Shown: positions 1 to 64,000 of the stretch, one piece after another
Position numbering within the stretch: position 1 is the first letter of the stretch
Layout: every line of letters begins with the position of its first letter
Assembly (NCBI GenBank): GCA_030390025.1
Contig: CM059432.1
Span: 36,272,001-36,336,000 of the forward strand
Length of the DNA stretch: 64,000 nucleotides
Direction: 5' to 3'
Source of the DNA: Squalus acanthias
Taxonomy: Eukaryota
Notes under the pieces: generated by a model
What the model was told of the DNA's origin: nothing
Databases searched by the model: none
The model's input: only the letters and a program-made list of their open reading frames with translations
Position numbers and translations under genes: made by a program

Positions 1-456
1 CCTTTTATATATAGTGATCGGTCTACTGTTTAATTCACAAGCTGGACACAGATGAGAAAGTTCATTCAATCTATCCTTACTTGTCCATCAAGAAAATCTA
101 TACAGCCCCCCAATCACAGTATCCAACTATTTCTTAAATGATTCCAGGCTTTTGCCTCCAATACCTTACTCAGAAGTCCATTTAAAATATTGAACACTCA
201 TTGACTGAAGAATATCCCAATATCAGTCCTGAACTTGCATTTCATCGGTTTGATTCTGTGCCTCTTGTCATTCTGTTATGGAGCACACATACAGAATTAT
301 ACATATATAAATTGAATTTATGTATGAAAGATCATCTGTTGTATAGGAAGCCATTTATAAGCAATCTTAATGATACTCAAGAGTTCAATGAAATATGAGA
401 TATATTTTGATGTTGACTTGGAAAGGCAACTATTGAAATTCAAGAGTAGACCATTT

Positions 457-1436
457 ATGTCAGTTGTGGTTCAGCGATAGCACTCTTGCCTCCGAGTCAA
501 AAGGTTGTGGGTTCAAGTCCCACTCCAGAGACTTGAACACGTAGGCCCGTAACTTGTGGTCAGTGGTGAAGCAAAGGCATTTGCCGCTGGCCCCGAAGTA
601 AGCTTCCCACAAAGATCTTGTGATCTCTGTGGTGAGAAGTTTGGCTTTTCTGATGTTCAGTTGAGATCAGCGTAAGTTAATGGGGAATCCCCAACGCGAG
701 TTGCTGTGATGTCAACAAGCTGTCTAAGCAGCCAATCACAATGCAGAATTCTCACAGACCGGGGACCAGGAAGTGAATACGCTCCTTTTATTCTAACTTT
801 TTAAAAATGTTAGAGAGCAAAAAAAGATTGGGGCTCTCACATGGGGAAAAGGTAAACCTGAAATAAAGATTAACAAACTTAATTGTAATTTTTATTAAAA
901 TGGATAAATTTGACACTCCACAAAATTAAAATTCATTTTTCAGGGCCTTAACATTTGTTTAGCAGTCAATACGCTGTTAAAACCCCAGTTACACCTAATC
1001 CAAAAGGGTCTAACTTTTAATGGGGTATTTAACAGCGATATTACCACGGGAAGGCCGAGGTTTGCGCCAGTTTCACTGATTGCCGGCTATGGAGTGGGTC
1101 ACAGCACAGTTAGTGTCAGAGCAGCGAATGACTGACCACAACTTCAGGATTTCCACGTTAGGATGCGCATGCGCTAAATCCTGAAGTTGCAGTCAGTTTT
1201 AAACAGGTAATAACAGCGAACGCTGTTTGTTCGCTGTTACTACCCACTGCAAAATCTGGGCCATAATCTACGCCGACACTTCAGTGCAATACTGAAGGAG
1301 TCTTTTGGATGAGACGTTAAACCGAAGCCCTGTCTGCCCCCTCAGGTGGATATAAAAGATCCCATGGCATTATTTGAAGAAGAGTTTTCCTTGGTGTCCT
1401 GGCCAAGATTTATCCCTCAACCAACATCACTAAAAA
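457..1436 (+). mobile_element. tRNA-headed SINE with Deu-like central domain, split by a MITE at 544-1262
   Basis: Head GTGGTTCAGCGATAGCAC...GGGTTCAAGTCCC (A/B boxes). The body resumes at 1263 with ATAATCTACGCCGACACTTCAGTGCAATACTGA...GGATGAGACGTTAAACCG, collinear with the copy at 20533. Confidence 0.8.
544..1262. mobile_element. Non-autonomous DNA transposon (PIF/Harbinger-like MITE, ~720 bp)
   Basis: Degenerate TIRs GGCCCGTAACTTGTGGT / ACTGCAAAATCTGGGCC; flanking 3-mers GTA/ATA; cleanly interrupts a SINE; internally similar to 35394-36090. Confidence 0.7.
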
Positions 1437-2101
1437 AAATTGATTCTCTGGTTTACAGATAAAACAGATTAACCAATTTAGCTCTAATTTTAAGATTAAA
1501 TGCCAGAACAATATGTTATAATTTCATTAGATGTGTTGAAAGCTGAAGCTTGTAAAAGAACCAGAATTCTTCTGAAATTCTGCTACCTGATCAGACAAAG
1601 ATTCTGTTTCAAACTATCTTTGAGATATGTCATGCTGATACATAAAGGTTTGCAAGAAAGCAAACCTGGCTCTGCCAGAATCCAGGGCCTCAATTCTAAC
1701 TCCCCAACCAATGGGCAGGCAAGGGTTTAAAATTTCAAAAATGTAGCTCCCGCCTCCAACCTGCCGCGTTTCCGTCAGCTGTCATTTTAATGACGGCAAC
1801 TTATCACACTGACAAGGCTCCCGCTGCAGAGAGGAGAGAGCTTCATCAATTAAGATGCATTCTTTGATGCAATTAGAACCCCGATGCGATATTAACTACT
1901 GCTGCACGGATTAACGGAGGGGGACCCTGGCGGGATTGGATCGGGACTGCTTAGTGTGCCGAATGAAAAGGGGCCACGAGGTCAATAAAGCTGCAACATT
2001 CTCAGGTGCTTTTTCACTTTATTGTAGGCCGTGATTTTGTCGTCACTGTTGGAGTTTTGTTGAAATTGAGAATTGTTCCAAAAATGTCAGAAAAGCTGAG
2101 T

Positions 2102-3240
2102 ATGGATGCTGCTTTAGCTGCACTCTATCGGAGTGAGGAAGAGCAGAAACAACAGCAAAGGAATGAAGAAGATAGAGCTGCAGGAGGGTCACAGCGAAGA
2201 CAGCAACTGAGGGGGCATGCATGCAGAAGACCTTACCCACCTCATAGGGTCTACAAACAAAGGTCAGCTCCCTTGACCTGTCTGAGGAGCAGTGCTTCAG
2301 GGGGTTCAGATTGTCATGGTAGGTAGTTGCTGATCTCTGCAATCTCCTGGAAGATCTGCTGCTGGCTTAACGGGCGGCAATGCCATGGCAGTGGCAATGA
2401 AAGTTACCACCGCCCTCAACTTTTAAGCCTCTGGATCCTTTTAGACTGCCAAGGGGGACATATCAGGGGTGTCTCAGTCAGCCACCCACAAGTACATCAG
2501 GCAGGTCACAGATGCTATATTTACCAGGGCCAGCTGATATATTTAATTTCCGACTGATGACAGCAGTCAGACTGAGAGAACTTTAGACTTCGCAGCTCTG
2601 GCTGGCTTTCTGCAAGTGCAGGGTGCGGTTGACTGCACACACATAGCCATCAGGGTACCTTATGACCAGCTAGGATCTTCTGTTAACCGCAAGGGCTTCT
2701 ACTCAATAAATATCCAACTTGTATGTAATCACAAGAAGAGGTTCATGCAAATATGTGCCCGCTACCCAGGGAGTTGTCATGATGCCTTAATTTTAAGGCA
2801 ATCCAATATCCCCCCAATGTTCTAACCTGGGACCAATCTTAGCGAATGGCTGCTTGGGGACAAGGGATATCCCTTCTACCTTGGCTGATGACATCTCTTC
2901 GCAACTCCACCACTCCAAAGCAAAACAGATACAACAGCAGCCACATCACCTCAAGCTGCATAATTAAACAGGCCATCAGAATGCTCGATAAGATTCAGGT
3001 GTCTTGATTGGTCCAGAGGCTCCCTGCAATATTCGCCAGTCAGAATCATTGTGGAATGCTGCGTCCTCCATAACATCGCTTAACAGAGAAGACTGGAGGT
3101 GCAGGAAGAAGAAGGGCAGCATGACTCATCATCTGACAAGGAAGAGGAGAGTGAAGAGAACGCTGGAGGACATGAGGAAGGGCGTGAGGAACATCTTGCA
3201 GCCAGAGATGCAAGGAATGCATAGCTCAGCATTTCACTTA
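2102..3240 (+). pseudogene. Harbinger (HARBI1-like) DDE transposase, disrupted by frameshifts and stops
   Basis: Motifs VQGAVDCTHIAI, NRKGFYSINIQLVCNH and YPGSCHDALIL (ORF 2616-2825), followed by WLLGDKGYP (~2847-2873) and RFRCLD (~2990-3008). Confidence 0.88.
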
Positions 3241-3589
3241 GACACCTCTTTCTCCTACCTCTCCTCTGTGACCAGGCCCCCTTGCACGAAAAATCCTGAA
3301 ACCTTCAGTCCATAGTTTTTGAAGCCTCCATTTTCTCACCTTAAAATCACTGAAGCAAATTCCACATCAACGACATAATGACAAGACAGACACAGAACTT
3401 GCCTTGAAAGCACTGTGCACACTAGTGATAAAAGTGAAATTCAACAAGATGCTGGAACAAAAGTACAAGGGCCCAATGCAGTGAATAAGGTGCATAAAAA
3501 AACAAATAATGACATATTAAGTAATGAAACACCCAAATGTCAACCCTCAGTGATCTTCTTAAACTGATTGCTTCCTAGGTCTACCATTT

Positions 3590-4995
3590 CTACGAGGTGC
3601 AACCCGAGTGCCTTGTGCAGAGCTGGTGATAGGCTGCTATGCATCTTCTTGGGACTGTTGAGATGCTCGCGGCTGGCGACCTCTGAATTCTGGAGCCCGT
3701 GAGGGTCCTGCTACAGATTTCTGCCGGGGCTGTCTGGGGCAGCTGGAATTCAGGCATCATTTCGGGTGTTGGTTGAGGGCGTGGCGAGGGAGGAGACATG
3801 CTGACATCCGGAGAGAGGTTACCATGCACTGTGCCTGTTCCGCCAACCTCCCTCCCTTGGGACTGCGGCTAATCAGTTCTACTGGTCTGTGGGAAAGCAG
3901 ACTGGAGGAGACGAATGATGCCTCGGAAGCCCCGATCTACATTGTGCACCAGCTTCTCGAAGGTGGAACAGACATTGGAGTTCAGAGTCTGTATAGCAGC
4001 TGTGGGAACCTCTATCAAGGCTGCAAAGGCTGGTAATACTGACTCCTGCTGTGAGGGCTCGGCTGCAGTACCCCTGGAGGTGGCCACACATTCCAGTGTA
4101 GATTGCAGAGTGGAAAACCCCTGTGAAAGCACCCCATAGATAGTGGAGTTGGACTCCTCCTTCCTCCCTGACATAGTGGACAGAGTGCCTGGCAGGACTG
4201 CCAACAATATTCCCTCTAATTTTTTTTCCCCATGTGGGCTCTTTAAATTTTCTGCGCGGCTGTGCATGCATGGTATCTCTTCCTGCGCTAGCAGCTGGTA
4301 AGCGGCCTGCGCGGGACCTCACGATCGGTGCGACTGCGCACCTTAGGGGGTACATTGACTGCCAATACCTCACACATTTGTTTTTGTGACTCCAGTATTC
4401 TCCTTTTCATGGCTGGCCCCTGGAGTTCTACATCTCTGACCTGCTGAGCAGATTTGGAGAGGCGGTGCCCTCTGGGCTGAATTCTCCTTGGCTGTTCCTA
4501 CCACCGCTATCTGCTCCTGCTCACTTGTGCTGTGAGACTCACCGGGTGCCAGCCCATCTCTCTTACTAACATGCCCACTAGATGCGCCAGTCTCTGAGCT
4601 AATGCCTGCGAGTTTAACAGTGCGTCCTCAGGATGGATGAGTTCCTCTGAGGAGTCTTCCTTCTCTGCAGACAGGGGCTCTTATTCTTCATGTGAAGGAG
4701 CTGGAGGAAAGAAGAAAGAGTGAAGACTGAGTAATGTATGGTAACAAGAAAAAGTAAATTTGCACATGAAACACTTGACTATACTGGCTGAAGTGCTGGA
4801 AGTCGGCTGAAGGTGCAGTTGGTTGTGGGAAATCAAGGGATCCATAGTTAAATCAGTCAACCTGCTCTGCAGAACCAGCAAACTCACCATCGCCAATTGT
4901 GTTACATGTGCCGCACATCTCCAGTGCTTCCTTCTCCGCCGGGGTCACTTCCGTGGTCCTGGCCCTCTCCCCAGTATTCTGCGCTCTCTTCTTCC
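3590..4995 (-). pseudogene. Harbinger ORF2 (Myb/SANT-like partner protein) C-terminal remnant with an intron at ~4701-4887
   Basis: Convergent with the transposase; KKRAQNTGERART segment; donor GTGAGT at 4887 and acceptor CTTTCCTCCAG at 4701; coiled-coil-like ORF 3869-4267; interrupted by a hAT MITE. The Myb domain itself is not seen. Confidence 0.55.
4205..4357. mobile_element. hAT-type MITE (~153 bp)
   Basis: TIRs CAATATTCCC / GGGTACATTG; perfect 8-bp TSD ACTGCCAA (4197-4204, 4358-4365). Confidence 0.9.
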
Positions 4996-5864
4996 GTAAC
5001 AGGGGTAGGACAGCATTATGAGTGACTAGCAAGGATGTGTGCTTCTTCTGGAGCTCAATGGCCTCCTCCTGTTCCTATGCTAAAATCTCTAGAGTGGGAC
5101 TTGACCTTCTGACTCAAAAGCAAGAGTGCTAGCACTGAGCCAAGCTGATAACTGTCCTAAAGTTGTCTTTCTATTTTTGAACCTATGTCCTTGTCCTCAC
5201 CAACCTCCAAAGACTGCCACCACCCATAGAAGTACTGTCCAGCGTGACTTGGCATCTTCAATGGGGGAATGGGGTGAGGAACAGGATGCTAAGATTTACA
5301 GACTTGTTTCAGAGTTGTGAAAATGTGGAATGCAAGTTGCAGCATTATGGTGTCATGGACAAATGGGAAGAAATATCTTGTTATTTTTAAATAAATACTT
5401 ACTATACTGCTTATAATAAGCTTTAATAAATGTTTCTTACTATACTGAATTGGGACGATGGAGTGGCATGAGTCCAATGCCACCGAACAAATACAAGTGC
5501 CACTCTCTGTCTTCAAGAGGAGGGCACCACTAATAGAGAACAAATGGTCCAGTCAAATTAATAATACGTGCAAAGTGTTTAAAAAATAATTCTATTCTAA
5601 TCATTGATGAGGCACACCACATTCTGCAGTGCCCACCAGTTGCAGAAAGTTTTGAACGAAACAGTGGACACCCCATGTTAACGTTCAAAGGTCACCTGGA
5701 TGCACACTAGGGCTTGGAACAAGGGAATGCAGTCAGAGACCCTCCGTATCGATCTTATGCATCCTGGACCTGTGGATGGCAGACTTCCACCAGGAGGTCC
5801 GTGAACCAGGGGGCATAGATTTAAAGTAGTTGGTTGAAGGATTAGAGGGGAGATGAGGAAAACA

Positions 5865-7671
5865 GGGGGCTATAGGGGGAGAGGAGCTAAACACGATCAA
5901 AATCACTAAGGAACTGGTACTCGGTAATGGGACTCAAGGCGGATAAATCACCTGGACCTGATGGCTTACATCCTAGAGTCTTGAAGGAAGTGGCGGTAGG
6001 GATTGTAGATGCATTGGTAATAATTTTTCAAAACTCCCTGGATTCCGCTAAGGTCCCGGCAGACTGGAAAACTGCTAATGTAACACCCTTATTTAAAAAG
6101 GGCAGTAGACAGAAGGCTGGTAACTATAGACCGGTTAGCCTAACATCTGTGGTAGGTAAAATTTTGGAGTCCATTATTAAGGAAACAGTAACAGGACATT
6201 TGGATAATCATAATTTAATAGGACAAAGTCAGCATGGTTTTACGAAGGGGAAGTCATGTTTGACAAATTTGCTGGAGTTCTTTGAGGAAGTAACATATAG
6301 AGTGGATAAAGGGGAACCAGTGGATGTGGTGTATTTAGACTTCCAAAAGGCATTTGACAAGGTGCCACACAAAAGATTATTGCTTAAGGTAAAAAATCAC
6401 GGGATTGGGGGTAATATTCTGGCATGGATAGAGGATTGGCTATCTAACAGAAAGCAAAGAGTTGGGATAAATGGTTCATTCTCAGACTGGCAATCAGTAA
6501 CTAGTGGTGTTCCACAGGGGTCAGTGCTGGGTCCCCAACTCTTTACAATCTATATTAATGATTTGGAGGAAGGGACCAAGTGTAACATATCAAAATTTGC
6601 AGATGATACAAAGATGGGAGGGAAAGTAGTGAGTGAGGAGGACATAAAAAACTTGCAAGGGGACATAGACAGGCTAAGTAAGTGGGCAGAGATTTGGCAG
6701 ATGGAATACAACACTGGAAAGTGTGAGGTGATGCACTTTGGCAGGAAAAATCCTAGAGCAATTTATTATCTTAATGGCAAGAAACTGGAGAGTACTGAAG
6801 TGCAAAGGGATCTGGGGGTCCTAGTGCACGAAACTCAAAAGGTTAGTATGCAGGTGCAGCAAGTGATTAAGAAGGCAAATGGAATGTTGGCTTTCATTGC
6901 TAGGGGGATAGAATATAAAAATAGGGAGGTATTGCTTCAGTTGTACAAGGTATTGGTGAGACCGCACCTGGAATACTGCATACAGTTTTGGTGTCCTTAC
7001 TTAAGGAAAGACATCCTTGCTCTCGAGGCAGTGCAAAAAAGGTTCACTCGGTTAATCCCGGGGATGAGGGGGTGGTCATATGAGGAGAGGTTGGGTAGAT
7101 TGGGACTCTACTCATTGGAGTTCAGAAGAATGAGAGGCGATCTTATTGAAACATATAAGATTGTGAAGGGGTTGGATCGGGTGGATGCGGGGAGGATGTT
7201 CCCGATGACGGGTGAGACTAGAACTAGGGGACATAGTCTTAGAATAAGGGGCTGCTCTTTCAAAACTGAGATGAGGAGGAACTACTTCACTCAGAGGGTG
7301 GTAGGTCCATGGAATATGCTGCCACAAAAAACTGTAGAAGCTACATCATTAAATAAATTTAAAACAGAAATAGACAGTTTCCTAGAAGTAAAGGGCATTA
7401 AGGGTTACGGGGAGCGGGCAGGAATTTGGACATGAGTCTAGGTTCGGATCGGTCATGGCCCTGTGGGTAGTGGAGCGGGCCCAGGGACTGTGTAGCCTGA
7501 TTCTGCTCCTATTTCGTGTGTGCAATTCTGTTAGATGCAGGAGATGGTTCTGTGATAGATAGTAGATTGGCGGTTAGGATCAGATCAGCCATGATCTTAT
7601 TGAATGGCGGAGCAGGCTCGAGGGGCCGATTGGCCTACTCCTGCTCCTATTTCTTATGTTCTTATGTTCTT
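5865..7671 (+). mobile_element. Young 5'-truncated CR1 LINE
   Basis: TSD AAAACA (5859-5864, 7672-7677); (TTCTTATG)n tail; uninterrupted RT ORF. Confidence 0.95.
5927..7435 (+). CDS. CR1 ORF2 reverse transcriptase and C-terminus (502 aa; endonuclease lost by 5' truncation)
   Basis: [46 protein letters not shown] and SKFADD; no stops. Confidence 0.9.
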   Translation: MGLKADKSPGPDGLHPRVLKEVAVGIVDALVIIFQNSLDSAKVPADWKTANVTPLFKKGSRQKAGNYRPVSLTSVVGKILESIIKETVTGHLDNHNLIGQSQHGFTKGKSCLTNLLEFFEEVTYRVDKGEPVDVVYLDFQKAFDKVPHKRLLLKVKNHGIGGNILAWIEDWLSNRKQRVGINGSFSDWQSVTSGVPQGSVLGPQLFTIYINDLEEGTKCNISKFADDTKMGGKVVSEEDIKNLQGDIDRLSKWAEIWQMEYNTGKCEVMHFGRKNPRAIYYLNGKKLESTEVQRDLGVLVHETQKVSMQVQQVIKKANGMLAFIARGIEYKNREVLLQLYKVLVRPHLEYCIQFWCPYLRKDILALEAVQKRFTRLIPGMRGWSYEERLGRLGLYSLEFRRMRGDLIETYKIVKGLDRVDAGRMFPMTGETRTRGHSLRIRGCSFKTEMRRNYFTQRVVGPWNMLPQKTVEATSLNKFKTEIDSFLEVKGIKGYGERAGIWT

Positions 7672-8589
7672 AAAACATGTTTCACCCAGAGGGTGGTGGG
7701 GGGTCTGGAACTCACTGCCCGAAAGGGTGGTAGAGGCAGAAACCCTCATCACATTTAAAAAGTACTTGGTTGTGCACTTGAAGAGCTGCAACCTACAGGG
7801 CTACGGACCTAGTGCTGGAAGGTGGGATTAGGCTGGGTAGCTCTTTTCCGACCGGCACGGACACGATGGGCCGAATGGCCTCCTTCTGTGTCGTAATTTT
7901 TCCATGATTCTATGATCTGTTCCTCCCTGCGCACCATGTGACCAAAGACAACAACTGTGTAAAGTGCGGCCAGAAGAAGCAGCCTCTTCAGAAAACAACT
8001 TGCATTTATATAGAGCCTTTAACGTAGTAAAACGTCCCAAGGCGCTTCACAGGAGCATTATCAAACAAAATTTGACACCAAGCTACATAAGGAGATATTA
8101 GGGCAGAAGAGCTAAGTTTTAAGGAGCGTCTTAAAGAAGGAAAGAGAGGTAGAGAGGCGGAGAGGTTTAGGGAGAGAATTCCAGAGCTTCGGGCCTAGGC
8201 AGCTGAAGGCAATGGTAGAGCAATAAAAATCAGGGATGCGCAAGAGGCCAGAATTGGAGGAGTACAGATATCTCCGGGGGTGGGGGGGTTGTAGGGCTGG
8301 AGGAGGTTGCAGAGATAGGGAGAGGCTGAAAATTTTAAAATCAAGACATTGCTTAAACAGGAGCCAAGCTGCAGGTCAGCGAATACAGGGGTCATGGGTG
8401 AACGGGTCTTGGTGCGAGTTAGGAAACAGGCAGCAGAATTTTGGATAAGCGCAAGTTTATGGAAAGTGGAAGATGGGAGGCTGGCCAGGACTGCGTTGGA
8501 ATAGTCAAGCCTATAGGTAACAAAGGCATGGATAAGGGTTTCAGCAGCGGAGGAGATGAGGGAGGGGTGGAGTCGGGCGATGCTACGGA

Positions 8590-9855
8590 TTTGTTAAAGG
8601 TAAATCGTGTTTAACTAACCTAATTGAGTTTTTTGATGAGGTAACAGAGAGGGTTGATGAGGGCAATGCGGTTGATGTGGTGTACATGAACTTCCAAAAG
8701 GTGTTTGATAAAGTACCACATAATAGGCTTGCCAGCATAGTTGAAGCCCATGGAATAAAAGGGACAGTGGCAGCATGGATACGAAATTCGCTAAGTGACA
8801 GGAAACAGAAAGTAGCGGTGAACGGTTGTTTATCAGACTGGAGGAAGGTACACAGTGGGGTTCCCCAGGAGTCAGTACTAGGACCACTGCTTTTCTTGAT
8901 ATATATTAATGACTTAGATTTGGGTGTACAGGACACAATTTCAAAATTTACAGATGACACAAAACTTGGAAGTATAGTGAACAGTGAGGAGGATAGTGAT
9001 AGACTTCAAGAGGACAGACGGGCTGGTGGAATGGGCGGACACATGGCAGATGAAATTTAACGCAGAAAAGTACGAAGTGATACATTTTGGTAGGAAGAAC
9101 GAGGAGAGGCAATATAAACTAAAGGGTACAATCCTAAAGGGGGTGCATGAACAGAGAGTCCTGGGGGTATATGTGCACAAATCGTTGAAGGTGGCAGGGC
9201 AGGTTGAGAAAGCAGTTAAAAAAGCATAAGGGATCCTGGGCTTCATAAATAGAGGCATAGAGTTCAAAAGCAAGGAAGTTATGATGAACTTTTGTAAAAC
9301 ACTGGTTCGGCCTCAACTGGAGTATTGTGTCCAATTCTGGGCACGACACTTTAGGAAGGAAGTGAAGGCCTTCGAGAGGGTGCAGAAAAGATTTACAAGA
9401 ATGGTTCCAGGGATGAGGGACTTCAGTTTTGTGGATAGACTGGAGAAGCTGGGGTTGTTCTCCTTAGAGCAGAGAAGGTTGAGAGGAGATTTGATAGAGG
9501 TGTTCAAAATCATGAGGGGTCTAGACATAGTAGATAGAAAGAAACTGTTCCTATTGGCAGAAGGGTTGAGAACCAGAGGACACAGGTTCAAGGAGATTGG
9601 CAGAAGAACCAAAGGCGACATGAGGAAAAACTTTTTTACGCAGCGATCTGGCATGCTCTGCCTGAAACGTGGTGGAGGCAGATTCAATTGTGGCTTTCAA
9701 AAGGGAATTGGATAAGTACCTGAAGGAAAAAAATTTGCAGGGCTACAGAGAAAGGGCAGGGGAGTGGGACTAGTTGAAGTGCTCTTGCAGAGAGCTGGCA
9801 CGGGCTCGACAGGCAGAATTGCCTCCTTCTGTGCTGTAACCATTCCATGATTCTA
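8590..9855 (+). mobile_element. 5'-truncated, decayed CR1 LINE
   Basis: RT fragments FQKVFDKVPH, GVPQESVLGP and [11 protein letters not shown]; tail CCATGATTCTA. Confidence 0.92.
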
Positions 9856-10238
9856 GGTGGAAATAGGCGGTCTTAGTGATGGCATGGATATGTGGTCAGA
9901 AGCTCATCTCGGGGTCAAATACGAGACCAAGGTTGAAACAGTTTGGTTCAGCCTCAGACAGTTGCCAGAGAGAGGGATGGAGTCGATGGCTAGGGAACGA
10001 GATTTGTGGCGGGGACCAAAGTCAATGGCTTCCGTCTTCCCAATATTTAGTTGGAGGAAATTTCTGCTCATCGAGTACTGGATGTCGGACCAATTGAGAA
10101 AGGTGGTGGCGAGGTAGAGCTGGATGTCGTCAGCATACATGTGGAACCTAGAAACATAGAAGATAGGAGCAGGAGTAGGCCATTCGGCCCCTCGAGCCTG
10201 CTCCGCTATTTAATGAGATCATGGCTGATCATCCAAAT

Positions 10239-12900
10239 TCAGTACCCTGTCCCTGCTTTCTCCCCATATCCCTTGATCCCTTTAGCCTTAAGAAATATAT
10301 CTAACTCCTTCTTGAATATATTTAATGAATTGGCCTCAACTGCCTTTTGTGGTAGAGAATTCCACAGGTTCACCACTCTCTGGGTGAAGAAATTCCTCAT
10401 CTCTGTCCTAAATGGCTTACCCCTTATCTTTAGACTGTGACCCCTGGTTCTGGACTCGCCCGCCATCGGGAACATCCTTCCTGCACCTAGTCTGTCTAGT
10501 CCTGTTAGAATTTTATAAGTTTCAATGAGATCCCCTCTCATTCTTCGAAACTCCAGCGAATATAAGCCCAATCGACCCAATCTCTCCTCATACGTCATTC
10601 CTGCCATCCCAGGCATCAGTCTGGTGAATCTTCGCTGCACTCCCTCCATGGCAAGAACATCCTTCCTCAGATAAGGCGACCAAAACTGCACACAATACTC
10701 AAGGTGTGGTCTTACCAAGGGCCTGTACAACTGTAGCAAGACATCCTTGCTCCTGTACTCAAATCCTCTCGCTATGAAGGCCAACATACCATTTGCCTTC
10801 TTAACCGCCTGCTGCACCTGCATGCTTACCTTCAGCGACTGGTGCACAAGGACACCCAGGTCTCGTTGCACTTCCCCTTCTCCCAATCTATTGCCGCTCA
10901 GATAATAATCTGCCTTCCTGTTTTTGCGACCAAAGTGGATAACCTCGCATTTATCCACATTATACTGCATCTGCCTAATCACCCAACCTGTCCAAATCAT
11001 ACTGGAGTTTCTCGGCATCCTCCTCACAGCACACACGCCCACCCAGCTTTGTGTCGTCTGCAAACTTGGAGATATTACATCTAGTTCCCTCGTCTAGATC
11101 ATCAATATATATTGTGAATAGCTGGGGTCCCAGCACCAATCCCTGCGGTACCCCACTAGTCACTGCCTGCCACTCGGAAAAAGACGCGTTTATTCCAACT
11201 CTTTGCTTCCTGTCTGCCAACCAGTTCTCTATCCAAGTCAGTACCTTACCCCCAATCCCATGTGCTTTAACTTTGCACGCTAATCTCTTATGCGGGACCT
11301 TATCGAAAGCCTTCTGAAAGTCCAAATACACCACATCCACTGGTTCTCCCTTATCTATTCTACCAGTTACATCCTCAAAAAATTCCAGTAGATTAGTCAA
11401 GCACGATTTACCTTTTGTAAATCCATGTTGACTTTGTCCGATCCTGTCACTGTTTTCCAAGTGCTCTGCTATTACATCTTTTATAATGGATTCTAGCATT
11501 TTCCCCACTACCGATGTCAGGCTTACCGGTCTATAATTCCCCGTTTTCTCTCTACCACCTTTTTTAAATAGTGGGGTTACATTAGCTACCCTCCAATCCA
11601 TGGGAACTGTGCCTGAGTCTATAGAATTTTGGAAGATGACCAGCAATGCATCTACTATTTCTAGGGCCACTTCCTTAAGTACCCTAGGATGTAGATTATC
11701 AGGCCCTGGGGATTTATCGGCCTTCAATCCCATCAATTTCCCTAACACCATTTCCCTACAAATACTGATTTCATTCAGTTCCTCCCTCTCATTAGACCCT
11801 ATGTTCCCCGACATCTCTGGGAGGTTATTTGTGTCCTCCTTTGTGAAGACAGAACCAAAGTATGTATTTAATTGGTCAGCCATTTCTTTGTTCCCCATTA
11901 TAAATTCCCCTGATTCTGACTGCAAGGGACCTACGCTTGACTTCACCAATCTTTTTCTCTTCACATATCTATAGAAGCTTTTACAGTCAGTTTTTATGTT
12001 CCCTACAAGCTTACTCTAATACTCTATTTTCCCCCTCTTAATTAATCCTTTTGTCCTCCTTTGCTGAATCCTAAACTGCTCCCAATCCTCAGGTTTGCTG
12101 CTTTTTCTGGCCAATTTATATGTCCTCTCCTTGGATCTTACGCTATCCCTAATTTCCCTTGTTAGCCACGGTTGCACCACCTTTTTGTTTTATTTTTATG
12201 CCAGACAGGGATGAACAAATTCTGTCGTTCATCCATGCGATCTTTAAATGTTTGCCATTGCCTATCCACCGTCAACCCTTTAAGTAACGTTCACCAATCC
12301 ATCCTAGCTAACTCGCGCCTCATACCATCGTAGTTTCCTTTACTTAAATTCAGGACCCTAGTCTCTGAGTCAACTACTTCACTCTCCATCTTAATGAAGA
12401 ATTCTATCATATTATGATCACTCCTCCCCAAGGGGCCTCGCACAACAAGATTGCTAATCTCATTACATAATACCCAGTCTAAGATGGCCTGATCTCTAGT
12501 TGGTTCCTTGACATATTGGTCCAGGAAACCATCCCGTATACACTCTAGGAATTCCTCCTCCACAGTATTGTTACTAATTTGGTTAGCCCAAGCTATATGT
12601 AGATTAAATATTGAATACCCCGGATGTTGAATTCCCAGCCTTGGTCACCCTGGAGCCATGTCTCCATAATTCCAATTATATCATATCCGTTTACATCTAT
12701 TTGCACAGCTAATTCATCCTCGCATTAAGACACAAAGCCTTCAGGCTTGTTTTTTTAACACTCTTAGTCCTTTTAGAATTATTATTTACTGTGGCCCTGT
12801 TTGATTTACACACTTGATTTCTCTGCCTTCCACTTTTGCTTTTCTCCTTCCTGTCTTTTGCTTCTATCCTTGCTTCCCTTTCCTCTATCTCCCTGCACAG
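10239..12900 (-). pseudogene. CR1 ORF2 (partial APE endonuclease plus RT), frameshifted
   Basis: PTRDQAILD and LGRSDHNMI (endonuclease); [12 protein letters not shown] and FADD (RT); split into ORFs 12291-12563, 10975-11964 and 10239-11063. Confidence 0.9.
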
Positions 12901-13086
12901 GTGCGCAACCCCCTGCCATTTTAGTTTAAACCCTCCCCAACAGCACTAGCAAACACTCTCCCTCGGACATCGGTCCCGGGCCTTCCCAAGGTGCAAACCG
13001 TCCAGTTTGTACTGGTCCCACCTCCCTCAGAACCGGTTCCAATGACACAGGAATTTGAATCCCTCCCCCTTGCACCATTCCTCTCG

Positions 13087-13866
13087 TCACGTATTCATTT
13101 GAAATATCCTTCTATTTCTACTCTGACTAGCACGTGGCACTGATAGCAATCCTGAGATTACTACCTTTGAGGTCCTATTTTTTAATTTACCTCCTAACTC
13201 CCTATATTCAGCTTTTACGACCTCATCCCGTTTTTTACCTATATCGTTGATACCTATATGCACCACAACAGCTGGCTGTTCACCCTCCCCCTCCAGAATG
13301 CCCTGCAGCCGCTCCAAGACATCCTTGACCCTTGCACCAGGGAGGTAACATACCATCCTGGAGTCTCGTTTGCGGCCGCAGAAACGCCTATCTATTCCCC
13401 TTACAATAGAATCCCCTATCACTATAGCTCTCCCGCTCTTTTTCCTCCCGCCCTGTGCAGCAGAACCACCCATGGTGCCAGGAAGATGGCTACTGCTGCC
13501 TTCCCCCGATAAGCCATCTCCCCCAACAATATCCAAAGCGGTATATCTGTTTGAGAGGGGGATGGCCACAGGGGACCCCTGCACTACCTGCCTGCGCCTA
13601 GTACTCTGCCTGGCGGTCACCCATTCCCTTCCTGCCTATGCAGCCTTTACCTGCGGTGTGACCAATTGCCTAAACGTGCTATCCATGATGTCCTCAGCAT
13701 CGCGAATGCTCCAGTATGTATCCATTCGCAGAGCCGCAATGCGGCCTGCCAGTAGCTGCAGCTGGATACACTTCCTGCACACATGGTCGTCAGGGACATA
13801 GGAAATGTCCCTGATTTCCCACATAGTGCAGGAGGAGCATGCCACGGGGCCGAGCTGTGCTGTCAT
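13087..13866 (-). pseudogene. CR1 ORF1: zinc finger plus SGNH/GDSL esterase, disrupted
   Basis: CSSCTMW...CRKC; LSNRYTAL; IVIGDSIVRG; LPGARV; VHIGINDI. Confidence 0.88.
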
Positions 13867-14427
13867 GACTTACCCTTTAATTAATTCAAATTAAATTAAA
13901 TCAAATCAAAACCACTAATTACACTACAATTAAATGATATACTCAAGGGCCCTTGTTTACTAGCAGTCCCCGCTACACAACAGAGACCCTAGAAACTATA
14001 AACCACAAAATTTAAGTTTGGAAAAAAGCGAGAAAGAGAGAAATACTCACCAACCAATCACTTACCTGCTTTCTGGTGACGTCACACTTCGATTACTTTT
14101 TACTTCTCTCTCTCCCCGCCCCTTAAATCCTCGGTCTCTGCGCTCAGTCTCCACCCAGGGCCGCTCTCGCTGCTGCCACCGGTGAGTCTGGGCTGCACTC
14201 TCGCTCCCCGCTCCTTAAATCCTCAGTCTCTGCGCTCAGTCTCTACCCAGGGCCCCGCTCTCGCTGCTGCCGCCAGTGAACCTGACGTCTTTTGGATGAT
14301 GTCGCCAAGGGGCAGCATGTAGATGAGAAATAGGAGGGGGCCAAGGATAGATCCTTGGGGGACACCAGAGGTAACAAAAGGGAGGGGCTGCAATCTTCTG
14401 CCTTGGGATATAAATATGAAATACAGG

Positions 14428-16080
14428 ACAATAACTTGCATTTATAAAGCATCTTTAATGTAGAAAAACATCTCAAGGCACTTCACAGAGGCGTAATATA
14501 AAAACAATTGACAGTGAGAGTCAAAGAGGAAAGATAAGGATGGATAACCAAAAGTTTGATAAAAGATTTGGGTTTTATGGAAGAGAGGGAAGTGGAGAGG
14601 CAGAGGAGTTTAGGGAGGGAATTCCAGAATATGGAACCTTTGGTGGCTGAAGGCATGACCACCAATTTTGGGGCAATGCACAAGAGGCTGGAGTGAGAGG
14701 AACCAACAGATTGGGGGAGGGGTGGGTTGTAGGAGGTTACAGAGATAGAGAGGTGAGGCCATGAAGGGTTTAAACAAATTTGAGAATTTTAAATTTGATG
14801 CACCGGGGGATCAGAAGCCAACGTAAGTCAGTGTTGATGGGTGAGCTGGAGATAGGATGCGGGTTTTGGATGAGCTGGTTTACGGAGGATAGTTAATGGG
14901 AGGCCAGCCAGGAGAGCAATAGAATAGTCAACTCAGAGGTGTGAATAAGGGTTACAGCAGCATATGAGCTGATATAAGAGTTGATGCAGGCCACATTAGG
15001 AGGTGGATGTATGTAGTCTTGTGATGGAGAGGATTATGGGGTCAGAAACTTAGCTTGGGGTCGAATAGGCCTCTGAAGGTGCAAACAATCTGGTCCAGCC
15101 CAAGACAGTGGCCGGGGACAGCGTGGAGTTGGTGGCAAGAGTACGGAGTGTGTGGCAGGGGGATGAAGACAATGGATTTGGTCTTCCCAATGTTTAGCTT
15201 GAGGAACTTGCAGCTCATCCAAGGCTGGATGTCAGCAGAGAGGCTTTAGAGGGGTCGAGAGAGGTGGTGTCATCAGCAATGTTCCCCCTAATTTTTTTTT
15301 GGGTGCGCGGTCCCTTTAACGGGCTGCACGGCCCACTCAAAGTTTCATGCATGCGCAAAATTTCACATTTGAAAAGCCAGTCCCTGGCTGCGCGGGACCG
15401 GCTGACAGCTGCGTGACTGCGCAGCTTAAAGGGAACGTTGGTCATCAGCGTACACGTGGAAGCTGAACTCATGTCTGTGGATGATGTTGCCAAAGGGCAT
15501 GTGTGTACATTAGGATGAGGCAGTGGCCAAGGACAGATACCTGGGGATCTCCTGAGACATGGAGGCGAGAAGAGAAGCCATTGCTAGCTCTGCCTACGCA
15601 TGGATAGTTAAAAGTTGAACAAAACGAGGGCAGTCCCACTGAGCTAATCAATGGGAGAAAGGCATTAGAGGAGGTGTGGTTGACCATATCAAGGGCTACA
15701 CAGAGGTCAAGGAGGGTTAATACACTGTGGTCACAGTCACAGAGAATGTCATTTACGACTTTGGTTAGGGCCGTTTCAGTGCTGTGGGATAGGTGCACGT
15801 CATGGATTAAATTAGCTTGGAAAATACATGGGAAATATAGGAGTGAAACTAAAATGTGACAGGGTTCAGGGCTGGGGCATAGGGGGCTTGTGGGCAGGTT
15901 TGGTTTGGTGGGCAAGGGGAAGGGGAGGAAGCAGCAGACATAGCTGACTGGATGGTCCCCATCTTGGTGATAAAGAAGTTCATGAGCAGTTCACACTTGT
16001 TAGAGGGGAGGTTGGAAGTGCAGGGGAGAGGAGTTTAAGAAGATTTATGGTAGTGGAGAAAAGAAACAGAGTTATCTGAA
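14428..16080 (-). mobile_element. Old L2 LINE fragment
   Basis: L2 tail at 14428-14490; HSTETALTKVVNDIL and LLDLCVALDMVNH remnants. Confidence 0.8.
15277..15440. mobile_element. hAT-type MITE (~164 bp) inside L2
   Basis: TIRs CAATGTTCCC / GGGAACGTTG; perfect 8-bp TSD GTCATCAG (15269-15276, 15441-15448). Confidence 0.92.
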
Positions 16081-17128
16081 AAGCGACAGATACAAATTCA
16101 ATGCCAATGCACCATGCAGCACTCTCCAGCCCAGGTCTCAGTGATGCTAGGGAGGATCCCCAATTACAGGGTTTTCAACTAGGAATGTTTCCTGCTGGTT
16201 AGTAGGATATTTTCCAAATTATGCAGAGGTGGAAGATGAGGATGAGGAAGAGGAGAGGGTGCAGTAGCAGGAAACAGAGGATGTCCCCCTCCATCGAGTG
16301 GAATCTCCAGTAATTATTTCTCTACTCACCACCTGCATTGTTACCTCTGGACTCCCCTAAGGATCAATCTTTGGGCTCTCCCTTACATGCTGCTCCTTGA
16401 GGCATCATCTGTATACGTGGGAAAAGATCCATGTGAAGGAGGGCGAGATCAAGTGGAACAGGTCTTTGCCCATCTAACTGAGTCAGGGCAGAGTGTGTTT
16501 TTTAGTTCATAGTTGGACATAAACCCAAAGCATTCGGGTGTCCAAAGTTATCTTTGCAACAAGGGCTTGTTTCTCTCTGGCCAAATACTGCAATCATTTT
16601 GTGCCAGCAATTGAATGTTGGCCAGGACACTAGTACTCACCTGCTCTTCTAATAGTTCTTTTACATCCATCAGGTTTGACCACACTCCCTCAGTATTGCA
16701 CTGAAATATCACCCTAAATTACATGCTGAAGTCTCTGGTGGGATAGAATGTTCGATCTTATGATTTAGAGGCCACTGAACCAAACTGGCATCTTTCGAAA
16801 ATCTGCCTTTTATTACATTGAACCAATGTCACTGTTCTCGCCAACCTCCCTTGGCTGCCACAACAACAACTTGCATTTATTTATATAGCGCCTTTAACGT
16901 AGTAAAATCTCCCAAGGCACTTCCATCACCATGGAAGCATAGGCTGATCCTTCAGTGTAGTACTAGCGTGAGTCGGAGTTTTCAATAAAGGAAGGGGAGG
17001 GGAAGGAAATCCTGCTAAGCTTTGCAAATTTGTTCCAGGGTTGTCAAAATACGGAATGCAAGTTGCAGAGTTTAAAAAACCTGTAGTACTTAAATAAAGG
17101 CTACTTATAATAACACCAGAAAATTCTT

Positions 17129-17299
17129 ATACAAAAGCAAAATACTGTGGATGCTGGAAATCTGAAATAAAAAATGAAAATGCTGGAAATACTCAGCAGG
17201 TCAGGCAGCATCTGTGGAGAGAGAAACAGAGTTAACGTTTCACGTTTCAGGTCGATGACGGTCGTCAGACCGTTTCTGACCGAAGGTCATCGACCTGAA
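17129..17299 (-). mobile_element. Penelope-like terminal fragment with a short inverted copy and hammerhead-like motif
   Basis: 14-bp TSD ACCAGAAAATTCTT (17115-17128, 17300-17313); same sequence as the 3' end of the PLE at 61467; inverted pair 17244-17259 / 17286-17301. Confidence 0.85.
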
Positions 17300-17429
17300 A
17301 CCAGAAAATTCTTTATGCCAACAAGATTGAATCTCCCTTATATAGGGTGGGAGGGGGGTTGGTTTGGAAATGGTTTGGGTGTCAGTTTGATGGACGCCTC
17401 CTTCCTTCTCAACCTAATTTGCTGCACTG

Positions 17430-18070
17430 TTAAGTCCCGCCCGCCCGCTGCTCAGCTACAAACCTCTCGACGCAACTGGCCGCGCGACATCACAATACGG
17501 CGTCACCAAACCCTGACGCACCAAGCAATTGGTCCGAGGTCGTGGCAATCACGTCCTGCGTCATCACATTAGGTTGAGGCGAGGATCTTTAGCGGTCGCA
17601 CAGATTGAATTCAAGCCTGAAAACCATTAACCAGACGAGAGGGAGGAGAGAAATTAAAATAAAGTTAGGTGGGGGCAAAAATAAAAATTACCGTAGCAAG
17701 ATTTCCAGTCAGCAACACGTAAGTCTACTTTCATACGATAAAACGACGTTAAAATATACATTTAAATTCTGCCACTGAGGGAAAGGGAGGGGAGGGGGGG
17801 GGTTGGGTTAGGGCGGGTAAAGGGAAAAAAGAAATTCCCTCATCATTTATTCAGGGTGGCGCCTTTCGTGTCAACGTAACTTGCTACCGGAAGTCCTGCC
17901 CTGAATCTATTGGCGCGACGTCTTGACGTCGATTGGACGGGAAGCTGGCGCCGGGGCGCCATTGCTCGCGCCGATTGGCTGCCTCACTTGTCGGTCGCGC
18001 GCGGAGGAGGTGGGTGGACGTCGCGTACGCACGCCGCGACGGTTTATCAGGTTTGGTTGCGCTGCCCCTC
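17430..18070 (+). promoter_or_regulatory. CpG-rich promoter of an unidentified host gene
   Basis: The only clearly CpG-dense non-repeat stretch. Contains GC boxes (17436, ~17810), ETS CCGGAAGT (17887-17894), three inverted CCAAT boxes (17909, 17932, 17974) and CRE-like TGACGTC/TGACGCA/TGCGTCA. Confidence 0.8.
17570..17718 (+). other. Candidate upstream alternative non-coding first exon
   Basis: Follows the GC/CRE cluster at 17430-17565 and ends at donor CAC|GTAAGT (17718/17719). Confidence 0.4.
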
Positions 18071-18236
18071 CCCCTTCCATCAGGCTGACTAACTTTGCAG
18101 CACTGACTTGTCTCTTTGGTTTTTACCCCAGTCTGTTTAAGAACTGATTTCTGTAGCCCAATATATAGATATAAAGATCCTCAACCTCTGAGGAGCGACT
18201 TTAACACAATAATACAGAAACTTATACCAAATTCAG
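18040..18236 (+). other. Candidate non-coding first exon
   Basis: Downstream of the CCAAT/ETS cluster; ends at CAG|GTAAAA (18236/18237) followed by T-rich intron-like sequence; start approximate. Confidence 0.55.
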
Positions 18237-20532
18237 GTAAAAAAAAGTTAAAATAATTTGCTTTTAATTTTTTTAAATGTATTGCTTGGGGCATTCCATT
18301 ATTAGGGTGTGTTTTGTTGTGATTGAGTGAACCTGTCAAAATGTGTCATTTAGCTTTTTTTTTACATTTGTATTTAAATTAACTTGTGTGTTGATGGTGT
18401 CTGGTGCAATGCAGATTTAGTTTTATTAAAGTATATAGTATAAAGTATTTTGTAATTGGTATGTGTATGCTAATATTTTTATTTCCATTGTGTTGTATTT
18501 GTTATGTACTGTGTTATGTCTTGGGGGTGGGAATGCAGTTGTAATAGAATGGGTGTGGCAACAGAAGAAGCAGGGGGTTAGGCCATCCAGCATAGACTTG
18601 TCTAATCCATTGCACCGATTCAATGGATTAAATTAAATTTTATGGGGAAAGAGGAGATGGGTAAATGATCCACTATAAGAAATGTCTTTTTTAACTGGGA
18701 TGGGGGTGAGAATAGTTTAAGGCAAGCTCCCTATTGCTGTTGGGAGATGATGAATAAGCAGAGGTTGAAGTGACCAGCCATTGTTTCATCTTGTTTGTGT
18801 ATGTTGCACTTGTACATATCATAGATTAACTTTCCCCCCCTCTCATCCAGTTTTAACTATACAGTGAACTTTAAACAGTTAATAGGAATACATAAGTAGT
18901 ATAATTCCATGGCTGTTTTGAAATCAGTATTCAGTTTGCAGGATGAGTGGAATTGTCTCCCAGACAGGGTAGATGGGAGTACTCTCACCACGTGGACTGC
19001 AGCGGTTCAAGAAGGCAGCTCACCGCCACCTTCAAGGGAAACTAGGGATGTGCAATAAATGCTGGCCTTGCCAGTGACGCCCACATCCCATGAATGAATA
19101 AAATAAAAAGATGCTGAGAGGCTGTTTCCCCTGGCTGGAGAGTCTAGAACTAGAGGTCATAGGCTCAGGATAAAGGGTCAGCCATTTAGGACTGAGATGA
19201 GAAATTTCTTCACTCAGAGTTGTGAATCTTTGGAATTCTCTACCCCAGAGGGCTGTGGGTGCTCTGCCGTTGAGTATATGCAAGGATGAGATCGATAGAT
19301 TTTTGGACTTTGCTCTGCATCCAGCTGTTGGGAGCTGGGGCATGAGAGGTGACTGAACTAGAGTTAATTTACCCCTTGTGATTCATCCAGTTTGTTTTCC
19401 CTCATGAAGGAATAGTCTCAACTTGCTTGGCATCATCCTAATGGCCTAGTTGAGACTTGAAAGTTGACAATTAGGAAAACCACAAGTGTGAATATATGTA
19501 CTGGTGTGCGGTGTCCTTCCATACAATCTTCACACCTGAGGAAGCCGTTCAGGCTGGCTTTGTTGGAGCATGTGGTGCCATTGGGTTAGTAGGCAAGATT
19601 GGAGCCATAATTTATGCACCGCTGCTCCTGCACATTGGGTGAATTTTCTGATCTTAACTGAATGGAGGCTGAATGCTTCCCTGGTGTATATGTGTGGTGG
19701 GGGAGAAGGAATCCAAGGGGAAATCACCTAAACTGCTTGTGTGTTACTCTTGGTGGTCTGTTCCAAAGTGACATTTGGCAGAGCTGTAATGCAGGCTCCA
19801 AGCCTATTTCAGTCTGGAAGGCAATTGGTATTAGGTAGGGAAGAAGGAAGCAAGAGTTGAAAGAATAAGAAATTGTGTGTGGGGGCTAAGGTGGGTTTAA
19901 GATTGTGAACTGTCTATACATGATGTGTGGTGAGCTAGTACCCAGTATGTTAGAACAGGGTATCCATGGTTGTGGCACTTGGGGAAGGGGGGCTGCTGAT
20001 AGTGACTCTATGCAGAGTGTACCTCACGCTATGACTAAGCTCATTTAAACTGGCACTATTCAGTTTTATTGCTCTGGAGGTTTTGTTTTGCCCAAAAATG
20101 TTCCTAATCTTTGATTATCCCGAGTGTTGCATTGTTCTGCCTTGTGGTGGGCTGCCTGTGTGCAGGGGGCCTGTGTAAACAGCATAAGAGGCAGAAATAC
20201 GTTGGACTTGAGGATCCTAACCCTTTGCTGGTGACACTGCAATATCCCAGGATGGCTGCATTTTGTAAAGATTTTGCAACAACTGGATTACATTATCTAA
20301 TTAATGGCATCTGTCCAATTTAAGATTAACCCAGGCAAACTGAGTACCTCTAAAATGTGTATACAGTCCATATCAAGGTGTGAAATAACTACGGTTTTTT
20401 GTATGTATTAATATACAGTCATGCGCCGAATCACTTGTAAAGACACTTGCTTGCTGAGCCAATCCAGCTCCTAATTAGAGCTGGACTCCTCTTCACCGTC
20501 TCAGTAAAGTGAAGTCCTGACTATTGCTTGTG

Positions 20533-20660
20533 TGTCAGCTGTGGCTCAGTGGGTAGCACACTCGCCTCTTGAGTCAGAAGGTTGTGGGTTCAAGTCCCAC
20601 TCCAGGGACTTGAGCACATAAAACATCTAGGCTGACACTCCAGTGCAGTACTGAGGGAGT
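20533..20660 (+). mobile_element. tRNA-headed Deu-domain SINE, 5' part
   Basis: TGGCTCAGTGG A box, GGTTCAAGTCC B box, then CTGACACTCCAGTGCAGTACTGAGGG. Confidence 0.85.
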
Positions 20661-21094
20661 ACTCTACTTTATCTAATCCTATCAACATAACCTTCTATTC
20701 CTTTCTCCCTCATGTACTTATCTAGCTTCCCCTTAAACGCATCTATACTATTCACCTCAACTACCCCATGTGGTAGCAAGTTCCACATTCTAACCACTCT
20801 CTAGGTAAAGAAGTTTCCTCTGATGCATTGTTTTTCTTATTGATTGCATTGGAGAGACAGGCATGCATAGTTTAGCTCCAATTTCCCACCACCCCCACCC
20901 CAATCTACCTCTGCAGTTTGGGGTATGGTTATACAGAAATTGGTGTCTTCCTTGGACTCTGCCTAAATGGCTACTGTTCATGTGTGAGCCTAAACAACGA
21001 GAGTCACATCTGAGCCTGCAGTTCATAGGTGCACTTTTCAGCTGAAGTCACTGTTAGCAATCAAGAGCAGGAACTTTAAAAAAAAATCATCTCC

Positions 21095-21975
21095 CTCCTG
21101 GGACCTCAACTATGCGCCTATATTTATTAATGACTTGGATAACACAATAGAGAGCCATATCTCCAAGTTTGCCAATGACACAGATAGGTGACATAGTAAA
21201 CAGTGTGGACGGGAGCATAAAATTACAAAGACATTGATAGATTAAGTGAGTGGGCAAAACTGTGGCAAATGGATTTCAATGCAGGTAAATGTGAGGTCAT
21301 CCATTTTGGACCAAAAAAGGATAGATTTGAGTATGTTTTAAATGGTGAAATGTTAGGAAGGGCGGAGATTCTAAGCGATTTAAGGGACCAATTACACATC
21401 ACTAAAGTGTAGAGGTCAGGTACAAAAAATAATGGAAAAGGCTAATGGAATGTTAGCCTTTATATCTAGAGGGCTAGAATATAAAGGGGAGGAATTTTTG
21501 CTACAGCTATACAAAGCCCTAGTTAGACCACATCTGGAGTACTGTGTACAGTTCTGGGCACTGCACCTTAGAAAGGATATACTGGCCTTGGAAGGAGTGC
21601 AGCTCAGATTCACCAGAATGTTACCAGGGCTCCAAGGGTTAAATTGAGAGATTACATAAACCAGGCTTGTATTCCCTGGAATATAGAAGGTTAAGGGGTG
21701 ATTTGGTTGAGGTTTATAAGATTTTGAAAGGAATTGCTGGGGTAGGTAGAGAGAAACTTTTTCTGCTGGTGGGAGGAATCTAGGATAAGCTCACAATTTT
21801 AAAATCAGACCCAGGCCATTCAGGAGCAGTTAGGACACACTTCACACAAAGGGTGGTAGAAGTGTGGAACTCTCTCCCACCAAAAGCAGTAGATGCTAGC
21901 TCAATTAATAATTTTAAATCTAAGATTGGATTTTTGCTAGCCAAGTGTATTAAGGGATATCGAGCCAAGGCAGGT
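21095..21975 (+). mobile_element. Decayed CR1 3' fragment
   Basis: KANGMLAFISRGLEYK and [13 protein letters not shown]. Confidence 0.88.
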
Positions 21976-22029
21976 TGCATTTCTCTCTATCCAGTTGTAG
22001 AGAGTCACCTACAGTGGCTTCTCTTCCTG

Positions 22030-23065
22030 CTCTCACGCCGTTACCTCTGGAATCCCCCAAGGATTTATCCCTGGTCCCCTTCTATTTCTCATCTGCATGC
22101 TGTCCCTCGGCGACATCATCTGAAAACACGTCGGGTTCCACATGTACATGACAACACCCAGCTCTACCTCACTACCACCTTTCACGACCCCTCCGCTGCC
22201 TCTGATTTGCCACGTTGCTTGTCTGACATCCACTACTGGATGAACATGAATTTCCTCCAACTAAATATTGGGAAGACCGAAGCCATTGTCTTTGGTCTCC
22301 GCCACCAGCTCCATTTCCTAGCCACCAACTCCATTCCTCTCCCTGGCCACTGTCTGATGCTGAAACAGACTGTTTGCAACCTTGCCGTCCCATTTGCCCC
22401 CGAGTTCCGGCCCCATATCTGTCCCATCACCAAGACCGCCTATTTCCTCCTCTGGTAGCACCTGTCTCTGCCCATGCCTCAGCTCATCTGCTGCTGAAAC
22501 CCTCATCCATGCTTATGTTACCTCTAGACATGACTATTCCAATGGTCTCCTGCCCGGCCTCCCACTTTACACCTTCCGTAAATTGATCTCATCCAAAACT
22601 CTGCTGCCCCTATCCTAACTCTCACTAAATCCCGTTCACCCATCACCCCTGTGCTGGCCGATGCACATTGGCTCCCGGTCCAGCAACACCTTGATTTTAA
22701 AATTCTCATCCTTGTTTTCAAATCCCTCCCTATCTCTGTAACCTCCTACAACCCTCCGAGATCTCTGCGCTTCTCCAATTCTGACCTCTTGCGCATCCCC
22801 GATTTTAATTGCTCCACCATTGGCAGCAGTGCCTTCAGCTGCCTTGGCCTTCAGCTGCCTCGGCCCTAAGCTCTGGAATTCCCTCACTAAACCTCTCTGC
22901 CTCTCTACCCCTCTACTCCTTAAAACCTACCTGTTTTACCAAGCTTTTGATCACCTGTCCCAATATCTATGTGGCTCGGTGTCAAATTTTGTTTGCTAAC
23001 GCTCCTGTGAAGCGCCTTGGGATGTTTTACTACGATAAAGGTTCTATATAAATGCAAGGTGGTGG
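22030..23065 (+). mobile_element. L2 LINE 3' fragment
   Basis: FLQLNIGKTE, LIHAYVTSRHDYSN and HWLPVQQ; L2 tail. Confidence 0.88.
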
Positions 23066-23848
23066 TGTTAATGGAGTTAGGTTGCAGATCAGCCGTGATC
23101 TCATTCAATGGCAGAACAGGCTCAAGGGGCTTCAATTTTCTAGCAGGGAATGCTGAGGCCAATTGCAATGCTGCTACTGTCTTTCCAGCACAGATAAGTT
23201 CACTCCACACAGGCCTGGCTACTTCTGTATGGCTCAGTTCCACACTAACTATCGCACTGAGCTATCAACCTTAATTGAATGGAGGAAAAGAAAGCAGAAA
23301 CATTAAGGCTGTTGATCTGGTTATGAAGTCTGTTTGATGAGTGGGTGCAGAGCACAAATTGAGATGCTGCTTTTCAACATTTGTTTTACCTGAGCTGCTG
23401 ACTAGAGTACCTCATCAGTGATGTTTGAGGATCAAAGCAGTTCATGTGTGTTTACATTAGTGAGATGTTAGTAGATAGATAACAGCCTGTGATGCTGAGG
23501 GTAAGCTGTGGACCAGAAAATTATACTTTCAAAAATAATGTTTTTTTGTACAGTTATGCACTTTAGATAACAAGTTCCAAAAGAATGAATGTAGGGAATA
23601 TTCTATCTCCCCTCTTCCTCCCCCCCCCCCCCCCCAAGTTTTATTCATTCCTTCCTGAAGGTGCTGACTCATGGACTCATGCTGGGGTATGGTTCAGGTC
23701 AACTTTGTTCAGTCCGTAGCATTCTTGCCTCATGAGTCAGAAGGTTGAATCCTCACTCCAGACTTTGAGTACAGAATCTAAATTAATCCTTGGGCATGAT
23801 ACTGAGGAAGTGCTCCATTGTTAGCGGTGGCTTCCTTTAAATAAGATG

Positions 23849-24184
23849 TCACGCTACAGAACGTGACTTGACATCGTTGTCTGTCTTTCCAGTTTAAAAA
23901 AAAACAAACACAAAAAACAAACCCAAATGGAGAGGATATGCAGACAGCAGGTTTTGACACGTTGGACCCCCTGGGACACATCTCATTGTCTTGGCTGTGC
24001 TCTTGGTGTGTCTTTGATGTAAGGAAAGATTGTATCTCTGCATTTTCTTTGTGTTTATATTCTGTGAATTTTTGTAGATTCACTCATAGTAACTTTACCT
24101 GAAGAAGGGGTGATCGATAGCTCCGAAAGCTTGTAATTTTAAATAAATCTGTTGGACTATAACCTGGTGTTGTGCGACTTCTCA
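23849..24184 (+). mobile_element. Non-autonomous Penelope-like 3' terminal unit (single arm)
   Basis: 13-bp TSD TTTAAATAAGATG (23836-23848, 24185-24197); homologous to the palindrome arms at 25474-25885 and 52168-52289. Confidence 0.85.
24095..24136 (+). ncRNA. Minimal hammerhead-ribozyme-like motif
   Basis: UUAC-CUGAAGA-A-GGGGU(GAUCGAUA)GCUCC-GAAA-GC-UU-GUAA. Confidence 0.65.
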
Positions 24185-25107
24185 TTTAAATAAGATGGTA
24201 AGCAGAGTTCCCACCTGCCTATTGAGGTTGCAGTTGAAGATCCCATGGTGCTAGTCAATCCCCTGGTGTCCTGGCCAAAATACTTAAATTAACTATCTGA
24301 CCACTCATCCTGTTGGTGGTCTTGCTGTGCACAAAATGCTTACCCCATTTGTTTACATAGAAGCAGTTGGCACAAAAAGTCAACTGTATATCGAATCATA
24401 GAATGGTTACAGCACAGAAGCAGGCCATTCGGCCCGTCGAGCCCGTGCTGGCTCTCTGCAAGAGCACTTCAGCTAGTCCCACTCCCCCACGCTTTCCCTG
24501 TAGCCCTGCAAATTTTTTTCCTTCAGGTACTTATCCAATTCCCTTTTGAAAGCCCCGATTGAATCTGCCTCCACCACCCTTTCAGGCAGTGCATTCCAGA
24601 TCCTAACCACTCGCTGCGTAAAAAAAGTTTTCTTCATGTCGCCTTTGGTTCTTCTGCCAATCACCTTAAATCTGTGTCCTCTGGTTTTTGACCCTTCCGC
24701 CAATGGGAACAGTTTCTCTCTCTCTCCTCTCTCTCTCATGATTTTGAACACCTTTTATCAAATCTCCTCTCAACCTTCTCTGCTTTAAGGAGAACAACCC
24801 CAGCTTCTCCAGTCTATTCACGTAACTGAAGTCCCTCGTCCCTGGAACCATTCTTGTAAATCTTTTCTGCACCCTCTCTAAAGCCTTCACATCCTTCCTA
24901 AAGTGCGGTGCCCAGAATTGAACACAATACTCCAGTTTTGTCCAGTGTTTTATACAGGTTCATCATAACTTCCTTGCTTTTGAACTCTATGCCTCTATTT
25001 ATGAAGTCGATAGTGGTCATGATGCGGAGATGCCGGTGTTGGACTGGGGTGGACAAAATTGAGAGGTCGCACAACACCAGGTTATAGTCCAACAGTTTTA
25101 TTTGAAA

Positions 25108-25149
25108 TCACAAGCTTTCGGAGCTATCGATTGCTCCTTCCTCAGGTGA
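25108..25149 (-). ncRNA. Minimal hammerhead-ribozyme-like motif (left arm)
   Basis: Reverse complement of 25797-25838. Confidence 0.7.
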
Positions 25150-25796
25150 AGTAAATTAGATACAGAATCGCCAAAGCATATATAGATAGAAAACAAAGCA
25201 TGTGTACTTTACAATTGCAGACCAATAAATTAAATCATCCTGACTATCTGCCGAGGTGTGATAAAGTTAATTAAGTCAGCCAGGAAGGTACCACATCAAA
25301 GACATAGCAAGATACAACTGAGACAATGAGGTGTAGTCGCAGGGGTTCGAACGTGTCAAAAGCTGCCGTCTGTATGTAAAACGAAAAGCTTTAAAAAAAA
25401 TTTTACTTTTTTACTGGGAAAATTTTTACTTTTTTACTGGGAATCACATCTGTGAACAAGCTATCGACGACTCGAGTCGTCGTTAGCTTGTTCACAGATG
25501 TGATTCCCAGTAAAAAAGTAAAAATTTTCCCAGTAAAAAAGTAAATTTTTTTTAAAGCTTTTCGTTTTACATACAGACGGCAGCTTTTGACACGTTCGAA
25601 CCCCTGCGACTACACCTCATTGTCTCAGTTGTATCTTGCTATGTCTTTGATGTGGTACCTTCCTGGCTGACTTAATTAACTTTATCACACCTCGGCAGAT
25701 AGTCAGGATGATTTAATTTATTGGTCTGCAATTGTAAAGTACACATGCTTTGTTTTCTATCTATATATGCTTTGGCGATTCTGTATCTAATTTACT

Positions 25797-25838
25797 TCAC
25801 CTGAGGAAGGAGCAATCGATAGCTCCGAAAGCTTGTGA
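25797..25838 (+). ncRNA. Minimal hammerhead-ribozyme-like motif (right arm)
   Basis: UCAC-CUGAGGA-A-GGAGC(AAUCGAUA)GCUCC-GAAA-GC-UU-GUGA. Confidence 0.7.
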
Positions 25839-27309
25839 TTTCAAATAAAACTGTTGGACTATAACCTGGTGTTGTGCGACCTCTCTATTTATGAAGCCCA
25901 GGATCCCGTAAGCTTTTTTTAACAGCTTTCTCAACCTGCCCTGCCACCTTCAACGATTTGTGTACTTTAAGATGTTTCTGAGACTTAATGAGATGCAATT
26001 TTTCCAGGTGGTGAAATTAAACTATTCTACTAAAGAGGCATCATTGCCAAGCCCAATCTGTTCTTGACTGATACCCACATGTACTTTCCAATAGAGATTA
26101 TAGAGTATACTAAATACCCAATAAGGAGCTAGGGGTGTTTGAGTGTCCTGACTATTGGCAGAACCGTAAAGGTTGTTTTTCCTTTTAATAGGCTGTTTTC
26201 TTTTGGCAGTGCAAATGGATTAGAACCTTTCCCCACCTGTTCTTTGCTGAGTGACAGGTATATTTCTTTAATATCTTCTATTCTTTCTCTTCCCCCTCCC
26301 ATGTTCCCTTCCACCTTCACTTTTACTCCCCTAACCAGAGATTGTCTAGGTGAGCTGTTGCTGCTACCGATTCACATGGACTGTGGAATAGGAGGAATGA
26401 TTTATTTGCTTTTATTTGTTGTTTTTCTCTTATCTGAGAAATGGAAAAACATAAAAAAAATTAAGGAACAGCAAATGGCCATTCCGTATACTTAGCCTGG
26501 CATCCAATTGCATTTGTTTTGTTATTTCTGCTACCTTACATGGTAAATTATTCCAAACATTTATCATCCTTTAACTGAACAATTTTTTCTACCCTGTGTT
26601 TTAAATGACTGTTTATTAATTTAAATCCATGTCGTCTGGCCCTGATGGCCTGACTTACTTTGAAATAATATTCTGAGTTCATGTTCATGTCACCTATATC
26701 ATTCAATACTTTATAATATATTGATAAGGTTCTTCCCTTCCCCTCCCCAACCCATGTTCTAGACTGTAGCACTTAGTTTATCTAACTTTCTCTAATCTAT
26801 CCTTGTAGCTCATCTTCTTTGCACTTACTGCTCTTCTCTGCACCTTTAATGTATCTATATCCCTTTTGAAGTGTAGTTATCAAAACTGTGCACAGTACTT
26901 TGTGTGGATATCCGGTAAAGGTGGGTTCAGTGTCAGATGTAGCGCTTACTGTTGTGGCTCATGTGAAGAACAGACTTTGTACACTAGTGCTCCACTATTC
27001 TGGCTATATATCCTAAAATTTTTTGTTTTTTCCTCCATTGCTTCTTCACATAACGACTTTGAAAATAGTGAATCCACTGTGCATTTCAGATCCCCCTATT
27101 TGCTATTTGTTATATCTATCTTACTCAGTTTCTCCCCCATCATTTTTTTTACCCAGTATGCAGTAGTACATCTTGTCCTCTTGCTCATAAGTTGGTATTT
27201 TCTAATATTATGGGAGCTACTGTTAAATTATCCATCACAGAAGAACATTTCTGCTAATATAAAGATTAGCACTATCGTTTTCTGCATGACTGTTCTCTGG
27301 TGATCTTGT

Positions 27310-27620
27310 TACCTGTTAACACACCTCAAACATTTTGAGTCATCTGTCATTGGTTTAGACATTTCCAGAGCCGTTGACGACCTCTGGTAGTGTGCTATTC
27401 TAAACAAGTTACTATCGTGTAGCCTCCCACCAGTGCTATGTTCAAGGCTCTCCAGTTTCCTCTGCAATTGCAGTAACTGTGCTTCGCTGTCTCATCCAAT
27501 GACTTTTTTCCATTAACTCAGTGGTTTCCTAAGAGCCTGTCCTCCCACTCTGTTCCTTTTTATCAATGTTCAGCTCCACTTATCATCCAACACTCTCCAC
27601 TTTTTTTGATTATCCCACTC
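27310..27620 (+). mobile_element. Ancient non-LTR RT remnant (CR1 group)
   Basis: From 27355 it translates as LDISRAVDDLW*CAILNKLLSCSLPPVLCSRLSSFL (compare LDISKAFDRVWH), followed by a PTLFLFIN-like motif. Confidence 0.55.
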
Positions 27621-28554
27621 TATGTATTTATCAGTACTACTATGGTCTGTGCTGCTCCTGACCCTTTGTCTCATATGCTGCAAGGTTGCTGTCCTACATT
27701 TTCTTCCTCTCCCCTATGTTGCAGCTATGTTCAAATTAACTCGTGGCACCATTTCCTGCTCTAATTCAGACTTTCTTCACTCCTTTTATCTTTGGGCTTT
27801 GAAAGTTCCAGCTTGGCATTGCCTAACTATGCTTTCTGGTCTACCACCTCCTCCACCTTTACTCTTTCAGCCATGCTGGTGCCATGAACTTTGAGTCTTG
27901 CCCTATCACCATGGACCCTCTGCATTTCTTTCAGTAGACTCTCGCTTTTCTTTTCCCTTCCTCTCTAGCAGGCAGCGACTTGTGGCAGCTGCTCTTTCGT
28001 GCCTTGCCCAAATGGGCATCCCTCATGAGCTCTGATAGTGAGTGTTGGCAGGCAAATTAACATTGTGGGACATAACCGCTAAACCCTTTGTTGTCCTTGC
28101 CCTACACATGCAAATTCCAGCAATGGGGTGGTAGGCCACTTTATGACCAAGATCCTTTTTGTACAAGATTCTGAATACACCACGGTCCCCATTACGAAGT
28201 TTTTCTCTGCTTTATTAAATCGCTGTAATTGAAGTGACTGTCGCACTGTGTTTTTCTTTTGTACTCTGAAAGGAGCCTTGAGGCTGTATTTATGCCAAAG
28301 TACTGTGTAGACCTCCTGGTTGTCTGGCAGGAAATTGAATTCTGCATAAGCTTACTGATGACTGTGCAATAATGGAAAGGTATAATCCCCAAACCAGAGA
28401 GATCTGACTGGCTTTGTATTTAATTTGTTAAATATATATAAGGAGCAGAAACTTGCTGACTGCAGAATTGATGCAGCAATGCATTATTTCCATATAAAAT
28501 CATACAAAACCACTAACCATGTGGGGAGGGGGAGCGAGAAATGTATAGCGGATT

Positions 28555-28700
28555 TGACATCATCTGAGAAAAGACTAGTTAACGTTTTGGATGGGATCCT
28601 TTGTCAGAATCTTAGGAAGGCGCTCCACCTGAAATGTTAACCTGACTTTTTTTTCTTTCAGATGCTGATGGTCCTGCTGTGTAGTTGAAGAATTTTCTGT
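28555..28700. mobile_element. Old degraded Penelope-like terminal fragment in inverted arrangement
   Basis: CATCTGAGAAAAGACTAGTTAACGTTTT...AAATGTTAACCTGACTTTTTTTCTTTCAGATGCTG; resembles 17129-17299 and 61467-61565. Confidence 0.55.
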
Positions 28701-29359
28701 CCCCCCCCCATTAATTTGGATTCCCACCATTTGCAATTTTATTCCCCTTTTTTAATTTCCTCTTAATTTAATCTCTTTAGGATTACTATTTATACATATT
28801 AATTCATACAGAATAGTCATTATTGTAATCATTTTTAAGGCCACTTTATCTGACTGAGTCTGCCAAAGTACAAAAATACTTTACTGAATGACTGCTTTTG
28901 GTTGTGAAACCAGAAAGAATTTGACAGTAAATGCCAACCAAATTTGATAGGCTTTCAAGTGTTGTACAGAAGTTTTGAATTTTACAAACTGAAACAGTCC
29001 TGAATTTATATAATGCTTTAGCCTATCTCCAAAATAATTCAATACTGGAATATTTCTAAGTGCAGTGATTTAGTAGACATTGTTGCATGTACACAGGAGG
29101 TTGGTCCCACAGACAGCCATGCGTTGAATGACTAGTTCATCTATTTTGGTGGTATTTGAAGGAGGAATGTTGGACATGGCACTGGAGAACTTCTTACTTT
29201 TTGAATAGTGCCATAGAATTTTTAATAACCACTCAAACAGGCAGACTAGAGTGTCCGTCCTGGAGTGGAGTTTAAACAGACAACCTTTAGAATCAGAAGG
29301 GACGCTTCAACCACCTGAGCCAATTAGAAAATTGTAATGTATCCTTTTTTTCTTCTTGA

Positions 29360-29570
29360 GAGGTGGCAAGGCAGTATATATTGCCCATCCCTAGTTTCAC
29401 TGAGGTAGTTAAGAGTCAACCACGTAGTGCAGGACTGGAGTCACATGTAGGCCAGACTGGGTAATGGTGCAAGTTCCCTTCCCTGAAAAACCAGTTGGGT
29501 TTTTAACAACAATCCAGTGTCTTTATCTTATTTTCTTTATGGTGCCAGCACATAAATTACCAGAAATTAC
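29360..29570 (-). mobile_element. Bipartite SINE related to the tRNA-headed LINE (decayed)
   Basis: TTGCCCATCCCTAG tail joined to AGTTAAGAGTCAACCAC...GGAGTCACAT from the 5' UTR. Confidence 0.7.
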
Positions 29571-29604
29571 TCTTTGCAAACACATCCTGTTTTTGGTCCT
29601 ACTT

Positions 29605-32600
29605 AGGCCTGGACTAATGATCCGGAGACGTGAGTTCAAATCCCACCAAGGCAGCTGGGATATTTAAATTCAGTGAATTAAGTAAATCTGGAATAAAAAG
29701 CTAGTATCAGTAATGGTGACCATGAAACTATTGGATTGTCGTAAAAACCCATCTGGTTCACTAATGTCCTTCAGGGAAGGAAATCTGCCGTCCTTACCGG
29801 GTCTGGCCTATATGTGACTCCAGACCCACAGTAATGTAGTTGACTCTTAACTGACCTCTGAAATGGCCCAGCAAGCCACTCAGTTGTAACAAACCGCTAC
29901 GAAACACAATAATAAGAATAAAACTGGACAGAGCACCCGGCATCGACCTCGGCACCGGCTGCGAACACGACAACGGCACACCCAGCTCAGTCGACCCTGC
30001 AAAGTCCTCCTCACCAACATCTGGGGACTTGTGCCAAAATTGGGAGAGCTATCCCACAGATTAGTCAAGCAACAGCCTGACATAGTCACACTCATAGAAT
30101 CATACCTTTCAGCCAATGTCCCAAACTACACCATCACCATCCCTGGGTATGTCCTGTCCCACCGGCAGGACAGACCCACCAGGGGTGGCGGCACAGTGGT
30201 ATACAGTCGGGAAGGAGTGGCCCTGGGAGTCCTCAACATTGACTCCGGACCCCATGAAGTCTCATGGCTTCAGGTCAAGCATGAGCAAGGAAACCTCCTG
30301 CTGATTACCACCTACCACCCTCCCTCAGCTGATGAATCAGTACTCCTCCATGTTGAACACCACTTGGAAGAAGCACTGATTAGCAAGGGCACAGAATGTA
30401 CTCTGGGTGGGGGACTTCAACGTCCATCACTAAGAGTGGCTCGGTAGCACCACTGCTGGCCGAGTCCTGAAGGACATAGCTGTCAGTCTGGACCTGCGAT
30501 AGGTGGTGAGAGAACCAACACGAGGGAAAAACCTACTTGACCTCGCCTCACCAATCTACCTGTCGCAGATGCGTCTGTCCATGACAGTATTGGTAGCAGT
30601 GACCACCGCACAGTCATTGTGGAGACGAAGTCCCGTCTTCACACTGAGGACACCCTCCATCGTGTTGGGTGCCACTCCCACCGTGCTAAATGGGATAAAT
30701 TCAGAACTGATCTAGCAGCTCAAAACTGGGCATCCATGAGGCGCTGTGGGCCATCAGCAACAGCAGAATTGTATTCCACCACAATCTGTAACCTCCTAAC
30801 CCGGCATATCTCTCACTCTACCATTACCATTAAGCCAGGGGACCAACCCTGGTTCAATAAGGAGTGTAGAAGAGCATGCCAGGAGCAGCACCAAGCGTAC
30901 CTAAAAATGAGGTGCCACCCTGGGGAAGCTGCAACACAGAACTACGTGCATGCTAAAAAGCGGAAGCTGCATGCTATAGACAGAGCTAAATAATCCCACA
31001 ATTAACGGATCAGATCAAAGCTCTGCAGTCCTGCCGCATCCAGTCATGAATGGTGGTGGACCATTAAACAACTAACGGGAGCAGGAGGCTCCATGAATAT
31101 CCCCATCCTCAATGATGGCGGAGCCCAGCACGTACGTGCAAAAGACAAGGCTGAAGCGTTTGTAACCATCTTCAGCCAGAAGTGCCGAGTGGATGATCCG
31201 TATCGGCCTCCTCCTGAGGTCCCCACCATCACAGAAGCCAGTCTTCAGCCAATTTGATTCACTCCACGTGATATCAAGAACCGGCTGAGCGTACTGGATA
31301 CAGCAAAGGCTATGGGCCCCGACAACATCTCAGCTGTTGTGCTGAAGACTTGTGCTCCAGAACTAGCTGTGCCTCTAGCCAAGCTGTTCCAGAACAGCTA
31401 TAACACTGGCATCTATCCGACAATGTGGAAAACTGCCCAGGTATGTCCTGTCCACACAAAGCAGGACAAATCCAATCCGGCCAATTACTGCCCCATCAGT
31501 CTACTCTCAATCATCAGCAAAGTGATGGAAGGTGTCACCGACAGTGCTATCAAGCGGCATTTGTTCACCAATAACCTGCTCACTGATGCCCAGTTTGGGT
31601 TCCGCCAAGACCACGGCTCCAGACCTCATTACAGCCTCGGTCCAAACATGGACAAAGGAGCTGAATTCCAGAGGTGAGGTGAAAGTGACTGCCCTTGACA
31701 TCAAGGCAGCATTTGACCGAGTGTGGCATCAAGGAGTCCTAGTAAAACACAAGTCAATGGGAATCGGGGGGGGAGGGGGGAAACCTCTCCACTGGCTGGA
31801 GTCATACCTAGCAGAAAGGAAGATGGTTGTGGTGGTTGGAGGTCAATCATCACAGCCCCAGGACATCGCTGCAGGAGTTCCTCAGTGCAGTGTCCTAGGC
31901 CCAACCATCTTCAGCTGCTTCATTAATGACCTTCCCTCCAACATAAGGTCAGAAATGGGGACATTCGCTGATGACTGCAGTGTTCAGTGCCATTCACAAC
32001 TCCTCAGATAATGAAGCAGTCCATGCCCGCATGCAACAAGACATGGACGACGTTCAGGCTTGGGCTGATAATTGGCAGGTAACATTCGCGCCACACAAGT
32101 GCCAGGCAATGACAATCTCCAACAAGCAAGCGTCTAACCATCGCCCCATGACATTCAATGGCATTTGCATCGCCGAATCCCCCCACCATCAATATCCTGG
32201 GGTCACCATTGACCAGAAACTTAACTGGACCAGCCACTTAAATACTGTGGCAACAAGAGCAGGTCAGAGGCTAGGTAGTCTGCAGCGAGTGTCTCACCTC
32301 CTGACTCCCCAAAGCCTTTCCACCATCTACAAGGCACAAGTAAGGAGTGTGATGGAATACTCTCCACTTGTCTGGATGAGTGCAGCTCCAGTAACACTCA
32401 AGAAGCTCGACACCATCCAGGACAAAGCAGCCGGTTTGATTGGCACCCTATCCACCAGCTTAAAAAAAAAAAAAATTCACTCCCTCCACCACCGGCGTAC
32501 CGTGGCTGCAGTGTGTACCATCTACAAGATGCACTGCAACAACTCGCCAAGGCTTCTTTGGAAGCACCTCCCAAACCCGCGACGTCTTCCATCTAGAAGG

Positions 32601-32860
32601 ACGGGGCAGCAGGCGCATGGGAACACCACCACCTCCAAGTCACACACCATCCTGACTTGGAAGTATGTCGCCTTTCCTTCATTGTCGCTGGGTCAAAATC
32701 CTAGAACTCCCTCCCTAACAGCACTGTGGGAGTACCTTCACCATACGGACTGCAGTGGTTCAAGAAGGTGGCTCACCACCACCTTCTCGAGGACAATTAG
32801 GGATGGGAAATAATGGTGCCAGTGACACCCACATTCCATGAACGAATATTTAAAAAAAAA
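29605..32860 (+). mobile_element. Near full-length single-ORF EN-RT LINE (CR1 group, possibly Zenon-like) with tRNA-type head
   Basis: B box GTTCAAATC at 29634-29642; ATG at 29863; endonuclease VLLTNIWGL, RQDRPTRGGG and TYHPPS; RT PDNISAVVLK, DIKAAFDRVWH and GVPQCSVLGP; A-rich end. Confidence 0.92.
29863..32760 (+). pseudogene. APE endonuclease plus reverse transcriptase single ORF, disrupted
   Basis: GAAATGG start is in frame with ORF 30031 (TAA at 29887 is TAC in the 50-kb copy); continues through ORFs 30619, 31312, 31532 and 31971. Confidence 0.85.
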
Positions 32861-35393
32861 AACCTAGCTTGGGTTTATATTCAGTCTTGCAATGCACCCT
32901 GAGCATCATTTCTTGCCCAAGGGTGGTGAGCAGCTGCTTCCAGGGTTTATAATGCTACTCAAACTGTCTATTACATTGCTTGTATGAAATCTGTGGATTT
33001 CATCCAGTACTGACACATACTAAACTCTCCTGGTGTCATGTACTTGATGACTCACCCTTCGCTACAGGCCCTAAATTGAAACCTGTTATATGGGGAATTG
33101 GGGGAAAGCTGTATGGAGAGTTAGTACACTGACTCGTGCATCTATGCGCTGTAGCGGTCCCAGGTGCAAATCCCTGCTCTCCAGGTATTTTGCTGTGCTG
33201 AGGCTCTGAGGTTTGTGCATTTGTCTTGGAATCAAATTGTAAGTCAAAGTCAACTTTGGGCAGGAGTTGCAAAACTGCCTAATTTTGATGACTGAAAGCT
33301 GTGCAGCAAAATATTGCTCGTTGTTCACTATATTTATAAAAAAAACACTGCAGGTTCGCACAAAGCCATTTGAATTTGTGCATGTATCTTTTAAAAAAAA
33401 AATATAAACACTAGTGGCACTCTCAACTTCTGCTATTTCAGAGGATGGGATGTTTTTTTCAAAAAAAGGATTATGCCATCTGAGACAATGTGTTCTGCAA
33501 ACTTACAGGACTGTAACTAAAATAATAATAAGCCTACAAAGTATAATTGTGCTTTTTTATAATGGGTCTTATTGATAAAGTGCAATGGGGAAAGTGATGC
33601 AGGAAGTAGGTGTTACACTTACAAGGGAGTGTGTGCTATACCCAAGATTTAGAAATGTAGTAAACTTTGTACTGAAATCCTCCACCAAGTCTCGAGTACT
33701 GCCCTGTCTAATTTGGACTGGACAAATAATGGCTACCCTAGTCCAGTCATAATTCAAGTAGAACTGTGGCGGTCTTGAGATGAAGGGACAGATTTTCTTG
33801 TTGCACTCTGGTGTATTGGATCACCTGGGCATAGTGTATATTAGAAAATTGGGTAGGATTGCATTCTGCTACTGCCCCCCAACCTCCTCCCCAGGTTTTT
33901 TTCCTCTGCATTATGCTCAGGTGACCCAATGCAGCCAAGCACAATAACATGTAAATCTGCCTTGAAGTGTTTTCTCATGTGATGCTTCATCCTGGTGACC
34001 TGGTGTGAACTGACCCAAGTAAAGGATGTTGAGTGATGGTATATTTCCTGAGTAATCCTTTGCCTAGAAGTGAAGGGTTTAATCCTGGGTTTGTGGGTGA
34101 CTCTTTGCTCCAGTGGCAGTGGGTTTGTCTAATTTTTTTAAACCTTCATGCTATTTATTTTCTTTATTGCAATATCTGGCAGATGGCTATTAATGACTTA
34201 ATGGAGCTGAACAGATGTCGTTATAAACAACTGGAGCAAAGCTTGACAGTTTTTACTTTGGCAGAACCCTGCGATCAAGTTGCTGACAAACTAATTTGCT
34301 CTGATTGTTGGCTAAGAATGCTTGATATGATATGGTTATATTGAATAAAGCAGATGTAAGTGCTATAGGTCCCTAAGGTGTGTGTGATAGCCCATCATGG
34401 TAGTATGATACTTTTGTTAGATTTTTTGAGTGAGTAAATACTTTTTTTTTAGTTTTATCTCCTCCGGTGCCGAAGTTGTTGTCTCCTCCTGAAGTGCAAG
34501 GTTGAGAATTTTGAAGTCGGCTCCCTGGGGTACAGTATGCCACTGGAACCTGGAGAGGAGAGGCTGATGGGAGTGCAGGGCTTTGTGGGGGTAGAACATA
34601 GGCTACATCATTTTGGGTGAGTTGTAAGTGGTGGAAAATAGAGGAAGAAAGTTAGTGAAGGAGACTGGGGATTGTCCCCAAAATACTAAAAGTGTAATGG
34701 AAGTGTGAATTTTCACAGCTGCATTCTAGTTGTGTTTTCTCCCCATTCAGGAAGTGTAATGGGCATGCAAAATGCTGGCACTACATCAACTTGGATTCTG
34801 AAAAGAACTTGCAGTGCAGTTACAGATTTTCCTTCCCAATGTGGGTTGTATCTTGAGTACATTTTGAGCTGTTTTAACACAAAGTTGAGGTACTGGAGGT
34901 TACAGATCTGTTGGTGGAGTGAGCAGTTTGAGGTGCTGAATGAAGAGGTTCATGCTAAATGCACTTTAATTTGGTTGATTGGTCTTTTGTATTTGAAGAT
35001 GAATGAAAATCAGTCTTGATTGCTCCAGCAGCGGAGAAACTCTTCAATTTTGAGACCCAAACTGCTTATCTGGGGGTCGATGCGTTGCTGCTCTTCATGA
35101 TGCTATATTATCAGGAGTTCAATGTACTGGTGTTTGTACTGGCTGACCGTGCCATGTGTCTTTGCTTGCCGTGCTTGTAGTTACAGGTCTGACATTGGTA
35201 GTGGTTGTAGGAGCAATCTGAGGTGATGAGTTGGAGCATCACAAGCATATTGCACTAAATGTGTAAATGTTGTTTTGGGTACTAATGTATTCAAGGTAGT
35301 GACAAAACTGCATTTGTTAGTTTTGGGTGCTGTTCGTTTTAAATGGCTTCTTGACTTTAACTGAGGGGTGAATTCTTCATTTTGTGATTCATT

Positions 35394-36090
35394 GGGGTGG
35401 ATTTTACGGTCAGCAGCGAACGAATGGCACCAGCCATTTGTTACACTTGCCCATAGACTTTCTATAGGTTTTTGCTCAAAGTTCCAGTCCACCAGCTACA
35501 CCGGGTCCAGCAACAGTGTATCTCCTCAACCAATTGGATTGAAGAATTGTTGATCAGCGCAGAGTTTAAACCAGGAAGTGTCAATTATATTTAATTCAAT
35601 GTCAAACCCGGTACAGAAAACAAAATAATGAGGGGAAGAAAGATTGGATTAAGAGAAAGAGAGAGATAAGAGACAAAAATTAAATTTTTAAATAAAACAA
35701 AATATCAACAATAATTAAAATCTGAAGGAATGAGACTCCATACTTATTAAAGTTGATTTTCAGTGCCAGCGAGGTTGTTTGGCAGTAATTAAGACTTATC
35801 ATGCTGTTAAAAATTTACTTGCACTGGAATGGACAAGCCCTAACTTTTTCTGGCAAGTTTAGTGTGTATATATTGGGTAAGTACAGCAACTTCACGCCGT
35901 TTTGGCGAGTCTTTCGGCAAGATACTATTATTGCGCAGCTTTTTGAGGAGCAGGGCATCTCGAACAGCAGCCTCCTGATTTACGCATTTAACTGCGCACA
36001 TGCGATCGCTGGAAGTTGCTATCCGATTTACACGTTAATAATGGTGTGCGCTGTGAGCCTCACTGTTATTTCTACCGCAAAATCCGGCAC
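35394..36090. mobile_element. PIF/Harbinger-like MITE (~697 bp)
   Basis: TIRs GGGGTGGATTTTACGGT / ACCGCAAAATCCGGCAC; 3-bp TSD ATT; related to 544-1262. Confidence 0.78.
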
Positions 36091-36094
36091 ATTT

Positions 36095-36815
36095 ATTTAT
36101 TTTTTATTCGTTCATGGGATGTGGGCGGGACTGGCAAGGCCATCGTTTATTGCCCATCCCCAATTGTCCTCGAAGGTGATGGTGAGCCGCCGCCTTGAAC
36201 CGCTGCAGTCTGTGTGGTGAAGGTAAGCCCATAGTGCTGTTAGGGAGGGAGTTCCAGGATTTTGATACGGCGATATATTTCCAAGTCAGGATGATGTGTG
36301 ACATGAAGGGGAACTTGGAGGTGATGGTGTTCCCATGCACCTGCTGCCCTTGTCCTTTGGGATTTGCGATTTGGGAGGTGCTGTCGAAGAAGCCTTGGCA
36401 AGTTGCTGCAGTGCATCTTGTAGATGGTACACACTGCAGCCAAGGTGCGCTGGTGGTGGAGGGAGTGCCATTCAAGCGAGCTGCTTTGTCCTGGATGGTG
36501 TCGTGCGTCGAGTAGTGTTGGACCTGCACTCATCCAGGCAAGTGGAGAGTATTTCATCACACTCCTGACTTGTGTCTTGTAGATGGTGGAAAGGCTTTGG
36601 GGAGTCAGGAGGTGACACACTCGCCTCAGAATACCCCAGCCTCTGACTCGCTCTTGCAGCTACAGTATTTATGTAGCTGGTCCAGTTAAGTTTCTGGTCA
36701 ATGGTGACCCTCCCAGGATGTTGATGGTGGGGGATTCGGCGATGGTAATGCCATTGAATGTCAAGGGGCGGTGGTTAGACTCTCGCTTGTTGGAGATAGT
36801 CATTGCCTTGCACTT
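36095..36815 (-). mobile_element. 3' fragment of the single-ORF LINE family at 29605
   Basis: LLTPQSLSTIYKTQVRSVMKYSPLAW; tail GGATGGGCAATAAA. Confidence 0.9.
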
Positions 36816-37050
36816 AGTCTTTATCTGACAGGACCCAGTGTATGATGGGAACATGTTTCTTGTTCTTTCTTGGTGGTTGGTTTGAAATACGGCTGCAGTA
36901 TCAGAGGCTTCAGCTACCACCTTTTTAGTGTGTATTTTGTGCTGATGAAGATGAGACACGTTGGGGCTGGGAATGAAATATCTCCCATGTTGCATACTAA
37001 TTCAGTATTGCATACTCCCAAAAGTTGCTTCAGTTGAATTGCACTGTTAG

Positions 37051-39159
37051 CATAGAAGATCGGAGCAGGAGTAGGCCATTCGGCCCCTCGAGCCTGCTCC
37101 GCCATTTAATGAGATAATGGCTGATCATCCAAATTCAGTACCCTTTCCCTGCTTTCTCCCCATATCCCTTGATCCCTTTAGCCTTAAGAAATATATCTAA
37201 CTCCTTCTTGAATATATTTAATGAATTGGCCTCAACTGCCTTCTGTGGTAGAGAATTCCACAGGTTCACCACTCTCTGGGTGAAGAAATTCCTCCTCATC
37301 TCTGTCCTAAATGGCTTACCCCTTATCCTTAGACTGTGACCTCTGGTTCTGGACTCCCCCGCCATCGGGAACATCCTTCCTGCATCTAGTCTGTCTAGTC
37401 CTGTTAGAATTTTATAAGTTTCAATGAGATCCCCTCTCATTCTTCGAAACTCTAGCGAATATAAGCCTAATTGACCCAATCTCTCTCCATACGTCATTCC
37501 TGCCATCCCAGGTATCAGTCTGGTAAATCTTCGCTGCACTCCCTCCATGGCAAGAACATCCTTCCTCAGATAAGGCGACCAAAACTGCACACAATACTCA
37601 AGGTGTGGTCTCACCAAGGCCTTGTACAACTGCAGCAAGACATCCTTGCTCCTGTACTCGAATCCTCTTGCTATGAAGGCCAACATACCATTTGCCTTCT
37701 TAACCGCCTGCTGACCTGCATGCTTACCTTCAGCGACTGGTGCACAAGGACTCCCAGATCTCGTTGCACTTCCCCTTTTCCCAATCTATTGCCGTTCAGA
37801 TAATCTTTCTTCCTGTTTTTGCCACCAAAGTGGATAACCTTGCATTTATCCACATTATACTGCATCTGCCCAATCACCCAACCTGTCCAAATCATACTGG
37901 AGTTTCTCGGCATCCTCCTCACAGCACACACGCCCACCCAGCTTTGTGTCGTCTGCAAACTTGGAGATATTACATCTAGTTCCCTCGTCTAGATCATTAA
38001 TATATATTGTGAATAGCTGGGGTCCTAGCACCGATCCCTGCGGTACCCCACTAGTCACTGCCTGCCACTCGGAAAAAGACCCGTTTATTCCAACTCTTTG
38101 CTTCCTGACTGCCAACCAGTTCTCTATCCAAATCAGTACCTTACCCCCAATCCCATGTGCTTTAACTTTGCACGCTAATCTCTTATGCGGGACCTTATCG
38201 AAAGCCTTCTGAAAGTCCAAATACACCACATCCACTGGTTCTCCCTTATCTATTTTCCCAGTTACATCCTCAAAAAATTCCAGTAGATTAGTCAAGCACG
38301 ATTTACCTTTTGTAAATCCATGTTGACTTTGTCCGATCCTGTCACTATTTTCCAAGTGCTCTGCTATTACATCTTTTATAATGGACTCTAGCATTTTCCC
38401 CACAACCGATGTCAGGCTTAATTCCCCGTTTTCTCTCTACCACCTTTTTTAAATAGTCGGGTTACATTAGCTACCTTCCAATCCATGGGAGCTGTGCCTG
38501 AGTCTATAGTATTTTGGAAGATGACCAGCAATGCATCTACTATTTCTAGGGCCACTTCCTTAAGTACCCTAGGATGTAGATTATCAGGCCCTGGGGATTT
38601 ATCGGCCTTCAATCCCGTCAATTTCCCTAACACCATTTCCCTACAAATACTGATTTCTTTCAGTTCCTCCCTCTCATTAGACCCTATGTTCCCGACATCT
38701 CTGGGAGGTTATTTGTGTCCTCCTTTGTGAAGACAGAACCAAAGTATGTATTTAATTGGTCAGCCATTTCTTTGTTCCCCATTATAAATTCCCCTGATTG
38801 TGACTGCAAGGGACCTACGCTTGACTTCAATCTTTTTCTCTTCACATATCTATAGAAGCTTTTACAGTCAGTTTTTATGTTCCCTGTAAGCTTACTCTAA
38901 TATTCTATTTTCCCCCTCTTAATTAATCCCTTTGTCCTCCTTTGCTGAATCCTAAACTGCTCCCAATCCTCAGATTTGCTGCTTTTTCTGGCCAATTTAT
39001 ATGTCCTCTCCTTGGATCTTATGCTATCCCTAATTTCCCTTGTTAGCCACGGTTGAGTCACCCTTTTTGTTTTATTTTTATGCCAAACAGGGATGAACAA
39101 ATTCTGTAGTTCATCCATGCGATCTTTAAATGTTTGCCATTGCCTATCCACCGTCAACC
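37051..39159 (-). mobile_element. 5'-truncated CR1, same subfamily as 10150-14277
   Basis: Near-identical RT peptides (ORFs 37135, 37855, 38418). Confidence 0.93.
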
Positions 39160-39632
39160 TAGATGTAATATCTCCAAGTTTGCAGATGACACAAAACTGG
39201 GTGGGCGTGTGTGCTGCGAGGAGGATGCCGAGAAACTCCAGGATGATTTGGACAGGTTGGGTGATTGGGCAGAAGCGTGGCAGATGCAATATAATGTGGA
39301 TAAATGCGAGGTTATTCACTTTGGTGTCAAAAACAGAAAGGCAGATTATTATCTGAATGGCAATAGATTGGGAGAAGGGGAAGTGCAACGAGACCTGGGT
39401 GTCCTTGTGCACCAGTCGCTGAAGGTAAGCATGCAGGTGCAGCAGGCGGTTAAGAAGGCAAATGGTATGTTGGCCTTCATAGCGAGAGGGTTTGAGTACA
39501 GGAACAAGGATGTCTTGCTACAGTTGTACAGGGCCTTGGTGAGACCACACCTTGAGTACTGTGTGCAGTTTTGGTCGCCTTATCTGAGGAAGGATGTTCT
39601 TGCCATGGAAGGAGTTCAGCGAAGATTCACAA
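39160..39632 (+). mobile_element. Inverted CR1 segment abutting the previous element
   Basis: CNISKFADD...VQRRFTR; inverted homologue of ~37523-37979. Confidence 0.9.
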
Positions 39633-39654
39633 GGCCAGCATTTCTTGCCCATCC

Positions 39655-39702
39655 CTTAAAGGGCCTGCGCGGTCTGAATTTTTTTTTATATAGGGAACAT
39701 TG
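39655..39702. mobile_element. One end of a hAT MITE
   Basis: Ends in GGGAACATTG, the TIR of the 15277/43040 family. Confidence 0.6.
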
Positions 39703-42078
39703 ATTGGTACCCAATCCACCACCTTAAATATTCATCGACCATCTACAAGATGCACTGCAGCAACTCGCCAAGGCTTCTTTGGCAGCACCTCCTAAACCTG
39801 CAACCTCAACCACCTAGAAGGAAAAGGGCAGCAGGCGCATGGGAACACCTTCACCTGCAAGGTCCCCTCCAAGTCACTCACCATCCTGACTTGGAAGTGT
39901 ATCGCCGATCCTTCATCGTCGCTGGGTAAAAATCCTGGAACTCGCTCCCTAACAACACTGTGGGAGTACCTTCACCTCTCGGACTGCAGCGGTTCAAGGC
40001 GGCGGCTCACCACCTCTTTTCTTTTAGGCAGTCCCTCGGAACCGAGGATGACTTGCTTCCACACTAAAAATGAGTTCTCAGGTGACTGAGTCCAATGCGG
40101 GACCTACAGTCTCTGTCACAGATGGGGCAGACGATGGTTGAAGGGTCGAGTGGGTAGGGTGCTTGGGTTGACGTGCGCTCCTTCCGCTGTTTGTGCTTGG
40201 CTTCCGCTTGTTCCCGACGAAGAGACTCGAGGTGTTCGGCGCCTTCCCGGATACTTCTCCTCCACTTTGTGCGGTCTTGGGCCAGGGATTCCCAGGTGTC
40301 GGTGGGGATGTTGCACTTTTTCAAGGAGGCTTTGAGGGTGTCCTTGAAGCGTTTCCTCTGCCCACCTGGGGCTCTCTTGCAGTGTCAGAACTCCGAGTAG
40401 AGCGCTTGTTTTGGGAGTCTCGTATCGGGCATGCAGATGATGTGGCCGGTCCATCGGAGCTGATCGAGCGTGGTCAAAGCTTTGATGCTGGGATGTTGGC
40501 CTAAGCGAGAACACTGACGTTGGTGCGCCTATCCTGCCAATGGATTTGCAGGATCTTGCGGAGGCAGTGCTAGTGGTACCTCTCCAGTGCTTTGATGTGC
40601 CTGCTGTACATGGTCCATGTCTCTGAAGCATACAGGAGGGTGGGTATCACTACTGCTCTGTAGAGCATGAGCTTAGTGCTGGGTTTGAGGTCCTGGTCTT
40701 CAAACACTCTTCCTCAGGTGACCGAAGGCTGCACTGGCACACTGAAGGCTGTGTTGGACTTTGTCATCGATGTCTGCCCTTGTTGACAGTAGGCTCCCGA
40801 GGTATGGAAAGTGGTCCACGTTGTCCAAGGTCTCATCATGGATTTTGATAATCGGGGAGCAGTACTGTGTGGCGGGGGCCAGTTGGTAGAGGATCTTTGT
40901 CTTACGGATGTTTAGTGTAAGGCCCATGCTCTCGTCCGCTTCGGTGAATGTGTTGACAATGGTTTGGAGTTTGGCCTCTGCGCAGACGCAAGTGTCGTCT
41001 GCATACTGTAATTCGACAACAGAGGATGGGACGACCTTGAATCTGGACTGGAGGTGACGGAGGTTGAACAGTTTCCCGTTTGTCCTGTAGATTAGCTCCA
41101 CTCCAGCGGGGAGCTTACTGAGGGTGAGATGGAGCATTGCAGCCAGGAAGATCGAGAAGAGCGTTGGTGCGATGACACAGCCTTGCTTGACCCCGGTCCA
41201 TACGTGAATTGGGTCTGTGGTGGATCCGTTGGTCAGGATCACGGCTTGCATGTTGTCGTGACAAACTTTTGAGGGCAGCCGAATTTGAGGAGAACACTCC
41301 ATAATCCCTCACGGTTGACGGTGTTGAAGGCCTTTGTGAGGTCAAAGAAGGCCATGTGCAGCGGTTGGTGCTGTTCCCTGCATTTCTCTTTTGTTAACGT
41401 GCGGTGAAGATCATGACCATTGTGCCCCTTATTGGGCGGAATCCACATTACGACTCTGGGAGGAGCTCTTCAGCCACTGGGAGAAGGCGATTGAGGAGGA
41501 TTCTTGCGATGACTTTCCCTGTGGCAGACAGCAGGGAGACTCCTCTGTAATTACTGCAATCGGACTTGTCACCTTTCTTGAAGGTGGTCACAGTTACAGT
41601 GTCTGAGATCCCCTGGCATGCTCTTCTCCTTCCAAATAAGAGAAATGAGTTCATGTATTCGCACCAATAGTGCTTCTCCACCATATTTTAGCGCCTCAGT
41701 GGGGATTCCATCTGCTCCTGAGGCCTTGTTCTTCAGTTGTTGGATGGCCTTTTCAACCTCATGCCGGGCTGGGGTTGTGCTGCGGTGGTGGCGGGTAGCA
41801 TGCTGCGGGATGGAGTTGAGGACACTCGCATCGAAGACAGAGTCTCGGTTAAGGAGATCTTCGAAGTGCTCCTTCCAGCGGGCACTGACGTGCAGCTCTC
41901 TGTCCTTGATGAGTACCTCTCCGTTCTTTGCCCGCAGTGGGGTAGGACCTTGGGTGCTTGGGCCGTAGGTGGTCTTGACTGCGCTCACCACCACCTTCTC
42001 AAGGGCAATTAGGGATGGGCAATAAATGCTGGCCTTGCCAGCGACTCCCACATCCCATGAATGAATAATTTAAAAAAA
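39703..42078 (+). mobile_element. 3' fragment of the single-ORF LINE family, split by an RTE insertion
   Basis: 39703-40014 and 41983-42078 are collinear with ~32440-32860. Confidence 0.85.
40015..41982 (-). mobile_element. 5'-truncated RTE-clade LINE
   Basis: 10-bp TSD GCTCACCACC (40005-40014, 41983-41992); KASGADGIPTE, FFDLTKAFNTVNRE, GVKQGCVIAPTLF and LQYADD; C-terminal CPICDRDC..SHLRTH zinc finger. Confidence 0.93.
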
Positions 42079-42504
42079 GCCGTACTATGGTGTATCTGAG
42101 TGCAAGTGCCCATAATGTGGCAGTTGTGTGCTGTGGGCCCAAATGAGACACTCCAAACCTCTTTCATACATGACCTTCATAGGCAATAGAAAGAGGAAAC
42201 TCTCATCATATTAGTCTGGGCTGGGTCAGAACCCATGTTCCAGAGGTGAAAGGCCATTGTATAACTCATTGCACCTCCCATCCTGTCCCTACAGCTACTG
42301 GAACTTGACCAACACTGTTTTAAATTTATCCCATCTTCACGTCTAGGCTTACACTGTGAATATTAGAAGGCAGGCTGAATTGCGGGGCGTTGCATCTGAA
42401 CTGGATTCTGTCTGTTCCAAATGGGAGCCACTAATTGGAATCAGGGGTGGTGCCCTTGGCTGAAGCTAATTGTGGATGCTTTTTATATTTTAGATCTCCG
42501 CCAC

Positions 42505-43278
42505 GCAGACCACCTGCTTCCACTTCTGTAATATTGCCCGTCTCTGCTCCTGCCTCAGCCCATCTACTGCTGAAACCCTCATCCATGCTTTTGTTTCCTT
42601 CAGACTCAATTATTCCAATGTTCTTCTGGCTGGCCTCCCATCTTCCACCCTCCATAAACTTGAGCTCATCCAAAACTCTGCTGCCTGTTCATTCATCACC
42701 TCTGCTCACTGGCCTATATTGGCTCCTGCTCCAGCAACGCCTCAAATTTTAAATTTTCATTCTTGTGTTCAAATCTCTCCATGGCCATGCCCCTCCATAT
42801 CTCTGAAACCTCCTCCAGCCCTAAAGCACTCCAAGAACTCTGCATTCCTCCAATTCTGGCCTCTTGTGCATCCACGATTTCCTTCACCCCATCATTGGTG
42901 GCCGTGCCTTCAGCTGTTTAGGCCCTAACCTCTGGAATTCCCTCCCTAAACCTCTCTGCCTCTTCAATTCTCTCCTTTTGAGATGCTCCTTAAAACCTAC
43001 CTCTTTGACCAAGCTTTTGATCACCTAACATCTCCTCATCAATGTTCCCTTTAAGCTGTGCAGTGCTCTAGAGGTTCCGTGCAGCCGGTGAGCCGGCTTT
43101 TACATGCAAAAATGGCGCATGCGTGGATTTTTGAATGGGCTGCGTGGGTACGACCGAAAAAACATTAGGGGTAACATTGCTCCTTATGTGCCTCGGTGTG
43201 AACGTTTGATACCACCCCTGTGAAGTGCTTTGGGACGTTTCACTATATTAAAACCCTTTATAAATGAAAGTTGTTGTC
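42505..43278 (+). mobile_element. L2 LINE 3' fragment containing a hAT MITE
   Basis: Collinear with 22430-23065; tail ATAAATGAAAGTTGTTG. Confidence 0.85.
43040..43179. mobile_element. hAT-type MITE (~140 bp)
   Basis: TIRs CAATGTTCCC / GGTAACATTG; 8-bp TSD CTCCTCAT / CTCCTTAT. Confidence 0.88.
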
Positions 43279-43999
43279 GTAGATGGATATATAGCCCTCG
43301 TTTACTAGGTTGAGAGCTACTTGCTAAGATTGAATTGATCTTGTTGAGAGATGTGTTTAGTGTTTTGGTATGCTATTATGCTGTAGAAAAATAATGTTTA
43401 AGCCAATTCACTTTAATGTTCAGTGGTATTCCTCATCACTGCAAATTGGGGTCTCCACCGGTGACTCTGACCTGTAACCACCACTTCACCCTGATGTTGT
43501 AGAGCTCATGTTCTTTCCAGACATGGTCAAAGTTAGGAATGGCAAAATCTGTAATTATACCCATACAGATGAACGTTTCTCATAAATGAAGTAGACATAA
43601 AAAATTGTACATATACTTTACTGAAATCCTAATGACTGCTCAGTGGGCGGACTAATGCCACTCTCTCTGCTGAATCACATATGCAGACTCTATAATATGC
43701 CTTCAATAAATGGCTGTGTGTTTGGTGCAGTGAGTGCATTGTAATGGTGGAACAGTATTGTGTATAATGCTCACATTCATGAGTATACATGCTATACCTG
43801 GACTAAAAACTATAAATGAGATTGAATGAAATTCAGAGTTGGTAGATGTTTGAATTCTTCACCAATGCAGTAAATTTAGATTTCTTTACTTTCTCGCACA
43901 AAGGTCTTTGTCATACTGGGATAGTTTGAATATTAGAGAGATGAAGTTCAGGTGGACCAAATGGTCCATTCTACCCTTAACACTTATGTTTTTAAAAAT

Positions 44000-44340
44000 G
44001 AATTCTCTGGATGTGAGCACCACTGCAAGGCACTTATTACGTATCCCTAGTTGTCCTTGTACAACTTCAGAGGGCAGTTAAGAGTCAACCACGTTGGTAT
44101 CGGACTAGTGTCCCATATATATGGCAGACTGGGTAAGGATGGCAGATTTCCTTCCCTGAAGGACTTTAGTGAACCGGTTGGGTCTTAATGACAATCTGAT
44201 AACTTCATGGTCACTTTTTACTGATGCCAGCTTTTTATTTACAGATTTATTTATTTTTTTTAAACCAAATTTAAATTCTCAGACTGGGATTTGAAATTAC
44301 GTTCTCTGGATTACTAGTCCAGTAATATAACCACTGCACA
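44000..44340 (-). mobile_element. Bipartite tRNA-headed SINE (5' head/UTR plus 3' tail of the single-ORF LINE)
   Basis: The - strand starts GTGCAGTGGTTATATTACTGGACTAGTAATCCAGAG, matching 49995-50030, and ends with a CTAGGGATACGTAATAAG tail-like sequence. Confidence 0.8.
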
Positions 44341-45254
44341 ATTGTCCTCTGACCAAGTATGTGAATTGCTTCCTTCCAGGCGTTTCTCACTACCATTCTT
44401 ACATGGGCATCTTGTGTCAAATCCAAAACTGGACAGGATACAGATGAGGCAGATGGGGGGGGGGGGATTGTGACTTGAGTTGTAATGTTTTCTTTCCTGT
44501 TGATTGATTACCTCAGTAGCTAAAGTTTCCACATCATAAGACAAAGCAATAAGTGGGGTTGAAAATGGCTTTTATCAGAAGTTTAATGTCCTGTTTAAGT
44601 TTTAGAAATTTCTGAATAATCTACTTAAAGATGGACTTTATGGCCCAAACAGGCAACCGCCTAATGGATGTGTACAGGAGTGTGAGACATGTAGATTGGC
44701 AGTATTCTCGCCACCACTGACCCTGCTTTTCCTACCTTCTTGAAATTGAAGGAAGTAGAAAAATCATACCTTTTTTGTTTTAAGGTAAGCTTTAATTGTG
44801 TGAAACCATTTGCTTTTAGGTGTAGTGGTGTAGCAGTCTAGCTGAGAAACATCCTTTTCAACACCTGTGTGGACAAATAAAGCTGGGTTGTGGAACACAT
44901 CTGTGCTCATGTGGCAGTTAGCTGCCCCATGTCTAATTCTGAGAAATTTATACTGCTATACAGTAATATAGAAGTGGTTCAGGACACTTAAACACACTGA
45001 TATTTAAGAGGGCGCAACGTAAACCGTATTCCCAACATGATTTTCTCCAGTTAATCTCCCAAAATGAATCCTCCCCCCTCCCTGGGTAGGTCTTGACTCT
45101 TGGGGTATGATTTCATGGGGGCTGGCAACCCCTGGGATTTTGCTCAAGTTGCCATCCCTGTGCCAGGAGGTCACTTGATCTGGGCCAAGTCCATTCCTGT
45201 TCTACTCTTCGTGGGGTACTGTAACATAATCAGCAGTAGGAATGCTGGCTGATT

Positions 45255-46330
45255 GTTTCCCCCCCCCCCCCCTTCTCCACTTCCTTCCCCCCCCCTTCTC
45301 CACTTCCTTCCCCCCCCCCTCTCCACTTCCTTCCCCCCCCCCCTTCTCCACTTCCTTCCCCCCCCCCCTTCTCCACTTCCTTCCCCCCCCCCTTCTCCAC
45401 TTCCTTCCCCCCCCCCTTCCACCCTTCCCCCCCCCTTCTCCACTTCCTTCCCCCCCCCTCTCCACTTCCTTCCCCCCCTCCCACTTCCTTCCCCCCCCCT
45501 TCTCCACTTCCTTCCCCCCCCCTTCTCCACTTCCTTCCCCCCCCCTTCTCCACTTCCTTCCCCCCCCTTCTCCACTTCCTTCCCCCCCCTTCTCCACTTC
45601 CTTCCCCCCCCCCCACTTCCTTCCCCCCCCTTCTCCACTTCCTTCCCCCCCTTCTCCACTTCCTTCCCCCCCTTCTCCACTTCCCCCCCCCCCTCCACTT
45701 CCCCCCCCCTTCTCCACTTCCTTCCCCCCCTTCTCGACTTCCTTCCCCCCCCTTCTCCACTTCCTTCCCCCCCTTCTCCACTTCCTTCCCCCCTTCTCCA
45801 CTTCCCTTCCCCCCCCTTCTCCACTTCCTTCCCCCCCCTTCTCCACTTCCTTCCCCCCCCTTCTCCACTTCCTTCCCCCCCCCTTCTCCACTTCCTTCCC
45901 CCCCCCTTCTCCACTTCCTTCCCCCCCCCTTCTCCACTTCCTTCCCCCCCCCTTCTCCACTTCCTTCCCCCCCCTTCTCCACTTCCTCCCCCCCCTTCTC
46001 CACTTCCTTCCCCCCCCCTTCTCCACTTCCTTCCCCCCCCCCTTCTCCACTTCCTTCCCCCCCCCCTTCTCCACTTCCTTCCCCCCCCCCTTCTCCACTT
46101 CCTTCCCCCCCCCCTTCTCCACTTCCTTCCCCCCCCCCTTCTCCACTTCCTTCCCCCCCCCCTTCTCCACTTCCTTCCCCCCCCCCTTCTCCACTTCCTT
46201 CCCCCCCCCCTTCTCCACTTCCTTCCCCCCCCCCCTTCTCCACTTCCTTCCCCCCCCCCCTTCTCCACTTCCTTCCCCCCCCCTTCTCCACTTCCTTCCC
46301 CCCCCCTCTCCACTTCCTTCCCCCCCCGCC
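45255..46330. repeat. Polypyrimidine minisatellite, unit ~TTCTCCACTTCCTT(C)6-11
   Basis: About 1.07 kb of tandem ~20-26-nt units, almost all C/T on +. Confidence 0.97.
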
Positions 46331-48689
46331 CTGCCTTTCTCCTTTACTTGCCCCCCCTCGCCTTTCTCCTTTACTTGCCCCTTCGTTGGGGAAGGGGGGG
46401 GGCTCTGAGGTCCATTTTACAGCTCAAGTGCGGCTGAGTTCAGCTAACTTGATGGAAGATTGAACCTGGTGATTACTGCAATGAAGTATCCTTCCTTGTA
46501 TGCTTGGAAGTAGTGCTACACGTGCGTAGGGTTTTAAAAAAAAAAATTGACGTTGAAGTTGGCTGCAGTGATGACGATGGTGGCAGCCGGTGTAGGATGT
46601 CACATTCTAAGTATGTGGTGGTTCTGAATTTCACTGCATTGAAGATCGTATTAACTGTTGACTTTAACATGACTGCCCAGAGGTAGGTAAAGAAAAAACT
46701 TGCAGGTGATCTGAGGTGTATGTTTGTGACATGACTTGTGTGTCTAGTTCAAATGGTTACCCTGTGTTACCTCTCTGGCAGCAAAATAGATGAGGTGTTG
46801 GATGCTTTAAAAAAAAAAACAACTTTACATACAGCAGGAGCAGCTCAAACTGTGTAATGAAGGCCTGTCTGAGTCAGGATGGTGAGATACTGGTTTTAGT
46901 TTACCATTGAGTGATATTCTATATTTAGCTGAAAGGACAAATGTCAGTGCTCAAGCTGTGCAGCTTCCACTAGAGCATGAAATGGGGTCTGTGTGACTGT
47001 CTATGTTCATTTTCACTGCTGTATGAAACCCCTCTAGTATGGCCAGGTTGACAGCTACCGTTTTGCCATGGAGCAGGAGGCTGTGCCCCAGCTGCTCCAC
47101 AAGTACAAAGTGATTGGTTTCGGCATCAGATGCTGGTGCAGGGCACAGATAGGTGTTTTGTTTTTCCATTTCTCGGCCATCCCAGTTTTTATTTGTGAAT
47201 GTATGGGGGTGGGGTGGCGGGAGGGAGAAGGAGGAAGCATTGGTTGCTATGATTCAGATTGTAGCAAGTGTTCCAGATGATATTAAGGGAGGCTAGGAAC
47301 CATTGTTTCCCTGCTGCCTATCCCCTGAAACAAATGGGAACACGAGCATGTCTTGTGTATAGAATATTAAATAGTAAGAGATATTTTGTAATGCTGTAGT
47401 TCATTTGAGTAGTTTCTGAAAGTTGAGGCCCCCAGATTGTATTAAAGCTTCCTTCACCTTCATTTAATGTGGAACTTGGTGATTACCCTGCTGTCTTTTA
47501 AAACTCATCCCAATTGACATTATGCAAAGGGTATAATTACCCCCCTTGGTGTAACTGTAAAGATCACTCGACTGTTGTGTTGCCGCATCTAAAGGGCAGG
47601 AATGCCATGCCACCCAGTTTTGGTTTGAGGTACACTTTTCTGCCATCTCCTATGCCCAGATGTCCGCATGGCACCATTTCCCCCTCTGAGTCAGAAGGTT
47701 GTGGTGTCAATCCCCACTCCAAGGCTTGAGCGTGTTTGAAGAAGAGCAGAGTTTCTGCCACCATTACGCCTTGATCAATGCCACCAAAAAATCAGATTAA
47801 CTCCTCCTTGGCCTCTCCAGTGGAACTCCAACGTCTTCCCCCACTGCTAAAGCTGCCTTCGAGAAGCTCCGTTTCCTCTTTTCAGCCGCACATTATTCCT
47901 CCCCACCCCAACAACTGTCCAAGTCCATCCAATGCTTGAATATTGTTCCCATGTCTAGGAAGGCTCTTCTAGTGCCAGTGACCCCCTGCTGTAAAGTGTG
48001 TGTGTGTGATCACAGGATTGAGTTTGGTTCTGACATCCCCTCCACCTTTGATCTGTTTAGTATCTGGATCATGTGTGAAGACTGGTTATTTGGGGTGAAA
48101 TAGGCTGCCAGGGATCTTGGAGCTGTACCCAGCAAGAGTCGGCACTCTTCATGGAGAGAAGAGAGAAATTGGAAATAGAGGGATGTCTGTAAACTCTGTT
48201 CATTTCTCAGCACCAATGAAATCAGCTGGCAATGGAAACTTAATAGTTGCCAATGAGCTATATAATAACTAGTGTTAAAATGTGCCTCTCCACAGGGTTT
48301 AGCTTTTGTTTGTGTCATGCTTAGTCAGATTTATTGTAATTACATACCACACTCTCCTACAAGAAGCCTGAAATCATTGAGACAGTACTCCTCTTGTATG
48401 TCAGCACTACATTTAACCCCTCGTGGCCTTGTTGCTGATGATGCTGTGATGACGGTTGTGTCTAGTGTGAAGTCTGCTTCAGTATGGGTTGAAGCAGATG
48501 TGAAACTGATGGCTGTGCTGATGGGGGTTGCAGGAGTGACTGGTGTTGAATAATACCTGAGTGCAAGCCTCAGGGTGTTATGCACTTGAGATCAGCTATG
48601 ATCTCAAACCAGAAGGCATTCACTCAGGCTCAGTCAGTATTTGTTGTCACTTCGTAAACGGGAAGAGGAGAGGAAAATAAAAGCTTTGT

Positions 48690-49000
48690 GGTTTAAATCC
48701 CTGGTCTTTGCTGAGTTAGCTTATTTCCAGCCGATTAGCAGCAAGGAGGATGGTGACGTAAGTGGACTCTACACCCCAGGGCTATGGAGCTGGTAAAATC
48801 AGTCAGGGTTCTTGGTTGGTATCCTGCCAGAAAATGTGCATATGAGTGTTGGTAGATGACCGGAATCAGCTTGGCTACAATTGCACTTGAGGTCGGATAG
48901 CTTGCTGACCCTAACTAGTCTCACAGGAAGAATGGCTGCAGTACCAGTGTGTGGCCAGTGCCTGTGTAATTGTACCCTAGTGCCTTCAGGAGAAGAATGG
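48690..49000 (+). repeat. Ancient dispersed SINE-like repeat (TGAGTTAGCTGATCT family)
   Basis: Shares motifs with ~49745-49980, ~54826-55200, ~59585-59870 (+) and ~57345-57520 (-). Confidence 0.55.
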
Positions 49001-49983
49001 AGTAAATTTGAATGTTAGGAGCCAGACAGTTTGTTGCCCACCTAGATTTTTCTTGCATGAGATTGCTTTGTGAATTGTGCATAGTATGCTTAATCTCAGA
49101 GGCTCAGTAACATGATGACCTAAATGTGGGTTACACGCCGACCAGGAAGCATTACCCAGAGCTTGGAAGCAGAAGCTGGATGAGTTCCAGTAAACATACA
49201 AATGAGCTGCTGGGTTGAGTCTGCTCTGAAGTGATCACATTCTGACACTGACCTATGCTCCCTGCTATGTGCTAGCACAGGCAGGAAGTTCATCATGCCG
49301 GCATTTTGCAAACGGCTTCTGACGCATGTTAATTTTATAGTGCTGAGACTTTAACTGTTGGAGCAGTGACTTCAGTCCTAATTTTGAGCCTTGATTTTTG
49401 TTTGCAAATCTTTTGAGTTTGTATCAAATAAAAAAAAAAAAATCCAAATTGGTGCCAGCGCAATGCAAGTCTCCTTCGGGCAAATTTCATTGTGGTAACA
49501 ATTCAGAGGTACTGCAGTGTAAATTATTCACTGCTGATCTCCAGGGTTATGCCCTCTGTGTCATGCCTCCTTGTGCTTCCATGACTAATGTTTTTGCTCT
49601 GTCTGCCCTGTGGAGTGCCAGCAGTCAACAAGGAAAGCATATTCCTTTGGCTTTGACTGGACATGACTTACTGAGCCCACTTTAAGGTGCTGGCTCTCTC
49701 TGTAAAAGTGATCTATTAAAAACCTAATTTTGAGGTTTTCTGATGGCTCATTTGTACAATGCACTGTTCAGTGTGGAATTGAGCCATAGAGATCGGAAAG
49801 TCCTAGATTCCTGGTGTAGACTGGATTAATTGATCTCCACTAGGGAGGTAATTGGAGCAAGACAATTGGTCAATGTAGCCAAGCTTAAAAAAATATCCTG
49901 AGTTCCTGATTCTTATCCAGTGATCCCTCCTGGAAAGTGTCATATGTAGCACTCCTGCCTGTGATGCCCATCGCTGTTGAATA

Positions 49984-52025
49984 GGGGAACGGTAGCATAG
50001 TGGTTATGTTACTGGACTAGTAATCCAGAGGCCTGGACGAATGATCTGGAGACGTTTCAAATCCTACCACGGCAGCTGGGGAATTTAATTTCAGTTAATT
50101 AAATAAATCTGGAATAAAAAAAGCTAGTATCAGTAATGAAACTACCGGATTGTTGTAAAAACCCATCTGGTTCACTAATGTCCTTTAGGCGAGGGAGTCT
50201 GGTCTGGCCTATATGTGACTCCAGACCCACATGGTTGACTTTTAACTACTCTCTGAAATGGCCTAGCAAGCCACTCGGTTGTACCAAACCGCTACGAGAA
50301 ACAATAATAAGAATAAAATCGGACGGACCACCCAGCATCAACCTTGGCACTGGCTTCAGACATGACAAAGGCACACCTAGTCCAGTCAACCCTGCAAAGT
50401 CCTCCTCACTAACATCTGTGGACTTGTGCCAAAATTGGGAGAGCTGTCCCACAGACTAGTCAAGCCTGACATAGTCATACTCACAGAATCATACCTTTTA
50501 GCCAACGTCCCAGACTCCTCCTCCACTATCCCTGGATATGTCCTGTCCCACTACCACCATGCTAAATGGGATAGATTCAGATCTAGCAGCTCAACACTAG
50601 GCATCCATGAGGCGCTGTGGGGCAGCAGCAGACTTGTATTCCATCACAATCTGTAACCTGGCATATCCCTCACTCTACCATTACCATCAAGCCAGGGGAT
50701 AAACCCTGGTTCAATGAGGAGTGTGGAAGATCATTCCAGGAGCAGCACCAGACGTACCTGAAAATGAGGTGCCAACCAGGGGAAGCTGCAACACAGGACT
50801 ACATGCATGCTAAACAGCGGAAGCAGCATGCTATAGACAGAGCTAAGTGATCCCACAACCAACGGATCAGATCAAAGCTCTGCAGTCCTGCCACATTCAG
50901 TCGTGAATGGTGATGGACAATTAAACAACTAACTGAAGGAGGAGGCTCCATGAATACCCCATCCTCAGTGATGGCGGAGTCCAGTACACGAGTACAAAAG
51001 GCAAGGCTGAAGAGTTTGCAACCATCTTCAGCCAGAAGTACCGAGTGGATGATCCAGCTCGGCCTCCTCCTGAGGTCCCCACCATCACAGAAGCCAGTCT
51101 TCAGCCAATTCGATTCACTCCACGTGATATCAAGAAACGGCTGAGCGCACTCGATACAGCAAAGGCTACAGGCCCGACAACATCTTGGCTGTCGTGCTGA
51201 AGACTTGTGCTCCAGAATTAGCCGCGCCTCTAGCCAAGCTATTCCAGTACAGCTACAACACTGGCATCAACCTGACAATGTGGAAAACTGCCCAGGTATG
51301 TCCTGTCCACAAAAAGCAGGACAGATCCAATCCGACCAATTACTGCCCCATCTGTCTACTCTTAATCATCAGCAAAGTGATGAAAGGTGTCGTCGACAGT
51401 GCTATCAAGCGACACTTGCTTAACAACAACCTGCTCGCCAATGCTCAGTTTGGGTTCCGCCAGGACCACTCTGCTCCAGACCTCATTACAGCCTTGGTCC
51501 AAACATGGACAAAAGAGCTGAATTCCAGAGGTGAGGTGAGAGTGACTGCCCTTGACATCAAGGCAGCATTTGACCGAGTGTGGCATCAAGGAGCCCTAGT
51601 AAAATTGAAGTCAATGGGAATTGGGGAAAACTCTCCACTGGATTGAGTCATACCTAGCACAAAGGAAGATGGTTGTGGTGGTTGGAGGTCAATCATCTCA
51701 GCCCAGGACATTGCTGCAGGAGTTCCTCAGGGCAGTGTCCTAGACCCAACCATCTTCAGCTGCTTCATTAATGACTGTCCCTCCAACATAAGGTTAGAAG
51801 TGGGGATGTTCGCTGATAATTGCAGTGTTGAGTTCCATTTGCAACTCCTCAGACAATGAAGCAGTCCATGCCCGCATGCAACAAGACCTGGATGATATTC
51901 AGGCTTGGGCTAGTAAGTGGCAAGTAACATTCGTGCCACACAAATGCCAGACAATGACCTTGGGGATGGGCAATAAATGCTGGCCTTGCCAGCGACGCCC
52001 ACATCCTGTGAACGAATTAAAAAAG
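49984..52025 (+). mobile_element. Internally deleted copy of the tRNA-headed single-ORF LINE, retaining both ends
   Basis: Starts GGGGAACGG then A box TAGCATAGTGG (49993-50003); degenerate B box at ~50055; EN and RT pieces; at ~51960 it jumps directly to the 3' tail. Confidence 0.92.
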
Positions 52026-52094
52026 GACTGCTGACACTGTCAAGTATGAGAAGTCGCACAACACCAGGTTATAGTCCAACAGATTTATTTGATT

Positions 52095-52133
52095 TTACAA
52101 GCTTTCGGAGCAGTTCGCTCCTTCGTCAGGTAA
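52095..52133 (-). ncRNA. Minimal hammerhead-ribozyme-like motif (left arm)
   Basis: Reverse complement of 52202-52240. Confidence 0.7.
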
Positions 52134-52201
52134 GTTTAGCAGTGAGAGAATCTCCCAGAATTCACAATTGTGAATTCTGGGAGATTCTCTCACTGCTAAA
52201 C

Positions 52202-52240
52202 TTACCTGACGAAGGAGCGAACTGCTCCGAAAGCTTGTAA
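52202..52240 (+). ncRNA. Minimal hammerhead-ribozyme-like motif (right arm)
   Basis: UUAC-CUGACGA-A-GGAGC(GAACU)GCUCC-GAAA-GC-UU-GUAA. Confidence 0.7.
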
Positions 52241-52681
52241 AATCAAATAAATCTGTTGGACTATAACCTGGTGTTGTGCGACTTCTCATTTTTGTCCACC
52301 CCAGTCCAACGCCGGCATCTCCACATCATGACTGTCAAGTATTGCACACGCAATCCTTGAGGAGCTACTATGGAGCTGCTGGCTTCCATGGAACTATACC
52401 ACAGCTTGAATCAGCATCGTAAAGCTATGAAGTTTAAAAGATGGGACAGGAACACTGACAACAAACTTAACATGATCTTGGGATTTCAGAAGCCTAAACA
52501 GATTCAGAGAGATCCCTGTTTTCTTTCAATTTATGTTGCAACTGAGCAAGTGGTTGTTGGGATCTGCTGGTTTCTTGGTAAGGTTTTTAGCAATTTCATT
52601 CTTTTTATTCATGAGAGCTATGATCAGATGACTGGCATTGTATCTGACTTCAGTTGCTTTACATTACCAATCTTGGCTAGC

Positions 52682-52960
52682 GGTTGTAGTAGCCTAGTGA
52701 TTATGCTACGAGCAATCTAGATGTCATCTGTTCAAATTAAATTGAATAAATCTGGTAGCACCAGAAACCAGCACAAAGGCTGCTGGATTGTTGTAAACAT
52801 CCAACTGGTTCATTAATGTCCTTTAAAGGAAGGGAGCCTGCCACTTCTGGCTCCAGTGTGACTCCAGTCCCACACTGTGGGTTGGGTCTTAAAAGGCCCT
52901 CCTGGCAACTAGGGGTGGGCAATAAATATTGCCTTGTCAATGTTGCCCAGCTCCCAAGAC
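52682..52960 (+). mobile_element. Decayed bipartite SINE of the same family
   Basis: TAGCCTAGTG A-box-like, CTGGTTCATTAATGTCCTT and GGGTGGGCAATAAAT tail. Confidence 0.7.
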
Positions 52961-55900
52961 CAAATAATTGGAGGAATCGCAGCTAAGTGGCAGAGTATTT
53001 TCCAGTAGAGATCCTATTTACTGCCCATGTACCTTGCACAGAATGCTAGTCACCTGTATAATAGTGGCTTTCATATGCTGAAGAGGAAGCCAGAAGATAA
53101 AGTGAAGGAGTAATTAAGATACACATTTATTCAGCAATATTATGATTGCAGCAAGGATGTCTCTGTAATCTGCCTTCATGCAGGGAGATGGCTGTGGTTG
53201 CTGTCACATAAACTGCTAGTAGTAGATGGGAACAGTAAATGGCCAGTGGTGGGAGTTTTTTTATAACTAAAAAAAACGCCCTGTATTTTCCTAATGGTTT
53301 AGTGAGTAAATGAACTGCGTGGTGTGATGATCCCCAAGTAAGCAAACCAAGAATTTTTTTTTTGTCTTTCTGCTGAAATAATTGGCTTTTTATATTGAAA
53401 ATCAACTGGAATTTGTGCTAGAATGGAATTTCAGAAATGGACTGGACTGTGAAAAAATAATCGCTTGGGCAACTAAGACCTGGCAATAAATGCAAACGCT
53501 GTCCACATCCTGAGAACAAATTAAAAAAAAACTTGAGCTTTTTGGCAGGCATTTCAACCGTTTCCTACTCTTGGTCACAATCCACTGACTGCTGCTGGAA
53601 GCGTGTTTGGCTATGGTGCTCCACTTAACATAGTCAAATGGGCTACAGATGCACACCGTCTGCACACAAGCTCACTCAAAGAATGGGCACTTGAAGGAGG
53701 CATTGGAGAGTGGCAGATATACATGGGATTGTATTCCAACATGAGTTAGTAACTTTAAGAGAAGAAGTGGGAGGGAGAAAGGAACAATATTCTAATAACC
53801 TCTACCATTCAGGTCTGTTCAAAGCTGCATATCTTGTATTTTGCTAAAATCATTAGCATTGAATGAACTGTCAAGGGGAGAAGGTGGTGAAGGAGTGGAG
53901 AGAACCATGTTTTTTTTTACCTGAAGCCTAATTTTTTTTTAGATGTTATACAGTATAAGTTCAGTATTTATTGATACCTGCGCTAACAAAATTAATGACT
54001 TAAAGTTTCCATGGTTTCTGGCACCTGCACCCACTCTGAAGGAAACTGATGACTTGATGAGGAATCTTATATAAAAAAAAACCCAGGCTTAGATTTAGAA
54101 TAGGCTGAGAAGAGAAGCACAGGAAGACTGAAATTTCAAGGATGGTAATTGAGAAGGATAAATAATATAACAATGTGACAAATACATGAAGGCTAAAAAG
54201 GCAAAGGGTTGAGTTTTTGTAGTTATTGTCTATTTCATACTGTCTCTTGCTCTCTCAACCTCTTTCAGCTGGAGTCAAAGTAACCAAGGCACCAAAACAA
54301 TGGCCCCTTTTATCCTTGAGGTGCAGGTATCTGGCACTATTGGTTTGCTTGTGCTTCAGATGCAGTACTTTTATCTGGAGATGTTGGGCAGCATACTGTT
54401 GAATCCACATCCAGCAACATCTTTCTGCATTTGTAGTAAAGCATCAGATAAAAGCTTCCACTTTGACATGGAACTGGAAATTGAAGATGTCAGATTTTAT
54501 TCTTTGGTTCTAGGACAGGTTGGTGACGGGTTGTTTTGAACAATCTCCATTCTTTGAGTGAAACATCAGATGCCTAATATTTTCTTAACCTTTCTCAAAG
54601 AACATGCTGAGCATGACCATAGCAACTTAAGGATCTTGACTCCAATACTGTTGTACTAACTCAACCCATAAAGTACTGAGTAGCAGTTTCAGCATAGGGT
54701 AGAATGTTGACATTGGCTTTTGGTCAGTGTATCCTCTTGTCTGACTCTCTTCTAGCTCCACATTGAGACCTGCAGAATGATGAAAAAAACAGTTGGGAAT
54801 AGGAGATCTGTCTTCCCTGATGCCCTGTGGGTCAATGCACCTGTGGTGCTAAGCCGTACAGACTAGTAAGATCTGGGATTTCTTTCCTGCTCTATGTTGT
54901 TGGCTCATCTCAGTCCGGTGTCAGTCGAGGCACTGCAATTAGTCTAGTGTTCCCGAGTTGAGGAAGGAAGAACCAGGGGTTTCCATTTATGTTTGTTATC
55001 GAGTGACCCTTGCTAAAAATGTAAGCATGAGGCTAGAACAAGTTCTGGTGCTATGAGCTTCCCCTTCTCCCACCCACTCAACACATATGCTGGCGATACT
55101 TGATCTTTTGGGCACACAAATGAAGGTTGGATGAGCTATTGGCTGGCTCGTGAAACTAACAGCAATGAGTTAGTGCCTTCAGAAGAGGAGGGGAGGAAGT
55201 TGTGGGGAAGGAGTTGTCCTCATGGAATCCTGCCTGCTTTGCCGGATACAGGTTCATTCATAATAATTGACAGTGTCTCATATCCCAATGCAAATGCCTA
55301 GTGTTCTTCTCCTCTCCCCCTGTCCCCATCACTGAAAAAAATCAAATGTTTGGCAAGATAAAGGTGATATGTTGTCAATCCATTGTTCAGCCACTGGTGT
55401 AGATTAACTCTGGAAGCAAACAGACACACAGGCAATTACTTAATTACATTAATAGTGCATATTCTGGGGAGCTAACCCAAAATAAAGAGTACTCTTAGTT
55501 AATCTAGCACTCTAGTAAATTATTTGTAGGAGTAAAGATTTTTTCTTCTCCCTTTCACCTTTTAATTCTGCAAAGTCTAAGACATGAATTCTTCTAAATT
55601 ATCTCTTGCTCCTGGACAGGGTACAAGAAAAACTGGCAATCATTTTCCCACCTCTGTGGCAATCAAGTGCATGAAGTAATTCCTGTCACTATTTGAAGTG
55701 GATTATAGATCTTTGGCAATCAGTTACTGGGTTATTCGCTACCTTGTTTAATCAGCCACTCATTCATTCACTTCTTCTTCATATTTTGAAAGCTTTGTGG
55801 TGGGAATATTGCCAAGCCAAGTAAAGGGTGGGTGGGTTGTGTATGTGTTTACATCCTCAAATATCCAGTTTTTTGAATGTCTGATTCCAGGTGCTGGACC

Positions 55901-57639
55901 TTTATGCTTCTTCCTCTAGTGCAGTAACTCTGTGTCCTTGAGCAGCTTTTTTTTTTCTTGGTCACATTCCCAGAATTGCTCCCTCATGGTTGTGACCAAG
56001 ATGTTTGCTCAAAACTGAAGCTAAAACTGCTGGTTTTCAGCTTGCTGACTTTTCATTATTTTTTAAATGACTATGTGTTATTTTAACTTCACACCCACCT
56101 TTTGTAATGTCCCTTGTCCTTGCACTTCCTAGAAAAGATGACAATCAGATGATTTTGTACGACTCTCTTGATGATGTGGTCAAGTTGGCTTGTAGGCAAC
56201 AGGCAAGAGCGGGCAGGAGATGGTTCTCTTTACTCCATCGTGCTCCAAGATAGGTGCTTTGCTTCCACTTGATGTGATCCATAGCAATACACACAAGATT
56301 AGATTCTTGAAGAAGGGAAGTGAGACTGTTCTGTTGTGAAGCACAGTGCTTACGGTGGTCCTTTGGAATGCTGTGTCTGCAGTACTTCACACAGGGAGCT
56401 TTACATGGAAGCACAATACAGCGACTTCACTGTATTGTTTGGTAGTTGCTGTTTTTTATGTACCAGTTTTGCTTAAGGCGGCAGCTGCTGCTACTTGCAG
56501 TATGCCTGACCCAAACTCCAAGCCTTCATCGTCCAGGCACTGGGTTTTCATGGGTCCTGTGAGGGCTGCTGTCTGAGATGGTGCAAAACACAGTCTTCAT
56601 CACATGGACTCTCTAGTTGGCCCAATGGGGACTGGAGTCAGACTGGAAAAGTAGCACTTGTAGGTTGCATTTCCTCACTTGGACACTCTTCTAGTGACAC
56701 TGTAATGTTCCACGTAAAAGTCCATTTAATAACCCCAGTAACTAGCCCTGCAAATTGGGACAGGAGTAAGTTGAAAAAATTGACTTTATTTTAAAACCAC
56801 AAATTTAATGACTGGTTTGGTTTAAATGTTAGAAATGTTCACACTGTTCGGTTGAGTCCTAGTCTTGTTTCCACAGGCTAGTTGATCAATATTAATTTGA
56901 ATTTTGTTGTGATCTGGGGCCCCCTCTTCAACTACGTAAGATTTTATTCAACACTTAACATCTGTGTACACTGGAAGATACTGAGGGCTGTAATCCTCAA
57001 GGACAGGAAATGTTGCAGCTCACTGAAGATTAATCCTTGGACACTGGTTACTGCAAAAAAAAAATTAAAACATTTCTTGGCTGGTTTGCAGCTATCTTCT
57101 GTTTTTCTGCAGATTGCTCTTTCCTCCTGAACATTGGCTCTGCCCCTTTAATATTTAACAAAACACTTGTAGGAGTGCCACTATATTTTGACAAGCTCAA
57201 TGAGTTACCGGTCTCTGGATTAGCCAGATGTCTTGGGAGTCGGCCATCACCGATTTTCTTCGCTGCTCCTGGAGGTGCTGACTGTTGCTGGGGTGAGTTT
57301 CAATAGGTAGCACTGTACGCCAATCTTCGAGTACAAGAATCATTAGATAGTGATCAGGAATAGGAATCGTAACTTCCTTTTTGTTCTCTCCTCTCTGCAC
57401 CTTCATTCCGCCCCCCCCCCCCCCCCCGCCCCCAACACCCAGTACAACCATGGGGCACCTCAGTTATAGCACCCTAAATGCTACATTGTCTGAGATCAGC
57501 TAACACAGCACAGACCGGTAATTTGTTTCATTGGGCTAGACATCACTGGTGGTCGACCTCCTCTAGTGTCCCTGTGAGCTAGCTGCTAATGGTGCATGAA
57601 TAATCTGGGGTAGGGGTGGGACCAACTCAAGATTGTTTC

Positions 57640-57810
57640 ATAGCATCATAGAAATTTGCAGCGCAGAAGGAGGCCACCCGGCCTATCTTGTCCACGCCGG
57701 CCGACAAAGAGCTATCCACTCTAATCCCACTTTCCAGCACTTGGTCCGAAGCCTTGTAGGTTACTGCACTTCAGGTGCATATCTAAGTACTTTTTAAATG
57801 TGATGTGGGT
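57640..57810 (-). mobile_element. CR1 3' tail
   Basis: Homologous to 7750-7915. Confidence 0.75.
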
Positions 57811-60087
57811 GGGGGGGGCATTTGCTCAATTTTTAAAGCGTTGATGAATTTTATTTGGTGTTCATTCCGGTTGAAATGCAAAGTTGAACAGTTGACGGGT
57901 GAAATAGCAGTGTAATTCTGGCCTGTTGCATGTTGCAAGGTCCTTCTGTTCAAAACCCTGATAATGCTTGTGTGTAAAAGGAATTATGTAGGAATGTATA
58001 GGACCAGAGAAGGTTGTTGGGGTTCAGCTGGCCATCCCAAAATTCAAAACGTGTCTTCCATGCAGTACTTAAACCACTCAATTGCTTTCTGTGAGTCAAA
58101 CTTGTAGGTTCACATCCCATTGCAGACTTGAGCTTATAAACTGGACTACCTTGTTGGAGATACTATCTTTTGGATGAGATGTTAAACCAAGGCCCTGTGT
58201 ATCTGTCAAGGTAGATGTAAAAGTCACCATGGTACTATTTCAAGAACAGGATGTTGGAATATGAATAGACATGGGTCGAATGGCCTTCCTCCTTTGTTTG
58301 TATTTTGATTATTGATGAATAATTAAAAATGACATTTGGGCAAGATAGATTCTTTCAAATATATCTTAATTCTAGTTAGGGTGGTAGTAATGGTTTTTAC
58401 CATTTTTCCCCGTGGGTACTTGAGGTAGGTTGTAAAGTTGCATACACTCCTTTTTACCTTGCCTAAGAGTCCGTTCTTGTAAGAACATTTACAATGACTT
58501 TTGTTTTAACCATGGCATCACAGTTGAGTTTGATCTCACTACACTTTCTCTCGCCACCTTCCCTTCCCAAAAAAAACTGGTCATCATAGACATGCAAAGT
58601 TTCCAGCTAAACTCACTTGCTAGTGATCAGAAGCTGAAACCTGGCACTTTTTGTTTTAATTTCCCCTTTCATAGTCCAGTGGCAATGAGGGAAATTGTGG
58701 CTCACTGCTGCTCTGGCTAAGACTCATTGAAGCTTCACTTAACTAATTAATATGTGGTGCAGCCTTTGCATGCAGAATGCATACAGTGTAGAGATTTGAG
58801 ACCGTATATATCAACTTGAATTTGGTTTTGGGCCAATGGGTACCTGAATGGCATCCAGCAGTACAAAACCAACAGAACGCTGCTTCTGACTTGGCAATGA
58901 ACCTCTGACTGTTGCCTTGTTTTTCTGTGTGCATCTGTGCTGAGAATTTACCTTTAGGAGGTAGTGGAAAGGCTTGTTTGTTCCAGTGAGTAGAGTACAC
59001 GTGATCATGTTGGTAACTTTAAACCGTAGACCTATGGTGTTGCAAAATGCAATGGACCCAGGATTGAGAGCAAGAGTATAATGGCTGCCATCTAATACCT
59101 CAGCAAGTAGCCAATCTTCATATGTGAGTCTAGACAGTGAGTATTGTGCTATGGCAGGTGCCATCCCAGCTGAATTTGATCCACACACAAGCAAATGTTT
59201 CAGCAGGGATTGTTGGATGAAGATCAGCACCAGGAATTCTGGCCAATTGAATCCCCTCTGATTCAGGCGCACTAGCCAACTGTAGCATCCCAACTGCTGA
59301 CCCTGCCTTACTTAGCAAAGACTGGGGTTTGAACCAGATACTTTTCCAATCTGTAACCTTATTTTCATAATTTTGTATGAAAGTTGCAGGTAGAAACTCC
59401 ACTTTTTGTTTCCTCTCCCTGCATGTACTGTGGGCTAGAATAAGTCAAATTTTATATTGTAAACTGGTACTATTGCACTGAACTCTAGAGAGATTATAAA
59501 AACCTTGGAAATGATGTGAAAACTGATTTTCAGATCTTACTCTTCCAGGCGTAATTGATTAGTGTTCAGATTCCCGATTGTCTATTGGGTAAAAGCAATG
59601 CCATATGGTGCAGAAAGCCCTAGATTTGATCCCCAGCCTTTGTTGAGTTAGCTGATCTAAGCCAGGACAGTGATCAAAGCATTGCAATTGGCTTCAGTTC
59701 CCCTGAGCTAGGAGGGTAAATACCAGCCAGAATTCTTGCTCCTGATTGCTTTGTGGTGACTGATGCGAGAAAGTTACCCTGTATGGAAGTGGGTGAAGAT
59801 GGGATCGGGCTCGGCTATAATATCAAATAGCCTGCTGACCTCGCTGGGTGCTCAGGTGGTCATTTTGGCTTAGAAACTGGGTAAGAAGTATTGAAATATG
59901 TGGTACTGTGGGAGAAGGGAATAGGATTTTAATTCTTTTTGCTGTCACTTTTTAAATTGTTGCATTGATTCCAGGAGATGTTGCAACATCTGTTTGCTGT
60001 CTGTTGCATCAGCTAGCATGTCTTTACATCTTCAGGGCTTGTTAATTTCTGACAGTCATACCTCATGGATACATAAACTTGACAACT

Positions 60088-60810
60088 TCATAGAATCATA
60101 GAAACTTGCTGCACAGAAGGGAGGCCATTTGGTCCGTCGTGCCTGTGCTGATCTTTAAAAGTGCAATCATGCTTCGTCCCACACCCTGACTTTTTGCCTG
60201 TAACCCTGCAAGTTCCTCATCCTCAAGTACCTGTCCCAACTGCCTTTTAAAATTATTTATGGACTCCGCTTCTACCACCTTCTCGGGTAGAGTGATCCAG
60301 ATCCCGACCACGCTGAGTGGGGAAAAAAATTCTCCTCACTTCCCCTCTAGATCATTGGCCAATTATTTTAAATCTATGACCTCCTGGTATTGACCCGCTC
60401 GCCAGAGGGAACAGGTTTTTCTCTTTCTAATCAATTAAAACCTCTCATCATCTTGAAAACGTCTATTAGGTCACCTCTTAACTTTTGCTGTTCCAAGGAG
60501 AACAGTCCTAACTTTTACAACCTCTCCTCATAACAAAAGCCCCATATCCCTGATAACATCCTGGCAAACCACCTCTGTTCCCTTTCTAAGGTCTTTACAT
60601 CTTTCCTGAAATGTGGTGCCCAGAATTGTCCACAGTACTCCAGCTGAGGCCTAACCAGTGATTTATAAAGTTCTAGCATGGTCTCTTTACTTTTATATTC
60701 TAGTCCTCTATTTATAAACCCAAGTAACCCATGTGCTTTTTTAGCCACCTTATCAACTTGCCCTGCCACCTTTAAGGATTTGTTTATATGGATGCCAAGG
60801 TGTATCTGCT
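60088..60810 (-). mobile_element. Decayed CR1 3' fragment
   Basis: [28 protein letters not shown] tail. Confidence 0.88.
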
Positions 60811-61466
60811 TAATTACATAAGAACATAAGAATTAGGAGTAGGCAATACGGCCTTTCGAGCCTGCACCGTCATTCAATAAGATCATGGCTGATCTTCGAC
60901 CTCAACTCCACTTTCCCGCCCGATCCCCATATCCCTTGATTCCTCTAGAGTCCAAAAATCTATCTATCTCAGCCTTGAATATACTCATGATTCAGCATCC
61001 ACAGCCCTTTAGAGTAGAGAATGCCAAAGATTCCCAACCCTCTGAGTGAAGAAATTCCTCATCTCAGTCTTAAATGGCTGACCCCTTATCCTGAGACTAT
61101 GCCCCCGAGTTCTAGCCTCTCCAGCCAGGGGAAACAACCTCTCAGCATCTACTTTGTCTATCCCTCTCGGAATCTTATGTTTCAATGAGATCACCTCTCA
61201 TTCTTCTAAACTCCAGAGAATATAGGCCCAATGTACTCAATCTCTCCTCATAGGACAACCCTCTCATCCCAAGAATCAATCTAGTGAACTTTGTTGCACT
61301 GCCTCAGATAAGGAAACCAAAACTGTGCACAATACTCCTGGTCTCACCAAAGCCTTGTACAATTGTAGCAAGACTTTCTTACTCCTGTACTCCAACCCCC
61401 TTGCAATAAAAGCCAACATGCCATTTGCCTTCCTAATTGCTTGCTGTACCTGCATGCTAATTCTGT

Positions 61467-63203
61467 ATAACAGAAAACGCTGGAAAAACTCAGCAGGCGA
61501 GGCAGCATCCGTGGAGAGAGAAACAGAGTTAACGTTTCAGGTTGAAGACCTTTTGTCAGAACTGGAAATAGCAGGAAATGAAATAGATTTAAGGCAAGGA
61601 TAAAGCTGGGAAAAGGGGGAGGGGATGAAAGAACAAAAGGAGAGATTAAGAGATATTAAGAGATGATCAAGGTGTTAATGTGACAGGTTGAGGCTAAAAG
61701 AAGTGTGAAATGCACTAGCAGAATGAAGGACAGCTGCCAGTTTCTAGGAGGGAAAAAAAAGGGGGGGGGGCAAACAAAAGGGTGGATGAAAAAAATTAAA
61801 TATAAATGTGATTGGGGCTGAGGTTATGATCTAAAATTGTTGAACTCGATATTGAGTCCAGAGGGCTCTAGGGTGCCTAAACGAAAGATGAGGTGCTGTT
61901 CCAATGTAGAGGAGACCACATCGTGAGCAGTGAATACAGTATACTAAATTGCAGGAAGTACAAGTAAATCGCTGTTTCACCTGGAAGGGGTGTTTTGGGG
62001 CCCTGGACAGTGGGAAGAGGGGAGGTATAAGGGCATGTGTTGCATCTCCTGCGCTTGCACGGGAAGGTGCCGGGCGAAGGGGAAGGGGTGCTGGGGGGTG
62101 GTAGAGGAGTGGACTAGGGTGTCGCGGAGGGAGCGGTCCCTGCGGAATGCTGAAAGGGGAGGTGAGGGGAAGATGCGTTTGGTGGTGGGATCACGCTGGA
62201 GGTGGCGGAGGATGATCCGTTGAATGTGGAGGCTGGTGGGGTGAAAGGTGAGGACAAGGGGAACTCTATCGTGGTTCCGGGAGGGAGGGCAGAAGTGCGG
62301 GAGATAGAACGGACACGGTCGAGGGCCGTGTCGACCACGGTAGAGGGGAATCCTCAGTTGAGGAAAAAGGAAGACATGTCGGAAGCACTGGTATGGAAGG
62401 TGGCATCATCAGAGCAGATGCGGCGGAGACGGAGAAACTGGGAGAATGGAATAGAGTCCTTACAGGAGGCGGGGTGGGAGGAAGTGTAGTCCAGGTAGTT
62501 GTGGGAGTCAGTAGGCTTGTAGTGACTGTTAGTCAATAACCTATCCCCAGAGATGGAGACGGAAAAGTTGAGGAAGGGAAGAGTCGGAGATGGACCATGT
62601 GAAGGTGAGGGAAGGGTGGAAATTGGAAGCATAGTGAATTAAATGTTCTAGTTCAGGGCGAGAGCAGGAGATGGCACCGATACAGTCATCAATGTACCGG
62701 AAAAAGAGGTGAGGGAGGGGACCCGAGTAGGACTGGAACAAAGAGTGTTCCACATATCCCACGAAAAGGCAGGCATAGCTAGGACCCATGCGGGTACCCA
62801 TAGCAACACCTTTAATTTGGAGGAAATGGATGGAGTCAAAGGAGAAGTTGTTCAATGTGAGAACAAGTTCAGCCAGGCGGAGGAGGGTGGTGGTGGATGG
62901 GGACTGGTTGGGCCTCTGTTCAAGGAAGAAGCGGAGCGCCCTCAGGCCATCCTGGTGGGGAATGGAGGTGTAGAGGGATTGTACGTCCATAGTGAAAAGG
63001 AGGAGGTTGGGGCCAGGAAACTGGAAACTGTTAAAATGGCGGAGGGCGTCGGAAGAGTCGCGGATGTAGGTGGGAAGAGACTGGACAAGGGGAGAAAAAA
63101 TAGAGTTGAGATAGGAAGAGATAAGTTCCGTGGGGCAAGAACAGGCTGAAACGATGGGTCTACCGGGGCAGTCCTGTTTGTGGATCTTGGGAAGGAGGTA
63201 GAA
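61467..63203 (-). mobile_element. 5'-truncated Penelope-like element (RT plus GIY-YIG)
   Basis: 11-bp TSD GCTAATTCTGT (61456-61466, 63204-63214); terminal unit at 61467-61565 with a mutated hammerhead-like core CUGACAA..GAAACGUU. Confidence 0.93.
61824..63203 (-). pseudogene. Penelope reverse transcriptase and GIY-YIG endonuclease, disrupted
   Basis: FYLLPKIHK, PGRPIVS, MDVQSLYTSIP, GVAMGTRMGPSYA and RYIDD; NLVYCIHCSRCGLLYIG (~61900-61950) is joined by a deletion to EQHLIFRLGTLEPSGLNIEF. Confidence 0.9.
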
Positions 63204-63577
63204 GCTAATTCTGTGTTTCCTGTACGAGGACACCTAAATCTCTCAACACCAATATTTAATAGTTTCTCGCCATTTAAAAATATTCTTCCTACCAAAATGA
63301 ATAACCTCACATTTCCCCACGTTATACTCCATCAGCCACCTTATTGCCCACTCACTTAACCTGTTTATATCCCTTTTCAAAATCGTGCTATTATAGTATA
63401 CTGTCTTTCCATATTAGTCTTCCCAAAGTGTATCACTTCACACTTCTCTGCATTGAACTCCATCTGCTATGCTTCTGCCAATTTCACAATCCTGTCTGTC
63501 ATCCTGAAGTCTACAACTTTCCTCATCACTATCTACTATGCTACCAAGTTTCGTATCATTTTTTAAAAATTCAGTCA

Positions 63578-63918
63578 AGGGAAGCCAACATTTATTGCCC
63601 ATCCCTAATTGCCCTCGAGAAGGTGGTGGTGAGCCGCCTTATACAACTGATTTGCTTGCTAGGCCATTTCAGAGGGCAGTTAAGAGTCAACCACATTGCT
63701 GTGGCTCTGAAGTCACATATAGGCCAGACCGTGTAAGGGCAGCAGATTTCCTTTCCTAAAGGACATTAGTGAACCAGATGAGTTTTTACGACAATCCAGT
63801 AGTTTCATGGTTGCCATTACTGATACTAGCTTTTTATTGCAGATTTATTTAATTAACTGAATTTAAATTCCCCAGCTTGTGGTGAGATTTGAACTCATAT
63901 CTCCGGATCATTAGTCCA
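63578..63918 (-). mobile_element. Bipartite SINE (LINE 5' UTR joined to LINE 3' tail)
   Basis: On -: TGGACTAATGATCCGGAG..GAGTTCAAATC..GAAATGGCC..CAGTTGTAT | AAGGCGGCTCACCACCACCTTCTCGAGGGCAATTAGGGATGGGCAATAAATG. Confidence 0.85.
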
Positions 63919-64000
63919 TCTGCAAACTTTATAATGATGCTTCCTACACCTGAGTCTAGGTCGTTTATAAAAATTGAAAAGAGTAACGGACCCAAAACTG

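Follow-up and report, generated by a model that had tools for sequence, protein, structure and literature searches.

The palindrome and its target site

The window analyzed here (the whole stretch of DNA, 64 kb long) contains at 25061–25885 a palindrome whose two arms meet with zero spacer, the axis lying between 25473 and 25474. Global alignment of the left arm (25061–25473, 413 nt) with the reverse complement of the right arm (25474–25885, 412 nt) gives only two differences, a T opposite T at 25464/25483 and an additional T in the left arm at 25401, and thereby reproduces the single mismatch and the 1-nt indel which a first-pass annotation of this DNA had reported. The mismatch encloses the centre (25464–25483), where an uninterrupted palindromic core of 18 bp is found at 25465–25482. 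When the window was shuffled by mononucleotides, the longest arm without a spacer reached 7–9 bp in 30 out of 30 cases. The left arm contains a tandem duplication (25396–25443, plus strand) which includes the 1-nt indel between the arms and has its mirror copy at 25504–25549 (plus strand); the earlier observation that this duplication is mirrored in both arms holds, but its period is 23 nt and not about 20 nt. Only the left arm continues into a tail, which is located at 25007–25060 on the minus strand and is 54 nt long. The palindrome and its insertion as described here are confirmed and real. Folded as DNA, the 825-nt unit is predicted to form one single hairpin with 409 pairs and −514.5 kcal/mol, and formation of a cruciform appears plausible from this model.

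At both junctions of the insertion we find the direct repeat CTCTATTTATGAAG of 14 nt, beginning at 24993 and at 25883. The right arm ends with the same 3 nt with which this repeat begins, and the target site duplication (TSD) is therefore 11–14 nt long. The left copy (24993–25006, plus strand) has its unambiguous core at 24996–25006, and in the right copy (25883–25896, plus strand) the first 3 nt are common with the end of the arm. The 11-mer which had been given as TSD before is exactly this unambiguous core, whereas the full junction repeat is longer. The insertion resides in a LINE, which we take to be of the CR1 type from its protein motifs. Left of the insertion the LINE fragment on the minus strand (24393–24992) matches the paralogous copy at 9241–9853 with 88% over 625 nt, and to the right the LINE resumes in register on the same strand (25897–25965; 94% to 9173–9254 over 83 nt). 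The paralogous copy at 9173–9853, located on the opposite strand, contains the target once and runs uninterrupted through the site, and when the flanks of the insertion are joined 615 of 694 columns match this copy, again in register. The target present only once in the paralog and the 14-nt junction repeat bear out the proposal that the palindrome entered the LINE as one TSD-flanked unit, which looks young. The TSD of this unit has an AT content of 71%, and all four TSDs of the units delimited in the window range from 67 to 85% AT compared with 55% for the window.

Hammerhead motifs and identity of the element

Each arm contains a minimal type I hammerhead core, in the left arm at 25116–25145 on the minus strand and in the right arm at 25801–25830 on the plus strand. 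The motif consists of CUGAGGA, an extra A, a 5-bp stem and then GAAAGCUU, and is closed by a 4-bp stem; in the right arm the 5-bp stem II is followed by GAAA and GCUU, and stem I is formed by UCAC/GUGA. The first-pass annotation did not mention these motifs. A scan of the window for hammerheads returned six motifs, all of them within these elements, compared with 0–2 in each of 20 shuffles. Between subfamilies stem I is changed on both sides, from UCAC/GUGA to UUAC/GUAA. A search against Rfam gave 0 matches at the gathering score. From the strands of the hammerheads it follows that the sense of the element is minus in the left arm and plus in the right arm. Hence, the 5′ ends of the element meet at the axis and both 3′ ends face the target DNA: the left arm is a 5′-truncated 3′ end (pLTR region) of a Penelope-like element (PLE) with its 3′ end leftward, and the right arm is the same truncated end pointing rightward, where it forms the tail-less short end. 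These hammerheads, recognized from sequence alone, resemble those described for metazoan PLEs (PMC4209133) in having a type I core with an extra base after A9, a G10.1–C11.1 pair and self-complementary positions 15.2–16.2, and the pairs of PLE hammerheads 100–700 bp apart on opposite strands reported there have the same arrangement as here. Stem II, however, comprises 5 bp compared with 7–8 bp in Schistosoma (PMC4209133).

The tail on the minus strand ends with ATG ACC ACT ATC GA, the ATG being located at 25020–25018, and in a related unit at 52 kb an ATG is likewise found 45 nt after the sequence TGCGAC. Possibly the ATG of the tail marks the first codons of the element's ORF. Within the unit at 25 kb there is no ORF, and we found no RT or endonuclease ORF for its family. 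Among 150 PLE-type proteins, collected with a query from another family, 0 match the frames of the unit or the expected start or end motif. We also considered the first codons of a solo copy (MSRYRT-stop) and the last codons of the tail as matching the ends of PLE ORFs; the same 150 proteins contained no match, which is a weak test given their origin from the other-family query.

The layout of the unit is the published inverted-pLTR layout of PLEs after truncation has removed the ORF. Adineta vaga PLEs have inverted pLTRs, mostly head-to-head, an optional tail on one of them, TSDs of 8–10 bp and palindromes at the inverted junction, with 18-bp and nearly perfect 38-bp palindromes at the 5′ ends of the pLTR; pLTR and tail reach into the first ORF codons (PMC3846280). 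The unit is similar to Pen2a, Pen2 and Pen3a of this species in its head-to-head inverted pLTRs, its junction palindrome and a one-arm tail which possibly reaches into the first ORF codons (PMC3846280). In contrast to these elements the ORF is wholly lost by truncation, so that equal arms and one zero-spacer palindrome of 825 bp result, and the TSD is 11–14 nt instead of 8–10 bp (PMC3846280). An adjacent inverted 5′-truncated copy together with a one-sided tail of 30–40 bp is named as characteristic of PLEs, the tail being attributed to endonuclease resolution (PMC8557442); with 54 nt the tail here is longer than the published 30–40 (PMC3846280, PMC8557442). The unit also resembles the Poseidon element PAc of Anolis carolinensis (PMC11167929) in the hammerhead near the end, the two alternative ends which define the tail and the AT-rich targets. 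The ORF of PAc starts inside the hammerhead (PMC11167929), whereas here the core and the candidate ATG, which follows downstream, are about 95 nt apart.

The insertion thus combines a head-to-head truncated copy, a one-sided tail, a short AT-rich TSD and a pLTR hammerhead, as is known for EN+ Penelope-like insertions. We are highly confident that the unit stems from one PLE retrotransposition into an AT-rich site of an older LINE, composed of two head-to-head 5′-truncated 3′ ends with a one-sided tail and a TSD of 11–14 nt. The arm alignment, the hammerheads and the published PLE layout all agree with the view of the first-pass annotation that an inverted Penelope-like end with a one-sided tail is present.

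Other classes of elements were considered as well. MITEs have symmetric ends, a short TSD of fixed length and a fixed internal structure. We rejected a MITE or a DNA transposon with terminal inverted repeats, as the tail is one-sided, the TSDs in the window measure up to 14, 12, 13 and 14 nt and the centres differ. Non-LTR retrozymes carry their hammerhead units in tandem head-to-tail repeats (10.64898/2026.07.22.740005); the units here are head-to-head or solo, and this class was rejected, too. Searches of metagenome contigs and of viral contigs with patterns of the family each retrieved 0 loci, and the 22 matches in prokaryote genomes were discarded as chance, the best match being just 17–37 nt in 22 out of 22.

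Related units in the window and in public reads

The head-to-head layout was found in three of the four TSD-flanked units that we delimited in the window. At 52046–52289 there is a perfect palindrome of 244 bp with 122-bp arms, 0 differences and zero spacer. The complete unit spans 52036–52342 with the axis at 52167/52168; its right arm bears a tail of 41–44 nt, its TSD measures at most 12 nt, and it belongs to a sister subfamily of the 25 kb unit (88% over 137 nt). The solo copy at 23849–24184 (336 nt; 23836–24197 including the flanks) is enclosed by a 13-nt TSD and has no mirror arm; at its 5′ joint a possible microhomology of ATG was observed. In the 25 kb unit, the 52 kb palindrome and the solo copy the same TGCGAC precedes the short end, at a distance of 5, 7 and 6 nt, respectively (three out of three), and the centres of the two palindromes are found 413 nt (25 kb) and 122 nt (52 kb) from the short end.

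Another hammerhead-bearing family is represented by the head-to-head unit at about 17129–17301 (17115–17313 with flanks), which has a tail of about 115 nt on the left and a TSD of up to 14 nt. Its short arm stops directly after the hammerhead core and its centre is imperfect, with a 5-nt loop and an asymmetric patch. The 3′ end of this family recurs at 61473–61561, behind a broken, 5′-truncated PLE-type ORF on the minus strand (61470–63290), in which an RT and then a remnant of a Cys-containing GIY-YIG domain are interrupted by several frameshifts and stops. The region 61.9–63.2 kb matches RT and GIY-YIG proteins and, with the 17 kb type repeat at its end, is assigned to the other family; downstream of the ORF a decayed hammerhead-like motif and the tail of the 17 kb family are present. 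Since two further units of the same layout are found in the window, the inverted layout is routine for these elements and the 25 kb unit is not a one-off. The two further units (52 kb and 17 kb) had been missed in the first-pass annotation.

Several other repeats were seen in the window. Two young LINE copies at 10155–12277 and 37051–39159 are 96% identical over 2.1 kb, and the latter is accompanied at 39159–39633 by an additional inverted piece of this LINE, resembling a LINE 5′ inversion. A fragment of a DDE_Tnp_4 transposase, presumably of the Harbinger type, is located at 2547–2822 with a gapped inverted repeat upstream (1131–1197). Furthermore, a low-complexity tandem repeat of about 1.2 kb with purine/pyrimidine skew and several open frames occupies 45170–46460, and a tandem pair of 82 nt (90% identical) is found at 14106–14279.

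Public read data comprised 24 listed runs, five of which, from two samples of organism A, contain at least half of the words. Four of the 24 runs were aligned at 85% likeness to 23700–25500, a range which comprises the left flank and one arm and extends 27 nt beyond the axis. Organism A is represented by two samples (runs X1 and X3), and in both of them the body of the arm is a very abundant repeat with many variants, and the sequence of the family is abundant up to the centre. In X1 the summed depth, which is not a copy number, declines from the 3′ end toward the axis. The last bin (25469–25500) is deep as well, a depth that mirrored placement could equally give. At position 25349 the family has predominantly T, with a summed depth of 495,320 out of 507,869 in X1 and 463,844 out of 500,256 in X3, yet both arms of the 25 kb unit carry a G here (mirror position 25597). 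As this rare G is common to both arms, they derive from a single source or one arm served as template for the other, and the palindrome is not the result of two chance insertions. In runs X10 and X14 (organisms C and D) most of the six arm-body bins between 25164 and 25500 were without cover, which is not proof of absence. In each of these two runs one contig aligns from 24185 on and continues for about 175 additional letters, and position 23784 is covered by a contig of equal depth. There is thus a hint of an empty site for the solo copy 23849–24184 in organisms C and D, the joint not being among the contigs listed.

Origin and meaning of the palindrome

How the tandem and inverted structures of PLEs are formed is called still undefined in PMC8557442, and the later steps of integration are described as "yet to be validated" (PMC11167929). 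We slightly prefer twin priming over self-priming of a folded-back cDNA and give it an about even chance of having made the palindrome. According to this model the element's endonuclease would nick both target strands 11–14 nt apart. The end of the top strand would prime cDNA synthesis at a distal start site and give rise to the arm with the tail, and the end of the bottom strand, pairing with the element at 7 out of 8 positions, would prime at a proximal start site and give rise to the short arm. The two cDNAs would be templated by one and the same RNA, or by RNAs from a single source copy, and would run to a common stop. Their ends would then be joined through a template jump, or because a short self-complementary terminus allowed them to anneal. 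Finally, each of the joined cDNAs would serve as template for the other, and a palindrome with zero spacer would result. The anatomy, the TSD, the short end and the rare allele are observed, and the nicking and extension of two strands and the two start sites are borrowed from the in vitro behavior of another PLE; the joining step would have to be postulated in every model.

The preference for twin priming is founded mainly on the position of the short end, which agrees with that of a solo copy, and on the zero spacer, which snap-back would hardly produce. That the element has its 3′ end toward the target on both sides of the unit also fits this model. The PLE protein of Anolis, a predicted dimer, nicks and extends both strands in vitro and starts synthesis at two adjacent sites, the interval between them being the tail (PMC11167929), and twin priming would make use of these activities. 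The spacer is zero in both palindromes of the family (two out of two), at unrelated positions, and an intramolecular snap-back requires an unpaired loop. Moreover, the solo copy 23849–24184 ends at the same site as the short arm, so that this short end can be used without a mirror arm. The position in the solo copy which matches the centre of the 52 kb unit shows no palindrome, which is weak support for twin priming as the solo copy is of another subfamily. Of 8 positions across the short junction of the 25 kb unit, 7 are shared by element and target; at the other three short ends examined 2–3 nt are shared. In L1 elements twin-priming inversions arise when both nicked strands prime cDNA, and one TSD surrounds the inverted structure; a single TSD also encloses the unit described here. 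L1 inversions are, however, asymmetric and are not known to duplicate the 3′ end, whereas the two arms of the present unit are mirror images which both begin close to the 3′ end.

Several observations speak against twin priming. Independent cDNAs should usually stop apart from each other and leave a spacer; we propose that equal stops would need either one shared RNA with strand displacement or trimming. PAc primed in vitro at a site which is non-homologous to the cut DNA (PMC11167929). That no RT or endonuclease ORF was detected for the unit's own family also weakens the argument. A literature search covering titles and the beginnings of abstracts, with most subscription papers and the older PLE reviews outside its scope, found no report on twin priming of inverted Penelope units.

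The most serious competitor, which was the reading of the first-pass annotation and which we consider possible though somewhat less probable, is that a cDNA primed at the tail side folded back at its truncated 3′ end and was copied back toward the tail; at the short site, endonuclease cutting or microhomology would then have linked this copy to the second end of the target. Self-priming is the published reading for the Adineta elements, there proposed on an antisense template (PMC3846280). With fold-back the symmetric arms, the common rare allele and the mirrored duplication come free, and the rare allele and the duplication suit it equally well as twin priming. The T–T mismatch 10 nt from the axis could belong to an imperfect hairpin which occurred naturally in the source element and primed the snap-back, the 38-nt centre of the palindrome having a predicted fold of −23.1 kcal/mol, and the 17 kb unit, even though it belongs to the other family, has retained a 5-nt loop. 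The short end, too, could be fixed by endonuclease resolution since it is adjoined by ATT, the sequence at which the Anolis enzyme prefers to cut (PMC11167929). On the other hand, an unpaired loop is absent from both units of the family, at two unrelated positions, and the copy would have to stop at the same base (±1) where the solo copy ends. Among the activities reported in the available part of PMC11167929 snap-back priming is not included.

It is quite improbable that a ready-made palindromic non-autonomous unit, MITE-like or retrozyme-like, was copied as a whole from a master locus. The abundance of the family up to the centre and the deep last bin in organism A would be in line with such a unit, and mirrored placement can explain the deep bin as well. 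The units of the window differ, however, in the position of the centre and in the side of the tail and a solo copy exists. The one-sided tail, together with the new TSD which each site possesses, suggests that the units are assembled when they insert.

We give very little credit to a solo insertion that was later made palindromic by a template switch during replication, or whose spacer and arm differences were erased by conversion between the arms: the near identity of the arms (2 differences in 413 nt here, 0 in 122 nt at 52 kb) would agree with this and equally well with youth, but the two arms lie precisely within the TSD, no mirrored host DNA is present and the second arm stops at the fixed short site of the family in two units out of two. 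Just as improbable is an artefact of assembly or of folded-back reads, be it for the whole second arm or for the perfect centre alone. Polishing can homogenize the arms of a palindrome, and among the matches listed for the four runs (23700–25500, 85% likeness) there is no read-level support across the centre and no contig specific for a junction, the centre or the empty site of this locus. A folded read would, however, have mirrored the tail and the left flank as well, which makes an artefact of the whole arm unlikely; in addition the LINE continues in register on the right, beyond the TSD, there are two differences between the arms, and the same layout recurs at 52 kb and at 17 kb, each time with its own TSD.

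The first-pass annotation had placed the hairpin in a presumed host pre-mRNA. This is not supported by our analysis, as a splice-site scan together with Pfam revealed no host exon, with the proviso that short exons would escape. The scan gave 44 candidates in the window, and none of the 13 listed was convincing. Pfam was run on 201 of the 209 stop-free frames of at least 52 codons in the non-repeated parts, the eight excluded frames at 13.1–13.9 kb overlapping a LINE ORF, and yielded four matches at E ≤ 0.01, none of them a host exon: a DDE transposase, a GDSL esterase, which we assume to be part of a LINE ORF1, and two weak matches below the cut-off. In a read-through transcript the one sense hammerhead should pair with its own antisense copy, so that no active ribozyme dimer would be formed. 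If transcribed, the hairpin of 410 bp would be a strong target for ADAR; heavy editing has been described for Penelope in a lizard and for a palindromic Harbinger in a frog (PMC5625713).

The locus itself is an ordinary dead stub of a retroelement, and its value is that of a clean data point. Young units with equal arms and base-exact joints could allow a census to separate twin priming from fold-back. We tentatively suggest, as a reading with somewhat less than an even chance, that the zero-spacer palindromes record a double target-primed reaction in vivo, in which a PLE dimer makes two copies of a single RNA, using its two start sites and both of the nicked strands, and then connects the cDNAs end to end. 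If this is true, the genome would hold a very large dated series of perfect palindromes (two in 64 kb), and such a series could settle the mechanism of PLE integration. It would also show how a vertebrate tolerates or erodes palindromes without spacer, and any of these palindromes that is transcribed would provide ADAR with long hairpin RNA.

What the first reader, a model, noticed from the sequence alone, without database searches (positions are those of the whole stretch)
29605..32860. Candidate RNA polymerase III-transcribed LINE: tRNA-type head and no T4 terminator in 3.25 kb
Seen in sequence: this single-ORF EN-RT LINE starts with a tRNA-type internal promoter. The sister copy has A box TAGCATAGTGG at 49993-50003, about 10 nt after its GGGG start; this copy has B box GTTCAAATC at 29634-29642. 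Both independent copies have this head fused to the same UTR and ORF, so it is not a chance neighbouring SINE. Reading 29605-32860 by eye I found no TTTT on the sense strand, whereas AAAA runs are frequent and the CR1 at 5865-7671 has many TTTT. The two TTTT in the 50-kb copy (~50240, ~50496) are at positions where this copy has a C (GACTCTTAAC, ACCTTTCAG), consistent with post-insertion C>T decay. Fragments 36095-36815 and 39703-40014 also show none. Established knowledge: runs of four or more T terminate vertebrate Pol III, and LINEs normally use Pol II promoters. Inference: an autonomous retrotransposon under selection for full-length Pol III read-through. That would require cap-independent translation from the ATG at 29863. 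I do not know whether this has been described.
Basis: partly seen in the sequence, partly recalled or inferred. Interest (0 to 1): 0.88.

Follow-up and report, generated by a model that had tools for sequence, protein, structure and literature searches.

The report
LINE retrotransposon with tRNA-type head
A very abundant, now dead jumping gene of a cartilaginous-fish genome starts with the tRNA-like promoter that normally marks tiny parasitic SINEs, and it is unusually free of the T-runs that stop RNA polymerase III, so it may be the first protein-coding retrotransposon copied by that polymerase.

Summary
The 3.3-kb element at 29605-32862 belongs to a family with at least 10,022 genomic copies of one EN motif. 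In two samples chosen without reference to the head, 21 of 71 copies start at base 1-7 of a tRNA-Thr(AGT)-derived head with unrelated DNA upstream. No headless full-length class was seen.

A 23-copy majority sequence (3313 nt) has a 973-codon open frame and no T4+ run. That zero is weak on its own: P=0.02 mononucleotide shuffle, 0.21 dinucleotide, 0.11 synonymous-codon. However, the family is the extreme among relatives. All 45 near-full relatives carry 6-42 T4+ runs. Its observed/expected T-run ratios are the lowest of 32. A-runs are normal.

Two headed subfamilies differ with pN/pS 0.36, so headed elements were coding and autonomous. SINEs in the window are internal-deletion derivatives.

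One correction: the ATG at 29863 is not the ORF start. The long frame has no AUG where relatives have Met1.

Pol III transcription is the most economical reading (about 0.5) but is untested. RNA data were uninformative. My literature searches found only one passing remark on tRNA-like sequence in an RTE LINE.

The parts
29605..29650 (+). Copy A: 3' half of the tRNA-derived head (the copy lacks the first ~45 nt). B box GTTCAAATC at 29634-29642.
   Evidence: Aligned with full heads of L002-L008 and copy B.
29651..29889 (+). Copy A: 5' UTR ('body'), shared with the SINE derivatives. Holds the ATG at 29863, which opens only a 3- to 8-codon uORF.
   Evidence: Only 1 difference in 233 nt between the two subfamily majority sequences.
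29890..32813 (+). Copy A: decayed EN-RT reading frame, in open pieces 29890-30447, 30541-30993, 31258-31677, 31526-32011 and 31947-32813. AP-endonuclease part about 29990-30600; RT about 31460-32200.
   Evidence: Pfam Exo_endo_phos_2 and RVT_1 on better-kept copies L035 and L014.
32814..32862 (+). Copy A: short 3' UTR tail ending in A11.
49984..50078 (+). Copy B: complete head starting GGGGAACGGTAGC. A box 49993-50003. Anticodon-type loop CTAGTAA. Small deletion in the T arm.
   Evidence: Rfam tRNA 21.7 bits (gathering score 29), E=0.05.
50079..52024 (+). Copy B: UTR, ORF with internal deletions (copy A 30162 to 30669, and 32113 to the tail) and A-rich end.
63565..63918 (-). SINE-type internal-deletion derivative. 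Head (5'-truncated) plus UTR plus ORF start region are joined to the last ~50 nt of the ORF plus the tail.
   Evidence: copy A 29610-29888 joined to 32765-32813, 89-94% identity.
43990..44340 (-). Older SINE of the same build (81% identity to the UTR). Its head has a single anticodon arm and its deletion junction is different.
36105..36815 (-). 5'-truncated older copy (3' 760 nt of the LINE).
   Evidence: 79-87% identity.
39738..40014 (+). Fragment of the 3' part of the ORF.
41983..42078 (+). Tail fragment (LINE or SINE).
18974..19100 (+). Tail fragment (LINE or SINE).
29395..29487 (-). Inverted fragment of the UTR/body of an older relative, just upstream of copy A.

Best explanation
This is a high-copy, now extinct family of autonomous LINEs. 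Each element has a single long frame with AP endonuclease and reverse transcriptase, about 3.3 kb, and a short A-rich tail.

The RNA began at the first base of a SINE-type head derived from tRNA-Thr(AGT). Shown: the head is the inherited 5' terminus, and the ORF of headed lineages was under purifying selection.

Inferred: the founder arose when a cDNA of a LINE was extended onto a small tRNA-like RNA (template switch). From then on the head's A and B boxes placed RNA polymerase III at base 1. Because the sense strand carries no T4+ terminator, Pol III could read through all 3.3 kb into the flank. That transcript served as retrotransposition template and probably as an uncapped messenger. The messenger would be translated from a non-AUG codon, or by another unconventional start, at a low but sufficient level.

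Internal deletions of this headed LINE produced the SINEs that share its head, 5' UTR and tail.
For: 1. 5' terminus.
- 10 of 39 and 11 of 32 copies, sampled through ORF sequence, start at family position 1-7.
- Their upstream DNA is unrelated, and they include old copies of 71-88% identity.
- No second class of full-length ends was seen.
- L026 has a 23-bp TSD.

2. Promoter motifs.
- TAGC(A/G)TAGTGG starts at position 9 and GAGTTCAAATCC lies about 60 nt further on. The consensus motifs I compare them with are recalled.
- ARAGORN calls L030 tRNA-Thr(agt).
- Rfam tRNA scores 21.5-22.3 bits in 3 of 6 further heads and 21.7 bits in copy B, all below the gathering score of 29.

3. Autonomy.
- The 23-copy majority sequence has a 973-codon open frame.
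- Two subfamily majority sequences, both headed, differ by 28 synonymous and 32 non-synonymous changes: pN/pS 0.36, binomial p=9e-5.
- Head alleles travel with ORF alleles.

4. T-runs.
- 0 T4+ and 7 T3+ in 3313 nt, against 14 A4+ and 46 A3+. TT odds ratio is 0.71 and AA 0.99.
- Both subfamily sequences have 0 T4+.
- 23 decayed copies have 0.26 T4+ per kb.
- All 45 near-full relatives from metagenomes have 6-42 T4+ in the ORF, with TT odds 0.89-1.21.
- Observed/codon-shuffle ratios are 0.45 (T3) and 0 (T4). These are the lowest of 32; the relatives' minima are 0.78 and 0.59.
- Four of the six other LINE RT fragments of the window (plus one fragment's ORF1, also tabulated) have TT odds 1.05-1.15 with T4+ slightly below or near the Markov expectation (3-6 observed vs 4.4-5.5). 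The short 8560-9060 fragment has TT odds 1.27 with 2 T4+ observed vs 2.6 expected.

5. Translation.
- The frame has ACC where relative P0002 has Met1.
- 8 ATGs lie upstream in the 5' UTR. This is not what a scanning-dependent capped mRNA would favour.
Against: - No direct evidence on polymerase, cap or transcript length.
- Zero T4 is not significant when dinucleotides (P=0.21) or codon usage (P=0.11) are held fixed. The depletion also affects T3 and TT, which Pol III termination alone does not require.
- One other window LINE fragment (40116-41308) also has low T and no T4 in 1.2 kb.
- AATAAA stands at family positions 3260 and 3303, as in Pol II LINEs.
- The 5' UTR is far more conserved than synonymous sites. 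That could equally mark an internal Pol II promoter.
- The UTR does not fold better than shuffles (z=+0.72), so a structured IRES is not indicated.
- From recalled knowledge, natural Pol III transcripts of 3 kb that are translated are not known.
Confidence: 0.5

Rival explanations
1. Pol II makes the LINE RNA. An internal promoter in the strongly conserved 5' UTR (perhaps helped by factors bound to the head) starts Pol II at or very near base 1. The head is a historical passenger, used as a Pol III promoter only in the short SINE derivatives. The low T content is a compositional quirk of this lineage.
For: - 5' UTR: 1 difference in 233 nt between subfamilies, against 4% at synonymous sites.
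- AATAAA in the tail.
- Zero T4 is not significant against codon and dinucleotide shuffles.
- By the literature read, LINEs are Pol II units (PMC10886601 and PMC5786205, passages).
Against: - A Pol II promoter of a formerly headless LINE would start at its old +1. Only 3 of 71 sampled copies end at positions 92-96, against 21 at 1-7.
- A start exactly at the tRNA +1 is what A/B boxes give.
- The T-run depletion is strand-specific and absent from 45 relatives.
- There is no AUG start and there are 8 upstream ATGs.
Confidence: 0.2
2. The LINE RNA starts inside the UTR (Pol II). The head is added again at many insertions, when the cDNA switches template onto abundant SINE RNA that shares the 233-nt UTR.
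For: - SINE and LINE share head, UTR and tail.
- A small cluster of 5' ends lies at 253-275: 8 of 39, two of them one duplicated locus, and 2 of 32.
- Template-switch chimeras with small RNAs are documented for L1 (bioRxiv 10.1101/2025.02.02.635956, passages).
Against: - Head alleles (sites 21, 32, 64) are linked to ORF-defined subfamilies. Co-existence in time could mimic this linkage.
- About 30% full-length headed copies would need very efficient switching.
- It does not explain the T-run depletion of the ORF.
Confidence: 0.12
3. The headed 3.3-kb copies are long non-autonomous passengers ('giant SINEs'), mobilised in trans by a separate headless LINE. Their ORF is irrelevant.
For: - The tail is recognised in trans, as the SINE derivatives show.
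- The frame has no AUG.
Against: - pN/pS 0.36 between headed subfamilies, and an open 973-codon majority frame.
- No headless full-length class among 71 sampled copies.
Confidence: 0.06
4. The 'head' is target DNA: a site-specific LINE that inserts into tRNA genes or SINE heads.
For: Site-specific LINEs in small-RNA genes exist (recalled).
Against: - DNA upstream of the head and downstream of the A tail is unrelated between copies.
- The L026 TSD encloses the head.
- No SINE remainder follows the tail.
Confidence: 0.01

Closest known systems
tRNA-derived SINEs whose body and tail come from the 5' and 3' UTRs of a partner LINE (CoeSINE4/5, SINE2_Gav, WALLSI2, Bov-tA/Bov-B; Kojima 2018, PMC5786205, passages read)
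   Same: Same three modules: tRNA head, LINE 5' UTR and LINE tail. The short elements at 63565-63918 and 43990-44340 are of exactly this build.
   Different: Here the full coding LINE carries the head too, and it is the abundant form. Kojima's model adds the head to an already deleted bipartite LINE and assumes Pol II for the LINE. The partner LINEs there are RTE or Vingi. This one is collinear with CR1-like ORFs at 29% identity.
[quoted passage not shown]
   Same: A LINE consensus that contains tRNA-like sequence.
   Different: The paper treats it as a nuisance hit and removes it. No position, promoter, copy-number or T-run analysis is given. The host is an insect and the clade is RTE. I could not see the sequence.
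HE1 SINE / HER1 LINE of sharks and rays (Ogiwara 1999; seen only as a table row in PMC3747384; the paper is not held)
   Same: A cartilaginous-fish tRNA-derived SINE that shares its tail with a CR1-like LINE.
   Different: Whether this family is HER1/HE1 could not be tested, because no sequence was available. From the table row, only a shared tail is reported, not a shared head or 5' UTR.
R2 elements: co-transcribed with 28S rRNA by Pol I, 5' end cut by an HDV-like ribozyme, uncapped RNA translated unconventionally (recalled, not read here)
   Same: It works like this in principle: an autonomous LINE whose RNA is not made by Pol II and has no cap.
   Different: Different polymerase. R2 has no promoter of its own and is site-specific. 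This family carries its own internal promoter and inserts anywhere.
TRIMp3 (Helenus, Ajax, Cassandra): LTR retrotransposons with tRNA- or 5S-derived Pol III promoters (Kojima 2024, PMC10886601, passages)
   Same: A small-RNA gene promoter captured at the transcription start of a retrotransposon.
   Different: Those are short, non-coding and non-autonomous.

Membership tests
Non-LTR retrotransposon (LINE) with AP endonuclease | AP-endonuclease and reverse-transcriptase domains in one frame | tested here: met
   Pfam Exo_endo_phos_2 (6.5e-12) and RVT_1 (2e-35) on L035 and L014 ORFs. 973-codon open majority frame.
Non-LTR retrotransposon (LINE) with AP endonuclease | Variable 5' truncation, A-rich or simple 3' end, variable target-site duplications | tested here: met
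   5' ends are spread over positions 11-828, besides the mode at 1. Tails are TAAAA(n). One of 15 copies has an unambiguous 23-bp TSD and about 5 have short or imperfect ones.
CR1/L2-type LINE superfamily versus RTE clade | RT phylogeny with named reference elements | tested here: inconclusive
   - The RT and C-terminal region are collinear over 515 aa (29% identity, E=5e-58) with the CR1-like ORF at 5954-7426. Bird proteins match at about 30%.
- The size, the single frame without ATG and the overlapping 48-codon ORF recall RTE (recalled).
- No named reference set was available.
tRNA-derived SINE (SINE2) | tRNA-derived 5' head with A and B boxes | tested here: met
tRNA-derived SINE (SINE2) | Short (under about 700 bp) and non-coding | tested here: not met
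   The element is 3313 nt with an EN-RT frame under purifying selection. It is met only by the deletion derivatives.
Pol III type-2 transcription unit | A box about 8-12 nt after the start, and a B box 30-60 nt (tolerant) further on | tested here: met
   The A box is at family positions 9-19 and the B-box-like GAGTTCAAATCC at about 72-83. The consensus motifs are recalled. The B box has one mismatch.
Pol III type-2 transcription unit | No T4+ run between start and intended end | tested here: met
   0 T4+ in the majority sequence and in both subfamily sequences. See the statistical caveats.
Pol III type-2 transcription unit | Transcription depends on TFIIIC/TFIIIB/Pol III, and the RNA has a 5' triphosphate | not testable with these tools
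   No run on record as RNA. Contigs only.
HE1/HER1 pair | Sequence identity to the published HE1 SINE and HER1 LINE | not testable with these tools
   The paper is not held. Three short motifs of the element were found in no held paper.

The most novel reading that the evidence does not exclude
An autonomous, protein-coding retrotransposon lineage that replaced the usual Pol II promoter by a tRNA-type internal promoter and was transcribed end to end by RNA polymerase III. It purged T-runs from 3.3 kb of sense strand to avoid termination. It translated its endonuclease-RT from an uncapped RNA without an AUG. It shed SINEs by simple internal deletion. On this reading some SINEs descend from headed LINEs, rather than from heads added to LINE fragments.
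Probability: 0.45. Interest if true: 0.9.

Novelty: new variant of a known kind. Interest (0 to 1): 0.74.

Why it matters
Textbook and recent specialist statements assign LINEs to Pol II and SINEs to Pol III (PMC10886601 and PMC5786205, passages). This family is a LINE with at least ten thousand copies that carries the SINE promoter at its very first base, and its sequence looks shaped by Pol III termination.

If that reading is right, it would have three consequences:
- All three nuclear polymerases would be known to have been recruited by LINEs.
- It would give a natural case of a long, translated Pol III transcript.
- It would offer a concrete, testable route for the birth of SINEs with LINE-derived bodies: internal deletion of a headed LINE.

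Even if Pol II proves responsible, the family documents a SINE/LINE composite that stayed autonomous through subfamily turnover.

Tried and rejected
- **RNA evidence.** No RNA holder is listed. The four runs laid were short contigs of uncertain kind, so no start, end, strand or level can be read from them. The only usable point is that contigs of runs labelled organisms A, B and D contain internal-deletion joints of the SINE type.
- **ARAGORN.** It found no tRNA in the window and none in 80 relatives. It also missed 7 of 8 shark heads, so it is too insensitive to exclude heads in relatives. The A/B-box regex found 0 of 45.
- **Folding.** Neither the head (z=-0.38) nor the 5' UTR (z=+0.72) folds better than shuffles. 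There is no sign of a cloverleaf or of a structured IRES.
- **TSD scan.** Strict patterns caught only 4 copies. A looser listing by eye covered 15.
- **Failed steps.** A fuzzy-regex scan of the start region timed out and was replaced by reading the alignment. A script error was repeated correctly.
- **Clade naming.** It failed. Protein hits are almost all unnamed.
- **Earlier notes of this scan.** They gave nothing on this element.
- **Literature.** Searches found no description of a tRNA-headed autonomous LINE or a Pol III-transcribed LINE. Repbase and Dfam could not be consulted. Ogiwara 1999 is not held.
- **Rejected readings.** Site-specific insertion into tRNA genes is rejected by the flanks and the TSD. 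A chance neighbouring SINE is rejected because the same junction occurs in every sampled copy.
Full report
**Where and what.** The window is part of a 3.7-Gb genome, G000:C8. Earlier notes of this scan call it a cartilaginous fish.

- Copy A runs from 29605 to an A11 run ending at 32862.
- A BLAST of copy A against the window finds a sister copy at 49984-52024. That copy has the complete head and two internal deletions.
- It also finds 3' fragments at 36105-36815 (minus strand) and 39738-40014, and tail fragments at 18974-19100 and 41983-42078.
- At 63592-63918 (minus strand) there is a short element in which copy A positions 29610-29888 are joined directly to 32765-32813.
- An older element of the same build lies at about 43990-44340 on the minus strand.

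- Copy A has no T4+ run and 14 A4+ runs.
- Copy B has T4 only at 50240 and 50496, where copy A and the family majority have C.
- The fragment at 36095-36815 is on the minus strand. On its sense strand it has none either.

**Is the head part of the element?**

- The first 296 nt have 4846 first-look candidates in the genome. The 40 scored are 92-100% identical.
- In all 7 other loci first returned, homology runs from the head into the ORF.
- Because that sample was chosen through the head itself, I drew two further samples.
- Sample 2 used an ORF-5' query (2080 first-look candidates). Among 39 loci, 10 start at family position 1-7 and 19 start within the head. The rest are spread over 124-341, with a small cluster of 8 at 253-275, two of which are one duplicated locus.
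- Sample 3 took the first 33 genome matches to a degenerate pattern for the EN motif GDFNVHH, minus one locus already held. The pattern has 10,022 matches against 0 for the control.
- Among these 32, 11 start at position 1-4, including old copies of 71-88% identity. The rest are truncated at 51-828.
- Upstream DNA is unrelated in every case.
- L026 carries a perfect 23-bp target-site duplication around head start and A tail. Among 15 copies with both ends, about 5 more show short or imperfect duplications by eye.
- No headless full-length class appeared. Only 3 of 71 copies end at 92-96.

**The head.**

- The family start reads GGGAACGGTAGC(A/G)TAGTGG... It has an anticodon-type stem-loop with loop CTAGTAA, a second near-copy of that arm, and GAGTTCAAATCCCAC.
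- ARAGORN of 8 heads tRNA-Thr(agt).
- Rfam's tRNA model scores 21.5-22.3 bits in 3 of 6 heads and 21.7 bits in copy B, below the gathering score of 29.
- The head does not fold better than shuffles. This is usual for SINE heads.
- The older SINE at about 44300 has a single anticodon arm.

**The coding part.**

- From 39 loci I kept 22 near-full-length ones plus copy A. The other 17 had large deletions or truncations.
- Their majority sequence is 3313 nt with column support around 0.95. It has a 973-codon open frame from position 330 to 3250.
- Pfam finds Exo_endo_phos_2 and RVT_1.
- All individual copies are broken. The longest ORF is 510 aa.
- The ATG at 29863 opens only ATG GCC TAG in the majority sequence.
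- The long frame has no ATG before codon 287. Its basic N-terminus aligns with that of relative P0002 such that Met1 of P0002 faces an ACC codon.
- An out-of-frame ATG at position 358 opens a 48-codon overlapping ORF.
- The RT and C-terminal region are collinear with the CR1-like ORF at 5954-7426 (29% identity over 515 aa).
- Database relatives are unnamed proteins of about 950 aa on contigs of about 3.5 kb, at 40-46% identity.
- I could not place the family in a named clade.

**Autonomy of headed lineages.**

- The 23 copies fall into subfamilies.
- I compared the majority sequences of 8 and of 9 copies. Two of the 9 are one duplicated insertion.
- They differ at 73 of 3313 sites.
- In the ORF there are 28 synonymous and 32 non-synonymous differences: pN/pS 0.36, binomial p=9e-5.
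- The head has 6 differences in 96 nt.
- The 233-nt UTR has 1 difference, against about 9 expected at the synonymous rate of 4% (my arithmetic).
- Head alleles at sites 21, 32 and 64 go with the ORF-defined groups.
- Both subfamily sequences start with the head and have no T4+.

**T-runs.**

- The majority sequence has T 19.6%, TT odds 0.71 and AA odds 0.99.
- It has 7 T3+ runs and 0 T4+ runs. For comparison it has 46 A3+ runs and 14 A4+ runs.

| Null model | Expected T4+ | P(0 T4+) | T3+ result |
|---|---|---|---|
| Mononucleotide shuffle | 3.9 | 0.019 | - |
| Dinucleotide shuffle | 1.5 | 0.21 | - |
| Synonymous-codon shuffle, 973 codons | 1.85 | 0.11 | 5 observed, 11.3 expected, P=0.0034 |
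| Uniform synonymous codons | 5.1 | 0.0025 | - |

- A4, C4 and G4 runs are at expectation.
- So the bare zero is weak, but the depletion has two layers. One is a T-poor, C-rich codon usage. The other is avoidance of T-runs across codon junctions.

**Comparison with relatives and neighbours.**

- From 80 metagenome loci encoding relatives, I took the 45 with near-full matches. The other 35 were partial.
- All 45 have 6-42 T4+ in the ORF (958 in total, against 736 expected from base composition). Their TT odds are 0.89-1.21. None has an A/B-box pair upstream.
- For the 31 with uninterrupted frames, observed/codon-shuffle ratios have medians 0.98 (T3) and 1.02 (T4), with minima 0.78 and 0.59.
- The shark family scores 0.45 and 0, the lowest of 32.
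- In the same window, four of the six other LINE RT fragments have TT odds 1.05-1.15 and T4+ slightly below or near the Markov expectation. The short 8560-9060 fragment has TT odds 1.27, and 40116-41308 is the exception with T 18%, TT odds 0.87 and no T4+ in 1193 nt.
- The 23 decayed copies carry 20 T4+ in 76.4 kb.

**SINE derivatives.**

- The two short elements in the window keep the head, the UTR and the tail, but have different deletion junctions.
- Contigs of three differently labelled organisms show several such joints.
- Both include the last codons of the ORF. They therefore descend from the LINE by internal deletion, and the older one shows that the headed build is old.

**Reading.**

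- An element that passes its head on intact must be transcribed from head base 1.
- A promoter of a formerly headless LINE would start about 96 nt further in, and progeny would lose the head.
- A/B boxes set the start a few bases upstream of the A box (recalled), which is where the copies begin.
- The same promoter in the same context drives the SINE derivatives.
- With no T4+ for 3.3 kb, Pol III that has started would be expected to run through.
- This, together with the strand-specific T-run depletion that is unique among relatives and the lack of an AUG, makes Pol III transcription the most economical explanation. I put it at about 0.5.
- It remains inference. I obtained no usable RNA data.
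- AATAAA in the tail and the very conserved UTR fit a Pol II promoter as well.
- Repeated template switching onto SINE RNA is not excluded.

**What is known.**

- Kojima 2018 (PMC5786205, passages) shows SINE bodies derived from RTE and Vingi 5' UTRs. It proposes that heads are added to internally deleted LINEs transcribed by Pol II. [quoted passage not shown]
- Kojima 2024 (PMC10886601, passages) states that non-LTR elements are Pol II units. It describes non-autonomous LTR elements with Pol III promoters.
- A table in PMC3747384 lists the shark HE1 SINE with the HER1 LINE. I could not obtain those sequences, so identity with this family is open.
- A listing (abstract start only) reports cap structures on yeast pre-tRNAs (PMC13451320). 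That would soften the translation problem.
- Searches found no description of a headed autonomous LINE or of Pol III transcription of a LINE. Repbase and Dfam were not available.

**Verdict.** The structure is real, abundant and old, and it is a new variant of the SINE/LINE relationship. The Pol III mechanism is plausible and now sharply testable, but it is not shown.

Noticed in passing
window 45264-46327: About 1.06-kb tandem array of a 23-bp C/T-rich unit (47 copies, 93% matches). It reads open in all six frames.
   Followed up: partly
window 52041-52294: Perfect-type palindrome directly after copy B: two 127-nt arms, 98% complementary, with no spacer. Possibly a hairpin-forming mobile element or a foldback.
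   Followed up: partly
window 10239-13635 (minus strand): Another LINE, with an RT frame (10239-12015) and, upstream, an ORF with a weak GDSL-lipase/esterase match (13087-13635). This is the ORF1 type of CR1/L2-like elements.
   Followed up: partly
window 5891-7435: CR1-like RT frame still open for 514 codons. It has normal T-run content (4 T4+), and I used it as an in-genome control.
   Followed up: partly
window 40116-41308 (minus strand): RT fragment of a different LINE (no tblastn match to the headed family) that is also T-poor: 18% T, no T4+ in 1193 nt. I did not examine whether it too has an unusual 5' end.
   Followed up: no
family positions 253-275 (window about 29812-29834): Small excess of 5' ends of truncated copies: 8 of 39 and 2 of 32. 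This could be a minor internal transcription start or a preferred stop of reverse transcription.
   Followed up: partly
family positions 97-329 (window 29651-29889): The 5' UTR shared by the LINE and its SINEs differs at 1 of 233 sites between subfamilies whose synonymous sites differ by 4%. This is strong constraint of unknown function, and it is not explained by RNA folding.
   Followed up: partly
L011 and L027 (G000:C13, about 54.91 and 54.99 Mb): Two copies share the same upstream flank. They are one insertion carried in a segmental duplication about 80 kb apart.
   Followed up: no

Follow-up and report, generated by a model that had tools for sequence, protein, structure and literature searches.

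A palindromic insertion in the genome of Squalus acanthias as a very probable stub of a Penelope-like element with two head-to-head pLTR ends

Penelope-like elements (PLEs) were described to insert with an inverted pLTR, an optional 31-bp tail, a TSD of 8-10 bp and palindromes at the inverted junction (PMC3846280, in the part of the text available), and the same insertion scheme is found in the accessible parts of PMC8557442 and PMC8969392. In the Pen1-6 elements of Adineta vaga, the copies show a head-to-head inverted pLTR, an optional one-sided tail, 5' truncation, a short variable TSD and a palindrome at the inverted junction (PMC3846280; scheme in PMC8557442). The direct pLTR is a variable feature of individual PLE copies (PMC8557442; PMC8969392). 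For the anole protein PAc, encoded by Poseidon of Anolis carolinensis, it was shown in vitro that it cuts and extends both DNA strands with a preference for ATT and that it starts reverse transcription at two internal RNA sites which bound the tail; the later steps of insertion are left open in the available text (PMC11167929). Minimal hammerheads in PLE pLTRs were reported to have little or no self-cleavage activity as monomeric motifs, and close hammerhead pairs on opposite strands were also noted (PMC4209133, available sections). The non-LTR retrozymes are non-coding, carry a type-I hammerhead, are related to PLE pLTRs and form head-to-tail tandem arrays (bioRxiv 10.64898/2026.07.22.740005).

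The palindrome analyzed here lies in a stretch of 64,000 nucleotides of Squalus acanthias (GCA_030390025.1, contig CM059432.1, positions 36,272,001 to 36,336,000 of the forward strand), which is referred to as the window and to which all positions refer; it is eukaryotic and contains many LINE fragments. As proposed in the first-pass annotation, the palindrome at 52046-52289 is exact, with arms (52046-52167 and 52168-52289) complementary at 122 of 122 positions and no spacer between them, and direct comparison of the arms places its centre at TTCACAA/TTGTGAA. The proposed one-sided tail of 41 nt (52290-52330) and the 12-bp TSD (52036-52047 and 52331-52342), which is the longest direct repeat in the flanks, were likewise borne out. 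A flank match of 12 bp occurs by chance at a rate of 0.0001 in random flank pairs. The DNA fold of the palindrome reaches z = -33.8, with 0 of 100 shuffles equally stable, and the tail region has no significant fold (z -0.5 and -0.2). Since the TSD shares 2 nt with the palindrome, the inserted DNA comprises 52048-52330. The features of this copy and of its two relatives in the window are collected in the table.

Coordinates of the palindrome at 52 kb and of its relatives in the window
Feature	Position	Strand	Details
Left TSD copy, 12 bp	52036..52047		last 2 nt common to the palindrome
Inverted pLTR arm without tail	52046..52167	- (element sense)	122/122 complementary to the right arm
Minimal type-I hammerhead motif, left arm	52095..52133	-	descriptor match
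CAG/GTAAGT donor-like string	52127..52135	+	reverse complement of hammerhead stem I and CUG core
pLTR arm with tail, truncated 5' at the centre of the palindrome	52168..52289	+	matches the 24-kb copy up to the tip, 28/38 columns
Minimal type-I hammerhead motif, right arm	52202..52240	+	descriptor match; fits the consensus in the supplement of PMC4209133
AATAAA directly 3' of the hammerhead	52246..52251	+	same place in 3/3 copies; possible poly(A) signal
One-sided PLE tail, 41 nt, ends in ATG	52290..52330	+	39/41 identical to the 25-kb tail
Right TSD copy, 12 bp	52331..52342		first 2 nt also fit the continuation of the element
Palindromic relative in opposite orientation	24993..25896		TSD 24993-25006 / 25883-25896 (14 bp); tail 25007-25060
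Arms of the 25-kb palindrome	25061-25473 / 25474-25885		411/413 columns identical; 1 mismatch, 1 gap
Single-arm relative without tail	23836..24197	+	insert 23849-24184; 13-bp TSD 23836-23848 / 24185-24197

The palindrome is very probably the insertion stub of an endonuclease-bearing (EN+) PLE, composed of two head-to-head pLTR ends and a one-sided tail, and the best explanation of the insertion at 52 kb is a young, dead and severely 5'-truncated copy in a 12-bp staggered cut. The inverted, 5'-truncated head-to-head pLTR is present in two of the three copies in the window. The optional one-sided tail has 41 nt at 52 kb and about 52 nt at 25 kb and is absent at 24 kb; the short variable TSD has 12, 14 and 13 bp, respectively, at AT-rich targets (67-85% AT). 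The minimal type-I hammerhead motif is found in 5 of 5 arms and at no other site in the window. As this layout has already been described for PLEs, the palindrome at 52 kb is a further copy, real but ordinary. In comparison with Pen1-6 of A. vaga, as described in the accessible text, only the pLTR end is present here, with arms of 120 nt and with neither an ORF nor a direct pLTR; furthermore, the tails of 41 and about 52 nt compare with 30-40 nt published for EN+ PLEs and the TSDs of 12-14 bp with 8-10 bp in Pen1-6. The direct (partial tandem) pLTR is absent in all three stubs in the window, which does not exclude PLE membership because this feature varies among PLE copies.

The layout and spacing are also similar to Poseidon of A. 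carolinensis, in which a hammerhead is followed by the tail and AT-rich targets are used (PMC11167929, available text). Stem II starts 23 and 26 nt before the cut here, compared with 26 nt in PAc. From the start of stem II to the end of the tail, 117 and 131 nt are found here, compared with 111-118 nt for the main start of reverse transcription by PAc, a figure that can refer to either of the two start sites in the text of PMC11167929. According to the same text the ORF of PAc starts at stem II, whereas here the corresponding frame is interrupted by a stop at the predicted cut, and no ATG occurs other than that at the tail end. On the minus strand at 25007-25020, the longer tail of the 25-kb copy continues through the ATG into four more open codons, which are possibly the start of the parent ORF.

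No ORF with RT-GIY-YIG is linked to the repeat in any of the three copies in the window. The 34-codon frame of the tail, compared with 1.84 billion representative proteins, gave one match and no PLE protein; this match, a repeat protein of 4818 aa, was rejected as it consists of 24 stretches of at most 4.5 bits each. Sequence-pattern scans of viral and metagenome contigs gave 0 matches, and five prokaryote and four viral pattern matches were attributed to chance (they extend over at most 19-25 nt, and three reach 40 nt at 80%). Its end sequence being different, the PLE fragment at 61.8-63.2 kb was rejected as parent. It belongs to a 5'-truncated, broken fragment of a second PLE family (61511-63233, minus strand) with an RT domain (RVT_1, E 4.8e-06, below the cut-off), a CxxxxC stretch and a GIY-YIG-like start (VYCI...LYIG) that is interrupted by a deletion. 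This fragment ends in a decayed hammerhead-like motif, and its end sequence recurs at 17214-17241. Elsewhere in the window, a fragment on the plus strand at 2547-2822 matches DDE_Tnp_4 (E 3.5e-11) and is probably a PIF/Harbinger-type transposon relic, and a degenerate, purine/pyrimidine-skewed tandem repeat of 22-23 nt occupies about 1.2 kb at 45170-46460.

A generic minimal-hammerhead descriptor built from the general consensus (stem I, CUGANGA, stem II, GAAA, UH) finds exactly five sites in the 64 kb, which are the five arms, and none in 100 Markov controls. The motif at 52202-52240 is composed of stem I TTAC/GTAA, CTGACGA, an unpaired A, stem II GGAGC/GCTCC, GAAA, GC and TT, with the predicted cut after 52236. 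It shares with the minimal hammerheads of PLE pLTRs the 4-bp stem I, CUGANGAH, the G-C closing pair, GAAA, the 2-nt palindromic insert, UH and the AU-rich 3' flank; the alignment in the available part of that source is, unlike the present DNA, without cartilaginous fish (PMC4209133). The stem cells are paired at 36 of 36 places, with one compensatory and two one-sided changes; the pair counts come from four distinct rows and are not significant against shuffles (91/500), and the fold z-scores are modest (-2.5, -1.4 and -0.2). The Rfam search gave 0 matches at gathering score and 14 weak matches without any hammerhead family; these are mostly miRNA models and were rejected because they merely reflect the hairpin. 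In a read-through RNA of the palindrome, the hammerhead pairs are predicted at a probability near 0, whereas an isolated arm gives 0.996 (stem II) and 0.57 (stem I). By this prediction, the long stem of a palindromic transcript would sequester the motif, in contrast to the hammerheads presented in the available text of PMC4209133.

The first-pass annotation had further read a strong splice donor, CAG/GTAAGT, in the left arm in the presumed sense of a host gene. The string is real, and it is mirrored on the minus strand at 52200-52208; its use as a donor found no support. It changes together with stem I among the copies (GTAAGT, GTGAAG, GTAAAG). No host exon was found in a Pfam search of the 300 longest of 341 non-repeat open frames, a search that short exons would escape, and the host sense is thus undefined; these 300 frames gave only transposon domains and three weak matches below the cut-off. 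If transcribed, the palindrome would fold into an RNA duplex of 122 bp in which hammerhead and donor-like string are both buried; the string is therefore unlikely to have a regulatory role.

The ends were compared base by base in three copies, all within the 64-kb window. Among the copies, 77, 79 and 80 of 89 shared columns are identical; those at 24 and 25 kb differ by internal gaps, and all three are non-coding upstream of the hammerhead and without any ORF. It had been proposed that the tail-less arms stop at one and the same point. The tail-less ends of the three copies indeed fall within 8 nt, but no single base fits all of them: with the end of the shared CTC taken as zero, the junction can lie at 0 to +2 in the 52-kb copy, at -3 to 0 in the 25-kb copy, where the boundary sequence is GACCTCTC, and at +1 to +4 in the 24-kb copy. 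The tailed end varies too, the tail of the 25-kb copy (about 52 nt) being 11 nt longer than that of the 52-kb copy. The single-arm copy ending at 24184 does stop at the shared boundary; it is, however, a complete insertion (23849-24184) with its own 13-bp TSD. The noted difference of tip and inner sequence among the copies was confirmed, and the tip is the point of 5' truncation within a longer element: the arm at 52 kb can be aligned with the 24-kb copy as far as the tip, beyond which the latter continues upstream, and one contig of a public run (X9) matches from 52168 and is preceded by five more letters. In the 25-kb palindrome the sole substitution between the arms (25464 / 25483) lies 10 nt from the centre, just outside a perfect core of 18 bp. 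At the 5' end of the single-arm copy, a 6-bp inverted repeat around 8 nt (23848-23867) forms a small hairpin at the place where the other copies have the palindrome centre.

The right arm, the tail and the right flank (52168-56500) were compared with the contigs of four public runs (X1, X5, X6, X9). The family of the repeat is very abundant in these contigs; the summed depth in X1 is 2.9 million over the arm and 5.8 in the flank, and as this depth is not a copy number, only "very abundant" is concluded. The right flank is partly present in 17 of 20 listed public runs. Loose ends behind 52329/52330 are numerous (67 in X1, 60 and 50 in X5, 8 in X9) and agree at 0.37-0.45, showing that the flanks beyond the tail end are diverse; these rows would also include copies with longer tails. 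In X6, no such loose ends are found among the matches listed. Neither a family-wide loose end at the inner boundary (24 rows; 1044 others) nor a strand-change joint (15 rows; 49 others) is present among the matches listed. Tail, TSD and right flank are joined in one X1 contig, which matches from 52307 onwards; with 24 nt of tail, it falls short of the 31 nt set by the bridging rule. In X6, which is from another species, a 611-nt contig aligns from 52335 and is preceded by 35 unaligned letters, a hint of an empty site in that species. The X5 contigs have no coverage at 52372. Four X1 contigs leave the tail at 52302 into a common other sequence (agreement 0.58), and one X9 contig goes from 52291, the inner boundary, back to the hammerhead-like stretch at 52230, possibly a head-to-tail arrangement in another species.

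From the common boundary and the varying fold-back point, the first-pass annotation had concluded on a reproducible mechanism with a fixed processing or nicking site. Reproducibility is supported, as the three copies end within 8 nt, the tip varies and many contigs of the family diverge from the reference at the tail end, continuing into different flanks; the mechanism is not new, the fixed boundary being the known tail boundary of PLEs. Nicking or processing at this site corresponds to an older published reading (PMC8557442, available text); the tail ends were since mapped in vitro to start sites of reverse transcription (PMC11167929, available text). Such a start site agrees with the TSD-bounded single-arm 24-kb copy, which ends at this boundary without fold-back. 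About even odds are given to a mechanism in which each of the nicked strands of the target serves as a primer, at one of the tail boundaries apiece, with subsequent head-to-head joining of the cDNAs. In this order of events, the PLE protein would nick AT-rich DNA on both strands, a step taken from the accessible text of PMC11167929; one target 3' end would prime on the element RNA at the outer site and yield the arm with the tail, and the other would do so at the inner site and yield the arm without it, in both cases by 2-3 nt of pairing. Both cDNAs would stop early, their 3' ends would be joined and the gaps filled in. Priming at two start sites and early stopping would fix the outer ends and leave the tip where synthesis stopped.

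Priming at both ends is favoured by the overlap of TSD and element at 4 of 4 testable junctions (2, 2, 3 and 3 nt; chance per junction 0.17, 0.16, 0.06 and 0.06), a number of junctions that is small and an overlap that end-joining leaves as well. It is also favoured by the single-arm 24-kb copy, which ends at the inner boundary with neither a partner arm nor a fold-back. In L1 twin priming, reportedly proposed by Ostertag and Kazazian in 2001, both target ends are said to prime on the RNA, giving an inversion. The scheme proposed here is alike in this respect; L1 inversions join different parts of the RNA, whereas here both arms derive from one part of it, copied from start sites that lie about 40-50 nt from each other. 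More specifically, it is tentatively proposed, at somewhat less than an even chance, that a dimeric PLE protein twin-primes both strands at the two sites bounding the tail through 2-3 nt of microhomology, and that this would replace self-priming as the origin of PLE palindromes. The term twin priming is not used in the PLE papers among the matches listed, where palindromes are ascribed only to self-priming.

Self-priming would likewise start from a PLE: a single cDNA primed at the tail end folds back and primes itself, and the copy stops at the inner boundary or is nicked there by the endonuclease of the element. This reading, which is close to that of the first-pass annotation, is a possible one that we hold with clearly less than even confidence. 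Junction palindromes were so read in the available text of PMC3846280, and the tail was ascribed to EN-mediated resolution in that of PMC8557442. Arms that are identical or nearly so and lack a spacer agree with it, and the lone substitution in the 25-kb arms speaks against twin priming, as it lies 10 nt from the tip, where self-priming on an imperfect hairpin is expected to leave one. In two of three copies the inner boundary is CTC/ATT, and PAc prefers ATT, which also agrees with this reading; yet the same protein cleaves and extends both strands in vitro and starts at the two sites that bound the tail (PMC11167929, available text), and the single-arm 24-kb copy has the same boundary and a TSD without any fold-back. 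Whichever way the ends were made, the donor could have been a non-autonomous PLE derivative, a retrozyme-like mini-element with the same mechanism at its ends, which is considered doubtful. Upstream of the hammerhead none of the three copies has coding sequence, and those at 24 and 25 kb differ by internal gaps; such derivatives were described from vertebrates, one cartilaginous fish among them (bioRxiv 10.64898/2026.07.22.740005), and the X9 contig running from 52291 back to 52230 points in the same direction. However, the arm of 120 nt is too short to identify the donor, any pLTR is non-coding anyway, and no head-to-tail tandem hammerhead units are found in the 64-kb window, where a head-to-head pair with tail and TSD is present instead of the tandem array of retrozymes.

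Two explanations outside PLE insertion carry little weight. Perfect palindromes are a known class of artefact, and a fold-back during assembly or library preparation might come to mind here, the more so as the X1 contig joining the tail to the right flank includes no more than 24 nt of the tail and X1 is possibly the source sample itself; this is very improbable, given that the flanks are not mirrored, the tail is one-sided and the TSD exact, and that the layout recurs in a second copy, which is oriented the other way and differs in both tip and TSD. A MITE or a foldback DNA transposon with long terminal inverted repeats would account for inverted repeats, a TSD, the lack of an ORF and a high copy number. 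It can hardly be reconciled with an asymmetric insert bearing a tail on one side only, with TSD lengths of 12, 13 and 14 bp, with hammerhead-bearing arms whose points of truncation at the centre differ or with the TSD-bounded single-arm copy, which contradicts it, and it is accordingly regarded as extremely improbable.

By itself, the palindrome at 52 kb is one of very many copies of a known insertion type. In a family of this abundance, junction statistics could decide the origin of PLE palindromes. The value of the copy at 52 kb lies in clean data, with the tip and the two junctions legible at single-base resolution.
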